From positions 1-38,256 of the forward strand of contig JAPNTN010000099.1 in the NCBI GenBank assembly GCA_027249445.1: 38,256 nt of DNA. The letters run 5' to 3'. Positions within the stretch are counted from its first letter, which is position 1. Every line of letters begins with the position of its first letter. The stretch is from Dehalococcoidia bacterium. GTDB taxonomy: Bacteria; Chloroflexota; Dehalococcoidia; Lucifugimonadales; UBA3495. Shown here one piece after another: positions 1-38,256 of the stretch. The position numbers and the translations under genes are program-made. Under the pieces are notes generated by a model. The model ran no database searches. It had not been told where the DNA came from and was given only the letters and a program-made list of their open reading frames with translations.

Positions 1-12
1 TGGTCTTGGCAT
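1..12 (-). CDS. rpsK: 30S ribosomal protein S11, first 4 codons only (gene runs off window start)
   Basis: ATG at 10-12 (minus), 6 nt after the rpsM stop, with GGAGG about 13 nt upstream. Reads MPRP. S11 normally follows S13 in the alpha operon. Too short for sequence-based confirmation. Confidence 0.45.
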
Positions 13-18
13 AATCTA

Positions 19-408
19 TTATTTACCTCCAGAGCGTCTTCCGCGCCCAGCTACTGTCCGTTTGGGACCTTTTCTAGACCGCGCATTGGTTCTAGTCCGC
101 TGGCCGTGTACTGGTAGGCCACGCCTATGTCTGAGACCTCTATATGATCCAATCTCTATCAGGCGTCGGATGTTTTGGTTTACGTCTCTTCTTAGATCAC
201 CTTCGGTTATATAGTCTTTATCTATAATCTCTCTGATTTGATTGACTTGTTCGTCAGAGAGTTCATTCATTCTCGGGGCTTGAACTGGATCTAAATCTAG
301 TTTTGTTAGTATTTCAGCGGCTTTTACTGGACCAATGCCGTATATACTTCTAAGAGCGACTTGCGCCCGCTTTCTATCTGGTACGTCGACGCCTGCGATT
401 CTAACCAT
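19..408 (-). CDS. rpsM: 30S ribosomal protein S13
   Basis: 129-aa ORF starting [10 protein letters not shown]..., with SIYGIGP and a basic C-terminus typical of uS13. Sits between rpmJ and rpsK. Confidence 0.97.
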
Positions 409-436
409 AGTTATTCACCTCTATCATTGAGAAATC

Positions 437-550
437 TCAACCTTGCCGTTGGGCGTGTCGAGAGTTCGAGCAGATTATGCGGATTATTCCTTTCCTTTTG
501 ATGATGCGACAATTGTCGCATCTGGGTTTAACAGATGCGCTTACTTTCAT
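437..550 (-). CDS. rpmJ: 50S ribosomal protein L36 (zinc-binding form)
   Basis: Not in the ORF track because it is too short. ATG 548-550 to TGA 437-439 encodes [37 protein letters not shown] (37 aa) with a C-x2-C-x12-C-x4-H motif. GGAG lies 8 nt upstream. Canonical infA-rpmJ-rpsM position. Confidence 0.93.
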
Positions 551-567
551 TATCGAAACTCCGTTTG

Positions 568-786
568 TTATTTAAACCTATAGGTGATTCGACCACGAGT
601 CAGGTCGTAAGGCGATAATTCGACTAGGACACGATCTCCTGGTAATACCCTAATGAAATGCATCCTTATCTTTCCGGACACGTGAGCTAACACCTGATGG
701 TCGTTAGCCAACTCTACCCGAAACATCCCGTTCGGTAACGCTTCTGTCACCTTGGCTTCTACTTCTATGGCTTCTTTTTTTGCCAT
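568..786 (-). CDS. infA: Translation initiation factor IF-1
   Basis: 72-aa [16 protein letters not shown]...[35 protein letters not shown], a canonical IF-1 S1-fold sequence. Confidence 0.97.
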
Positions 787-829
787 GTTATTTCAGTTGG
801 ACTCCAGTTTATTTTCTGACTTACCATAG

Positions 830-1636
830 TCACGCATTCGTAGTGAATACTCTGGGGCCATCTTCTGTTATGGCTAGAGTATGTTCGAAGTGAGATGATA
901 GGCTACCATCCTTGGTCACTACTGTCCATTGGTCATCAAGTATTTTAGTTTCCCATCCACCGATGTTTAACATAGGTTCAATGGCGATGCACATCCCAGT
1001 GCGAAGTAACTGTCCCTTTCCGGATTCACCATAGTTAGGGACCTGTGGATCTTCATGCAGAAATCTGCCTATTCCATGCCCGACAAATTCTCTCACTACG
1101 CCATACCCCAGATTCTCCGCGTATTTTTGTATGGCTGATCCGATATCACCTATTCGATTACCAGGGATCGCAGCTTGAATGCCTATATTGAGGCTTTCTC
1201 TAGTGGCATCCATTAGGTCCGATGCTTCTTTGCTGACTTCGCCGACTGGTATTGATACTGCGGCGTCACCAATAAACCCATCTACCGTTGCTCCACAATC
1301 TACCTTTACTATATCGCCTTCTTTTAGTTTCCTATTTCCAGGTATCCCGTGAACTATCTCTTCGTTTACGGAGGTACATATACTGGCCGGAAACCCTTGG
1401 TAACCTAGAAATGCCGGCTTTGCACCTAGTCGGGTGATTTCCCCCATAGCTATATTATCCAGGTCTTTAGTAGTCATTCCTGGTGTTACGCTCTTCTTCA
1501 ATAAAGTCAGGGTTGCACCAACTACGGCTCCTGCCTTTGACATGGCTTCGAGCTCTTGGGCGGACTTTATAGTAATTCCTCCAGTGTATTGGGACGGGGA
1601 ATTTGAAGCAGTTCGTATTTTGTTCTGATTATTCAC
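830..1636 (-). CDS. map: Methionine aminopeptidase, type I
   Basis: 268-aa ORF with MetAP blocks (VKVDCGA, FVGHGIG, IAIEPM, SSHFEHT). GTG start 4 nt after the adk stop, so the exact start is uncertain. About 30 aa of N-terminal extension. Confidence 0.93.
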   Translation of the reverse strand: MNNQNKIRTASNSPSQYTGGITIKSAQELEAMSKAGAVVGATLTLLKKSVTPGMTTKDLDNIAMGEITRLGAKPAFLGYQGFPASICTSVNEEIVHGIPGNRKLKEGDIVKVDCGATVDGFIGDAAVSIPVGEVSKEASDLMDATRESLNIGIQAAIPGNRIGDIGSAIQKYAENLGYGVVREFVGHGIGRFLHEDPQVPNYGESGKGQLLRTGMCIAIEPMLNIGGWETKILDDQWTVVTKDGSLSSHFEHTLAITEDGPRVFTTNA

Positions 1637-1640
1637 TTAC

Positions 1641-2348
1641 CTATTCTACTCCCGTTTTTTCAACTTGTGAACTGTGATTAGGCCTTATGGCAGAAGGATA
1701 TTTTAATGAATTCAGTATGTCGGTGTTAATTTGGCCAACTGGGCCAACTCCTGAGATATCATGCAATATACCTTGGTTTCCGTAATACTCAAGGACAGGA
1801 ACGGTCTCATCGCGGTAGATTTGAATGCGCTTATTGATAGCTTCTGGTTTATCATCTTCACGTTGATATAATTTTCCGCTGCATTGCCCGCAAAATTGAT
1901 TGTCATCCGCAGATTCATTCATGGTATGAGGTTTTTGACAATCTTCGCATATGTAACGACCGCTTAATCTTTTAAGTAATTCAGACTCATCCACGTTGAT
2001 GAAAATGACTGCATCTATAGATAAGGCAAGTTTATCCATCTGTGTGGACAGGGCTTTGGCTTGGGATATCGTTCTAGGGAAGCCGTCTAGCATGAAACCT
2101 TGCCCAGAAGGCAAATTGGATAATTTATCTAATATGATTTCTATGGTCAGTTCATCTGGAACTAGCAATCCAGCATTCATGAATCCCGCTGCTTTAATCC
2201 CCAGCGCCGAACTGCTTCTTAAATGATGTCGAAACAAATCTCCAGAACTGATGTGATTTATACCTAGGTGTTCTTGAAGTAGATTGGCCTGCGTGCCTTT
2301 TCCTGCTCCGGGTGGTCCGAACAATATAATGTTTAGTTTAGAAGTCAT
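1641..2348 (-). CDS. adk: Adenylate kinase (4-Cys zinc LID type)
   Basis: P-loop GPPGAGKGTQ and LID CEDC...CGQC. secY-adk-map synteny. About 25-aa C-terminal tail. Confidence 0.96.
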   Translation of the reverse strand: MTSKLNIILFGPPGAGKGTQANLLQEHLGINHISSGDLFRHHLRSSSALGIKAAGFMNAGLLVPDELTIEIILDKLSNLPSGQGFMLDGFPRTISQAKALSTQMDKLALSIDAVIFINVDESELLKRLSGRYICEDCQKPHTMNESADDNQFCGQCSGKLYQREDDKPEAINKRIQIYRDETVPVLEYYGNQGILHDISGVGPVGQINTDILNSLKYPSAIRPNHSSQVEKTGVE

Positions 2349-2351
2349 TAT

Positions 2352-3680
2352 TTATCCCAGGAATCCCTCGTAGTTTCTCATCATTAGCTGTGCTTCTAAT
2401 TGCCTCAGTGTGTCGAGTCCTACACCGACCATAATTAGTAAGCTAGTGCTACTTAGGGTCATGGCTTGTATATTCGTTAGTAACGAGGCCAGATATGGGA
2501 CTATGGCTACGAAGCCTAAGAATAATGCTCCTCCCATTGTGATGCGCAGGATAACCCTATTCAAATAGTCTTGTGTAGGTCTTCCTGGTCTAATGCCTAG
2601 CACAAACCCGCCATTCCGTTGTAGGCTTTCAGCTAGGTTTTGCTGGTTGAATACTACTAAAGTATAGAAAAACGTAAACATTACCACTAATAAAAATACG
2701 AGAACCCAGTACAACGCATGGGTCGGTGTGAAGAGACCTGCGAAAAAAGCACCAATGTCGCCAAGCAATCCACCGCTCGTTGCAAAGTATGTGGCAATTG
2801 TGCCGGGTAATATTACAATTGAAAACGCGAATATAAGAGGGATCATACCTGCGGAATTTATTCTTAGCGGTATGTAGCTAGCGCCACTCTGGCGATACAT
2901 CCTGCCACTTCTGAAAACGCTTCTACCGTATTGTACTGGTATCCTTCTAGCGGCTTCATTGAAGAGTACAATCAGAGCGATAATGAGTACTCCTATGATT
3001 ACAAAAAACCCTATACCAAGTATGTTATCGTTACTTAAGAACCCTTGGGTAATTAACCCTGGGAACGATACTACTATTCCTGAGAATATTATTAGGGATA
3101 TTCCATTACCAATGCCTCGTTCAGTGATCAGTTCTCCGAGCCATACAAGGAACATTGTTCCGGCTGTCATGGAGAGTATTGCCGCCATGGTTGGCAATAT
3201 GTTAGCCCCGCTAAGACCAACGTTCGCTAATACGTTGCTTTGCTGAAGCAATACGAGCTGTCCGAATGCTTGAGCGAGAGCTATTGGAACTGTCAGCCAG
3301 TGAACTAGCCGGTTTATTTTTACTCTTCCTCCATCCCCTTCACGTGACATCTGTTGAAGTTGAGGGATAACCGGAGTTAGAAGTTGTACTACGATCGAGG
3401 CAGTGATATAAGGGAAGACTCCAAGCGCGACTATGCTCATACGACTTAGCGCGCCGCCACTGAACAGATCAAGAAATCCCAGTAGTTGATTGTTGTTAAA
3501 CAGATTGTCCAGTTGGGCTTGATTGATTCCTGGAATAGGTATGTGGGCTACTAGCCTGTATAAAGCCAGCATACCTAGCGTGAACAATATCTTTGACCGC
3601 AAATCTGGAAGTTTGAATGCGTCTATCCCAGCCTGAATCAGCCTAGGCCATCTACCACCCTGAGTTTCTGAGGCTATCAA
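2352..3680 (-). CDS. secY: Preprotein translocase subunit SecY
   Basis: 442-aa polytopic membrane ORF with conserved SecY blocks (GIGNGISLIIF, PYITASI). TTG start. Position after rplO. Confidence 0.96.
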   Translation of the reverse strand: MIASETQGGRWPRLIQAGIDAFKLPDLRSKILFTLGMLALYRLVAHIPIPGINQAQLDNLFNNNQLLGFLDLFSGGALSRMSIVALGVFPYITASIVVQLLTPVIPQLQQMSREGDGGRVKINRLVHWLTVPIALAQAFGQLVLLQQSNVLANVGLSGANILPTMAAILSMTAGTMFLVWLGELITERGIGNGISLIIFSGIVVSFPGLITQGFLSNDNILGIGFFVIIGVLIIALIVLFNEAARRIPVQYGRSVFRSGRMYRQSGASYIPLRINSAGMIPLIFAFSIVILPGTIATYFATSGGLLGDIGAFFAGLFTPTHALYWVLVFLLVVMFTFFYTLVVFNQQNLAESLQRNGGFVLGIRPGRPTQDYLNRVILRITMGGALFLGFVAIVPYLASLLTNIQAMTLSSTSLLIMVGVGLDTLRQLEAQLMMRNYEGFLG

Positions 3681-3682
3681 AT

Positions 3683-4129
3683 CTAATTAGTCTCCTCAGC
3701 AGTTCCTCCAGCTTGCTCAATTCTTTCCCTAGCTACCTTGGTAAACTTATGGGCTGAAATTGTTACTGCTTTTGAGATATGTCCTGTAGCTACGACTTTT
3801 ATCATTTTGTTGGGGCCTTTTATATGCCCACCTTCTCTAAGTACGTCGCTATTTATTGTTGATCCTGGTTCATATTTTTCCAGAGTATCGAGGGTCACTA
3901 GTGTGTACTGATCTTTGAATATATTAGTGAACCCGCGTTTCATTGGTAGACCTTTGATCATACGGTTTTGCCCACCTTCAAAGCCCCTTTTTACACCTTT
4001 GCCGGATCGTGATTTCTGACCTTTCAATCCTCTCCCAGCGTATGTACCTTGACCGGCGGCGTTACCTCTACCTATCCGCTGCTTTGACCTTCGCGCTCCT
4101 TTTACGGAACCTATTAAATCTTCTCTCAT
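3683..4129 (-). CDS. rplO: 50S ribosomal protein L15
   Basis: 148-aa ORF with a G/R/K-rich N-terminus (RIGRGNAAGQGTYAGRGLKGQKSRSG) typical of uL15. spc operon position. Confidence 0.96.
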   Translation of the reverse strand: MREDLIGSVKGARRSKQRIGRGNAAGQGTYAGRGLKGQKSRSGKGVKRGFEGGQNRMIKGLPMKRGFTNIFKDQYTLVTLDTLEKYEPGSTINSDVLREGGHIKGPNKMIKVVATGHISKAVTISAHKFTKVARERIEQAGGTAEETN

Positions 4130-4155
4130 ATATTGATGACTCTCGGGATATAATT

Positions 4156-4431
4156 TTAAGGATTAACTTCTGCTTCAGCAGGGGCTACAGGCGTTTCAGC
4201 TGATTCTACAGATGCTTTCCTGGTTCTTCTTCTGGCAGGTTTTTTAGCTTCTTCTATCTCTTCGACTTGCAGTAGATGCTGAACCTTGTTTACCATTCCA
4301 CGTATAGTAGGAGTGTCTCCAAGCAACACAGTGTGATTCAAACGTTTAAGGCCGAGGGAGTCTATTACCCTACGTTGGCCTTTAGGTCTGCCTATACAAC
4401 TTTTGGTCCATGTTATCTTTAATTGACCCAT
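4156..4431 (-). CDS. rpmD: 50S ribosomal protein L30 with C-terminal extension
   Basis: I chose the internal ATG (4429-4431): MGQLKITWTKSCIGRPKGQRRVIDSLGLKRLNHTV matches the uL30 N-terminus, has AGGA about 9 nt upstream and avoids overlap with rpsE. The track ORF (to 4515) would overlap rpsE by 59 nt. Confidence 0.9.
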   Translation of the reverse strand: MGQLKITWTKSCIGRPKGQRRVIDSLGLKRLNHTVLLGDTPTIRGMVNKVQHLLQVEEIEEAKKPARRRTRKASVESAETPVAPAEAEVNP

Positions 4432-4456
4432 TACGCTTATCCTATAGTGATTTGGT

Positions 4457-5002
4457 TTATTGTGAATCTGACTTTGCGCTGTCAGTTGCGCCGCGATTTC
4501 CGAGTCTCCTGGCAATCTCTTGTTGTGGGTCTCTGAGTTGCCTTAATGCTTCCAGTGTCGCAGCTACTATGTTTATTGGATTTCGAGAACCAAGTGACTT
4601 GCCTACTACGTCTCTAACACCACCTAGTTCTAAAATTGCGCGCATGGCCCCTGCTGCAATTATCCCTGTTCCTACCGGAGCAGGTTTTATTATTACTATT
4701 GATGCTCCAACCTTTACTGTTATCTCATGAGGAATCGAGCTACCTTTTAGAGGGATTGTAATCATTTCTCGTCGAGCGACCGCGTTCCCTTTTCGGACTG
4801 CATCTGGTATGGCTATGGCCTTTCCCATTCCTGCGCCCACGTTGCCCTCTCCGTCTCCGATTACTACCAAGGCGTTAAATCGAAGTCTTCGCCCGCCTTT
4901 TACCACTTTTGCAATACGTCTTGTATAAACAACTCGTTCGGTGATGTTTGAACCTTCGTCACCGTATGTGTTAGGCCTTGTTCTAGTTTGTGGTGATACC
5001 AT
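4457..5002 (-). CDS. rpsE: 30S ribosomal protein S5
   Basis: 181-aa ORF with VVKGGRRLRFNALVVIGDGEGNVGAGMGKA, a canonical uS5 block. Confidence 0.97.
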   Translation of the reverse strand: MVSPQTRTRPNTYGDEGSNITERVVYTRRIAKVVKGGRRLRFNALVVIGDGEGNVGAGMGKAIAIPDAVRKGNAVARREMITIPLKGSSIPHEITVKVGASIVIIKPAPVGTGIIAAGAMRAILELGGVRDVVGKSLGSRNPINIVAATLEALRQLRDPQQEIARRLGNRGATDSAKSDSQ

Positions 5003-5368
5003 TTAGAAAGTCAGTCCTCCTTCCCGTGCCCCATCAGCTAAGGCTTTGACTCTGCCGTGGTATTTGTACCCGCCTCGATCAAAAACCACTTTGCTGACTC
5101 CGTTAGACACAGCTCGTTCCGCTATAAGTTTTCCAACTTGATTAGCACTATTTGTTTTGCCTGTCGATTTAGCGCCTGAAATAGCCGATTCACGGCTTGA
5201 GGCTGACGCTAGTGTATGCCCTTGAGAATCGTCAATAACCTGCGCGTATATGGACTTTAGACTTCTAAATACGCATAGTCTCGGTTGTTCCGGCGACCCT
5301 TCTACCTTTTTCCGTACCCTAGCGTGCCGGACATTTCTTAAACGTTGTGAATTTTTATCTTTAGGCAT
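5003..5368 (-). CDS. rplR: 50S ribosomal protein L18
   Basis: 121-aa ORF with [26 protein letters not shown] and C-terminal [24 protein letters not shown]. Confidence 0.97.
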
Positions 5369-5396
5369 CTAGTAATTCCCTTGTTTTCTAAATTAT

Positions 5397-5978
5397 CTAA
5401 GCTGTTCTTGCAGCGGCTTTACCAGGCTTATATCGAAGGATTTCATCTGAGTACCTTATACCCTTCTCTTTATATGCATTAGGTCGTCGTACTTTCCTTA
5501 TCAAAGCTGCCTGTTGGCCTACTTTCTGCTTATCGATTCCTCGTACGAATATGCGGTTTGTACCTTCTACTTCTAGCGTGACACCTTCTAGTGGTTGTAT
5601 GTCTACGGTATGGCTATATCCTACACTCAATGTAATTCCTGACCCTTCTTGTTGAACACGATATCCTACACCCATGAGATCAAGAGTCTTAGTGTATCCT
5701 TCTGTGACTCCAATTATGGCGTTTGATATAAGGCTGCGTGTGAGACCGTGCAGTGCATGGTGGAATTTGCGATCAGATAATCTTTCTACGATTATCTCAT
5801 TATCATCAGATACGCTTACTTTAACCTCAGGATGATATGTTTGAGTAAGACTACCTTTCGGACCTTTTACAGTAACGCCGTTTGCCAGGATATCTATTTC
5901 GACTCCAGCAGGAACTGGTATTGGTCTACGGCCAACTCGCGATAGTGGTTTTTCGGTTAATTCTTCTCTACCATACAT
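5397..5978 (-). CDS. rplF: 50S ribosomal protein L6
   Basis: 193-aa ORF with SRVGRRPIPVPAGVEI, the uL6 N-terminal signature. The ATG overlaps the rpsH 3' end by 11 nt, so the start is somewhat uncertain. Confidence 0.94.
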   Translation of the reverse strand: MYGREELTEKPLSRVGRRPIPVPAGVEIDILANGVTVKGPKGSLTQTYHPEVKVSVSDDNEIIVERLSDRKFHHALHGLTRSLISNAIIGVTEGYTKTLDLMGVGYRVQQEGSGITLSVGYSHTVDIQPLEGVTLEVEGTNRIFVRGIDKQKVGQQAALIRKVRRPNAYKEKGIRYSDEILRYKPGKAAARTA

Positions 5979-6366
5979 AACAGAGTAATTCTCCTCCGAC
6001 GCCAGATCTCCACGCCTGTCTGCCTGTGATTACTCCTTGCGACGAAGATATTATAGCGGTACCAATTCCACCATAAACGCGTGGAATTTCTCCTTTGCCT
6101 ACATAAACCCTTAACCCGGGTTTACTTACTCTTTTCAGGCCTCTGATGGCCGATTCATCGCCTTGTACATATGACAGATGGATTCTTAGATTGGCGAACT
6201 TCTGTCCTCTAGGGATATCAAAATCCCTGATGTAATTATTTTCCTTTAGTATTTGAGCAATCGCTAGCTTAAGTTTTGAATGCGGTACTAAAACCGATGT
6301 GTGTCGCGCCTGTATGCCATTGCGTATGCGCGTTAACATGTCTGCTACTGGATCGGTGACTGGCAT
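5968..6366 (-). CDS. rpsH: 30S ribosomal protein S8
   Basis: 132-aa ORF starting MPVTDPVADMLTRIRNG and ending GGELLCYVW, canonical uS8. Confidence 0.97.
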   Translation of the reverse strand: MPVTDPVADMLTRIRNGIQARHTSVLVPHSKLKLAIAQILKENNYIRDFDIPRGQKFANLRIHLSYVQGDESAIRGLKRVSKPGLRVYVGKGEIPRVYGGIGTAIISSSQGVITGRQAWRSGVGGELLCYVW

Positions 6367-6402
6367 TTGAATGTACTCCTGTTTTTCTCTGCTATTAGGC
6401 TA

Positions 6403-6588
6403 TTACCAACTTGCTTTTCTGACTCCGGGGAGTTCTCCATTTAGAGCTAGTTCACGGAAGCAGATGCGACATATTCCCGCATACCTTATATATGCGCGAG
6501 GTCGTCCGCATCTATGGCACCGATTATATTTACGAGTTTTGTATTTTGGCTCTCTTAGCCATTTTTGGATCATAGATGTTTTAGCCAC
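6403..6588 (-). CDS. rpsN: 30S ribosomal protein S14, short type-Z zinc form
   Basis: 61-aa ORF with [21 protein letters not shown] (CxxC...CxxC). Between rplE and rpsH. Confidence 0.96.
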
Positions 6589-6597
6589 TATTACTCC

Positions 6598-7299
6598 TCA
6601 GCTCTGCTTTATAAATGGCATTCCAAACAGTTCCAACAACCTGATTGCTTCTGAATCATTCATTGCTGTCGTAGCCATAGTTACTTGCAATCCACGTATT
6701 CTATCTATGTCGTTATAGTCGATCTCTGGGAATATCAATTGTTCTCGTATACCTAGTGAGAAATTCCCTCTTCCATCAAATCCCCGTCGCGGTAAACCTC
6801 TGAAGTCCCTTATTCTTGGAAGAGCTGTATTGATCAGCCGATCTAGGAAGTGATACATGCGATCACCTCTTAGGGTAACGGTGGTACCGATTGGATTTCC
6901 CTCACGAAGTTTAAAATTCGCAATGGATTTACGGGCTCTAGTACTTACGGGCTTTTGGCCGCTAATAACTGTTAAATCTCTGGTTGCAGCTTCCATGGCC
7001 CTACCATTGGTCAATGCTTCCCCTAGTCCTATGTTTAGTACTATTTTCTGGATTCTAGGTACGCGCATAGTATTACCGTAATTAAATTCAGTCATCATGG
7101 TGGAAGTTATTTCGTTACGGTACATATCCAGCAATCTGGGATGAGGTTTGGTTGTTGTGGATGCAGATGACTTGGCTGTTGCTCTAGCGGTTCTGCGCCT
7201 TCTTTTTGGAGCCTCAACTTCACTCGATTGCTCTTGTTCTTCTTCGCTATCAGTTTGTTCTTGTGTCTGATTTTCTTCTGGATCGCTAGGAGACGTCAT
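6598..7299 (-). CDS. rplE: 50S ribosomal protein L5 with about 54-aa N-terminal low-complexity extension
   Basis: 233-aa ORF. The canonical uL5 core starts near PRLLDMYRNEI...VPRIQKIVLNIGLGEA. The ATG at 7297-7299 overlaps the rplX end by 14 nt. An alternative TTG at 7134 would give a normal-length protein. Confidence 0.9.
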   Translation of the reverse strand: MTSPSDPEENQTQEQTDSEEEQEQSSEVEAPKRRRRTARATAKSSASTTTKPHPRLLDMYRNEITSTMMTEFNYGNTMRVPRIQKIVLNIGLGEALTNGRAMEAATRDLTVISGQKPVSTRARKSIANFKLREGNPIGTTVTLRGDRMYHFLDRLINTALPRIRDFRGLPRRGFDGRGNFSLGIREQLIFPEIDYNDIDRIRGLQVTMATTAMNDSEAIRLLELFGMPFIKQS

Positions 7300-7606
7300 C
7301 TATAATTTCCTCACATTTTGGGCAGCTTCTAACGCGCTTGCCGGTATCTAGTGTTGTCGTTTTTGGCCTAATCGGAGTGTTACATTTATTGCATATCAAT
7401 AGGACATTGGATATATGTATTGAAGATTCCTGTTGGACTCGCCCTGATTGTTGAATGCCAGGCCTAGCTTTCAGGTGGCGTGTGACCACGTTTACTCCTG
7501 ATACTATTATCCGATTCTTTTCTGTTAGGTTGTGTTCTACTCTGCCTGTTTTACCCTTGTCTTTTCCGCTTATTACCAGTACATTATCCCCTCGCCGTAT
7601 GCTCAT
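7286..7606 (-). CDS. rplX: 50S ribosomal protein L24 (with C-terminal CxxC...CxxC ribbon)
   Basis: 106-aa ORF with the KOW block RRGDNVLVISGKDKGKTGRV and CNKC...CPKC, as I recall for Thermus-type L24. TAATG overlap with rplN. Confidence 0.96.
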   Translation of the reverse strand: MSIRRGDNVLVISGKDKGKTGRVEHNLTEKNRIIVSGVNVVTRHLKARPGIQQSGRVQQESSIHISNVLLICNKCNTPIRPKTTTLDTGKRVRSCPKCEEIIDDVS

Positions 7607-7974
7607 TAGACCACCTCCGGCGCTAGGGATACAATTCGCATGAATCCTTTGTCCCGTAGTTCGCGGGCTACTGGTCCGAATATCCTAGTACCCCGTGGCA
7701 TTAAATTGTCTTGGATTATTACTGCCGCGTTATCATCAAATTTGATGTAAGTTCCGTCTGGTCGTTTCAGGCCTTGTGCTTGACGTACTACGACTGCCTT
7801 CACTATAGATCCCTTTCGTATAGGTGAGTTAGGCGCAGCTTCTCTAACGTTACAGACTATTATGTCCCCAACTTTAGCGTATTTTCGGCGGCTGGCCCCA
7901 GGTATATTGATTAACCGTATGCGCCTAGCGCCACTGTTGTCAGCAACATGAAGTCGTGTGTAAGTTTGTATCAT
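7606..7974 (-). CDS. rplN: 50S ribosomal protein L14
   Basis: 122-aa ORF starting [17 protein letters not shown] and ending SLAPEVV, canonical uL14. Confidence 0.98.
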
Positions 7975-8381
7975 TCGGATGCTTCCTCTTCATTATCAAT
8001 TGCCGAAACCTCGTCTAGGTCTTGTTCGGGCTCCGAGTTTGAAGCTGACATGGGTGTCTGCGCAAGTGCTTCACCCGTCATCATAGGGGTAATTTCTCTT
8101 TCTAACTCTATTGCCTGTACTTCTGCTATTTGTCTTCTTTGAAGGATTTCTAATAGTCTCCAGTGTTTCGTCTTTGATATGGGACGGGTTTCTTGAATCT
8201 TGACTAGGTCCCCGACCCTACATTGTTGGTCGGGGTCATGCAAGTATAGCTTAGTTACTCGTCTCATCTGTTTACGATATATAGGATGACGTATTTTCCA
8301 TACCAGCTCTACTACAGCTGTTTTGTCCATTGTCGTACTGACTACTTCCCCAGTACGAACTTTTCTCATTTGTTTTGCCAT
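7971..8381 (-). CDS. rpsQ: 30S ribosomal protein S17 with about 50-aa acidic C-terminal extension
   Basis: 136-aa ORF. The uS17 core is [18 protein letters not shown]...[19 protein letters not shown]...[20 protein letters not shown]. 4-nt overlap with rplN. Confidence 0.95.
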
Positions 8382-8382
8382 A

Positions 8383-8580
8383 TTAGTCTTGTGATACTCC
8401 TCTTTCTTTCATGATAGTTAGTATCCTGGCAATGGTCCGACGAGTCTTCCTGACTTGATTAGTATCCACCAACTGGTTAGTCGCTGTCTGAAATCGTAGA
8501 CCCATTAATTCTTTGTGAAGCCCCTCAAGTTCTTCTTGAAGTTGCTGGTCGTTTAATTCTCTAAGTTCTCTTACTTGCAT
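8383..8580 (-). CDS. rpmC: 50S ribosomal protein L29
   Basis: 65-aa helical ORF, ELRELNDQQLQEELEGLHKELMGLRFQ, typical uL29. Between rplP and rpsQ. Confidence 0.95.
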   Translation of the reverse strand: MQVRELRELNDQQLQEELEGLHKELMGLRFQTATNQLVDTNQVRKTRRTIARILTIMKERGVSQD

Positions 8581-8590
8581 TTTGTCTTAG

Positions 8591-9031
8591 TTATCCCTCA
8601 GATTTTCCTGTTAATTCTCTGATACGATCTCTGCGGACAGTTTTGGTAGGGATTGGTAGCTTATACGAAGCTAGTTTAAGGGCCCTCATAGCTTGTTCTT
8701 CAGATACGCCGCCAACCTCAAACAATATTTTTCCTGGACGTACAACTGCTGCCCAATATTCGTTAGCTGCTTTTCCACCACCCATTCTAACTTCAGCAGG
8801 TTTCTTGCTAACTGGTTTATCAGGAAATACCCTTATCCATACTTGCCCTCCGCGCTGAAGGGATCGGGTTATGGCAACACGAGCTGACTCGATTTGGCGT
8901 GCTGTTATCCAGTCGGCCTCTAAAGCCTTTAGCCCGTATTCACCAAAGCTAACGCTACTACCAGTTGTGGCAGTACCTTTGCGTTTTCCTCGAAATGCTT
9001 TTCTATATTTGGTTCGTTTTGGCTGTAGCAT
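8591..9031 (-). CDS. rplP: 50S ribosomal protein L16
   Basis: 146-aa ORF starting [15 protein letters not shown], with [24 protein letters not shown]-like block. Confidence 0.97.
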
Positions 9032-9054
9032 CTTTTTGTATGCACTATCCTTTT

Positions 9055-9810
9055 CTAATCGGTTTCTTCGGTGGCGAGGTCCTCATCTATTATGATGGTA
9101 TCTTCTTCGCCGGTGTCTACACGGACTTCTATTGTGTCTAATTCTTCCTCTTCAAGGGCTTCTGGGGTTGCCGGCAGTATTTCCCCTTTGTATACCCAGA
9201 CTTTTATTCCAATTCGCCCCATTGAAGTGTGCGCTTCTGCTAATGCGTAGTCTATATCGGCTCTGAGTGTATGTAGTGGGACTTGCCCCATCATTAGTTT
9301 TTCTACTCTAGCGATCTCGGCTCCGGAGATCCTGCCTTTAGTAATGACTTTTATACCTTGGGCTCCAGCTTGCATCGCTCTCTGAGCAGCTTGTCTCATT
9401 GCACGCCTATATGCGACTCTACGTTGGAGTTGATCAGCTATGTTGCGCCCTATCAAAAAGGGATCTAACTCCGGTTGCTCTATTTCTATGATATTTAGTT
9501 GTATCCTTCGTTCAGTTATTGATTCTAGTTTTCCTCTAAGCTGTTTTACTCTATCTCCATCTCTTCCAATCAGGATGCCTGGGCGAGCTGAATGGATATT
9601 AATGACACTATCTTGTGCGCCTCGATCTATTTCTACTTTGGCAATGCCTGCATCGGAGAACCCCTTATACTCATTGTATATAGTTTTTCTGAGTCGTAAA
9701 TCCTCTGTGACTAGCTTGCTATAGGAGCTTGCATTGTTAGCATACCAATGCGTTTTCCAATCTTTAATGATCCCTAGTCTAAAACCATACGGGTGCGTCT
9801 TGTGACCCAT
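9055..9810 (-). CDS. rpsC: 30S ribosomal protein S3 with acidic C-terminal tail
   Basis: 251-aa ORF starting [24 protein letters not shown], with a KH domain and [10 protein letters not shown]. Confidence 0.97.
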
Positions 9811-9814
9811 AAAA

Positions 9815-10162
9815 TTAGTTCTCCTCTTCTTGAGTGTCTACGACCACAGTTATATGACTTGAGCGCTTGGTTATCCGACCGATTCTGCCACGTGCACGGG
9901 GCCTGAATCTCTTTAAGGGCTTCGCTTGATCTGCGCTGATTCTGACTATTCTTAGCGAATCTCTGTTTAACATGAGGTTGTTTTCCGCATTAGCTGCAGC
10001 TGACTGTACCACCTTGGATACAACTTTTGCCCAAGGAGAACTTAAGAGGCTTAAAGTGTCGACAGCTTGGTCTACGTTTTGGCCTCTAACCGAGTCTAGG
10101 ATAGGCTTCAACCTTTTTGGAGAAGCTCCAATTTGTTTTGCTACTGCTTGCACTGCTGGCAT
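9815..10162 (-). CDS. rplV: 50S ribosomal protein L22
   Basis: 115-aa ORF with SPKRLKPILDSVRG..V..A...L and RPRARGRIGRITKRSSHITVVV. Confidence 0.96.
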   Translation of the reverse strand: MPAVQAVAKQIGASPKRLKPILDSVRGQNVDQAVDTLSLLSSPWAKVVSKVVQSAAANAENNLMLNRDSLRIVRISADQAKPLKRFRPRARGRIGRITKRSSHITVVVDTQEEEN

Positions 10163-10171
10163 GTCGTTAAA

Positions 10172-10459
10172 CTACCTCATTACCCTAGTGGTTCGTTCTG
10201 ATCTTGCTACATGTCCCCTGTAAGTTCTTGTAGGAGCAAATTCTCCCAATCTATGACCAACCATGTTTTCGGTTATGAATATGGGGATATGCCTCCTGCC
10301 GTCATGAACGCCGATTGTTAGCCCAAGCATTTCAGGCATGATCATGGACGCACGAGACCAAGTTCTTATAACCGTCTGCTCTCCGGATTCTTGGACAGCA
10401 GCTACTTTCTTCATTAGTTTTGCTTCTACAAATGGACCCTTTTTGATGGACCTTGACAT
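10172..10459 (-). CDS. rpsS: 30S ribosomal protein S19
   Basis: 95-aa ORF starting [11 protein letters not shown], with [38 protein letters not shown]. Confidence 0.98.
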
Positions 10460-10465
10460 GTTTGA

Positions 10466-11299
10466 CTACCGCCTTCTTCTCGCTCTTGTAATGAACTTAC
10501 TGGAGCCTTTCTTCTTATTACGTGTCTTGTAACCAAGGGTTGGCTTTCCTGTAGGCGATTTTGGTCCAGGCATGCCAATGGGAGACCTTCCTTCACCGCC
10601 ACCGTGAGGATGATCAACTGGGTTTTTGGCTACTCCGCGCACTTTTGGCCTACGTCCTAGGTGACGACTCCGTCCGGCTTTTCCAAGACTTTCATTTTTG
10701 TGGTCTGGGTTAGACAGTTGACCGATTGTCGCCCTACAGTTCAATAGGACTCGTCGCATCTCGCCAGAGGGAAGGCGTATAAGGACGTATTCTCCCTCCC
10801 TTGATAATACTTGTGCAGACGATCCCGCACTCCTAGCCATCTGACCGCCTCTTTCTGGAGTTAATTCTATATTGTGTACTACTGTACCTGTTGGTATGTT
10901 TCTGAGTTTGAGTGCGTTCCCGGGTTTTATCTCGGATTCTGGGCCAGATGTTATAAATGACCCTACTTCCAGTCCTATCGGCGCTAGTATGTAACTTTTC
11001 TCTCCATCCACATAGTATATTAGAGCTATTCGTGTGCTCCGATTAGGATCATATTCTATTGCCACGACCCTTCCTGGAACGCCCTCTTTGCGTCGTTTAA
11101 AGTCGATGACCCTGTACATTCTCCGTGCACCGCCACCCCTGCTACGGGTGGTGATTTTTCCACGGTTGTTACGTCCTCCGGTTTTTGATAGAGGTGTCAG
11201 CAGCGATTTTTCAGGGCGCTTTTTTGTTATCTCTTCAAATGAAGGACGAACCGCGTTTCTTGTACCTGGTGTTATTGGGCGTAAATTCTTCAATGGCAT
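10466..11299 (-). CDS. rplB: 50S ribosomal protein L2
   Basis: 277-aa ORF with [18 protein letters not shown] and the [20 protein letters not shown] blocks. Confidence 0.98.
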
Positions 11300-11312
11300 A
11301 TTTCTTATCTCT

Positions 11313-11597
11313 TTATAGCCCGTCTACTATGGTGATGCGATCTCCTGCTTTGAGTGTCACCACGGCCTTTTTCTTATCGGGCATTTTCTTTATTCTACTG
11401 CCGTAACGTTTCCGCTTGCCATGAAGTTTGGTTATATTTACATCAGTGACTGTAACGTTGAAATTCTTTTCAACTGCCTCTTTAACCTGAACTTTGTTGG
11501 CAGACATCGCTATCTGAAATGTATATTGCCCTGACTCTTGCAGCAGGGTGCTTTTTTCTGTGATGGTTGGTTTCAATAATACTTGGTGAATGTTCAT
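11313..11597 (-). CDS. rplW: 50S ribosomal protein L23
   Basis: 94-aa ORF with [10 protein letters not shown] and [13 protein letters not shown]. Its ATG overlaps the rplD stop (TAATG). Confidence 0.96.
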
Positions 11598-12361
11598 TAT
11601 TCTGCCTCAGTCGGCTTTGTGGTGGTTCTACGCCGTCTTGGGCGAGGCGTCTCTTCTTCTCCAGTTTGTTCTACGGTTTCACTGGCTAAGTCCACCGGAT
11701 TCTGACCGTTCTCTAGTCTTCTCCCTCCGCGAGTTGGAACAGCGTCCCATATTATGGCTGCTTGCTCTGCCGCACTTTGGGTTATGAGTACGGTTTGCCT
11801 ACGCAATAAATCGTTTGCGTTCAGTTGATTTATTGGGAGTGTCCATATTTTATCAATGTTGTGCGCTGCTTGGATTAGATCTTTGTTTGGCTCGGGCGTT
11901 ATCACTAAAGCAGACCCAGTGATTCCGAGGTTTTTCAATATCTGCACCATGGATTTTGTTTTACCGTCTACGATGTCAAAATTATCTATGCATATTAGAG
12001 ACCCTGATCGAACTTTCTCTGACAATACGCATCGCACGGCCTGCCTGCGCATTCTTGTAGGAATACTCTTACGATAGCTACGAGGGTGTGGCCCGAAAGC
12101 TATCCCTCCGTGCCTCCATTGAGGGGATCTGATACTTCCTTGACGTGCTCTACCAGTGTGTTTTTGTATCCATGGTTTTCTGCCACCACCGGATACTTGC
12201 GCACGGGTCTTAGTGCTATGAGTGCCTTGCCGTTTGTTACCTTGATAGATAACCATAGCCTGGTGAACTAATGAGCGATTCATAGCTGCATCAAAGACTG
12301 TATCTGAGACGGTGACTTCTCCGACGTTGTCACCATTAGAATTTACAACTGTTAACTTCAT
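11597..12361 (-). CDS. rplD: 50S ribosomal protein L4 with about 45-aa mixed-charge C-terminal tail
   Basis: 254-aa ORF with KTRAQVSGGGRKPWIQKHTGRARQGSIRSPQWRHGG, a canonical uL4 loop. Confidence 0.97.
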   Translation of the reverse strand: MKLTVVNSNGDNVGEVTVSDTVFDAAMNRSLVHQAMVIYQGNKRQGTHSTKTRAQVSGGGRKPWIQKHTGRARQGSIRSPQWRHGGIAFGPHPRSYRKSIPTRMRRQAVRCVLSEKVRSGSLICIDNFDIVDGKTKSMVQILKNLGITGSALVITPEPNKDLIQAAHNIDKIWTLPINQLNANDLLRRQTVLITQSAAEQAAIIWDAVPTRGGRRLENGQNPVDLASETVEQTGEEETPRPRRRRTTTKPTEAE

Positions 12362-12375
12362 CTAATTTAGGTCTC

Positions 12376-13008
12376 CTAGTTACTACTCTTAGCAGTTTTT
12401 CCGGTTTTACGAATTGTAACTAGACCGTTAGGGGAACCGGGTACTGCTCCCTTTAGCCATAGCAAATTGCGTTCTGTGTCTATTTTCACTACACGGAGAC
12501 TTTTCACAGTAGTGCGCTCTGCGCCCATGTGGCCTGACATTTTTTGGCCCTTGTACACTCTTCCTGGAGTTGTACCGCCTCCAATAGAACCGGGAGCTCT
12601 AGCTCGATCTGACTGTCCGTGTGTTCTTGGTCCACCACCGAAGCCATGACGCTTCATGGTTCCTGCAAATCCTTTACCTTTCGAGGTTCCAATTACATCT
12701 ACAAGTTCGTCGACAGCAAATATGTCGACTGTTATCTCGTCGCCAACTGAGTGTTCTTCACTATCATCAGCACGAACTTCCTTTATATGTTTGACTGATA
12801 GGCCTTTTAAATGGCCAGTTATGGCTTTGTTCAGATGTTTTGCCTTGCCAAATCCAATCTGAACTGCATTATATCCATCGGTCTCTGTTGTCTTAATTTG
12901 AGTGACAGTGCATGGCCCTGCTTCGATGACAGTGACCGGCATTACGTTACCGCTCTCATCGAATATATGTGTCATGCCTATCTTCTTGCCTAAGAAAGCT
13001 CGAAGCAT
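12376..13008 (-). CDS. rplC: 50S ribosomal protein L3
   Basis: 210-aa ORF with [14 protein letters not shown] and [27 protein letters not shown]. Confidence 0.98.
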
Positions 13009-13026
13009 CGCCTTATCCTAATTAGA

Positions 13027-13338
13027 TTAAAGTTTGATGGAGATATCGACCCCTGCAGGGAGGTTTAATCTCGTTAGTGAATCTATTGTTTTTGAAGTCG
13101 GTTCAAGGATGTCAATCAACCTCTTATGAGTCCTGATCTCAAAATGTTCGCGGGAATCTTTGTCGACATGGGGTCCGCGAATGACACAGAACCTACGAAT
13201 GTGAGTTGGTAATGGCACAGGACCTGCTATTCTCGCCCCAGTTCTTTCAGCAGTCTCGACTATCTGCTCGCTGGAAGTGTCTAGCATCTTGTGATCAAAT
13301 GCTTTTAGTATTATTCGTACTTTTTGACGTGTAACCAT
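13027..13338 (-). CDS. rpsJ: 30S ribosomal protein S10
   Basis: 103-aa ORF with [15 protein letters not shown] and [23 protein letters not shown]. Confidence 0.98.
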
Positions 13339-13372
13339 TTATTATGAATCCCGATTATATCTAATATATATG

Positions 13373-15475
13373 TTATCGCCCTACTACATCCTTGAGGGCG
13401 CCTGCCGGAACAGGTTGGTAGTCTTTGAACTGCATAGTGTAGTTTGCTCGGCCACTCGAAAGTGATCTTAGACTCGTGGTGTAGGAGAACGTCTCTCCTA
13501 GTGGTATTGTTACCTTTACAGTTTGCAGGTCATCCTGAGCTTCGATACTACGTATCTGTGCTCTTCTTGTGCCAAAGTCCCCCAGTATATCGCTGAGGAA
13601 TTCTCCTGGAGTTACTACTTCCATTTCGGCTATAGGCTCCATGAGCACTGGTTTTCCTTTTGGGGCTCCCTCGCGTATTGCTAGCATGCCGGCATTTCGG
13701 AACGCCATCTCCGAGGAATCCACAGGGTGGAAACTCCCGTCAACCAAGGTTATTTTTAAATCTACAAGAGGATACCCTGATAACGGACCATTGTCTAGTG
13801 CTTGACGTACGCCCGATTCAACGGGGTTTATATACTCTCGCGGGATAGCGCCGCCTGTTATCTTATTCTCAAAAGTGATTCCTGCGCCCTGTTCTTGAGG
13901 TTCTATCTCCAGCCATACATGTCCGAATTGGCCGTGTCCGCCACTCTGCCGCACGAACCTGCCTTCTACACGTATAGGCTGAGTCAGAGTTTCTCTGTAG
14001 GATACTTTGGGATTGCCAACCTGGGCATCTACGTTAAATTCTCGTCTCATCCTATCTACTAGTATTTCTAGATGTAGCTCTCCCATGCCAGACATAACAG
14101 TTTGACCAGTTTCTTCGTTAAAGTTAACTAGGAAAGTAGGATCTTCGTCTGATAATTTTCTCAGGGCGTCGGAGAGTTTGTCTTGGTCTGCTCGAGTGGC
14201 TGGTTCTATCGCGACCGATATAACCGGCTGAGGAAATTGCGGGGGCTCCAATATTAGAGGCTGTTCTTCAGTACAGATGGAATCACCTGTGAAAGTGTCT
14301 TTTAGACCTACAGCTGCGCATATATTGCCGGCTGATACGTCCTCTAGTTCTTCCCTGTGATTAGCGTGCATGTGAAGCAGTCTCCCCATGCGTTCTCGTT
14401 TACCCTTGCTGACATTCGTAACAGATTGTCCGGCTTTGACTTTTCCAGAATACACTCTAATGAAAACTACTCTTCCAACGAATGGATCTGTCATTACCTT
14501 AAATGCTAGAGCCGATAGAGGTTGTTCTTCATCAGGGTATCTTAATTCGATTTCTTCTGTTTTTGGGTCTGTCCCTTCAACGGGTGGGACATCTAATGGC
14601 GATGGTAGGTATTCTAATATCGCGTCCAGTAATGGCTGTATGCCTTTGCCTCGAAGGGCAGTCCCACACAGTACAGGGACGACTTGCTGTTGTATGGTAG
14701 CCTCGCGGAGGGCACTTTTCAGGTCGCTTGCTTCGATTTCTTCGCCTTCCAGATAGCGAATCATAAGATTTTCATCAGTTTCCACGATTTTCTCTATCAT
14801 GGTCTGTCGATATTGTTCATATTCGTCGGCGTAGTTGTCAGGAACGGGCCCAATCTCTGGGTGGTCAAAACCTGAATCATTACCAATGGTTGTAGGGGTA
14901 GTGTATGTGTAAGCTTGTCCTTCTATCAGGTCAATAATGCCCTGGAATTTGTCTTCTGAGCCCATTGGTAGCTGTATAGGCACTGGATTAGCCTTTAGCC
15001 GGCTTTTCATGGTGTCCATTGCTCTGTCGTAACTTGCCCCAACTCTGTCCATTTTATTGACAAAGGCAAGCCGCGGAACATGGTATGTATCTGCTTGGCG
15101 CCATACTGTTTCAGATTGAGGTTGTACTCCAGCTACGGCGTCTAATACTATGATCCCACCGTCTAGTACCCTCAGGCTGCGTTCTACTTCTGCGGTGAAG
15201 TCCACGTGGCCAGGGGTGTCTATGATATTGATCCTATTATCATTCCAATAAGTGGTAGTGGCTGCGGAAGTGATAGTTATGCCACGCTCTTTCTCTTGTG
15301 GCATCCAGTCCATAGCAGTGGTACCTTCATCAACTCCGCCGACTTTGCGAATTCTGCCTGTGAGATAAAGAGTTCTCTCGGTTACTGTGGTTTTGCCTGC
15401 GTCAATGTGCGCGATAAATCCAATATTTCTGATTTTGTCTATGGGAAAATTATTATCCACGGTCTGTATTTGCAA
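13373..15475 (-). CDS. fusA: Elongation factor G
   Basis: 700-aa ORF with G1 AHIDAGKTT, G3 DTPGHVDF and G4 NKMD. Between rpsG and rpsJ. The start could be TTG at 15475 or GTG at 15460. Confidence 0.97.
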   Translation of the reverse strand: MQIQTVDNNFPIDKIRNIGFIAHIDAGKTTVTERTLYLTGRIRKVGGVDEGTTAMDWMPQEKERGITITSAATTTYWNDNRINIIDTPGHVDFTAEVERSLRVLDGGIIVLDAVAGVQPQSETVWRQADTYHVPRLAFVNKMDRVGASYDRAMDTMKSRLKANPVPIQLPMGSEDKFQGIIDLIEGQAYTYTTPTTIGNDSGFDHPEIGPVPDNYADEYEQYRQTMIEKIVETDENLMIRYLEGEEIEASDLKSALREATIQQQVVPVLCGTALRGKGIQPLLDAILEYLPSPLDVPPVEGTDPKTEEIELRYPDEEQPLSALAFKVMTDPFVGRVVFIRVYSGKVKAGQSVTNVSKGKRERMGRLLHMHANHREELEDVSAGNICAAVGLKDTFTGDSICTEEQPLILEPPQFPQPVISVAIEPATRADQDKLSDALRKLSDEDPTFLVNFNEETGQTVMSGMGELHLEILVDRMRREFNVDAQVGNPKVSYRETLTQPIRVEGRFVRQSGGHGQFGHVWLEIEPQEQGAGITFENKITGGAIPREYINPVESGVRQALDNGPLSGYPLVDLKITLVDGSFHPVDSSEMAFRNAGMLAIREGAPKGKPVLMEPIAEMEVVTPGEFLSDILGDFGTRRAQIRSIEAQDDLQTVKVTIPLGETFSYTTSLRSLSSGRANYTMQFKDYQPVPAGALKDVVGR

Positions 15476-15506
15476 CCTCTTGGTCTATAATTTGGTATCC
15501 AGTGAT

Positions 15507-15977
15507 CTATCGACGGTAGTTAACGAATGCCCGGTTAGCCTCCGCCATTCTATGAAGTTCTTCTTTTCTCCGTACGGCAGATCCTTCTCCACGTGAGGCT
15601 GCGAGCAATTCGTTTGCCAGCCTTCTCCCCATTGAACTGCCTTTGGTGCCCCTAGCGCCTCTTATGATTGCCCTCATAGCGAGAGCTTCGCTACGCTTCG
15701 GTTCTAATTCAGTGGGGACTTGATACGTAGCCCCTCCGATTCTTCTTGGCTTAACTTCCACGACAGGCGTGGCGTTACGCATCGCCTGGTCAAATATTTC
15801 TATAGGATCTCTGTGTGATTCATCCTGTACTAGGGTCAGTGCGCCGTAAACGACCCGTTGTGCTGTAGATTTTTTTCCATTTAGCATTACTCGGTTGATG
15901 AATCTAGCTAGCACCTGATTGTTATACATTGGGTCAGGAGATATTATTCTTGGTTCTGCGCGTCTTCTTCGTGACAT
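15507..15977 (-). CDS. rpsG: 30S ribosomal protein S7
   Basis: 156-aa ORF starting MSRRRRAEPR, with GKKSTAQRVVYGAL and RRIGGATYQVP. Confidence 0.98.
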   Translation of the reverse strand: MSRRRRAEPRIISPDPMYNNQVLARFINRVMLNGKKSTAQRVVYGALTLVQDESHRDPIEIFDQAMRNATPVVEVKPRRIGGATYQVPTELEPKRSEALAMRAIIRGARGTKGSSMGRRLANELLAASRGEGSAVRRKEELHRMAEANRAFVNYRR

Positions 15978-16066
15978 ACGTCAAGCACACCTTTTACTTT
16001 CTAGCCCTGAGTAGGGCCGTGAGTTTACAAAATAATTTATTGAAGAGTCTGTTAACCAGGATACAG

Positions 16067-16474
16067 TTACTTTGTAGTCCCGTACTTGCTTCGTCCTCTT
16101 CGACGGCCTTCAACGCCTTCTGTATCAAGGGCGGCGCGTACCACGTGATACCGCACGCCGGGTAAATCCTTTACTCTGCCACCCCTTATTAATACAACGG
16201 AGTGTTCTTGCAGATTATGTCCTTCACCGCCAATGTATGCTGTCACTTCTACTCCGTTTGTTAGCCTGACTCGACAGATTTTACGTAAAGCAGAGTTGGG
16301 CTTTTTAGGAGTCATTGTCCGTACTTGGACACAAACCCCGCGTCGTTGAGGGCAGCCATCACCCCACTTAACCCTGTTCTTGAGAGAGTTTTGGACCCAG
16401 TGAAGGGCGGGTGCCTTGGTGGCCTTCTTTTGGGGCTTACGACCTTTCCGTACTAGTTGATTTACTGTAGGCAT
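16067..16474 (-). CDS. rpsL: 30S ribosomal protein S12 (with about 14-aa internal insertion)
   Basis: 135-aa ORF starting [13 protein letters not shown], with [11 protein letters not shown] and [13 protein letters not shown]. There is extra [14 protein letters not shown] between PAL and CPQRRG. Confidence 0.97.
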
Positions 16475-16518
16475 TTCTTACCTTTAATTAAACAATTTAT
16501 CGTTGGACACAAAGTAGA

Positions 16519-16547
16519 ACTGTACCAATTCTACGCTTAGATGTCAA
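16519..16547 (-). promoter_or_regulatory. Candidate sigma70-type promoter for the rpsL superoperon
   Basis: On the minus strand, TTGACA (16542-16547), a 17-nt spacer, then TACAGT (16519-16524), about 40 nt upstream of the rpsL ATG. Motif match only. Confidence 0.35.
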
Positions 16548-16551
16548 CGAT

Positions 16552-16580
16552 TTGACAGTCAAATTTTCTCAGTCTAGAAT
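16552..16580 (+). promoter_or_regulatory. Candidate sigma70-type promoter for the thi salvage operon
   Basis: TTGACA (16552-16557), exactly 17 nt, then TAGAAT (16575-16580). The predicted TSS lies about 20 nt before the TPP aptamer. Confidence 0.55.
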
Positions 16581-16605
16581 TCGGTTCACTGAACATAATT
16601 ATATG

Positions 16606-16704
16606 GCAAGTAGGGGAGCTTGATTAAGTCAGGCTGAGAGGGCGAACGTAATATCGCCGACCCTTGCGAACCTGATCTGGATAATGCCAGCGAAGGGAAA
16701 AGGC
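16606..16704 (+). promoter_or_regulatory. TPP (THI-box) riboswitch aptamer
   Basis: GGGGAGC..(stem)..GGCTGAGAG..(stem)..ACCCTTGCGAACCTGATCTGGATAATGCCAGCGAAGGGAA reproduces the conserved CUGAGA, ACCC and GAACCUGAUCUGGAUAAUGCCAGCG.AGGGA blocks of the TPP riboswitch. It lies upstream of thiamin salvage genes. Confidence 0.92.
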
Positions 16705-16720
16705 TTTTAGGTGCTTATAA

Positions 16721-16758
16721 AGAGGCCTCCAGCGTCCTTTCGCTGGAGGCCTCTTTTT
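16721..16758 (+). terminator. Intrinsic terminator, the riboswitch expression platform
   Basis: Perfect 14-bp GC-rich stem AGAGGCCTCCAGCG (16721-16734) / CGCTGGAGGCCTCT (16741-16754), 6-nt loop, then a TTTT(T) run. Located 17 nt after the aptamer and 43 nt before the thiZ ATG. Confidence 0.85.
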
Positions 16759-16800
16759 CGGATGCGCTGAACCAATAAATGGATAGTACGGCTGTTTAAA

Positions 16801-17580
16801 ATGATATCAGAGCAACATACGTCTGAGTGCATAAATATAAGTGCTTTGACCAAGACTTATGTAGTAAACGGGACTACAGAGTTGATCTTATCCGATATTG
16901 ATTTATCCGTAGAAGAACGGGGGTTTGTAAGCGTGGTGGGTCCCAGTGGTTGTGGAAAAAGTACGCTTTTGAACATCATCGCGGGTTTAGATGAGCCCGA
17001 CTCAGGATCCATATACATTAAGGGAATTAATGGGCCCCGATTGGGTAAAATTGGATATATGCAGCAAAAGGATCTGCTGTTGCCTTGGAGAACTGTCTTA
17101 GAGAATGCTGCACTCGGATTAGAGACGCAAGGGATGTCTAAGAAGGATGCCAGAGAGAGGGTCCTGTCTGAGATAGAAACGTTCGGGTTGTCCGGCTATG
17201 AGAACATGTACCCCTATTCGTTGTCAGGGGGTATGCGCCAGAGGGTAGCTTTTCTGAGAACCATGGTAATGGATCAATCTATAGTGCTACTTGATGAGCC
17301 TTTCGGTGCCTTGGACTCTCTCACTAGAGTACAGATGCAGAGATGGTTGCTCGATATATGGGAAGTGATGAATAAGACAATACTGTTGGTGACACATGAT
17401 GTTGATGAGGCTTTGTTTTTGTCGGATACCATATGTCTTTTATCGGCTAGGCCTGGTGCTAACGCTTCCACGATGAATGTTGACTTACCGAGGCCTAGAG
17501 AGAGCCATATGTTGAGTAAACCTGAGTTCTTCACAATGAGGCAAGATGTATTGTCTGGCTTGTGGTCATATATCGATTAA
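16801..17580 (+). CDS. thiZ: ABC transporter ATP-binding protein (NitT/TauT family), predicted thiamin-pyrimidine (HMP/FAMP) importer ATPase
   Basis: Walker A GPSGCGKST, signature LSGGMRQRV, Walker B LLDEPFGALD. First gene after the TPP riboswitch. The substrate is inferred from context. Confidence 0.8.
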   Translation: MISEQHTSECINISALTKTYVVNGTTELILSDIDLSVEERGFVSVVGPSGCGKSTLLNIIAGLDEPDSGSIYIKGINGPRLGKIGYMQQKDLLLPWRTVLENAALGLETQGMSKKDARERVLSEIETFGLSGYENMYPYSLSGGMRQRVAFLRTMVMDQSIVLLDEPFGALDSLTRVQMQRWLLDIWEVMNKTILLVTHDVDEALFLSDTICLLSARPGANASTMNVDLPRPRESHMLSKPEFFTMRQDVLSGLWSYID

Positions 17581-18398
17581 AAGTTGGTGTGATAATAGGG
17601 TTATTCAATAAATATAAGATAGCCACCTTGGCAGAGTGGGTGATTCCTGGCTTGATCATTTTGGGATTAGTAGTCTTATGGGAAGTGTGTGTGAGGACGA
17701 TGTCTATTCCCGCTTGGCAGTTGCCACCGCCGTCGTCGATCCTAGTTGAATTAGTAGCAAGCATTGATTTACTTTGGCAACACACTGTAGTAACGGTGCT
17801 GGAGATAGTTATAGGATTTGCTATCTCTCTAGTAGTAGGGTTGGTTCTATCGGCTGGGATAGCGTATTCATCACTTCTGCAACGGTCCATTTATCCGATT
17901 GTGATTAGTTCTCAGACAGTACCAATAATTGCGATTGCGCCACTGTTGTTGATCTGGGTTGGATACGGATTGGCTCCGAAGGTGATAATTGTTGCAATAA
18001 TTTGTTTCTATCCGATCGTGGTAAATACTGTTGACGGTTTAAAGGCGATTGATCCTGACATGGTTAATATGATGAGAGCTTTAGGAGCCACAAAGTTTGA
18101 AGTCTTTCGCAAGTTGCAAATCCCCACAGCCCTACCGTTTATATTCTCTGGTATTAAAATTAGCATATCAGTAAGTGTCATAGCAGCTGTTATAGGTGAA
18201 TGGGTTGGGGCTAGTGAGGGATTGGGATATTTAATTATATATTCGCAACCACTGTTTCTAACGTCGAGAGTGTTCGCAGCTATACTAATTTTAGCTGTTC
18301 TGGGAGTGAGTTTGTTCGTAATTGCTGTTCTGTTGGAACGCCTCTCGATGCCTTGGTATTTCAATGAAAAGCGGGCGTCTACTATAAGGAAATTGTAG
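17562..18398 (+). CDS. thiX: ABC transporter permease, predicted thiamin-pyrimidine importer
   Basis: 278-aa multi-TM ORF with an EAA-like loop (MMRALGATKFEVFRKLQIPTALP). GTG start overlapping thiZ by 19 nt. An alternative in-frame GTG at 17589 is possible. Confidence 0.8.
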   Translation: MVIYRLKVGVIIGLFNKYKIATLAEWVIPGLIILGLVVLWEVCVRTMSIPAWQLPPPSSILVELVASIDLLWQHTVVTVLEIVIGFAISLVVGLVLSAGIAYSSLLQRSIYPIVISSQTVPIIAIAPLLLIWVGYGLAPKVIIVAIICFYPIVVNTVDGLKAIDPDMVNMMRALGATKFEVFRKLQIPTALPFIFSGIKISISVSVIAAVIGEWVGASEGLGYLIIYSQPLFLTSRVFAAILILAVLGVSLFVIAVLLERLSMPWYFNEKRASTIRKL

Positions 18399-18456
18399 AG
18401 TCTGAAGGCAGTGAATATCTGAGTCTAATTTATATTCAAAAAGAAGGAAGAGAATT

Positions 18457-19467
18457 ATGTTGTTGAAATTCAGTCGACTGGTAGTAGTAATTATGCTTTT
18501 ATGTGGATTAAGTATATTGGGAATAGCTTGTTCCCAATTTAACGATGCTGCAGATGCTGAATTAGTACCAGTTTCCATAGCTCTAGACTGGTTTCCATGG
18601 GCTAACCACTCTGGCTTGTATGTAGCAAAGGAGAGAGGGTATTTTGAGGAGGAAGGATTAGATGTAAGTATTTATGTTCCGGGTGATCCTTCAACGGTTT
18701 TGCAGACCGTGGCTGCTGGTAAAGATGACTTTGGTATCAGTTATCAACCCGAAGTTCTAATCGCCAGAGAGCAGGATATACCAGTTGTATCTATAATGGC
18801 GATGGTTCAACACCCATTAAATTCTGTGATGGCATTGGAGGAGTCTGGCATTGTTACTCCGAAGGACCTCGAAGGGAAAAAAGTTGGGTCGCCAGGGGTC
18901 CCGTCGGATGACGCTCTCATTGACTCGGTATTAAGAAATGAAGGGTTAACGATTGACGATGTGGAAATGGTTAATGTTGGTTATGATTTGGTAGCTGCAT
19001 TGCTGGCCAAAAGGGTGGACGCAATAATTGGCGCATATTGGGTCCACGAATCCATATCAGCCACTAATCAGGGATATGAATTAAATATCATGAAAATGGA
19101 AGAGAATGGGGTGCCTGATTATTATGAGCTGGTCATAGTTGCTAGCGAATCTAAAATCTCGGAAAGACCTGAGGTTGTTCAGAAATTCGTCAATGGTGTT
19201 ATGAAGGGCTATAAGGATGCTATGGATGATCCCCTGGATGCTGTGGCTCTACTAAAAGAATTGAAGCCGGAGACTGACCTTGAGATAGAAAACCCTGGCG
19301 TTAAGTTGTTGGCCCCATTGTGGTCTACGGAAAATGGCGTGTTCGGTTGGCAAGAAAATGATAGATGGGAAGAATTTGCTCAGTGGATGGTGGAGGCAGG
19401 AAGATTATCTGATTCATCTGGTAGCTCCGAAGCTTTCACAAATAAATTTGTAGCCGATAGCAAGTGA
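18457..19467 (+). CDS. thiY: NMT1/THI5-like substrate-binding lipoprotein, predicted HMP/formylaminopyrimidine binder
   Basis: Signal peptide plus lipobox (LGIAC). LDWFPWANHSGLYVAKERGYFEEEGLDVSIYVPGDPS..AAGKDDFGISYQ matches the NMT1/THI5/ThiY family pattern. AAGGAAG SD. Confidence 0.82.
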   Translation: MLLKFSRLVVVIMLLCGLSILGIACSQFNDAADAELVPVSIALDWFPWANHSGLYVAKERGYFEEEGLDVSIYVPGDPSTVLQTVAAGKDDFGISYQPEVLIAREQDIPVVSIMAMVQHPLNSVMALEESGIVTPKDLEGKKVGSPGVPSDDALIDSVLRNEGLTIDDVEMVNVGYDLVAALLAKRVDAIIGAYWVHESISATNQGYELNIMKMEENGVPDYYELVIVASESKISERPEVVQKFVNGVMKGYKDAMDDPLDAVALLKELKPETDLEIENPGVKLLAPLWSTENGVFGWQENDRWEEFAQWMVEAGRLSDSSGSSEAFTNKFVADSK

Positions 19468-19546
19468 TTGTGGTATATCTGAAGCTCGGAGTTATACCCG
19501 GGTTCATTTCAAATTAACTTAGCTAGATAGCAACATTAGAGGTGTT

Positions 19547-19906
19547 ATGCCATTATATTTTCTGCTTGGTACGTTGAATGAGAATGGGCAAAGCATGTTA
19601 CTTAACAATCCTGATTTGGTTATAGATGCCATAAAGGACTGTGATTGTGATGAGGCCCAAATACTTGGTAAATATTTCGTTCTGGGACGCTGTGACTATG
19701 TGATGTTAATCGAAGCCGACGATAATGAGGCTGTTGGTAAACTAGCAATAGAGATAGGTGTCAAAGCGGGGCTGCATACTGAAACTTTGCCCGCAATGGC
19801 AATTGGAGATATGGCGGAAGGCGATAACTTAGCTAGTGGTTCGGATTTTGATTCAGTAGATATTGTGGCTGGAGAAGAATGGAGATTGCCTGGAAGCGAA
19901 TCCTAG
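19547..19906 (+). CDS. GYD-domain family protein (function unknown) with acidic C-terminal tail
   Basis: 119-aa ORF with AGAGG SD. MPLYFLLGTLNENG...ILGKYFVLGRCDYVMLIEADDNEAVGKLAIEIGVKAGLHTETLPAMAI follows the GYD-family pattern as I remember it. Family call is by eye only. Confidence 0.7.
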   Translation: MPLYFLLGTLNENGQSMLLNNPDLVIDAIKDCDCDEAQILGKYFVLGRCDYVMLIEADDNEAVGKLAIEIGVKAGLHTETLPAMAIGDMAEGDNLASGSDFDSVDIVAGEEWRLPGSES

Positions 19907-19918
19907 AGAGAATAAATA

Positions 19919-20566
19919 ATGAGTACATCTGAAGATCTTAGAAGCACTGTATCAGACGTTTGGGATAGGGTGGTTAATCACAAGTTTGTGAATGAATTGG
20001 GTAGCGGGACGCTTGCTACCGCGGTATTTAATGATTATTTTGATCAAGATTATCTGTTTCTAAGAGATTGGGCAATATTGCTGGGAATGGCATCTGTTAA
20101 ATCCCCTGATTTTCATAGCTCACGGCAGATTGTTGGCTTTTTACATCTTGGTTTGGGTGGGGAAGAAGGGCTGTTTCAGAGGGCATTCAGGGAACGTGGG
20201 TTAGATCAAACGTCGATTTTATCCATGGAATATTTTCCAGATACACTTAACTACAGTGGATATCTTAGGACATGTGCTTATGAGGGATCGTTTATAGACG
20301 TTATTGTGACTTTATTGGCAGTTGAATGGCCATATTTGAATTGGGCAGAGAGGTTGTTTAACGCTGGTATGAATCCTGGTAACTATTACTATAAAACATG
20401 GATAGATATACATGTTAGTGATGGTATGTACGCCTTTGTTAATTGGATGATAGAGACTGTGGACAATCACGTTTTTACAGACGTAGAACGACACAGAGCA
20501 GAACAAATCTTCGCTAACGTCCTACGATTTGAAGAGATATTTTTTGATATGTGTTACAAGGACTAG
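19919..20566 (+). CDS. tenA: TenA-family aminopyrimidine aminohydrolase (thiaminase II), apparently the Cys-less TenA_E type
   Basis: 215-aa helical ORF with [28 protein letters not shown] and [11 protein letters not shown], typical of TenA/PqqC-like proteins. Operon context with thiD. Confidence 0.85.
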
Positions 20567-20568
20567 AC

Positions 20569-21378
20569 ATGACCACGAGCAACAAACGGACAATTCCTAG
20601 TGCTATGACTATAGCCGGGTCGGACTCTGGAGGAGGGGCTGGGATACAGGCAGATTTGAAGACCTTTTCTGCTCTAGGTGTTTTTGGAACATCATGTATA
20701 ACGGCTATAACTGCGCAAAATACGGTTGGTGTGAGAGGTATCCATGAAATACCAGAGGAACTCATTGCAGATCAGATCACATGTGTTTTGGAAGACATAG
20801 GAGCTGATGCAGTTAAGACCGGTATGTTGTCGAGCATTGGAATAGTTGAGACTGTTTCTACTGAATTGAGCAAACATGACGTAGCAAATCTGGTAGTAGA
20901 TCCGGTAATGATAGCTAAGAGTGGAGATGCTTTGCTTAAGAGTGAAGCAGTTCAGGCTGTGAGGGATTTGATGTTACCGCTGGCGACTGTTGTGACTCCT
21001 AACATACCAGAAGCGGAAGTGCTTACTGAATTGAGCATTAATTCTATAGAAGATATGAAAGCTGCCGCAAAAGCGTTGGTAGGCATGGGGTGTAACGCTG
21101 CTGTAGTGAAAGGTGGGCATATGATGGGCCCCGCTTCCGATCTGCTTTATGATGGATCGGAGTATCATGTCTTTTCTGTAGAACGTATAGATACTGTAAA
21201 TACCCACGGGACTGGATGCACCTTTGCGTCTGCTATTGCGGCTGGTTTGGCTAAACGGCTGACATTATATGAATCGGTCTCTGAGGCGAAACAGTATATA
21301 ACTGAGGCAATCCAATCCGAGTTTAATATAGGAAAAGGGCATGGCCCGTTGAACCATTTTCATCGGTTCTGGGAATAG
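20569..21378 (+). CDS. thiD: Hydroxymethylpyrimidine / phosphomethylpyrimidine kinase
   Basis: [27 protein letters not shown] and [17 protein letters not shown] are ThiD hallmarks. I prefer the ATG at 20569 (AAGGA 7 nt upstream, just after the tenA stop) over the track start at 20551. Confidence 0.93.
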
Positions 21379-21404
21379 TTTTAGATACGACGTGTAGATT
21401 GGAC

Positions 21405-21734
21405 CTAGTCGTACAGCCCTTCATCTGAAAACAATTGCTGGTCCCAGTCTGTATCTTCTCTTCCTATGATATAGCTTGTATAGAGCGAAGCCCCTCTTAT
21501 CCATAGCACGAAGACTGCTCGATCAATAAGTTCAGGATCAAATTCTGTTTGCCTGCCAATTAGTTCGGTTAACCAAGCTATATGGCCTGCCCTGAAAAAT
21601 CTTCGCAGAAACTCTGTGGGCTCATTGTCGGCGAATGAACAAGCTTCAAGTATTTCGAAGGGAAGTTCTGAGCAAAGCATGTTAGGACTTCGAGTTGCTA
21701 GTTGTATGTATGATTCTTCTTCGGCAGTATCCAT
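21405..21734 (-). CDS. Hypothetical protein (109 aa, acidic, no recognisable domain)
   Basis: ORF with ATG 28 nt after the NHL gene stop. Last gene of the minus-strand cluster. No motif I can recognise. Confidence 0.55.
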   Translation of the reverse strand: MDTAEEESYIQLATRSPNMLCSELPFEILEACSFADNEPTEFLRRFFRAGHIAWLTELIGRQTEFDPELIDRAVFVLWIRGASLYTSYIIGREDTDWDQQLFSDEGLYD

Positions 21735-21762
21735 GATGCTAGAAGCAATAGAACATATCTAT

Positions 21763-22812
21763 CTATAAATTTCTTTGGGGCTGGTTGTATTCAGCTAGTT
21801 TATTGTAGATTTGAATCCTATTTCTTTGGGTGTCACCGATAAGAATTTGGCTTTTTACATTGTCGAATACAACGGTTACCGGTAGTGCAAGTCTCCATTC
21901 AGTCTCAGGGTCTTTAACTTCACGACGACGTTGAATGACAGCTGGATTGGCATCTGTCATCATTTGGCTCCACATACTGAGATCTCTGGCATCACCCATC
22001 AAGGAGGTTATGAAACGCCCGTCGGGTGAGTATATCTGTATTCTACTATTTGCCCAGTCACAGACGTAAACATCACCGGAATCGTCAACAGACACATCGG
22101 ATGGTCTGATCAGTTCTCCTCTGCCTGTGCCCGAAGAGCCAAATATAGCCAAGACTTCTCCGGTTGGGCCAAATTTTTGAACTCTGTCATTTTTGTGGTC
22201 TGCCACATAGGTATTGTTTTCTGAATCAATAGCGATCCCCCATGGGGAGTCAAGCATCCCTGGATCACTTCCTTGAGAACCCCATTCACGAATGAAGTCA
22301 CCATCTAGGCTAAACTGGGATATTTTATGTCCGTGACTTTCCACAATATATATTTCTTGTGAATTGCTGATTGCAATGCCAGATGGACCCTGCAATAGAC
22401 TTCCGTCTGGTTTCTTACCTTGCCAGGATTTTAAGAAGTTACCCTCGCTGTCGAATATAGAGACTGAATTCAAAAATTCATCAGATACGAATACCCGTTG
22501 TTCATGGTCTAACGCGATGGCTGATGGCCAGATAAACTCTCCTGCTCCGTCCCCGTATTTTCCGAACTCGGTTAGAAATGCTTCTTCTCCCTGGCCATTT
22601 CCTAGGTTAAATACACCTACTCGCGTCCCTCTGCCAGTTTTATTCCAAGGGACTGAAGCTATATTTTCGCCGCCACGATTTAAAACGTAGATCGTATTAT
22701 TTGGGCCAATAGCAATGCCGTTTATATCTTGAAAGCCAATTCCAGTTATGCCGCCACGACCGAGACAATAACTGTAATCATATACTCTTCCTGCTGCTAT
22801 TTGAGTTACCAT
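21763..22812 (-). CDS. NHL-repeat beta-propeller protein
   Basis: 349-aa ORF with roughly six repeats of the NHL pattern (e.g. GPSGIAISNSQEIYIVESHGHKISQF, SPWGIAIDSENNTYVADHKNDRVQKF, RPSDVSVDDSGDVYVCDWANSRIQIY). No signal peptide. Confidence 0.85.
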   Translation of the reverse strand: MVTQIAAGRVYDYSYCLGRGGITGIGFQDINGIAIGPNNTIYVLNRGGENIASVPWNKTGRGTRVGVFNLGNGQGEEAFLTEFGKYGDGAGEFIWPSAIALDHEQRVFVSDEFLNSVSIFDSEGNFLKSWQGKKPDGSLLQGPSGIAISNSQEIYIVESHGHKISQFSLDGDFIREWGSQGSDPGMLDSPWGIAIDSENNTYVADHKNDRVQKFGPTGEVLAIFGSSGTGRGELIRPSDVSVDDSGDVYVCDWANSRIQIYSPDGRFITSLMGDARDLSMWSQMMTDANPAVIQRRREVKDPETEWRLALPVTVVFDNVKSQILIGDTQRNRIQIYNKLAEYNQPQRNL

Positions 22813-22889
22813 GCAACCTCCGCGGTGTACCGCGTATTGAACAAGTACACAAAGTGGGATTGTTATTTCTATGTGAGAACTTTGGGAGG

Positions 22890-24017
22890 CTAGATGAAAG
22901 CGGGCTTTTCAAACACACCTTTGACTATTGGATTTGCGTCCAGCCCTAACCAATCTTCAATTATTGTGGAGTAGAAGCCTCTAAAATCTAGATTGGGTAC
23001 CAAATCTCCCTGTTGTAATGTCTCCGGCTTTAGAGATGGGTATTCTCCATAAAATCCGCCTTTAACAGGGTCTCCCATTACGAATGCAGCTCCTGCAGCG
23101 CCATGGTCGGTCCCTGAGCCATTGTCTTTTACTCGTCTTCCGAATTCAGAGAACAGAACCATGATGACGTTATCAGCAGCGTCATGCTCCCGCAGATCAT
23201 CAAAGAAATCCCCAATAGCTTGGGATACATCGGTCCATAACTGGGAGAGCATGCCTTCCTGGTTAGCGTGGGAATCAAAACTTCCATAATCGCAATAAAA
23301 TATCCTAGTACCCACGTTCGCTAGATGGATTTGTGCAATGTTTTTCAGACGTCTACCTATTGTGGAATCTGAGTATTCTACGGTAGATGAATACATGCCG
23401 GGAGCCACTTTCAATATGTCCGCACCTTCCATAGCTTCAAGGCCTGTATCCCCTAGGTAATTCATTACGAAGTCTGAACCTACAGTAGGGCTGTACATAC
23501 GGCTAAATCTATCTATAATTTTACTTCTTTGTAACTCGCTTGATATTCCTGTGAGTAGGCCATAGCTTTCAAGATTATCTACAGCTGCTACAGGTACGCC
23601 TGGCAGAGAAACTGCTCTGAACATGCTGGGACCAATACTTACCGTAGTAACTACGTTTTCTTTACGTGGATCAAGGTCTCTAGCAGCCATCCCTAACCAT
23701 CCCTCGGTCCCCATCTTGTCAGGTTCGCATGTGTGCCATATATCCATAGACCTGAAGTGGGATCTGGGAGAGTCGGGATACCCTACTCCGTGGACAACTG
23801 CTACGTTCCCTTGGTTGAATAGATTCTGTATTACTCCCATGCTGGGGTGAAACCCGAGGGAGTCATTAATCTTCAATATGTCTGAGTCAGGGATGCCCAC
23901 AGCCTGACGGGCGTCTCTATACAGCGGGTCTGTGTAGGGTATTACCGTGTTTAGGTAGTCGTTTCCGCCTGATAGTTGAAGAACTACGATTACAGGGTCT
24001 TTTGTAGTAGATGTCAT
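22890..24017 (-). CDS. DUF1501-family protein (sulfatase/alkaline-phosphatase-like), no Tat/Sec signal
   Basis: 375-aa ORF with VIVVLQLSGGNDYLNTVIPY, HGVGYPDSPRSHFRSMDIWHT, GWLG, FDSHANQ and TDHG, matching DUF1501 conserved blocks. Confidence 0.85.
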   Translation of the reverse strand: MTSTTKDPVIVVLQLSGGNDYLNTVIPYTDPLYRDARQAVGIPDSDILKINDSLGFHPSMGVIQNLFNQGNVAVVHGVGYPDSPRSHFRSMDIWHTCEPDKMGTEGWLGMAARDLDPRKENVVTTVSIGPSMFRAVSLPGVPVAAVDNLESYGLLTGISSELQRSKIIDRFSRMYSPTVGSDFVMNYLGDTGLEAMEGADILKVAPGMYSSTVEYSDSTIGRRLKNIAQIHLANVGTRIFYCDYGSFDSHANQEGMLSQLWTDVSQAIGDFFDDLREHDAADNVIMVLFSEFGRRVKDNGSGTDHGAAGAAFVMGDPVKGGFYGEYPSLKPETLQQGDLVPNLDFRGFYSTIIEDWLGLDANPIVKGVFEKPAFI

Positions 24018-24054
24018 AACTTAACCTTTCTAATCAATTGATGTAAATTAATCT

Positions 24055-25449
24055 TTATTGGTATTGGTACTCGCGCGTTGCAACTATTAGTTGCAGCATT
24101 TCTGCGATACGGTCCGATGAAATCTTGTCATCCGACCAAGTTAAATCACCTAATTCTGAAGCGTGTCCGACTAGCTGGCCTTTAGTCTCTTCTTGTACTT
24201 CTACTGGCCCAAGTATGTCCAAACACGTGTCAACGAAAGCGCTCACATCGAGATTGCCTTTGGATTTTATTCTGTAGATTATATCTTGTATGCCTGGTTT
24301 CCCTGTGTCTCCTACCATGTCCGCCGTGAAGTTTATACGCTTCATTAACGTACCACTATTAATCCATTCTGACCCTGTATGCCAGCCTTCTACGCTGGGA
24401 GGTCCGAGTAGGTCTTGCCCCATATATCCCGGTTCCTTGGCTAGGTTACCAATACCCGGTTTTGGGAACTCATATCCACCTACTAGTCTCATGGTTCCTA
24501 CTACCACTTCCACTGGGCTCTTGATTTTCTCAAAACGGGCTTCTTTAAAGAATTCGGAATTGAACAGAACTCTCAAAACGGACTTCATATCATAGTTAGA
24601 TTCTCGGAATGTATCAGCCAACAACTGAACAGCCTCTTCATTCCTTGGCGGTTCGACTGACCAAGCTGGCACTTGGGGTTCATCTGCGACGAAGAAATTG
24701 TATAAGTGGCGTGCTATAAATCTACCAGTGGCTGGATGAGCACACACGATATCGATAATATCTTCACCGTTGAAGTTGCCAGTATGGCCTAAGAATGTCT
24801 TTTCGCCTTCGTCGTGGTCTTCCTCTTGGTATTCAAAAGACCAGTCGAATCTACCGGTTCCGCTTCCCCTTGGTATCATCGGGGTGATGGTCCAACCAGT
24901 AAAGGCCCGTGAACATTCCCTGACGTCATCTTCGGTGTAGTTGCCTACTCCCATGCTGAATAATTCGAGGAGTTCTCTCCCCCAATTCTCGTTTACAGCG
25001 TATGAGTGGTTGTCGCAGTTATCCAGCCAGTAGATCATGGCAGGATTTTTGGCTAGTGCAACGAGGAGCTCTCTGTAATCTCCCATGCCCATATCTCTGA
25101 ACATATCTATTTGGTGGATGACCTCGTGGTAATGGTCTATTTTAGAGTAACCAGTAGCGAATACTTGGTGCCAGAAGAGGACCATTTTTTCTTGTAATAC
25201 TCTTTGGGTGCTAACCATGTCGTGTAGCCATCCCGCTCCGCCCATGCCGGACGATGTTATAGGTTTCCAGAAATGCGGGTGGTACCTGAGGAATTCTAGC
25301 CTGTCTGAGCTCAATTGGGTGTCTGGATTTAGTAGTTCTTCAACTGTTGCGTCGTATCCTATGGATGCTCTGCGCTCTAGTTCTGTTCGAGAGGCCCCGA
25401 ATCCAGCCCTACGCATTAAATGAGCAATTAATTCAATATCATTGTTCAT
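24055..25449 (-). CDS. DUF1800-family protein
   Basis: 464-aa ORF. AHLMRRAGFGASRTELE...VEELL, HFWKP, WHQVFAT and NENWGRELLELFSMGVGNYTEDDV match the DUF1800 pattern. It sits directly upstream of DUF1501, the usual pairing. Confidence 0.85.
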   Translation of the reverse strand: MNNDIELIAHLMRRAGFGASRTELERRASIGYDATVEELLNPDTQLSSDRLEFLRYHPHFWKPITSSGMGGAGWLHDMVSTQRVLQEKMVLFWHQVFATGYSKIDHYHEVIHQIDMFRDMGMGDYRELLVALAKNPAMIYWLDNCDNHSYAVNENWGRELLELFSMGVGNYTEDDVRECSRAFTGWTITPMIPRGSGTGRFDWSFEYQEEDHDEGEKTFLGHTGNFNGEDIIDIVCAHPATGRFIARHLYNFFVADEPQVPAWSVEPPRNEEAVQLLADTFRESNYDMKSVLRVLFNSEFFKEARFEKIKSPVEVVVGTMRLVGGYEFPKPGIGNLAKEPGYMGQDLLGPPSVEGWHTGSEWINSGTLMKRINFTADMVGDTGKPGIQDIIYRIKSKGNLDVSAFVDTCLDILGPVEVQEETKGQLVGHASELGDLTWSDDKISSDRIAEMLQLIVATREYQYQ

Positions 25450-25766
25450 AAATTTCTCCAGTAACTAGACATATTAATCTGCTAATCATAGAGCGCTAAT
25501 CGGATTCATTCACTACCTAAATGCACTTAATATTTTCTTTGATTGCCTCTATGAAGATGAATGCAATCAGGTTCTTCCCAAATATAACATGAAATCGTGT
25601 GCGTTGCTATTGAGATAGATGTGCTCAAGGTAGCAAATATAAAAAACGATTGTTTAGTAGCTTGATTCAGTTTTTTTGTGAGTAACACGATTTCGTTTCG
25701 GATGTTCACTAAATATGGGATATAATACGTCCACTTATAACCCCTTATATTCGAGGTAAATCCGTA

Positions 25767-28700
25767 ATGTTCAAAAGTGTTTCTAGTCGTGTCAGCTTCC
25801 CCGATATGGAAGCCAATGTCCTTAAATATTGGAAGGACAACAATGTTTTCCGTAGAACGTATGAAGATAGGGAGTCTGCTCCCGTATTCATGTTATATGA
25901 GGGGCCTCCTACCGCGAACGGCAGTCCTGGCATTCATCATGTCCTAGCGCGAGTGTTTAAAGATGTTATATGCAGGCATAGGACTATGAAAGGCTACAGG
26001 TGTGTCAGAAAAGGTGGTTGGGATACTCATGGTTTGCCAGTGGAACTAGAGATAGAAAAAGAGCTTGGCCTTAGCTCAAAGAGGGAGATAGAAGAATACG
26101 GTATAGAAAAGTTTAACCAAAAATGTAAAGACAGCGTATTTAGATATGTAAAAGAATGGGAAAATATGACTGATCGTATCGGCTTCTGGGTTGATATGGA
26201 CGATCCATATGTCACATTACATAACACTTATATTGAAAGCGGCTGGTGGATACTAAAGCAAATGTGGGATAGGGAACTCCTGTATGAGGGTTTGCGCGGC
26301 ACTCCTCATTGTCCACGATGCGGTACTAGTCTGAGTTCACATGAAGTTGCTCTAGGTTATCGTGAAAATACTCCAGACCCATCGGTGTTTCCGAAATTTT
26401 TGATAGAGCCGGAGAATTTTTCAGATGACCAAAAAAATCGGGTCAATATAGGATTATTCAGCGAGGTGCCTACGTATTTAGTTGCCTGGACTACTACTCC
26501 GTGGACATTACCTGGTAACACAGCATTGGCCGTTGACGGAGATGCAGAATATTCGCTGATAGAGATATCTGATGACGCTAGCTCAGATCGACTAGTGTTG
26601 GCATCTGAGTTAGTGGGGGCGAATGTAAAACAAGATTACACAGTCCTGGCTACTTTCAAAGGTGCAGACCTAATTGGACTAGCGTATCGTTCGCTCTATG
26701 TCCCTAGTTTGTTTGGCAGCGAGATAAGACAGTTTGTCAAAACAGAGGGTGGTCCCACTTCATTAGAGTCGGTGCCAAGTTTTATACCGAAAGTGGTTCA
26801 GGCCGATTTCGTATCGATGGAAGATGGCACGGGGATTGTACACATAGCACCTGCTTTTGGAGACGAAGATTTGGATTTGGGTCGGGAGAAGGGGCTATGT
26901 TTTGTGCAACCGGTTGATCTTCAAGGCATTGTGACGGGCCAATATCCATTTTCTGGAATGTTCTTTAAGGATAGTGATCCCGTAATCATGGATGATCTAG
27001 CAGAAAGAGGGCTTTTATTTGACCGAGGTGTGTATAAGCATACTTATCCCTTTTGCTGGAGATGCGATACCCCACTTCTTTACTATGCAAAGTCCTCTTG
27101 GTATATAAGGACTACAGCAGTAAAAGACAATATGGTGGAAGGGAATGGGAACATTGAATGGCATCCTGAATATATCCGTGACGGTCGTTTTGGTGAATGG
27201 CTAAGAAATAATATCGACTGGGCCATTTCTAGAGAACGATATTGGGGCACTCCTATCCCTATCTGGAGATGTAGTTTGTGTCAGGCTCTAGAGTGTGTTG
27301 GGAGTGTAGAGGAACTGAAATCATTAGCATCAACGGGGTTAGGAGTGGAATTAGATGATCTAGATTTGCATCGCCCACATATTGACTCGATCACTTTGTC
27401 ATGTTCATCCGAATCTTGTAGCGGGACGATGTATAGGATACCGGAGGTAATGGATGCATGGTTCGATTCAGGAGCAATGCCTTATGCACAGTGGCATTAT
27501 CCATTTGAAAACGACGACATTGTTACTCAAGGTTTGTTCCCAGCGGATTATATCTGTGAAGCGGTAGACCAAACCCGTGGATGGTTTTATAGTCTACATG
27601 CTTTAGGCACACTACTACACAATCAACCTGCTTATAAAAATGTCATCTGCCTTGGTCTAATTTTAGATGGTAGAGGTCGTAAAATGAGCAAGCGGATAGG
27701 GAATGTGGTGGAGCCAAACTCTATATTAGATGTAACTGGGGCGGATGCTCTCAGGTGGTATTTGTTTACGGCATCACATCCTGGCGAGCCACGTAGATTT
27801 TCAGATAAGCTCGTTAATGAGACATTACGACGAGTACTCCTTACCCTTTGGAACGTATATTCCTTTTTTGTTAACTACGCTACTATCGATAATTTTAGTC
27901 CGAAGGATATCCCCGATGGCTGGAAACCTGAAAATGAATTGGACAGATGGATATTGTCGGAGTTAAACGTATTAGTTAATCAAGTTGATACCCTGCTAGA
28001 GGATTACAACCCTACTGACGCAGGTAGGAGGATTCAAGAGTTCATAGATGGCCTGTCAAATTGGTACGTTAGGCGGAGCAGAAGGAGATTCTGGAGAAGT
28101 GAGAACGATTCAGATAAGATTTCGGCTTATGCCACTCTTTACAGTTGCTTGTGTACTACATCGAAGTTAATGGCTCCCTTGGCTCCTTTCATAGCAGAAG
28201 AAATGTATCAAAACCTAGTGAAGTCTGTTGACGATTCTGTGGTAGATAGTGTTCATTTGGCAGATTTCCCTGAATCGGATGCATCACTTATAGATGAATC
28301 ACTTATGGAGGCCACTAGGCTTGCAATGAAAGTATCTAGTATGGGTAGAGCAGCTCGCTCTAAAGCAGGCCTCAAAGTTAGGCAACCACTATCAACTATA
28401 GCTATAAAAACCCGTAATGCGGATGAAGAAAAATATTTGGAATGGGTTACCTCACAAGTACTGGAAGAACTAAATGTAAAGGAGATCGTAACCTTCTCGA
28501 AAATAGCAGGTCTGCTGGAAAAAGTAGAATCAGAAGTAGAAAAGAATGTTGATGTTATTGTCTCGATAGATACTTTCTCAGTTGCGGTAGAATCTGGATA
28601 TATGGTTGCCCTTGATTCTCATTTGAGTGAATCGTTGATAGAAGAAGGACTGGCGCGTGAGTTAGCTCATCGCATCCAGAATATGCGGAAAGATGCGAAT

Positions 28701-28898
28701 TTCGATTTAACTGACCGGATAATAATATATTACGAAGCTCCAGACGCAGTCGCATCTGTGATATCTAATTATGGCGATTACATCAGTCAGGAGACTCTAA
28801 GTAATAGCATACTTAAAGGAAAACCTGAAGACCCATCCGGAATAGTTGCTCATACAATCAATGGAATGGAAGTTTCTATTGCAGTAAAAAAAGCTTGA
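25767..28898 (+). CDS. ileS: Isoleucine--tRNA ligase (long, type-2-like form)
   Basis: 1043-aa ORF with the HIGH region PGIHHVLAR, KMSKR, and CP1 editing-domain blocks (TTTPWTLPGN). GAGGT SD 10 nt upstream. Confidence 0.97.
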   Translation: MFKSVSSRVSFPDMEANVLKYWKDNNVFRRTYEDRESAPVFMLYEGPPTANGSPGIHHVLARVFKDVICRHRTMKGYRCVRKGGWDTHGLPVELEIEKELGLSSKREIEEYGIEKFNQKCKDSVFRYVKEWENMTDRIGFWVDMDDPYVTLHNTYIESGWWILKQMWDRELLYEGLRGTPHCPRCGTSLSSHEVALGYRENTPDPSVFPKFLIEPENFSDDQKNRVNIGLFSEVPTYLVAWTTTPWTLPGNTALAVDGDAEYSLIEISDDASSDRLVLASELVGANVKQDYTVLATFKGADLIGLAYRSLYVPSLFGSEIRQFVKTEGGPTSLESVPSFIPKVVQADFVSMEDGTGIVHIAPAFGDEDLDLGREKGLCFVQPVDLQGIVTGQYPFSGMFFKDSDPVIMDDLAERGLLFDRGVYKHTYPFCWRCDTPLLYYAKSSWYIRTTAVKDNMVEGNGNIEWHPEYIRDGRFGEWLRNNIDWAISRERYWGTPIPIWRCSLCQALECVGSVEELKSLASTGLGVELDDLDLHRPHIDSITLSCSSESCSGTMYRIPEVMDAWFDSGAMPYAQWHYPFENDDIVTQGLFPADYICEAVDQTRGWFYSLHALGTLLHNQPAYKNVICLGLILDGRGRKMSKRIGNVVEPNSILDVTGADALRWYLFTASHPGEPRRFSDKLVNETLRRVLLTLWNVYSFFVNYATIDNFSPKDIPDGWKPENELDRWILSELNVLVNQVDTLLEDYNPTDAGRRIQEFIDGLSNWYVRRSRRRFWRSENDSDKISAYATLYSCLCTTSKLMAPLAPFIAEEMYQNLVKSVDDSVVDSVHLADFPESDASLIDESLMEATRLAMKVSSMGRAARSKAGLKVRQPLSTIAIKTRNADEEKYLEWVTSQVLEELNVKEIVTFSKIAGLLEKVESEVEKNVDVIVSIDTFSVAVESGYMVALDSHLSESLIEEGLARELAHRIQNMRKDANFDLTDRIIIYYEAPDAVASVISNYGDYISQETLSNSILKGKPEDPSGIVAHTINGMEVSIAVKKA

Positions 28899-28904
28899 TT
28901 TGAT

Positions 28905-29717
28905 ATGCCTGAACTTCCTGAGGTAGAGAACACTAAGAGGTACTTAATAGAATCGGGGGTTATTGGAGCTACAATACGTTCTGCCACGGTAACGTGGGCA
29001 AATAGTGTTAAATTCCCTAATGTTGAAGACTTTGTTCTCGATGTGCAGGATAAAACGATTAATGGCATAACACGCAGAGGAAAGTATCTAATACTTAGCT
29101 TGGACTCTGCCAATATACTTGTACTGCATCTCGGCATGACCGGCGGATTAGTGGTTCAACCGATTGATCAAACCAATGCCGGACTAGTTCGGCATTGGTT
29201 TGATTTCTACGATGGTAGACAGCTAAGGTTCATTGATCCCCGTAAGTTTGGTCATTTATGGTTGTTGGAAGGTTTTAGTCAAATAGACCCCAATATGGGC
29301 CCCGAACCGCTTGATCCACAATTTACCTCCGAAGTGCTTGTTGAGATTGTCAAAAATAGGAAAGTGCCTATAAAAGCTCTTTTACTAGAGCAATCCGCTG
29401 TAGCAGGCCTGGGAAATTTATATGCTGATGAGTCATTGTTTGTGTCGGGAATCCATCCTGCATGTCTGTCTGCAGATCTAAATTTGGAGCAAGTTGAATG
29501 TTTGCATACTTCGATTGTGAATACTCTTAAACAATCACTAGAAATATATGATAAGGATCGTGCAGAATTTGGACCTAGCCGCTCCTTTGGTCTACCTAAC
29601 TGGACTATGGTAAGAAATCTTGGGGCACCATGTGTAGCTTGTTCTGTGCCGATGGAAATGATTAGAGTAAGAAATCGCAGTAGTTATTATTGCCCAAATT
29701 GTCAGAAAGCGACTTGA
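28905..29717 (+). CDS. mutM: Formamidopyrimidine-DNA glycosylase
   Basis: Starts MPELPEVE. H2TH region and C-terminal zinc finger CVAC...CPNC. 6 nt after the ileS stop. Confidence 0.95.
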   Translation: MPELPEVENTKRYLIESGVIGATIRSATVTWANSVKFPNVEDFVLDVQDKTINGITRRGKYLILSLDSANILVLHLGMTGGLVVQPIDQTNAGLVRHWFDFYDGRQLRFIDPRKFGHLWLLEGFSQIDPNMGPEPLDPQFTSEVLVEIVKNRKVPIKALLLEQSAVAGLGNLYADESLFVSGIHPACLSADLNLEQVECLHTSIVNTLKQSLEIYDKDRAEFGPSRSFGLPNWTMVRNLGAPCVACSVPMEMIRVRNRSSYYCPNCQKAT

Positions 29718-29742
29718 TAATTTAGTCTCTTGTGATGTTTTG

Positions 29743-29771
29743 TTGACGGAAGAGATGGCACTGCGTAAACT
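29743..29771 (+). promoter_or_regulatory. Candidate sigma70-type promoter for the 693-aa fusion gene
   Basis: TTGACG (29743-29748), 17 nt, then TAAACT (29766-29771). This would leave a 5' UTR of about 110 nt. Motif match only. Confidence 0.35.
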
Positions 29772-29885
29772 AGGAATTAAGGTACAGATTTGGTGCGCGG
29801 TATTTATGAATGCCAAGCAGTAAATCTGCGATTATTTGTTAATTAAATAACCAATTTACAGCGCGCTACAGGAGGATCAGAAAAG

Positions 29886-31967
29886 ATGGCCGGATACCGG
29901 AAAGATGAAGCACAAGATTGGGCGTGGGAGTCTTTAAAAGGGCAATGGAGTACTCTAGTTACTCCTTTTAATCAAGATAAATCCTACGATGAAGAGGGTA
30001 TGCGCCGGAACATCAGGCACATACATAAACTTGGTACTGTAGGCGCAGGGTGTACGTGGGCGATGGGAGAGTTTTGGAGTTTAACTTTTGATGAGCGCTG
30101 CAGAGTGATGGATACGGTTGCAGATGAATCAAGAGGGAAAATTCTGACGGGAGCGCATGTAACGCATACTTCTACGAAGGACATGATCGAGTTAGCGCAT
30201 AGAGCCGAGACATCTGGTATTGATCTGTTAATGGTCGCTTCTCCGTATATGGTAGCTAAGACCGAGGATCAGGTTTTCGAATACGTTAAACTACTCGCTG
30301 ATAATACCGACATGGCCATTATGTTCTATAACTCACCTCAGTTCGGATTTGTAATGAGCCCACAGGGACTCAAGCGCTTGTGCCAAATTCCAAATGTAGT
30401 TGGTGTTAAAGAGGCTAGTTTTAATCAACAAACTTCTATCGAAACCCATCTGTTGATTGGGAAACAATCAGTTATAAGCACCCCAGACGAATGGATATTT
30501 CACAAGGCTAAGGAACTCGGTTTTCAGCAACAAGTAATGTTTGCTAACACATCCGATTGGCGTTTCGATACACCTGAATGTAATCGATATGTTCAGTTTA
30601 TTGATAAAGCCACTAAAGGGGACCTAGATACCGAGTTCTACAACAAATATTTGAAAGATTTGAAAGCTTTGTCAGACAAATGGTGGGGCGGTACAGTAAA
30701 GAAGTATAGCGGTGTGCTGCCGGCTTCAATGTGCAAATATTGGGGAGAACTGATGGGCATGGCTGGTGGAGGAGTACGTTCGCCACTAATTGATCTAACT
30801 GACGAAGAGAAAGAAACTCTGAAGAGTGAGTTGCTGCCTTTAATTCCGACGGCAGAACATACAGGCTCAGGATCTAGTAGAGATCATGCCGTTTGGCTCA
30901 ATGAGAAGAGTTCTAGGGATACTGATTTCTCTGGGATGATGCTACTGGTTAGTGTTCAGGATATGCCGGAAGCTATTGAAGCTGATATGGGCGGGGCAGA
31001 CATAATAGATGTTAAGAATCTACAAGAAGCTCTAGTAGGTTCAGGACACCCGAATTTAGTAGACGAAGCACGTAAAAAGATTCCTGCTGAAAAACACGTT
31101 AGTGTCACATTGGGCGTTGTTCCGAATCAAGCTGGTACAGTGGCCATGGCTGTTAGAGCGGCGGGTATGTTAAATGCTACGTCCGTAAAAGTAGGATTTT
31201 GCGAGGCTGACTACGAAACTGCTCTAGATATCCTGACTCAGTCTAAAGAAGCACTCTATGGCTATGACACTAAGTTGATAGGTTCTCTGTTTGCAGATAA
31301 CTTATTGTTTGGCGGTTTGGAGCCTAGGCTCATGGTGAAGCTTGCACGGGAATCCGGTTGCGACGGGTTTTTGATCGATACTTTGACCAAAGATGGACGT
31401 AATTTGTTTGACTTTATTCCTGAAAATGAACTTCGGGATATAGTAATGGAAGGGAAAAGTTATGGGTTAAGCACCGCATTATCCGGACATCTTAAACTCA
31501 GTGACCTAGATGAGTTGGCTCGGATAAATCCGGATATCGTTGGTGTGCGGGGAGCCGTTTGCCGTAGCGGTGAACGCGACATGGCCGTAGCACGAGAGGC
31601 CGTAGCTAATTTTAAATATGAGCTTGGATTGCGGAAGAGCGGCGAAATTAATGTACATCAGAATGGGAGTTACCAAAACGGAAATAATGGGTCACAGGGC
31701 CAATCGCAGAATGGTAATGGTAGTGGCTGGGCCGTAGTAGATGGCCGCGGTAAAAATTGCGCAGGCGTGATAGCTGCCTTGACTAGCCAAATCAGTAATG
31801 ATCGTGGTTCCTTAGTTGAAGCTATACTACACGATGCTCTTAATATCTATGATGTTATATACTGGGCTGAACAATCTGGTCATAAGCTGCTTAATAAGAG
31901 GGAAGAGACAGATGGGTTGGTAAGAGTTCTGATTCAGCCCAATGTTAACGGTTCAAACGGACATTAA
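29886..31967 (+). CDS. Three-domain fusion protein: DapA/DHDPS-like class I aldolase + MfnB-like 4-HFC-P synthase (ex-DUF556) + TusA/SirA-like domain
   Basis: Uninterrupted 693-codon ORF with AGGAGG SD. aa 1-325: FYNSP and VVGVKEAS (DapA-family Tyr/Lys). aa 351-585: MMLLVSV..GGADIIDVKN..SVKVGF..FLIDTLTKDG..VGVRGAVC (MfnB pattern). aa 615-685: VDGRGKNCAGV...VLIQP (TusA-like). Domain calls are by eye. Confidence 0.85.
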   Translation: MAGYRKDEAQDWAWESLKGQWSTLVTPFNQDKSYDEEGMRRNIRHIHKLGTVGAGCTWAMGEFWSLTFDERCRVMDTVADESRGKILTGAHVTHTSTKDMIELAHRAETSGIDLLMVASPYMVAKTEDQVFEYVKLLADNTDMAIMFYNSPQFGFVMSPQGLKRLCQIPNVVGVKEASFNQQTSIETHLLIGKQSVISTPDEWIFHKAKELGFQQQVMFANTSDWRFDTPECNRYVQFIDKATKGDLDTEFYNKYLKDLKALSDKWWGGTVKKYSGVLPASMCKYWGELMGMAGGGVRSPLIDLTDEEKETLKSELLPLIPTAEHTGSGSSRDHAVWLNEKSSRDTDFSGMMLLVSVQDMPEAIEADMGGADIIDVKNLQEALVGSGHPNLVDEARKKIPAEKHVSVTLGVVPNQAGTVAMAVRAAGMLNATSVKVGFCEADYETALDILTQSKEALYGYDTKLIGSLFADNLLFGGLEPRLMVKLARESGCDGFLIDTLTKDGRNLFDFIPENELRDIVMEGKSYGLSTALSGHLKLSDLDELARINPDIVGVRGAVCRSGERDMAVAREAVANFKYELGLRKSGEINVHQNGSYQNGNNGSQGQSQNGNGSGWAVVDGRGKNCAGVIAALTSQISNDRGSLVEAILHDALNIYDVIYWAEQSGHKLLNKREETDGLVRVLIQPNVNGSNGH

Positions 31968-31996
31968 TAAACAAATAGGAAACCGATGATTAAGCT

Positions 31997-32036
31997 AAAA
32001 GCCCTTGTTGATGTGATACGACAAGGGCTTTTATTT
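31997..32036. terminator. Bidirectional intrinsic terminator between convergent genes
   Basis: AAAAGCCCTTGT (31997-32008) pairs with ACAAGGGCTTTT (32021-32032), a 12-bp stem extendable by 2 bp. The A-run and T-run flanks allow it to work on both strands. Confidence 0.8.
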
Positions 32037-32049
32037 ACTTGACCACGTT

Positions 32050-33678
32050 TTACTGGGGACTCGCACCATCGTTGTGATCCATAATAGTTCTAAAGAAGTC
32101 CCTGGCGATACAGTCCAGTGGGTTTATCCAATGCTGGCCCCTTTCTCCGCATGTGCCGATATTGTCGAAGGTTAATTCTGAATTAGCCAGTAGAGAGACG
32201 GATAAATCTAGTGATGGTGCGTAAAACAGCGCTGAGGAATATCCGCCACCTCCTCCTGGGTGACCAAAGGTTAATATCGTCTCGCCATTCTCCAATAAGT
32301 GAGTTCTAGTTGCTATGTGATAGCCGTATTTTTGTGGTCCTGCTGCGAGTTCAATTGTTTCATCAACTATCGAAGTTTTTAGGTCGTCTCTGATATCGGA
32401 TAGTATGTCAGAGCCGTTGGGACTCAAAAGGCTGTATCCCCAATAGGCCATATTTTCTGCTGTTGTTACTATTCCGGAAGTGGACCATTGTAGACGCCCA
32501 TCCGCACTCCTGAAGTCTTTGTCTCCGTACATTTTTATTGTTGTGAGGTCCCCAAACCCAAGTGAGTCAAGGGAGTCACCAAACATGGGATTTGCCCCAT
32601 ACCGGCTTCTGTCGGCATATGGTTTAGCCATTGTAGGAGGTATGTTTATCACCGGCCTCAGTCCTGCCTGTATATCAAGTGGTCCAAATAAGTGCTCTTC
32701 GTATAGTTCATGTAGTGGCAAACCTGCGGATTCTTCTGCTATTAGTCCGAGTAGTACTGAACTCCCGCTAGTATATTGGAAACTACCACTAGGAACGGGT
32801 TTTTTGTCGATCAACTTGAGCATGTTAGCTGGTTCCCAAGTCGGTGCAAGCAATACCATCCCTTTTGCTCTCTTGTTCTCAGTTTCAGTGCCTATGCCAG
32901 ATCTCATTCTGAGTAGGTCTCTGACCGTACAATTAGGCATGAATTCTGGGTTTACGGATTGATATCCTTTGTTTTGAGAGAGCAGGTCTGAGACTTGAGA
33001 ATCCAAGGTGTAGAGACCTTGGCTAATCTGTTTCAATATTAATGCTGATAAGAATGTTTTGGATGTACTCATGACGCCAAGAGGTATATCCGGTGTTAGG
33101 GGAGTATCTTCAGAGGCGAATCCAAGAGATTCTGACCAGAGCGTGCCATCTTTATAGACGGAAGCTGATATCCCCATTTTGTAAGAGGCAGCCTCGAACT
33201 CAGATTCTAATGCATCGGAAAACTCTTGCTGTATCGTCTCTGGGAAGCTATCGTAACCGGTTTTTCTAAAAAACGTGGGAGGAGATACTGCACTTGAAAC
33301 GGTGACATAGGTGCTACGCTTGGGAGTTTCATTAACCTCTGAATTATCGGAGGTTTTTAGGCTATCGTCGATTGAATCACTTACTGTGTCGGGATCTTGT
33401 ATGACGTCAGACTCGGTATCAGATCTTACAGATTCATTACTAATTGGTGTAGCAGTTGCCGGTTTATTGGGAATATTTGTTGCCGTGGGTTTATTGGTAG
33501 CCGATAAGTTTTGGTTCTTGTCCATATCTCCCGTTGAGGAGATGGGATTAGCAGGAGCTACAGTCATGTTATCTTGATTGGTTAGTTCTGGTGTTAATTC
33601 TGTGGAGGAGGTGCAACCTGTAATGAGTGTAGTCAGGAGTAATATCGTGAGCGCCAATAGGTAGGTAAGTTTTTTCAA
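32050..33678 (-). CDS. Serine hydrolase (beta-lactamase/PBP-like) lipoprotein with long low-complexity linker
   Basis: TTG start with GAGGA SD. Signal peptide plus lipobox LITGC. About 110 aa of T/S/N/D/P-rich linker. S-x-x-K motif (MSTSKTF) and GHPGGGGG near the C-terminus. TATAAT (33711-33716, minus) lies upstream. Confidence 0.85.
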   Translation of the reverse strand: MKKLTYLLALTILLLTTLITGCTSSTELTPELTNQDNMTVAPANPISSTGDMDKNQNLSATNKPTATNIPNKPATATPISNESVRSDTESDVIQDPDTVSDSIDDSLKTSDNSEVNETPKRSTYVTVSSAVSPPTFFRKTGYDSFPETIQQEFSDALESEFEAASYKMGISASVYKDGTLWSESLGFASEDTPLTPDIPLGVMSTSKTFLSALILKQISQGLYTLDSQVSDLLSQNKGYQSVNPEFMPNCTVRDLLRMRSGIGTETENKRAKGMVLLAPTWEPANMLKLIDKKPVPSGSFQYTSGSSVLLGLIAEESAGLPLHELYEEHLFGPLDIQAGLRPVINIPPTMAKPYADRSRYGANPMFGDSLDSLGFGDLTTIKMYGDKDFRSADGRLQWSTSGIVTTAENMAYWGYSLLSPNGSDILSDIRDDLKTSIVDETIELAAGPQKYGYHIATRTHLLENGETILTFGHPGGGGGYSSALFYAPSLDLSVSLLANSELTFDNIGTCGERGQHWINPLDCIARDFFRTIMDHNDGASPQ

Positions 33679-33726
33679 AATAATCCTCGGTTTTTAAGTA
33701 ACGAATGTGTATTATACCTCGATCTG

Positions 33727-36312
33727 TTAACTCAGCCAGAAAGTTGATCCTGTAGCAGATTTTTGGACTTCTATCCTGACAGGAAACATATCTTTAAGAT
33801 CTTCGAGATGTGTTATGACTATGATTTTATCAAAGTCGTCTTGAATAGAACTAATCGCATCGAGAATACGTTCTCTACTAGCGGCATCCTGCGTCCCGAA
33901 GCCCTCATCTATGAATAGTGTTGGTAGCGGGGCTCCAGTTCGTTGTGCTAAAACCTTGGATAAAGCAATCCTTATTGCGAGATTGATTCTGAACGCTTCT
34001 CCGCCGCTGTACATTTCGTAGCTACGTGATCCTAGCTCGTCACTCACATTGATTTCTAGGGTTTCTATCGGCTCTCCGTTTCCAGACCTTCGTTCTTTTT
34101 GAGTTTCTAATTTAACGTGCATTCGATTATCTGTCATACGACCTAGTAACGAATTAGTTTCCTCTTCGAGCCGTGGGACTACCGTTTCGATCAGCATGGC
34201 TTGTATCCCTTCACGACCGAAAATTGTCGATAGCTCTCTGAATATACCTTGTGATCCTTCAACTTCTGATAGTTTTGTCGTGGTTGATTCAAGTTGCTCA
34301 GAAATTCGTATCTTATCTGCCAATTTGTTTTCTAATAGTGCTTTCTTTGTTGCTGTAGTTTGATGAGCTGATTCGATGTCGTTCATTTCTAAGGTAAGCT
34401 GATTTAATTTGGATTGTTTTTCAGGGAGTCCTTCTAGGGCTATAGAGCCATTGGATAGTCTTTCTCGGCGATTAGTTATGTCGGTCTGACGAGATGCCAA
34501 GCTTTCTTCTAGATTTGCTAGAAGTTGTTCGTCTTGTGTGATCTGATTTTTTGCTTGGTCCAATCTAGCTGATGCAGGCTCTGCGTATTGGAGTTCCTGG
34601 ATTTGTTTGATTAGTATTTCTCGTGAATCGTGGTCATACATCAGATTTTCTAATTGGGTGTTCAAATCTGATATCTGTGTTTCTTCCCCTTGAGCAAAAG
34701 TTTTGAGAGCCAGCGATTGCTCCATTTTTGATAGTTCTAATTCATTGGTATTGAGGTCTTGTTGTGCTTTTACGGATTCTGCTATCCGTAGCTCAATCTC
34801 TGCTCGGTTCGTTTGGAGGGAGTTCTGCTCTTTTCTAATAGTTTGTTCAGAATTGGATATTTCATTGCTGAGAGAAGTTTTTTCGGCTTCGGCTACGTTT
34901 ATAGATTCTAAGATCTCTCTGTAAGCTTGTCTGCGCTCTCTGATGTCTTTGTCATACGATTCTTTAATCCTTCGGTGACCTTCTTCTCCAATACTAGTCT
35001 GACAAAGTGGGCATAAGGTTTCACTGGTACTGGATGATCCTATTAATAGTAGTTTTTGTCTAATATCCTCGCCTTCGGATTTTTGCCTCTCCGCTTCACT
35101 GTTCAAATCAGCGGTACGTAAAAGTAGCTTTTCGTATTTTTGTTTGGTTTCATTGAGACTTTCTTGGCTCTTTTCAATTTCAGTTGATAAAGCAACTATG
35201 TCCGACTGTTTTTGCAATAGGGCACTGTGTGATGTGGCAATAGGTTTTAGATTGTTTTCAATAATAGAACGTGTCTGGTTAATTTGGGTAGATAAAATTT
35301 GTTCTTTATGTTGGACATTTTGGTAAATCAGGTCTCTCTGGTGGGTTATCGAATCGTGAATCTGTTTTGTTTTGTCTAATTGTTCTATTTGCGATTTGTA
35401 TTCTTTTAATTGATTTATGGCTGATTCAATTTCAGCGGATGTCGCAATGGTATTTCTCCATTCTTCGACACGTACTGAAATTGTAGTTATTTGTGAGGTT
35501 ATATGTTCAAGTTCCTGAGTATAGCGTGAAATATCTCCCTCAAGCTCTATCTGTTGTTTTTGTAATCCCAATAAATCGTTGACCTGTTGGCGGAAATCAT
35601 CTAGTTGTTTCGTTTTTTCTGATGAGGTTGTTTGTAGATCTAATAATTCAGCAGTGACATCGGCTAAATCCTCTTTAGGATCTCCTATGTCGTTCAATTG
35701 TTGTTGGAGCGTTTCTATCATGCCTTGTGAGTATGATATTTCCGATTCAGACTCGCGTATCTTCCCGCGAGCTCGTTTTTGAAGTTCCTCGTAGATTTGC
35801 AGGCCAAGAATATCAGCTAATAAGTTCTTACGTTCTCCAGGAGTTTTACTTGTAAATTCGTCAGATCTACCTTGCATTAAAAAAGCGGAGTTTATGAAGG
35901 TTTCGTACTCCATGCCTACTATCTGGTTAATCTTGGTTTGGGTTTCTCGGATAGTATTAGCAGAGATCGTTAAGGCTTGATCGGAATCTAATATTTGCAG
36001 TTGCAAGTCAGAAGCACCACTACGTGATCGGCCTCGGCTTCTGGTGTGACTACGAATGACTCGGTACTGGAGATCTCGGGATAGAAATTCGAATTCTACT
36101 CTACATTCATCGGAACCATATGATATAAGTTCATCTTGGGTTTTTCCGCGTGCGGTTCCCCACAGAGCCCATGTGATGGAATCGAGTAGAGCTGATTTGC
36201 CATGCCCATTGTCACCGCAAAGGCACGCCACGTGTATGCCGTCGAAATCTAGGGTTGGTACGTCTTCGCGGTAGCACAAGAAGTTTCTTACATTTAGTCG
36301 TTTTGGTATCAA
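33727..36312 (-). CDS. SbcC/Rad50-family coiled-coil ABC ATPase (no adjacent SbcD)
   Basis: 861-aa ORF, TTG start. Walker A GDNGHGKSALLDSI. Long heptad-rich coiled coil with a central CPLC zinc hook (35002-35013). Signature YSGGEAFR, Walker B LFIDEGFG and ITHLEDL at the C-terminus. Confidence 0.88.
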   Translation of the reverse strand: MIPKRLNVRNFLCYREDVPTLDFDGIHVACLCGDNGHGKSALLDSITWALWGTARGKTQDELISYGSDECRVEFEFLSRDLQYRVIRSHTRSRGRSRSGASDLQLQILDSDQALTISANTIRETQTKINQIVGMEYETFINSAFLMQGRSDEFTSKTPGERKNLLADILGLQIYEELQKRARGKIRESESEISYSQGMIETLQQQLNDIGDPKEDLADVTAELLDLQTTSSEKTKQLDDFRQQVNDLLGLQKQQIELEGDISRYTQELEHITSQITTISVRVEEWRNTIATSAEIESAINQLKEYKSQIEQLDKTKQIHDSITHQRDLIYQNVQHKEQILSTQINQTRSIIENNLKPIATSHSALLQKQSDIVALSTEIEKSQESLNETKQKYEKLLLRTADLNSEAERQKSEGEDIRQKLLLIGSSSTSETLCPLCQTSIGEEGHRRIKESYDKDIRERRQAYREILESINVAEAEKTSLSNEISNSEQTIRKEQNSLQTNRAEIELRIAESVKAQQDLNTNELELSKMEQSLALKTFAQGEETQISDLNTQLENLMYDHDSREILIKQIQELQYAEPASARLDQAKNQITQDEQLLANLEESLASRQTDITNRRERLSNGSIALEGLPEKQSKLNQLTLEMNDIESAHQTTATKKALLENKLADKIRISEQLESTTTKLSEVEGSQGIFRELSTIFGREGIQAMLIETVVPRLEEETNSLLGRMTDNRMHVKLETQKERRSGNGEPIETLEINVSDELGSRSYEMYSGGEAFRINLAIRIALSKVLAQRTGAPLPTLFIDEGFGTQDAASRERILDAISSIQDDFDKIIVITHLEDLKDMFPVRIEVQKSATGSTFWLS

Positions 36313-36350
36313 TTTAATGAATAATCCCTAAGGTTTGTTAACATAACAAC

Positions 36351-36380
36351 ATTATCAAATAAGAGCAATGATAATCGCAA
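36351..36380 (-). promoter_or_regulatory. Candidate promoter for the SbcC-like gene
   Basis: On the minus strand, TTGCGA (36375-36380), 18 nt, then GATAAT (36351-36356). Motif match only, in an AT-rich divergent region. Confidence 0.3.
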
Positions 36381-36490
36381 GATGCTATTATCATATATGA
36401 AATATACAGATTCATATAAATAACGGATCATCTGATTTTGGGTATGCAGTTGCAGATAATATTTGATTCGGGTATGACGATGGGGATGAA

Positions 36491-37822
36491 ATGTTTGACA
36501 CTCTTAGTGAAAAGCTTACAGGGATATTCAATTCTTTATCTAGTCGAGGCAGGATTACTGAGAAGGACATAGATGAAGCCCTTAGCCAAGTACGGCGCTC
36601 ACTATTGGAAGCCGATGTAAACTTTCGTGTCGCAAGAGATTTTGTAGCCGCTATCAAAGAAAAAGCTTTGAATTCCGATGTCTTGACCAGTCTGACTCCA
36701 GGACAGCAAGTAATAAAAATAGTGCATGAGGAACTCACTGGTATATTAACTAGCGGGGATCACAATTTGACTCCCTCGAGTCAGTTGCCTTCTGTATTGA
36801 TGCTAGTTGGTCTACAGGGAGCGGGGAAGACTACTACTGCAGCTAAGCTCGCCTTGCATATGCGTAAACAAGGTCATAGCTGCCTGTTGGTCGCGGCCGA
36901 TCTGAAGCGGCCTGCTGCTATAGAACAATTACATTCCCTAGGCAGACAATTGGATGTGACGGTCTATTCAGAAGATCCAGCAAATTCTACTCCATTGAAA
37001 GTTGCCCTTGCAGGTGTGAAACAAGCTGCTCAAAATGGCAATACTTGGGTTATTGTCGACACGGGTGGTCGCATACAAATCGACGATGAGCTTATGCAGG
37101 AATTGACCGACATCCGGGATGCCATAAACCCTCATCAGACTTTATTTGTATTGGATGCTATGACTGGTCAAGAAGCTGTGAACGCTGCTAAAGAGTTTCA
37201 TGATCGCGTTCAGCTGTCCGGATTGATCATGACCAAATTGGATGGCGATGCCCGTGGCGGGGCTGCGTTATCAGCGACTCAAGTAACCGGAGTGCCTATA
37301 AAATTTGTCGGTGTTAGTGAACGACCTGATGGATTAGAAGCTTTCCACCCGGATCGCGTGGCCTCACGCATTCTGGGCATGGGTGATGTGCTAAGTCTTA
37401 TAGAAAAAGCTCAGCAGACTGTTGATGAAGATCAAGTAAAAGTTATGGAGAAAAAGCTGCGTCAGGCAACTTTTGATCTGGATGATTTCTTGCAACAGAT
37501 TCAGAATGTGAAGAAGATGGGGTCATTATCTCAGATTATGGATATGCTCCCCGGCATGGGCCAGATGGGTAAGAAAATGCAGGGTAATTTCGACGACTCC
37601 CAGATGAAAAAGATTGAGGCGATAATACAATCGATGACGTCGGAAGAAAGGCATCACCCTGAATTGATTAATGGTAGCAGGCGTAGAAGAATTGCAATCG
37701 GCAGCGGAACAACAGCTCAAGACATAAATTTATTGCTGAATCAATTCAAACAAACTCAGAAAATAATGCGGCGCTTTGCTAAAAACAAGAACCCTAGGGC
37801 TTTAATGAATATGTTTAAGTAG
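36491..37822 (+). CDS. ffh: Signal recognition particle protein Ffh
   Basis: 443-aa ORF starting MFDTLSEKLTGIFNSL. NG domain with GLQGAGKTTTAAKLA, DTGGR and TKLDGDARGG. Met-rich M domain at the C-terminus. Confidence 0.97.
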   Translation: MFDTLSEKLTGIFNSLSSRGRITEKDIDEALSQVRRSLLEADVNFRVARDFVAAIKEKALNSDVLTSLTPGQQVIKIVHEELTGILTSGDHNLTPSSQLPSVLMLVGLQGAGKTTTAAKLALHMRKQGHSCLLVAADLKRPAAIEQLHSLGRQLDVTVYSEDPANSTPLKVALAGVKQAAQNGNTWVIVDTGGRIQIDDELMQELTDIRDAINPHQTLFVLDAMTGQEAVNAAKEFHDRVQLSGLIMTKLDGDARGGAALSATQVTGVPIKFVGVSERPDGLEAFHPDRVASRILGMGDVLSLIEKAQQTVDEDQVKVMEKKLRQATFDLDDFLQQIQNVKKMGSLSQIMDMLPGMGQMGKKMQGNFDDSQMKKIEAIIQSMTSEERHHPELINGSRRRRIAIGSGTTAQDINLLLNQFKQTQKIMRRFAKNKNPRALMNMFK

Positions 37823-37848
37823 TGTTCAGAATAATACGTGTGACTGAG

Positions 37849-38256
37849 CTAAACCAAAGACTTTCTTATAGCTCCAAAAAGATATGTTGTTGCGTAAGTA
37901 CGCCACGGTGACCATGTCCTAGCAAAGTTCTTTATTACTTCTTCTGTTTGTAGTTTGCCGTCAAAATATTGATTAGATATTATTTTACGAAGCGCTAGGT
38001 CTCCACTGGGGAATGAATCTAATGAGCCCTTTCCATTAGATAAAGCCCAATGAGCGGTCCATTCACCAACTCCTCGGATTGTCATGTAATGTTTTATTAT
38101 CTCGTCGTCGTTAAGATGGGGCTCTGGATTCAGTATTGAATCATTATCAAGAGCTAATTGTGCTATTCCAATTAGATATTCAGCCTTGCGACGGCTAAGT
38201 TTCAATTTCATTAAACTCTCTATATTTGTACCTGTTATGGTTTCTGGTGTTGGAAA
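37849..38256 (-). CDS. HhH-GPD DNA glycosylase (AlkA / 3-methyladenine glycosylase II-like), N-terminus outside the window
   Basis: The frame stays open to the window edge (FPTPETITGTNIESLMKLKLSRRKAEYLIGIAQ...). HhH motif IRGVGEWTAHW followed by SFPSGDLALRK (catalytic Asp context). Confidence 0.8.
   Translation of the reverse strand, partial: FPTPETITGTNIESLMKLKLSRRKAEYLIGIAQLALDNDSILNPEPHLNDDEIIKHYMTIRGVGEWTAHWALSNGKGSLDSFPSGDLALRKIISNQYFDGKLQTEEVIKNFARTWSPWRTYATTYLFGAIRKSLV

Follow-up and report, generated by a model that had tools for sequence, protein, structure and literature searches.

A GYD-domain protein linked to thiD in the thiamin pyrimidine operons of Dehalococcoidia: a candidate ligand-binding partner of ThiD

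A TPP-riboswitch operon on a contig of a Dehalococcoidia bacterium contains, between its thiY and tenA genes, an ORF for a small GYD-domain protein. No function has been assigned to GYD proteins in the searchable literature, as a preliminary description of this locus had also stated. That description regarded the protein as a possible new component of thiamin salvage and named replacement of a missing deformylase, a pyrimidine carrier or chaperone, and an accessory of TenA as its conceivable roles. Here, we examined the ORF, its operon, and its relatives in other genomes. The window refers to the whole 38,256-nucleotide stretch of contig JAPNTN010000099.1 that was analyzed, and the positions of its relevant features are listed in Table 1.

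Table 1. Features of the thiamin pyrimidine operon and of the GYD ORF in the window
Feature	Coordinates	Strand	Basis
Sigma-70-like promoter (TTGACA, 17-nt spacer, TAGAAT)	16552..16580	+	Match to the consensus only, at 11/12 positions
TPP riboswitch aptamer (THI element)	16602..16715	+	RF00059, 64.5 bits vs gathering cutoff 54.3, full model 1-105
ABC transporter ATPase, ThiZ-like	16801..17580	+	PF00005; nitrate/sulfonate/taurine-type ATPase
ABC transporter permease, ThiX-like	17562..18398	+	PF00528; SsuC/TauC-like
NMT1/THI5-like substrate-binding protein, ThiY-like	18457..19467	+	PF09084, 249.5 bits
GYD-domain ORF, 119 aa, ATG start	19547..19906	+	PF08734
GYD folded core, residues 1-85 (predicted)	19547..19801	+	PF08734; AlphaFold2 pLDDT 80-91; invariant residues
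GYD acidic C-terminal tail, residues 86-119 and stop (predicted disordered)	19802..19906	+	AlphaFold2 pLDDT; variable acidic linker across relatives
Tail motif EEWRLP, residues 110-115	19874..19891	+	Consensus of the 35-homologue alignment, in which W112 and P115 do not vary
TenA without catalytic cysteine, TenA_E-like	19919..20566	+	PF03070; alignment to Cys-containing TenA structures
ThiD, HMP/HMP-P kinase	20551..21378	+	PF08543, 331.9 bits; TIGR00097, 349 bits (cutoff 205)

The promoter, riboswitch, ABC ATPase, permease, ThiY, GYD, TenA, and ThiD follow one another in this order, with a 19-nt overlap between the permease and ABC ATPase genes and a 16-nt overlap between thiD and tenA. The GYD ORF begins 79 nt after the thiY stop codon and ends 12 nt before the tenA start codon, and an AGAGGTG Shine–Dalgarno-like site ends 2–4 nt 5′ of its ATG; the coordinates and the ribosome-binding site agree with those given previously. 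Also as described before, no promoter-like or terminator-like site was found in either gap flanking the ORF. That the 79-nt thiY–GYD gap conceals an RNA element or a terminator was considered as well and rejected, since the gap folds like shuffled sequence (z = −0.09) and has no terminator-like site. With the THI element located upstream on the same strand, a near-consensus promoter ahead of it, and no intervening terminator or promoter, the ORF indeed lies within a TPP-controlled unit. Operons of this type are well known; what is new is the accessory protein and its architecture, consisting of a GYD core, an acidic tail, and a terminal motif.

The assignment of the ORF to the GYD family was borne out by a profile search. 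The ORF matched the Pfam GYD model PF08734 with an E value of 3.1e-9 and 37.2 bits (gathering cutoff, 31.4), the match spanning residues 5–91 of the ORF and positions 2–89 of the 91-position model, and the sequence GRCDY at residues 47–51 carries the eponymous G-Y-D motif. No Pfam match besides GYD was obtained at E ≤ 0.01, and no NCBIfam model matched the ORF. A protein search with the ORF returned 155 homologues, all of which carry PF08734 in their precomputed annotation. Among the 120 matches listed, the homologues were mostly 118–130 aa long and matched over nearly their full length, and the few with a named source were from Dehalococcoidia, SAR202, or Chloroflexota.

Residue conservation was assessed in an alignment of 35 homologues with 46–80% identity. 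The invariant residues of the core were Tyr-4, Phe-5, Gly-14, Gln-15, Asn-21, Tyr-43, Gly-47, Asp-50, Asp-59, Asn-60, Gly-75, Glu-79, Thr-80, Pro-82, and Ala-83; His-77 was kept in at least 90% of the sequences, and position 49 within the eponymous motif was Tyr, Phe, or, as in the window protein, Cys. A metal or redox role was rejected because Cys-32, Cys-34, and Cys-49 were not conserved in this alignment. Comparison with two ~90%-identical homologues gave a dN/dS of 0.04–0.06, with dS saturated, and the dN values for the same pairs were 0.01–0.02 in the core and 0.14–0.21 in the tail. In two metagenome loci that carry the gene (L085 and L088), identity was 90% for GYD and 85% for both ThiY and ThiD in the former, and 55% for GYD, 57% for TenA, and 66% for ThiD in the latter. 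Together, these results indicate that the GYD ORF is a real gene under strong purifying selection and that its conservation is on a par with that of its enzyme neighbors.

A scan of GTDB with one genome per species yielded 182 relatives, and the loci of the best 80 of these 182 (L005–L084) were analyzed. They were derived from Dehalococcoidia/Chloroflexota MAGs, except for L072, which is labeled Acidobacteria, and L069, whose label is only "uncultured bacterium." In 75 of the 80 loci, thiD was present on the same strand within 2.5 kb downstream of the GYD gene. Directly 3′ of GYD, 40 loci have thiD, 30 have tenA, and 6 have a small unknown ORF; the distance to the next gene was short (median, 71 nt), with overlaps of 4–50 nt in 8 loci. 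Two small ORFs of the related loci, unk132 and post118, had no Pfam or NCBIfam match and are absent from the window. Using a covariance model built from three TPP riboswitches, we detected a same-strand riboswitch upstream of GYD in 44 of the 80 loci (43 of the 71 whose upstream sequence spans 4.5 kb or more), and in the riboswitch-bearing loci GYD always lay between the riboswitch and thiD. These results show that the GYD subfamily is an integral part of thiD-centered thiamin pyrimidine operons in Dehalococcoidia/SAR202 and that TPP-riboswitch control extends to it at every locus that has a riboswitch. The linkage to thiamin genes on which the preliminary description had placed its proposal is thus recurrent and very strong among the best 80 of the 182 relatives, but it is tied neither to salvage nor to ThiY or TenA in particular, since ThiD is co-located in 75 loci, TenA in about 30, ThiXYZ in about 25, ThiC in 14, a ThiB-type ABC system in 6, and an SSF transporter in 2.

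This lack of specificity is best seen in what precedes GYD, for which five contexts were distinguished. About 30 loci have nothing thiamin-related upstream, the GYD gene often being divergent from rpsL–rpsG–fusA; about 25 have a ThiXYZ-type ABC importer, the context found in the window and usually accompanied by TenA; approximately 14 have ThiC, the radical-SAM HMP-P synthase (Pfam, 636 bits); about 6 have a ThiB-family ABC system (TIGR01254, 271 bits); and about 2 have an SSF symporter. The GYD–(TenA)–ThiD core was constant across all five. No riboswitch or supply gene was found between GYD and TenA/ThiD; all of them were located upstream of GYD. Since the core stays constant while its upstream context changes, the link is to thiD and the pyrimidine branch and not to salvage or TenA. 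The salvage-specific association proposed earlier accordingly could not be maintained, as 14 loci follow ThiC, about 30 consist of GYD–ThiD alone, and only about 30 contain TenA.

In a neighbor-joining tree of the GYD cores, the upstream contexts interleaved, suggesting that the operons have been repeatedly rebuilt around the GYD–ThiD pair. The thiD-linked GYD proteins, including a distant clade (P0130), formed one clade, to which neither the generic GYD proteins nor a large clade of paralogues belonged. The pair was also found outside the usual thiD–ileS–fpg block (L002, L008, L013, L017, L020, and L060), it occurs twice in a UBA1141 MAG, once in each of two transporter operons (L048 and L066), and in L078, where a transposase lies between ThiY and GYD, GYD is still together with TenA–ThiD. 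Judged from these sequences, the GYD subfamily is distinct, monophyletic, and confined to Dehalococcoidia/SAR202-type Chloroflexota.

As a reverse test, metagenomes were searched with the window ThiD, and 80 loci were returned. Only two of them (L085 and L088) carried a GYD gene, and GYD as a general pathway component was rejected on this count. L088 also contains ileS and the post118 ORF downstream, as the Dehalococcoidia loci typically do; in L085, the contig ends inside thiD. Equivalent operons without GYD comprised ThiY, TenA, and ThiD (L086, L089, L091, and L092) or ThiY and ThiD (L093, L098, L099, L110, and L139), the ABC ATPase and permease genes also being present if the contig extends far enough. 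Since equivalent operons in other lineages lack GYD, the protein is a lineage-specific accessory and not a required step of the pathway.

The restriction to one lineage raises the question of whether GYD is merely a passenger, that is, a generic small protein without a thiamin role that stays beside thiD by synteny inherited within one class. The linked loci are all from Dehalococcoidia/Chloroflexota, the functionally unrelated ileS and fpg genes keep synteny with thiD to the same degree as GYD, and the order GYD–ThiD–ileS–fpg recurs in the P0130 clade (81 proteins; contigs up to 8 Mb). Because ileS–fpg is equally syntenic with thiD inside one class, the adjacency partly reflects shared descent, and the low count of GYD genes among the metagenomic ThiD loci (2 of 80) is also as expected of a passenger. 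In addition, paralogous GYD proteins adjoin unrelated enzymes. The sister paralogue clade, P0146 (645 proteins), is also from Dehalococcoidia and also has acidic tails; its neighbors are PFK, a DHO dehydrogenase/PfkB pair, or ApbA/DUF885, and no thiD or thiamin link was found at the loci examined, one of which has thiD 5 kb away and without an adjacent GYD gene. Conversely, riboswitches, transporters, and ThiC have always been inserted upstream of GYD and never between GYD and TenA/ThiD, the pair survives relocation away from ileS as well as duplication within one genome, neighboring genes are closely spaced or overlap, GYD is under strong purifying selection similar to that acting on ThiD, and the linked GYD proteins are a clade of their own, all of which makes a passenger improbable. 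The functional case rests on this remodeling, relocation, and duplication of the operons and on the place of GYD inside the riboswitch unit.

The five of the 80 loci without a downstream thiD were inspected individually. In L056, GYD is at the contig end. L039 holds an additional, divergent paralogue; the MAG from which it comes has another copy (L067), and that one is thiD-linked. L059 and L071 contain a riboswitch, a ThiB-family ABC transporter, GYD, and ileS, and L070 contains GYD, TenA, and ileS; no thiD remnant was found at these three loci. Since they keep GYD without thiD at the locus, a ThiD-dependent role is not strictly required. They lend some weight to the possibility, which we rate as rather low, that GYD is a free cytosolic buffer or carrier of thiamin or its pyrimidine, acting on the supply side independently of ThiD as a functional analogue of Bacillus subtilis YkoF: GYD has been kept behind a riboswitch-controlled transporter where TenA and ThiD were lost (L059 and L071) and with TenA alone in L070, and supply genes always directly precede it. 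Such a role fits poorly with the ~30 loci in which GYD–ThiD has no transporter, ThiC, or riboswitch nearby, and with the ThiXYZ operons of other lineages, which work without GYD.

Physical fusion of the two proteins was also looked for, and no natural GYD–ThiD fusion was present among 155 + 991 relatives. The long GYD-containing proteins, considered as Rosetta-stone evidence and rejected, have PurD, acyltransferase, RNB, or restriction-enzyme domains as partners and never ThiD or TenA, and an apparent 402-aa fusion in L075 is merely a thiD frame that stays open across GYD in another frame. The absence of a fusion and the three genomes with GYD but no thiD at the locus speak against reading GYD as a partner of ThiD.

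The idea that GYD replaces a deformylase arose from the lack of YlmB in the window, and we indeed found no M20/YlmB-type gene there. In its broader form, this alternative takes GYD as an enzyme of pyrimidine salvage, either a formylaminopyrimidine (FAMP) deformylase standing in for YlmB or a different hydrolase or isomerase with the dimeric alpha/beta-barrel architecture. Enzymes are known among proteins of that architecture, and the GYD core has invariant polar residues (Tyr-4, Gln-15, Asn-21, Tyr-43, Asp-50, Asp-59, Asn-60, Glu-79, and Thr-80) besides the largely conserved His-77. The alignment, however, contained no metal-binding or hydrolase signature and no conserved Cys/His cluster, and the 119-aa protein has no M20 match and so does not qualify as a YlmB-type deformylase. 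Most GYD loci contain neither ThiY nor TenA, and in the 14 that follow ThiC no deformylation would be needed.

The TenA of the operon also bears on this point. In an alignment to solved TenA structures, the window TenA has Val where the Helicobacter pylori ("SCGW") and Pyrobaculum ("PCFW") proteins have the catalytic Cys, followed by Glu as in the Cys-less Streptococcus pneumoniae protein 1z72. GYD-linked TenAs have A[VM]EW at this site in 32 of 32 cases, whereas TenAs beside thiD in other phyla have PC[MA][WC]; the TenAs of GYD-less ThiXYZ–TenA–ThiD operons are also Cys-less ("TEG"). TenA_E proteins are reported to have high affinity for FAMP and to use aminopyrimidine too, and a clear YlmB is absent from many marine taxa (PMC10470507). 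The latter would be compatible with a substitute enzyme. Since the Cys-less, TenA_E-like class is reported to use FAMP itself, and since GYD-less operons with similar Cys-less TenAs work as well, the pathway probably lacks no enzyme that GYD would have to supply; the "missing deformylase" is probably covered by the Cys-less TenA_E-like TenA. Deformylase replacement is thus a weak proposal, an enzymatic role of GYD in general is very unlikely, and ligand binding and partnership with ThiD become more pertinent than deformylase activity. The carrier, chaperone, and accessory roles named in the preliminary description retain some plausibility.

What kind of protein GYD may be was addressed by structure prediction. 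GYD domains are presumed to have a small alpha+beta, ferredoxin-like fold and to assemble as dimeric alpha/beta barrels. An AlphaFold2 monomer model based on the 35-homologue alignment consisted of a beta-alpha-beta-beta-alpha-beta core (pLDDT 80–91) and a disordered tail (pLDDT <50 at residues 91–107). In a Foldseek comparison of the model with the PDB, of which the best 50 of 1596 matches were considered, the top match was TTHA0845 (2djw; E = 1.8e-4; target TM 0.73; rmsd 2.7 Å over 85 columns), followed by Lrp/AsnC ligand-binding domains and their small stand-alone relatives (2qz8, 1ri7, 4pcq, 2gqq, 2vbw, 2znz, 2e1a, and 2cvi). The RAM-type matches including 2djw had a Foldseek probability of 1.0 and E values from 2e-4 to 3e-3, and the TM scores, 0.73 (target side) for 2djw and 0.4–0.5 for the others, correspond to a modest RAM-like similarity. 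Ribosomal protein S6 and BMC shell proteins were also matched, with poorer TM scores. No significant match was obtained when the PDB was searched by sequence, whether with the GYD ORF, with the profile of its family, or with a generic member. The prediction for GYD is accordingly a small domain of ferredoxin-like fold that most resembles RAM-type ligand-binding domains.

The predicted fold does not favor the hydrolase-like role suggested earlier: no hydrolase was present among the best 50 of 1596 matches, and the nearest folds in the model comparison are ligand-binding domains. For a carrier, a small, ferredoxin-like fold of ligand-binding type would be suitable and recalls YkoF, as discussed below; neither the YkoF nor the MTH1187 thiamin-binding fold, however, occurred among the same 50 matches, and no Pfam YkoF or Thiamine_BP match was obtained.

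The tail comprises a variable acidic linker, present in all relatives aligned, and a terminal motif of the general form E-W-x-[LI]-P. In the window protein, this motif is unchanged relative to both ~90%-identical homologues, although the rest of the tail has the elevated dN given above. A conserved docking-type motif of this kind would be unexpected for a simple buffer. In the P0130 clade, the tail end is again DWRIP. Other distant thiD-linked relatives have acidic or proline-rich tails with different motifs, DDPxWSLTS and ESVxLTPDFTPE; this replacement of E-W-x-L-P in distant linked clades is an observation against reading GYD as a partner of ThiD.

As a tentative best explanation, we infer that GYD has no catalytic role of its own and binds a ligand as a partner or regulator of ThiD. 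The RAM-like ferredoxin-like domain of ~85 residues would bind a thiamin pyrimidine (HMP, HMP-P, or HMP-PP) or the end product, and the E-W-x-[LI]-P peptide at the end of the acidic tail would dock on a partner, most likely ThiD. By docking, GYD might hand substrate to ThiD or tune the kinase at the protein level, and tuning would be most useful in the ~45% of loci without a riboswitch. A further-reaching version, which we regard as doubtful, is that GYD is a protein-level sensor of the thiamin pathway: its RAM-like domain would bind TPP, HMP-PP, or HMP, and its tail peptide would switch ThiD, and perhaps importers, on or off. If so, GYD would be the protein equivalent of the TPP riboswitch, and by extension the large GYD family, with its hundreds of tail-bearing paralogues beside PFK, PfkB, ApbA, and PurD genes, would make up a new class of regulatory subunits that stand alone and sense metabolites.

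No link between GYD and thiamin was found across ~8.3 million full texts, and within the literature searched the association of GYD with thiD is apparently unreported. It provides a first firm context for a widespread family (PF08734/COG4274) for which sequence searches gave no solved structure, namely the thiamin pyrimidine branch centered on ThiD. The thiD linkage is a strong functional clue, although the role assigned to the protein is still a proposal. Dehalococcoidia, SAR202 among them, occur in high numbers in the dark ocean, where thiamin is a scarce, traded nutrient, and a lineage-specific component for handling pyrimidines could affect competition for HMP, AmMP, and FAMP.

Within its own family, the window protein shares with other GYD proteins a score above the gathering threshold, the G-x-[YFC]-D and E-T-L-P signatures, and the ~90-residue core. 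It represents a divergent branch, scoring 37 bits against 90–160 bits for generic GYD proteins, and its subfamily has a 30–45-residue acidic tail, predicted to be disordered, with the terminal motif, whereas generic GYD proteins (~95–102 aa) have no tail. The thiD-tied clade is the only GYD clade that we found linked to thiD. RAM domains (the C-terminal domains of Lrp/AsnC, TTHA0845, PHS023, and FFRP-DM1) bind amino acids at oligomer interfaces. They resemble the GYD model in size and topology and are its best structural matches, but GYD has no PF01037 match, identity is only 13–27%, and RAM domains have no known thiamin link.

YkoF is a ferredoxin-like thiamin/HMP-binding protein encoded in a TPP-regulated transporter operon of B. 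subtilis (ykoCDEF). Like YkoF and MTH1187, GYD would be small, cytosolic, and ferredoxin-like, lacks a catalytic signature, and is encoded in a TPP-riboswitch-controlled operon for a thiamin or pyrimidine transporter. Unlike them, it matches neither PF07615 nor PF01910, it consists of one domain and a tail where the YkoF type is a tandem repeat, and its tightest partner is ThiD and not a transporter. The operon as a whole resembles the formylaminopyrimidine salvage operon of Bacillus halodurans (thiXYZ/ylmB/tenA/thiD), with a riboswitch, an NMT1/ThiY-type ABC importer, TenA, and ThiD in one unit. It differs in lacking YlmB, in having a Cys-less, TenA_E-like TenA, and in possessing the additional GYD gene, which is missing from the equivalent operons of other lineages.

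Because Val occupies the position of the catalytic Cys in the window TenA and is followed by Glu (LLAVEWPYL), this protein is, as judged by its sequence, a Cys-less, TenA_E-like enzyme. The same Cys-less site was common to all TenAs of the GYD-linked operons (32 of 32). TenAs encoded in ThiXYZ operons without a GYD gene were likewise Cys-less and read 'TEG'. In contrast to these Cys-less TenAs of ThiXYZ operons, other thiD-adjacent TenAs carried 'PC' at this site. The association of ThiY with Cys-less TenA may be worth documenting for its own sake.

Among the loci of related genomes, three species-level MAGs (L059, L071, and L070) had lost thiD from the locus with the GYD gene intact, and tenA was also missing at two of these three loci. 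In L059 and L071, the locus still contained the riboswitch together with genes for a ThiB-family ABC transporter. In another related locus, L078, the operon was split by a DDE transposase (DDE_Tnp_1_4, 438 bits) inserted between thiY and the GYD gene, and GYD, TenA, and ThiD remained joined.

Conserved small ORFs were found on either side of thiD. One of about 132 aa, with no match in Pfam or NCBIfam, separated the GYD gene from thiD in about six loci (L001, L011, L036, L042, L054, and L077). Another, of about 118–122 aa and with no family match, lay between thiD and ileS in L010 and about 29 further Dehalococcoidia loci; it was absent from the window.

In the window, a 109-aa ORF with no family match is convergent with thiD and is followed by a gene for an NHL-repeat beta-propeller protein and then by a DUF1501/DUF1800 pair; this NHL/DUF1501/DUF1800 trio was again found close to the GYD gene in L001. 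A long series of minus-strand ORFs, including an M24 peptidase gene, diverges from the thiamin operon, and this layout was kept in many related loci. The operon-side end of the series corresponds to rpsL, rpsG, and fusA (S12, S7, and EF-G), as judged by resemblance to Pfam-annotated genes of the related locus L168. Another window ORF encodes a DHDPS-family domain fused to a domain of the 4-HFC-P synthase type (MfnB-like, PF04476), which is unusual in a bacterium; this fusion was retained downstream of ileS–fpg in several related loci (L001 and L165).

Coordinates of features in the window and in loci of related genomes
Feature	Location	Strand
TenA	window 19919-20566	+
109-aa ORF, NHL-repeat protein, DUF1501/DUF1800 pair	window 21405-25449	-
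DHDPS-family/MfnB-like fusion, 693 aa	window 29886-31967	+
Minus-strand ORF series	window 19-16474	-
M24 peptidase	window 830-1636	-
DDE transposase	L078 8376-9704	
GYD gene, thiD-less locus	L059 10001-10360	
GYD gene, thiD-less locus	L071 10001-10360	
GYD gene, thiD-less locus	L070 367-726	
~132-aa ORF, GYD–thiD interval	L001 8385-8783	
~118–122-aa ORF, thiD–ileS interval	L010 11237-11602	
Tail-bearing GYD paralogue adjoining kinase gene	L174 6001-7385	
Tail-bearing GYD paralogue adjoining kinase gene	L170 6001-7381	

The search representatives P0230, P0220, and P0139 included generic GYD domains joined, by fusion or by a gene-calling merger, to the N and ATP-grasp domains of PurD (GAR synthetase), and an acyltransferase fused with tandem GYD domains. 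PurD acts upstream of AIR, the substrate of ThiC, and the GYD–PurD link may reflect either coincidence or a broader purine/thiamin theme. Kinase genes directly adjoined paralogous tail-bearing GYD genes in L174 and L170: one of these GYD genes precedes a PFK gene by 6 nt, and the other is convergent with a gene for a PfkB-family kinase. ThiD is itself a ribokinase-fold enzyme; given the PFK, PfkB-family, and ThiD neighbors, these arrangements hint that pairing with a kinase may be general among GYD paralogues.

Follow-up and report, generated by a model that had tools for sequence, protein, structure and literature searches.

A three-module SAR202 protein joining a DHDPS-superfamily barrel, an MfnB-family barrel and a TusA-fold domain

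Introduction

What could be made by a single polypeptide that carries two lysine-Schiff-base TIM barrels and a sulfur-carrier fold? The question is raised by an open reading frame (ORF) in a 38,256-nt stretch of a Dehalococcoidia bacterium (GenBank assembly GCA_027249445.1, contig JAPNTN010000099.1; called the window below). An initial annotation, made by reading the letters, described it as a monocistronic fusion of a DapA-like aldolase, an MfnB-like furan synthase and a TusA-like domain. MfnB is an unusual enzyme with five reaction types in one active site. The SAR202 bacteria are uncultured and their metabolism is deduced from genome predictions alone. Here we describe the gene, its relatives and its three modules, and weigh what the protein may make.

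Results

The gene and its flanking signals

The ORF (29886..31967, + strand) starts with ATG, encodes a complete protein of 693 aa with zero internal stops and ends with the stop codon at 31965-31967. Besides direct reading, it is supported by an identical protein on another record (P0001, protein collection) and by more than 100 full-length relatives among the matches listed (67-85% identity). A Shine-Dalgarno sequence (AGGAGG, 29869..29874, +) was read 11 nt 5' of the ATG. Downstream lies an intrinsic terminator (31996..32033, +) with a 15-bp stem, an 8-nt loop and a T-run (-23.2 kcal/mol, z = -5.8), whose stability was equalled by 0 of 200 shuffles. Because this site lies between convergent genes, it may also serve the minus-strand gene ending at 32050. 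The gene stands alone. The uninterrupted frame, the ribosome-binding site, the strong terminator and the monocistronic arrangement in the initial annotation all hold. Its promoter-like element is weak: a sigma-70-like candidate (TTGACG, 17 nt, TAAACT; 29743..29771, +) has 9/12 matches, but such sites are no more frequent in the region than expected by chance (four found vs 5.0 expected from shuffles).

The frame is divided into three modules by two linkers. Linker 1 (aa 326-350; 30861..30935, +) is variable in the junction alignment and contains a semi-conserved H-A-P/V-W-L-N motif. Linker 2 (aa 586-614; 31641..31727, +) is rich in Gly/Asn/Gln and variable in length, as seen from per-column conservation and indels, and it is probably flexible. 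All three domain assignments hold, DHDPS and MfnB by an HMM domain scan and TusA, whose score is below the Pfam cut-off, by fold and by matches of other family members.

Distribution of fused and split forms

The same three-module fusion is found in 66 of 80 reference-genome (GTDB species) loci, all of them SAR202/Dehalococcoidia MAGs. In 13 of the 80, from more distant relatives, there are two adjacent genes instead, a DHDPS-like one followed by MfnB+TusA; both have a ribosome-binding site of their own, and a stop / SD / ATG junction lies at the start of module 2. This junction was seen in the 13 genome loci (L070-L079, L081-L083) and in the metagenome contigs L084-L086. The split point in this sister clade is exactly the linker between modules 1 and 2, so that linker 1 is equivalent to the intergenic gap of the split forms. 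Among GTDB species genomes 125 relatives were found, and there are more than 500 homologous protein clusters, the best 120 of which are all full length. At 50% identity the fused architecture forms a single cluster among 1.84 billion representatives. The fusion is confined to the SAR202 lineage, is widespread within it and is absent from the other lineages sampled. The three modules are under strong purifying selection and are passed on as a set, in one fused gene or in two neighboring ones, and each retains the catalytic core of its family (K175/Y148 in module 1, D375/K377/K435/D498 in module 2 and C625 in module 3).

An assembly or sequencing artefact, with two or three genes joined via a missed stop or a frameshift, would find some support in the split form of certain SAR202 lineages and in fragmented versions on low-coverage long-read contigs. 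Against it, a continuous fused frame of 672-723 aa is shared by 69 independent loci from different projects and assemblers, the linker holds a semi-conserved motif, protein P0001 is identical, and locus L005 is 100% identical to the fusion as far as its contig end. On the strength of the 69 independent loci we reject an artefact; its probability is close to nil and it is already effectively refuted. A third arrangement with free-standing TusA-like genes was also rejected: the short matches sit on 2x-6x long-read contigs where neighboring genes are broken as well.

The three-module single protein of the initial annotation is thus corroborated by the 69 assemblies and by the sister clade split at the module 1/2 linker. 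Its view of the architecture as unfamiliar was half right: the fusion is uncharacterized (one cluster at 50% identity), and a literature search found no paper on a SAR202 aldolase–MfnB–TusA fusion protein, but it is not rare within SAR202. Together the split and fused forms provide a clean Rosetta-stone link between the parts.

Module 1, a DHDPS-superfamily barrel

Module 1 (aa 1-325; 29886..30860, +) is a DHDPS/NAL-superfamily TIM barrel according to Pfam, a PDB profile search, AlphaFold, Foldseek and a residue table. Pfam DHDPS (PF00701) matched aa 18-315 (E 1.6e-32, 112.9 bits vs a cut-off of 22.1) and the PDB profile search gave E 2e-55 over the full length. The AlphaFold model (pLDDT 95) shows a TIM barrel plus a helical domain, with TM scores of 0.77/0.86 to DHDPS and NAL structures. 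Module 1 shares with DapA the full-length barrel with its C-terminal helical domain, the Schiff-base Lys161 (K175 in VVGVKEAS, codon 30408-30410), the Tyr133 equivalent (Y148 in FYNSP), the G-E of the GxxGE loop and K284/R298 of the C-terminal motif. Lys175 and Tyr148 are invariant in 84 family sequences. The module is approximately 35 aa longer than DapA and has a conserved FANTSDWRFDTPE segment.

The substrate site is different. An invariant W58-x-M60-G-E-F-W64 motif is present, and the Thr-Thr motif of the pyruvate-carboxylate site is replaced by W-x-M: the Gly43 position of DapA is Trp and the Thr45 position is Met, both invariant, while the Thr44 position is N, G or A and the Tyr107 position is Met or Phe among the 84 sequences. 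DapA binds aspartate semialdehyde through Arg138; none of the 84 sequences has a residue in that column. The NCBIfam dapA equivalog (TIGR00674) scored 88 bits vs a cut-off of 206.15. Since Thr44/Thr45, Tyr107 and Arg138 are missing and the dapA score is this low, module 1 is not DapA. It falls far below each NCBIfam subfamily cut-off (DapA, NanA, KdgD, HpaI and KD(P)G aldolase), and NCBIfam gives no subfamily for the module or its relatives. A weak full-length match to the archaeal KD(P)G aldolase was found, and the weak best matches include KdgD, a dehydratase, so the module need not be an aldolase. The DapA-like aldolase of the initial annotation is therefore correct as to superfamily and exact as to the FYNSP Tyr and the VVGVKEAS Lys; the protein is not DapA and aldolase activity is uncertain.

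NahE/PhdJ (PDB 6DAO, 6DAN) are DHDPS-family hydratase-aldolases that join pyruvate to aromatic or heteroaromatic aldehydes. Like module 1 they have about 330 aa and the Schiff-base Lys and Tyr, and the DapA-Thr45 position is hydrophobic in both (Phe in NahE, Met in module 1). By analogy, they are a conceivable mechanistic model for addition of pyruvate to a furan aldehyde. Membership of module 1 in the NahE subgroup was rejected, as the family HMM gives NahE 24 bits vs 62 for E. coli DapA; module 1 also lacks Trp224, Asn157 and Asn281, the NahE signature. Its closest standalone relatives are found in transporter/catabolic clusters that also encode ABC binding proteins, UbiD and acyl-CoA dehydrogenases.

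Module 2, an MfnB-family barrel

Module 2 (aa 351-585; 30936..31640, +) is assigned to the MfnB family (4-HFC-P synthase-like TIM barrel; EC 4.2.3.153) by Pfam, the match to PDB 4RC1, residue comparison and a tree. Pfam 4HFCP_synth (PF04476) matched aa 353-576 (E 6e-54, 183.6 bits vs a cut-off of 22.4), and 4RC1 (MJ1099) matched with E 2e-42. In MfnB, two Asp and two Lys residues are essential, and the Schiff base is formed by Lys27 (PMC6604932). Counted from Met351, D375, K377 (codon 31014-31016) and K435 are at positions 25, 27 and 85 and align with D25, K27 and K85 of MJ1099, exactly as the initial annotation had placed the DIIDVK Asp/Lys and the SVKVG Lys. D151 and K155 of MJ1099 are retained as D498 and K502. 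Fold and all four essential residues are thus shared with MfnB, and D375, K377, K435 and D498 are invariant in 85 SAR202 sequences. Further MfnB residues are retained (K155, D124, R208 and C212). The standard phosphate-binding Gly/Arg positions of MfnB are also kept.

Comparison of the 85 SAR202 sequences with 65 standalone MfnBs revealed MfnB positions, at least 90% conserved, that are uniformly replaced in module 2: P29L, G32A, L34V, A36S, D61V, Y122F and A186S. The scores fall short of both NCBIfam MfnB equivalogs (NF002573, 182.9 bits vs 341; NF002575, 166.1 vs 304), and the Pfam score (184 bits) is lower than those of standalone MfnBs (215-255). In the MfnB tree, module 2 sits on the longest internal branch (stem 0.43 vs a median of 0.034), with a mean identity of 79% within its clade. 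The fixed changes, the long stem and the lower Pfam score favor a functional shift, as judged by sequence comparison. The closest standalone relative (P0156, 45% identity) adjoins genes for a GHMP kinase and for a PLP decarboxylase from the Pfam family that includes MfnA, from which we conclude that module 2 derives from genuine MfnBs. Of the MfnB-like furan synthase in the initial annotation, the family stands; furan synthesis is only putative, because the equivalog cut-offs are missed and the substitutions are fixed.

Since all residues known to be essential are retained, module 2 could still be an ordinary MfnB, making 4-HFC-P for a methanofuran- or methylofuran-type C1 carrier, with the DHDPS-like and TusA-like parts as accessories (scaffolding, regulation or an unrelated second activity). 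Its 27-47% identity to standalone MfnBs falls inside the MfnB-to-MfnB range of 27-74%, and its sister lineage is in a methanofuran-type gene context. The missed equivalog cut-offs argue the other way, as does the replacement of D61 and Y122 in 85/85 sequences. Furthermore, module 2 is always linked to the TusA-like domain and the DHDPS-like barrel; an ordinary MfnB role would not account for its obligate association with the DHDPS-like gene. Nor does the gene context fit. Annotation of every ORF of at least 120 aa found no mfn or H4MPT gene in the window, in agreement with the initial annotation, and none was found in about 1.8 Mb of flanking DNA from 80+ relatives. Use of methanofuran is not known in the host lineage: the SAR202 genome papers searched mention no H4MPT/methanofuran genes and describe C1 oxidation as tetrahydrofolate-linked. 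Our literature search found no paper connecting SAR202 with methanofuran or formylmethanofuran, no mention of K09733/COG1891 in SAR202 and no MfnB homologs described outside methanofuran/methylofuran biosynthesis; the supplements of two SAR202 papers had no relevant entry. We consider an ordinary MfnB role unlikely.

Module 3, a TusA-fold domain

Module 3 (aa 615-685; 31728..31940, +) was identified from Pfam matches of family members, the AlphaFold model and a fold search. In the protein itself, Pfam TusA (PF01206; aa 617-684) scores 20.9 bits when the whole sequence is scanned and 26.3 when the module is taken alone, just under the gathering cut-off of 28.6. Among 25 diverse family members, 23 match Pfam TusA end to end (E <= 0.01, best 3e-7). 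A profile search of the module 3 sequence against PDB chains gave no match; the fold search found TusA instead. The model (pLDDT 87, beta-alpha-beta-alpha-beta-beta) has its best whole-domain matches in E. coli TusA (3LVJ_C, TM 0.74/0.78; 1DCJ, TM 0.73/0.74), with an rmsd of about 2 Å, followed by SirA-like 3HZ7 (TM 0.68/0.74) and YeeD. Owing to the small size of the domain, Foldseek E-values reach only 0.013-0.024. The TusA/SirA-like assignment made earlier is confirmed by these member matches and by the TM scores of 0.73-0.78 to TusA.

The module shares with the TusA/SirA/YeeD carriers (1DCJ, 3LVJ, 3HZ7, 8K1R) the fold, the D-x-x-G-x-x-C signature (D619-x-x-G622-x-x-C625) with a Cys at the N-terminus of helix 1, and a D...D-V...W...H pattern in the second half of the domain. 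Cys625 (codon 31758-31760) is at the TusA catalytic position (E. coli Cys19), begins helix H14-27 of the model and is invariant in 85 sequences. It is one of about 20 invariant positions in module 3, so its invariance alone is no proof of catalysis. The CPxP motif is not found; the family has C-A-G-V/I instead. Unlike the carriers, module 3 is a C-terminal domain on a flexible linker and not a free 80-aa protein, and its fusion gene has no IscS, DsrE, MnmA or YeeE-type partner encoded nearby. Two further cysteines, Cys56 and Cys492, are SAR202-specific, invariant and near the two barrel active sites.

These features would fit a sulfur-insertion enzyme in which a desulfurase-loaded Cys625 persulfide passes sulfur to a barrel enamine or carbonyl, yielding a sulfur heterocycle or thio-sugar. 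The TusA-like domain, with its fold, signature and invariant Cys, is always joined to the MfnB-like barrel via the flexible linker, and Cys56 and Cys492 could be relay acceptors. ThiG and BexX are Schiff-base TIM barrels that accept sulfur from carrier proteins. The logic would be alike, with a TusA-type donor; what is shared is the concept only, a lysine-imine sugar-phosphate intermediate and a protein-bound sulfur donor. ThiG and BexX are from other barrel families with no sequence relationship detected, and they take sulfur from ThiS/MoaD-type thiocarboxylates, where the fusion would use a TusA-type persulfide. The fusion lacks both an ATP-dependent activation domain and a ThiS/MoaD-type thiocarboxylate carrier, no desulfurase or rhodanese is encoded near the loci, CPxP is lost with the Pfam TusA score below the cut-off, and no known metabolite fits the scheme. 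We regard such an enzyme as quite unlikely. Sulfur insertion remains speculative, as the initial annotation had said; the invariant Cys625 is compatible with it and proves nothing.

Gene neighborhood

The neighbors of the fusion loci form housekeeping synteny (IleRS, Fpg, SbcC and Ffh; or RecG, DegV, FakA and PDT). Aconitase and Trk also occur in the flanks beside RecG, DegV, FakA and PDT. No pathway partner is consistently linked in the 80+ loci, and none of them has a transporter, regulator or catabolic neighbor.

Several candidate partners were considered and rejected. ORFs of 103 aa and 93 aa that follow the split genes encode membrane-like peptides of low complexity and occur on near-identical contigs only. 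F72 and F39, two families located downstream, consist of small membrane-like proteins. The 299-aa ORFs that lack a Pfam match, found next to a standalone DHDPS-like gene and next to a standalone MfnB, are mutually unrelated. ThiD is upstream in 45 fused-clade loci and not in the split clade, and the ThiD/TenA/ThiXYZ linkage was taken as synteny only. An alternative shikimate entry (DKFP/ADH-synthase-like), suggested by a convergent prephenate dehydratase in split loci, was dropped on three grounds: the C6 skeleton produced by MfnB condensation is branched, module 1 lacks Arg138 for aspartate semialdehyde, and no further link to aro genes exists.

The neighborhood also bears on a possible catabolic role, in which module 1 would cleave a 2-keto-3-deoxy (phospho- or sulfo-) sugar acid to pyruvate and GA3P or sulfolactaldehyde, module 2 would remove phosphate or sulfite by beta-elimination and the TusA-like Cys would handle released sulfur species. 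SAR202 bacteria are proposed to metabolize organosulfur compounds and to oxidize sulfite. Also in favor are the transporter/catabolic clusters of the nearest standalone module 1 relatives, the weak match to the archaeal KD(P)G aldolase and the phosphate elimination that is part of MfnB chemistry (PMC6604932). The pattern of a catabolic gene is not matched, however, because the fusion lies among housekeeping genes and is conserved throughout much of the SAR202 lineage; the 80+ loci lack transporter, regulator and catabolic neighbors, and module 2 retains the standard phosphate-binding positions of MfnB. A catabolic role is very unlikely.

Discussion

We give about an even chance to the following explanation: the ORF encodes a genuine trifunctional SAR202 protein, a functionally coupled two-barrel Schiff-base unit that would make a triose-phosphate-derived heterocycle. 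Two predicted catalytically competent lysine-Schiff-base TIM barrels would act jointly, with a TusA-type cysteine domain tethered to them. In the MfnB-like barrel, two triose phosphates would undergo isomerization, phosphate elimination, aldol condensation and cyclization to a heterocyclic C6 aldehyde phosphate. This could be 4-HFC-P itself, but a variant of it is favored by the length of the stem branch and by D61V and Y122F, both of which are fixed. The DHDPS-like barrel, not a lysine-pathway enzyme, may form an enamine on K175 from pyruvate or another 2-oxo acid. It could then add a 2-oxo-acid unit to the aldehyde made next door as a consecutive step, or it could supply triose phosphate through retro-aldol cleavage. 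The reaction order of the two barrels and the use of pyruvate by module 1 are guesses. The TusA-like domain on its Gly/Asn-rich linker may offer Cys625 to a barrel, where this residue could donate a persulfide or serve as a switch, either redox or regulatory. Most likely, the end product is not methanofuran but a small molecule or cofactor precursor specific to the lineage.

A bolder version, which we treat as a long shot, makes the unit the core of a SAR202-confined route in which the Cys625 persulfide would enter the MfnB-type condensation and DHDPS-type enamine extension would follow to a sulfur heterocycle. In a related reading, the unit would not insert sulfur but would stand in, independently of Fe-S, for a core enzyme of heterocycle biosynthesis that is missing. 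If the sulfur route were true, it would mean a new sulfur-containing heterocyclic metabolite or cofactor in a highly abundant dark-ocean lineage.

SAR202 bacteria are among the most abundant deep-ocean bacteria (PMC5395668, PMC6946804). In this lineage, a strongly conserved and self-contained gene couples two multi-step Schiff-base catalysts with a sulfur-carrier fold. An MfnB variant with fixed active-site changes next to a second barrel is a ready case for the study of catalyst diversification, and the fusion may also yield new platform chemicals of the furan type or related ones. Its absence from the other sampled lineages, together with its strong conservation, points to a lineage-specific small molecule or cofactor for which nobody has looked.

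Fusion gene and its window neighbours

The fusion gene (29886-31967, + strand) is a single ORF of 693 codons that opens with ATG and contains no internal stops. A Shine-Dalgarno sequence, AGGAGG, is found at 29869-29874 (+), and a hairpin and T-run terminator (31996-32033, +; 15-bp G+C-containing stem, -23.2 kcal/mol, z = -5.8 versus shuffles) starts 28 nt past the stop codon, as described in the initial annotation. The promoter-like element that was also proposed is weak: the hexamers at 29743-29771 (+) give 9/12 matches, a frequency not above chance for this A+T-rich region. The upstream neighbor fpg (28905-29717, +) is on the same strand and the downstream gene is convergent, so the term monocistronic is fair. 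The convergent gene (32050-33678, - strand), which runs toward the fusion gene's terminator, encodes a serine hydrolase-type protein of the beta-lactamase family; it has a lipoprotein-like signal (LTGC) and, at its N-terminus, ~150 aa of low-complexity sequence rich in Ser/Thr/Asp/Asn. It was not found in any related locus.

Every window ORF of at least 120 aa was annotated. The products include a ribosomal-protein operon, a ThiXYZ-TenA-ThiD pyrimidine salvage cluster, NHL, DUF1501 and DUF1800 proteins, IleRS, Fpg, the beta-lactamase-family protein, SbcC, Ffh and a glycosylase. Neither mfn nor H4MPT genes are among these ORFs, in agreement with the first reading of the window. The salvage cluster (16801-21378, +) consists of an ABC ATPase, a permease, an NMT1/THI5-like binding protein (ThiXYZ type), TenA and ThiD, and suggests that the SAR202 host obtains its pyrimidine by scavenging HMP/FAMP and does not synthesize it. 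The ThiD-IleRS synteny of relatives is broken by three genes in the same orientation (21763-25449, -), which encode an NHL-repeat beta-propeller, a DUF1501 protein and a DUF1800 protein. They look like a local insertion because homologs of each are present in just 2-4 of the other loci.

Distribution of fused and split forms

A search of 5.8 billion clusters found more than 500 relatives of the fusion protein; the best 120 are 572-756 aa long with 67-100% identity, and all carry the same Pfam pair. A GTDB scan (one genome per species) found 125 relatives. Eighty loci were kept, all 80 from Dehalococcoidia, SAR202 or Chloroflexota MAGs (seawater, sponges). A locus from a Tara Red Sea MAG (L005) is 100% identical to the window protein over residues 1-554, where its contig ends. 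The gene is fused in 66/80 loci (672-723 aa) and split in 13/80; the remaining locus is truncated where its contig ends. Split loci have a DHDPS-like gene of ~325 aa and, after a gap of 13-125 bp, a MfnB+TusA-like gene of ~330 aa; within the gap, the first gene stops and the second has a Shine-Dalgarno sequence of its own. The split unit belongs to a more distantly related SAR202 clade (loci L070-L083 and L084-L087), where it lies at about 10.0-12.1 kb in locus coordinates. An exhaustive HMMER search across 1.84 billion 50%-identity representatives returned one fused cluster (P0121), the split halves P0123 and P0124, and fragments. All other matches were standalone DHDPS-like proteins (≤44% identity) or standalone MfnBs (≤45%). 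The TusA-like domain accompanies the MfnB-like barrel in all fused and split forms.

This is a textbook Rosetta-stone pattern, which predicts that the two barrels function together. The pattern also excludes an assembly artefact as the source of the fusion. The architecture, initially described as unfamiliar, is indeed uncharacterized; it is not rare, being widespread within SAR202 though confined there.

The linker between the barrels (30861-30935, aa 326-350) is otherwise variable and has a semi-conserved R-x-H-A-P/V-W-L-N motif in fused relatives, which may be a docking element gained after fusion.

ENA contig ctg471347_115x_l (6.21 Mb) carries the same ~22-kb neighborhood twice, gene for gene, 3.79 Mb apart (L001 at 760 kb and L002 at 4.545 Mb), and a related contig (L003) is 3.76 Mb. 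The repeat has the look of a circular genome that was over-assembled or concatenated, as opposed to a genuine duplication. In two low-coverage long-read contigs labeled 2x and 6x (L095 and L096, ENA ERZ25766727), all three parts of the unit (DHDPS-like, MfnB-like, TusA-like), along with the neighboring DegV and FakA genes, are broken into short ORFs. Such breaks are frameshift artefacts and yield spurious "standalone" TusA-like peptides of 54-147 aa in databases, one of which was named "formylmethanofuran dehydrogenase subunit C" by JGI.

Module 2 is a diverged member of the MfnB family

Module 2 (aa 351-585) matches Pfam 4HFCP_synth at aa 353-576 (183.6 bits) and MJ1099 (4RC1) with an E-value of 2e-42. 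D375, K377 and K435, residues 25, 27 and 85 counted from Met351, align with Asp25, Lys27 and Lys85 of MJ1099, so the catalytic numbering noticed at the outset is exact. In MfnB, two Lys and two Asp are essential, a Schiff base forms on Lys27, and a single active site carries out phosphate elimination, isomerization, aldol condensation, cyclization and dehydration, while other residues have no assigned role (PMC6604932). In a comparison of 85 SAR202 sequences against 65 standalone MfnBs, none of the four essential residues is lost from module 2, and K155, D124, R208 and C212 are likewise kept. Seven positions that are at least 90% conserved in MfnBs are uniformly replaced in SAR202 (P29L, G32A, L34V, A36S, D61V, Y122F and A186S); judging from barrel topology, Asp61 and Tyr122 would lie at the C-terminal ends of beta-strands, the active-site region of a TIM barrel. 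Module 2 scores 183 and 166 bits against the NCBIfam MfnB models (cut-offs 341 and 304), and by NCBIfam neither barrel of the fusion is classed as an equivalog of its named enzyme (MfnB, dapA). The MfnB-like assignment thus stands for family and essential residues and fails for equivalog status; module 2 is best described, from its sequence, as a diverged MfnB.

In a neighbor-joining tree, the SAR202 module 2 sequences are monophyletic and 79% identical among themselves, and their stem is the longest internal branch (0.43 versus a median of 0.034). Tight conservation above a long stem usually marks a functional shift, short of proof, and suggests one here. The sister of this clade is the standalone relative P0156, whose neighbors, a GHMP kinase and a PLP-dependent decarboxylase from the same Pfam family as MfnA, form a real methanofuran context. 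The main rival explanation, that module 2 is a plain MfnB working for a methanofuran-like cofactor that escaped detection, can point to this sister and to the complete set of essential residues; set beside the seven replacements and the sub-cut-off scores, we consider it unlikely. Methanofuran is never mentioned in the SAR202 genome papers searched, which do mention tetrahydrofolate-linked C1 oxidation, and our literature search found no paper on MfnB homologs outside methanofuran/methylofuran biosynthesis.

Module 1 is a DHDPS-superfamily barrel

Module 1 (aa 1-325) matches Pfam DHDPS at aa 18-315 (112.9 bits). Its family profile gives full-length matches to the structures of DHDPS, YagE and NAL (E 2e-55), and its AlphaFold model (pLDDT 95) superimposes on DHDPS and NAL structures with TM 0.77/0.86 at 20-25% identity, with no characterized subgroup preferred. 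In 84 family sequences, the Schiff-base Lys161 and Tyr133 of DapA correspond to invariant K175 (VVGVKEAS) and Y148 (FYNSP). In contrast, DapA Thr44 is replaced by Asn, Gly or Ala, Thr45 by an invariant Met, Gly43 by an invariant Trp (motif W-x-M-G-E-F-W) and Tyr107 by Met or Phe; the Arg138 that contacts aspartate semialdehyde in DapA is deleted. The NCBIfam dapA model gives 88 against a cut-off of 206. The DapA-like reading therefore survives for the catalytic Tyr and Lys, and module 1 is not DapA itself. Against the module 1 family HMM, E. coli DapA scores 62 bits and NahE 24 bits, and the NahE signature residues are missing.

Neither module 1 nor its standalone relatives could be placed in an NCBIfam subfamily; the best hits, which are weak, spread over KdgD, DapA, HpaI and NanA. 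"Aldolase" is an assumption, since KdgD is a Schiff-base dehydratase/decarboxylase. Tyr is found at the Tyr133 position in all SAR202 module 1 sequences. Among 30 standalone relatives (alignment A3), that position is Phe in 13/30 and Tyr in 11/30; some members of this uncharacterized standalone clade may rely on another proton relay or lack catalysis. The nearest standalone relatives are located in transporter and catabolic clusters.

Module 3 and invariant cysteines

Module 3 (aa 615-685), preceded by a Gly/Asn/Gln-rich linker of variable length, is well conserved with 20 invariant positions. Pfam TusA matches aa 617-684 at 20.9 bits, under the gathering score of 28.6; an end-to-end match was obtained in 23/25 diverse members (best E 3e-7). 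TusA D-x-x-G-x-x-C is reproduced by D619-x-x-G622-x-x-C625, while both prolines of CPxP are replaced (C-A-G-V/I). The AlphaFold model (pLDDT 87) is beta-alpha-beta-alpha-beta-beta and places the Cys at the N-terminal end of helix 1. Its best Foldseek matches over the whole domain are E. coli TusA (3LVJ_C, TM 0.74/0.78; also 1DCJ), SirA-like 3HZ7 and YeeD/TsuB; the small size of the domain keeps their E-values weak (0.013-0.028). Module 3 is thus a TusA-fold domain retaining its cysteine, in line with the original TusA/SirA-like assignment. The other invariant cysteines are C56 (beside the module 1 active-site loop) and C492 (in module 2), both specific to the SAR202 fusion family, and C559, which is common to all MfnBs. 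A sulfur-inserting role for the fusion protein would make use of the retained Cys625; with the CPxP prolines lost, we regard it as improbable.

Genomic context and proposed function

Fused-clade loci place the gene within a conserved run of housekeeping genes (ThiD, IleRS, Fpg, fusion gene, then SbcC and Ffh), with ThiD within 10 kb upstream in 45 related fused-clade loci, which is not so in the split clade. There, the unit lies between RecG/DegV/FakA and convergent prephenate dehydratase and Trk genes. Comparison of both neighborhoods found no common neighbor and, in either clade, no obvious pathway partner. A catabolic role agrees with the setting of module 1's standalone relatives and is at odds with the fusion gene's own context; we think it very improbable.

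In L001-L003, an IS630-type transposase (HTH + DDE_3), intact or split, is found between ileS and fpg at about 7.7-8.9 kb (locus coordinates), just upstream of the fusion gene, and an additional copy lies downstream in L003. The block, conserved in other respects, thus has active mobile elements.

The comparisons show the fusion protein to be real, selected, lineage-restricted and functionally coupled, with three modules whose catalytic cores are intact. We propose, with confidence falling at each step, that both barrels would be active Schiff-base catalysts on consecutive steps; that module 2 would condense two triose phosphates by MfnB-type chemistry to 4-HFC-P or a variant; that module 1 might add a 2-oxo-acid-derived unit to module 2's aldehyde or supply triose phosphate; and that Cys625 could deliver sulfur or act as a redox or regulatory switch. 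The observation behind the initial annotation stands, and its interpretation was largely right. The SAR202 protein joins domain families that are known into a conserved arrangement that is new and bears signs of neofunctionalization.
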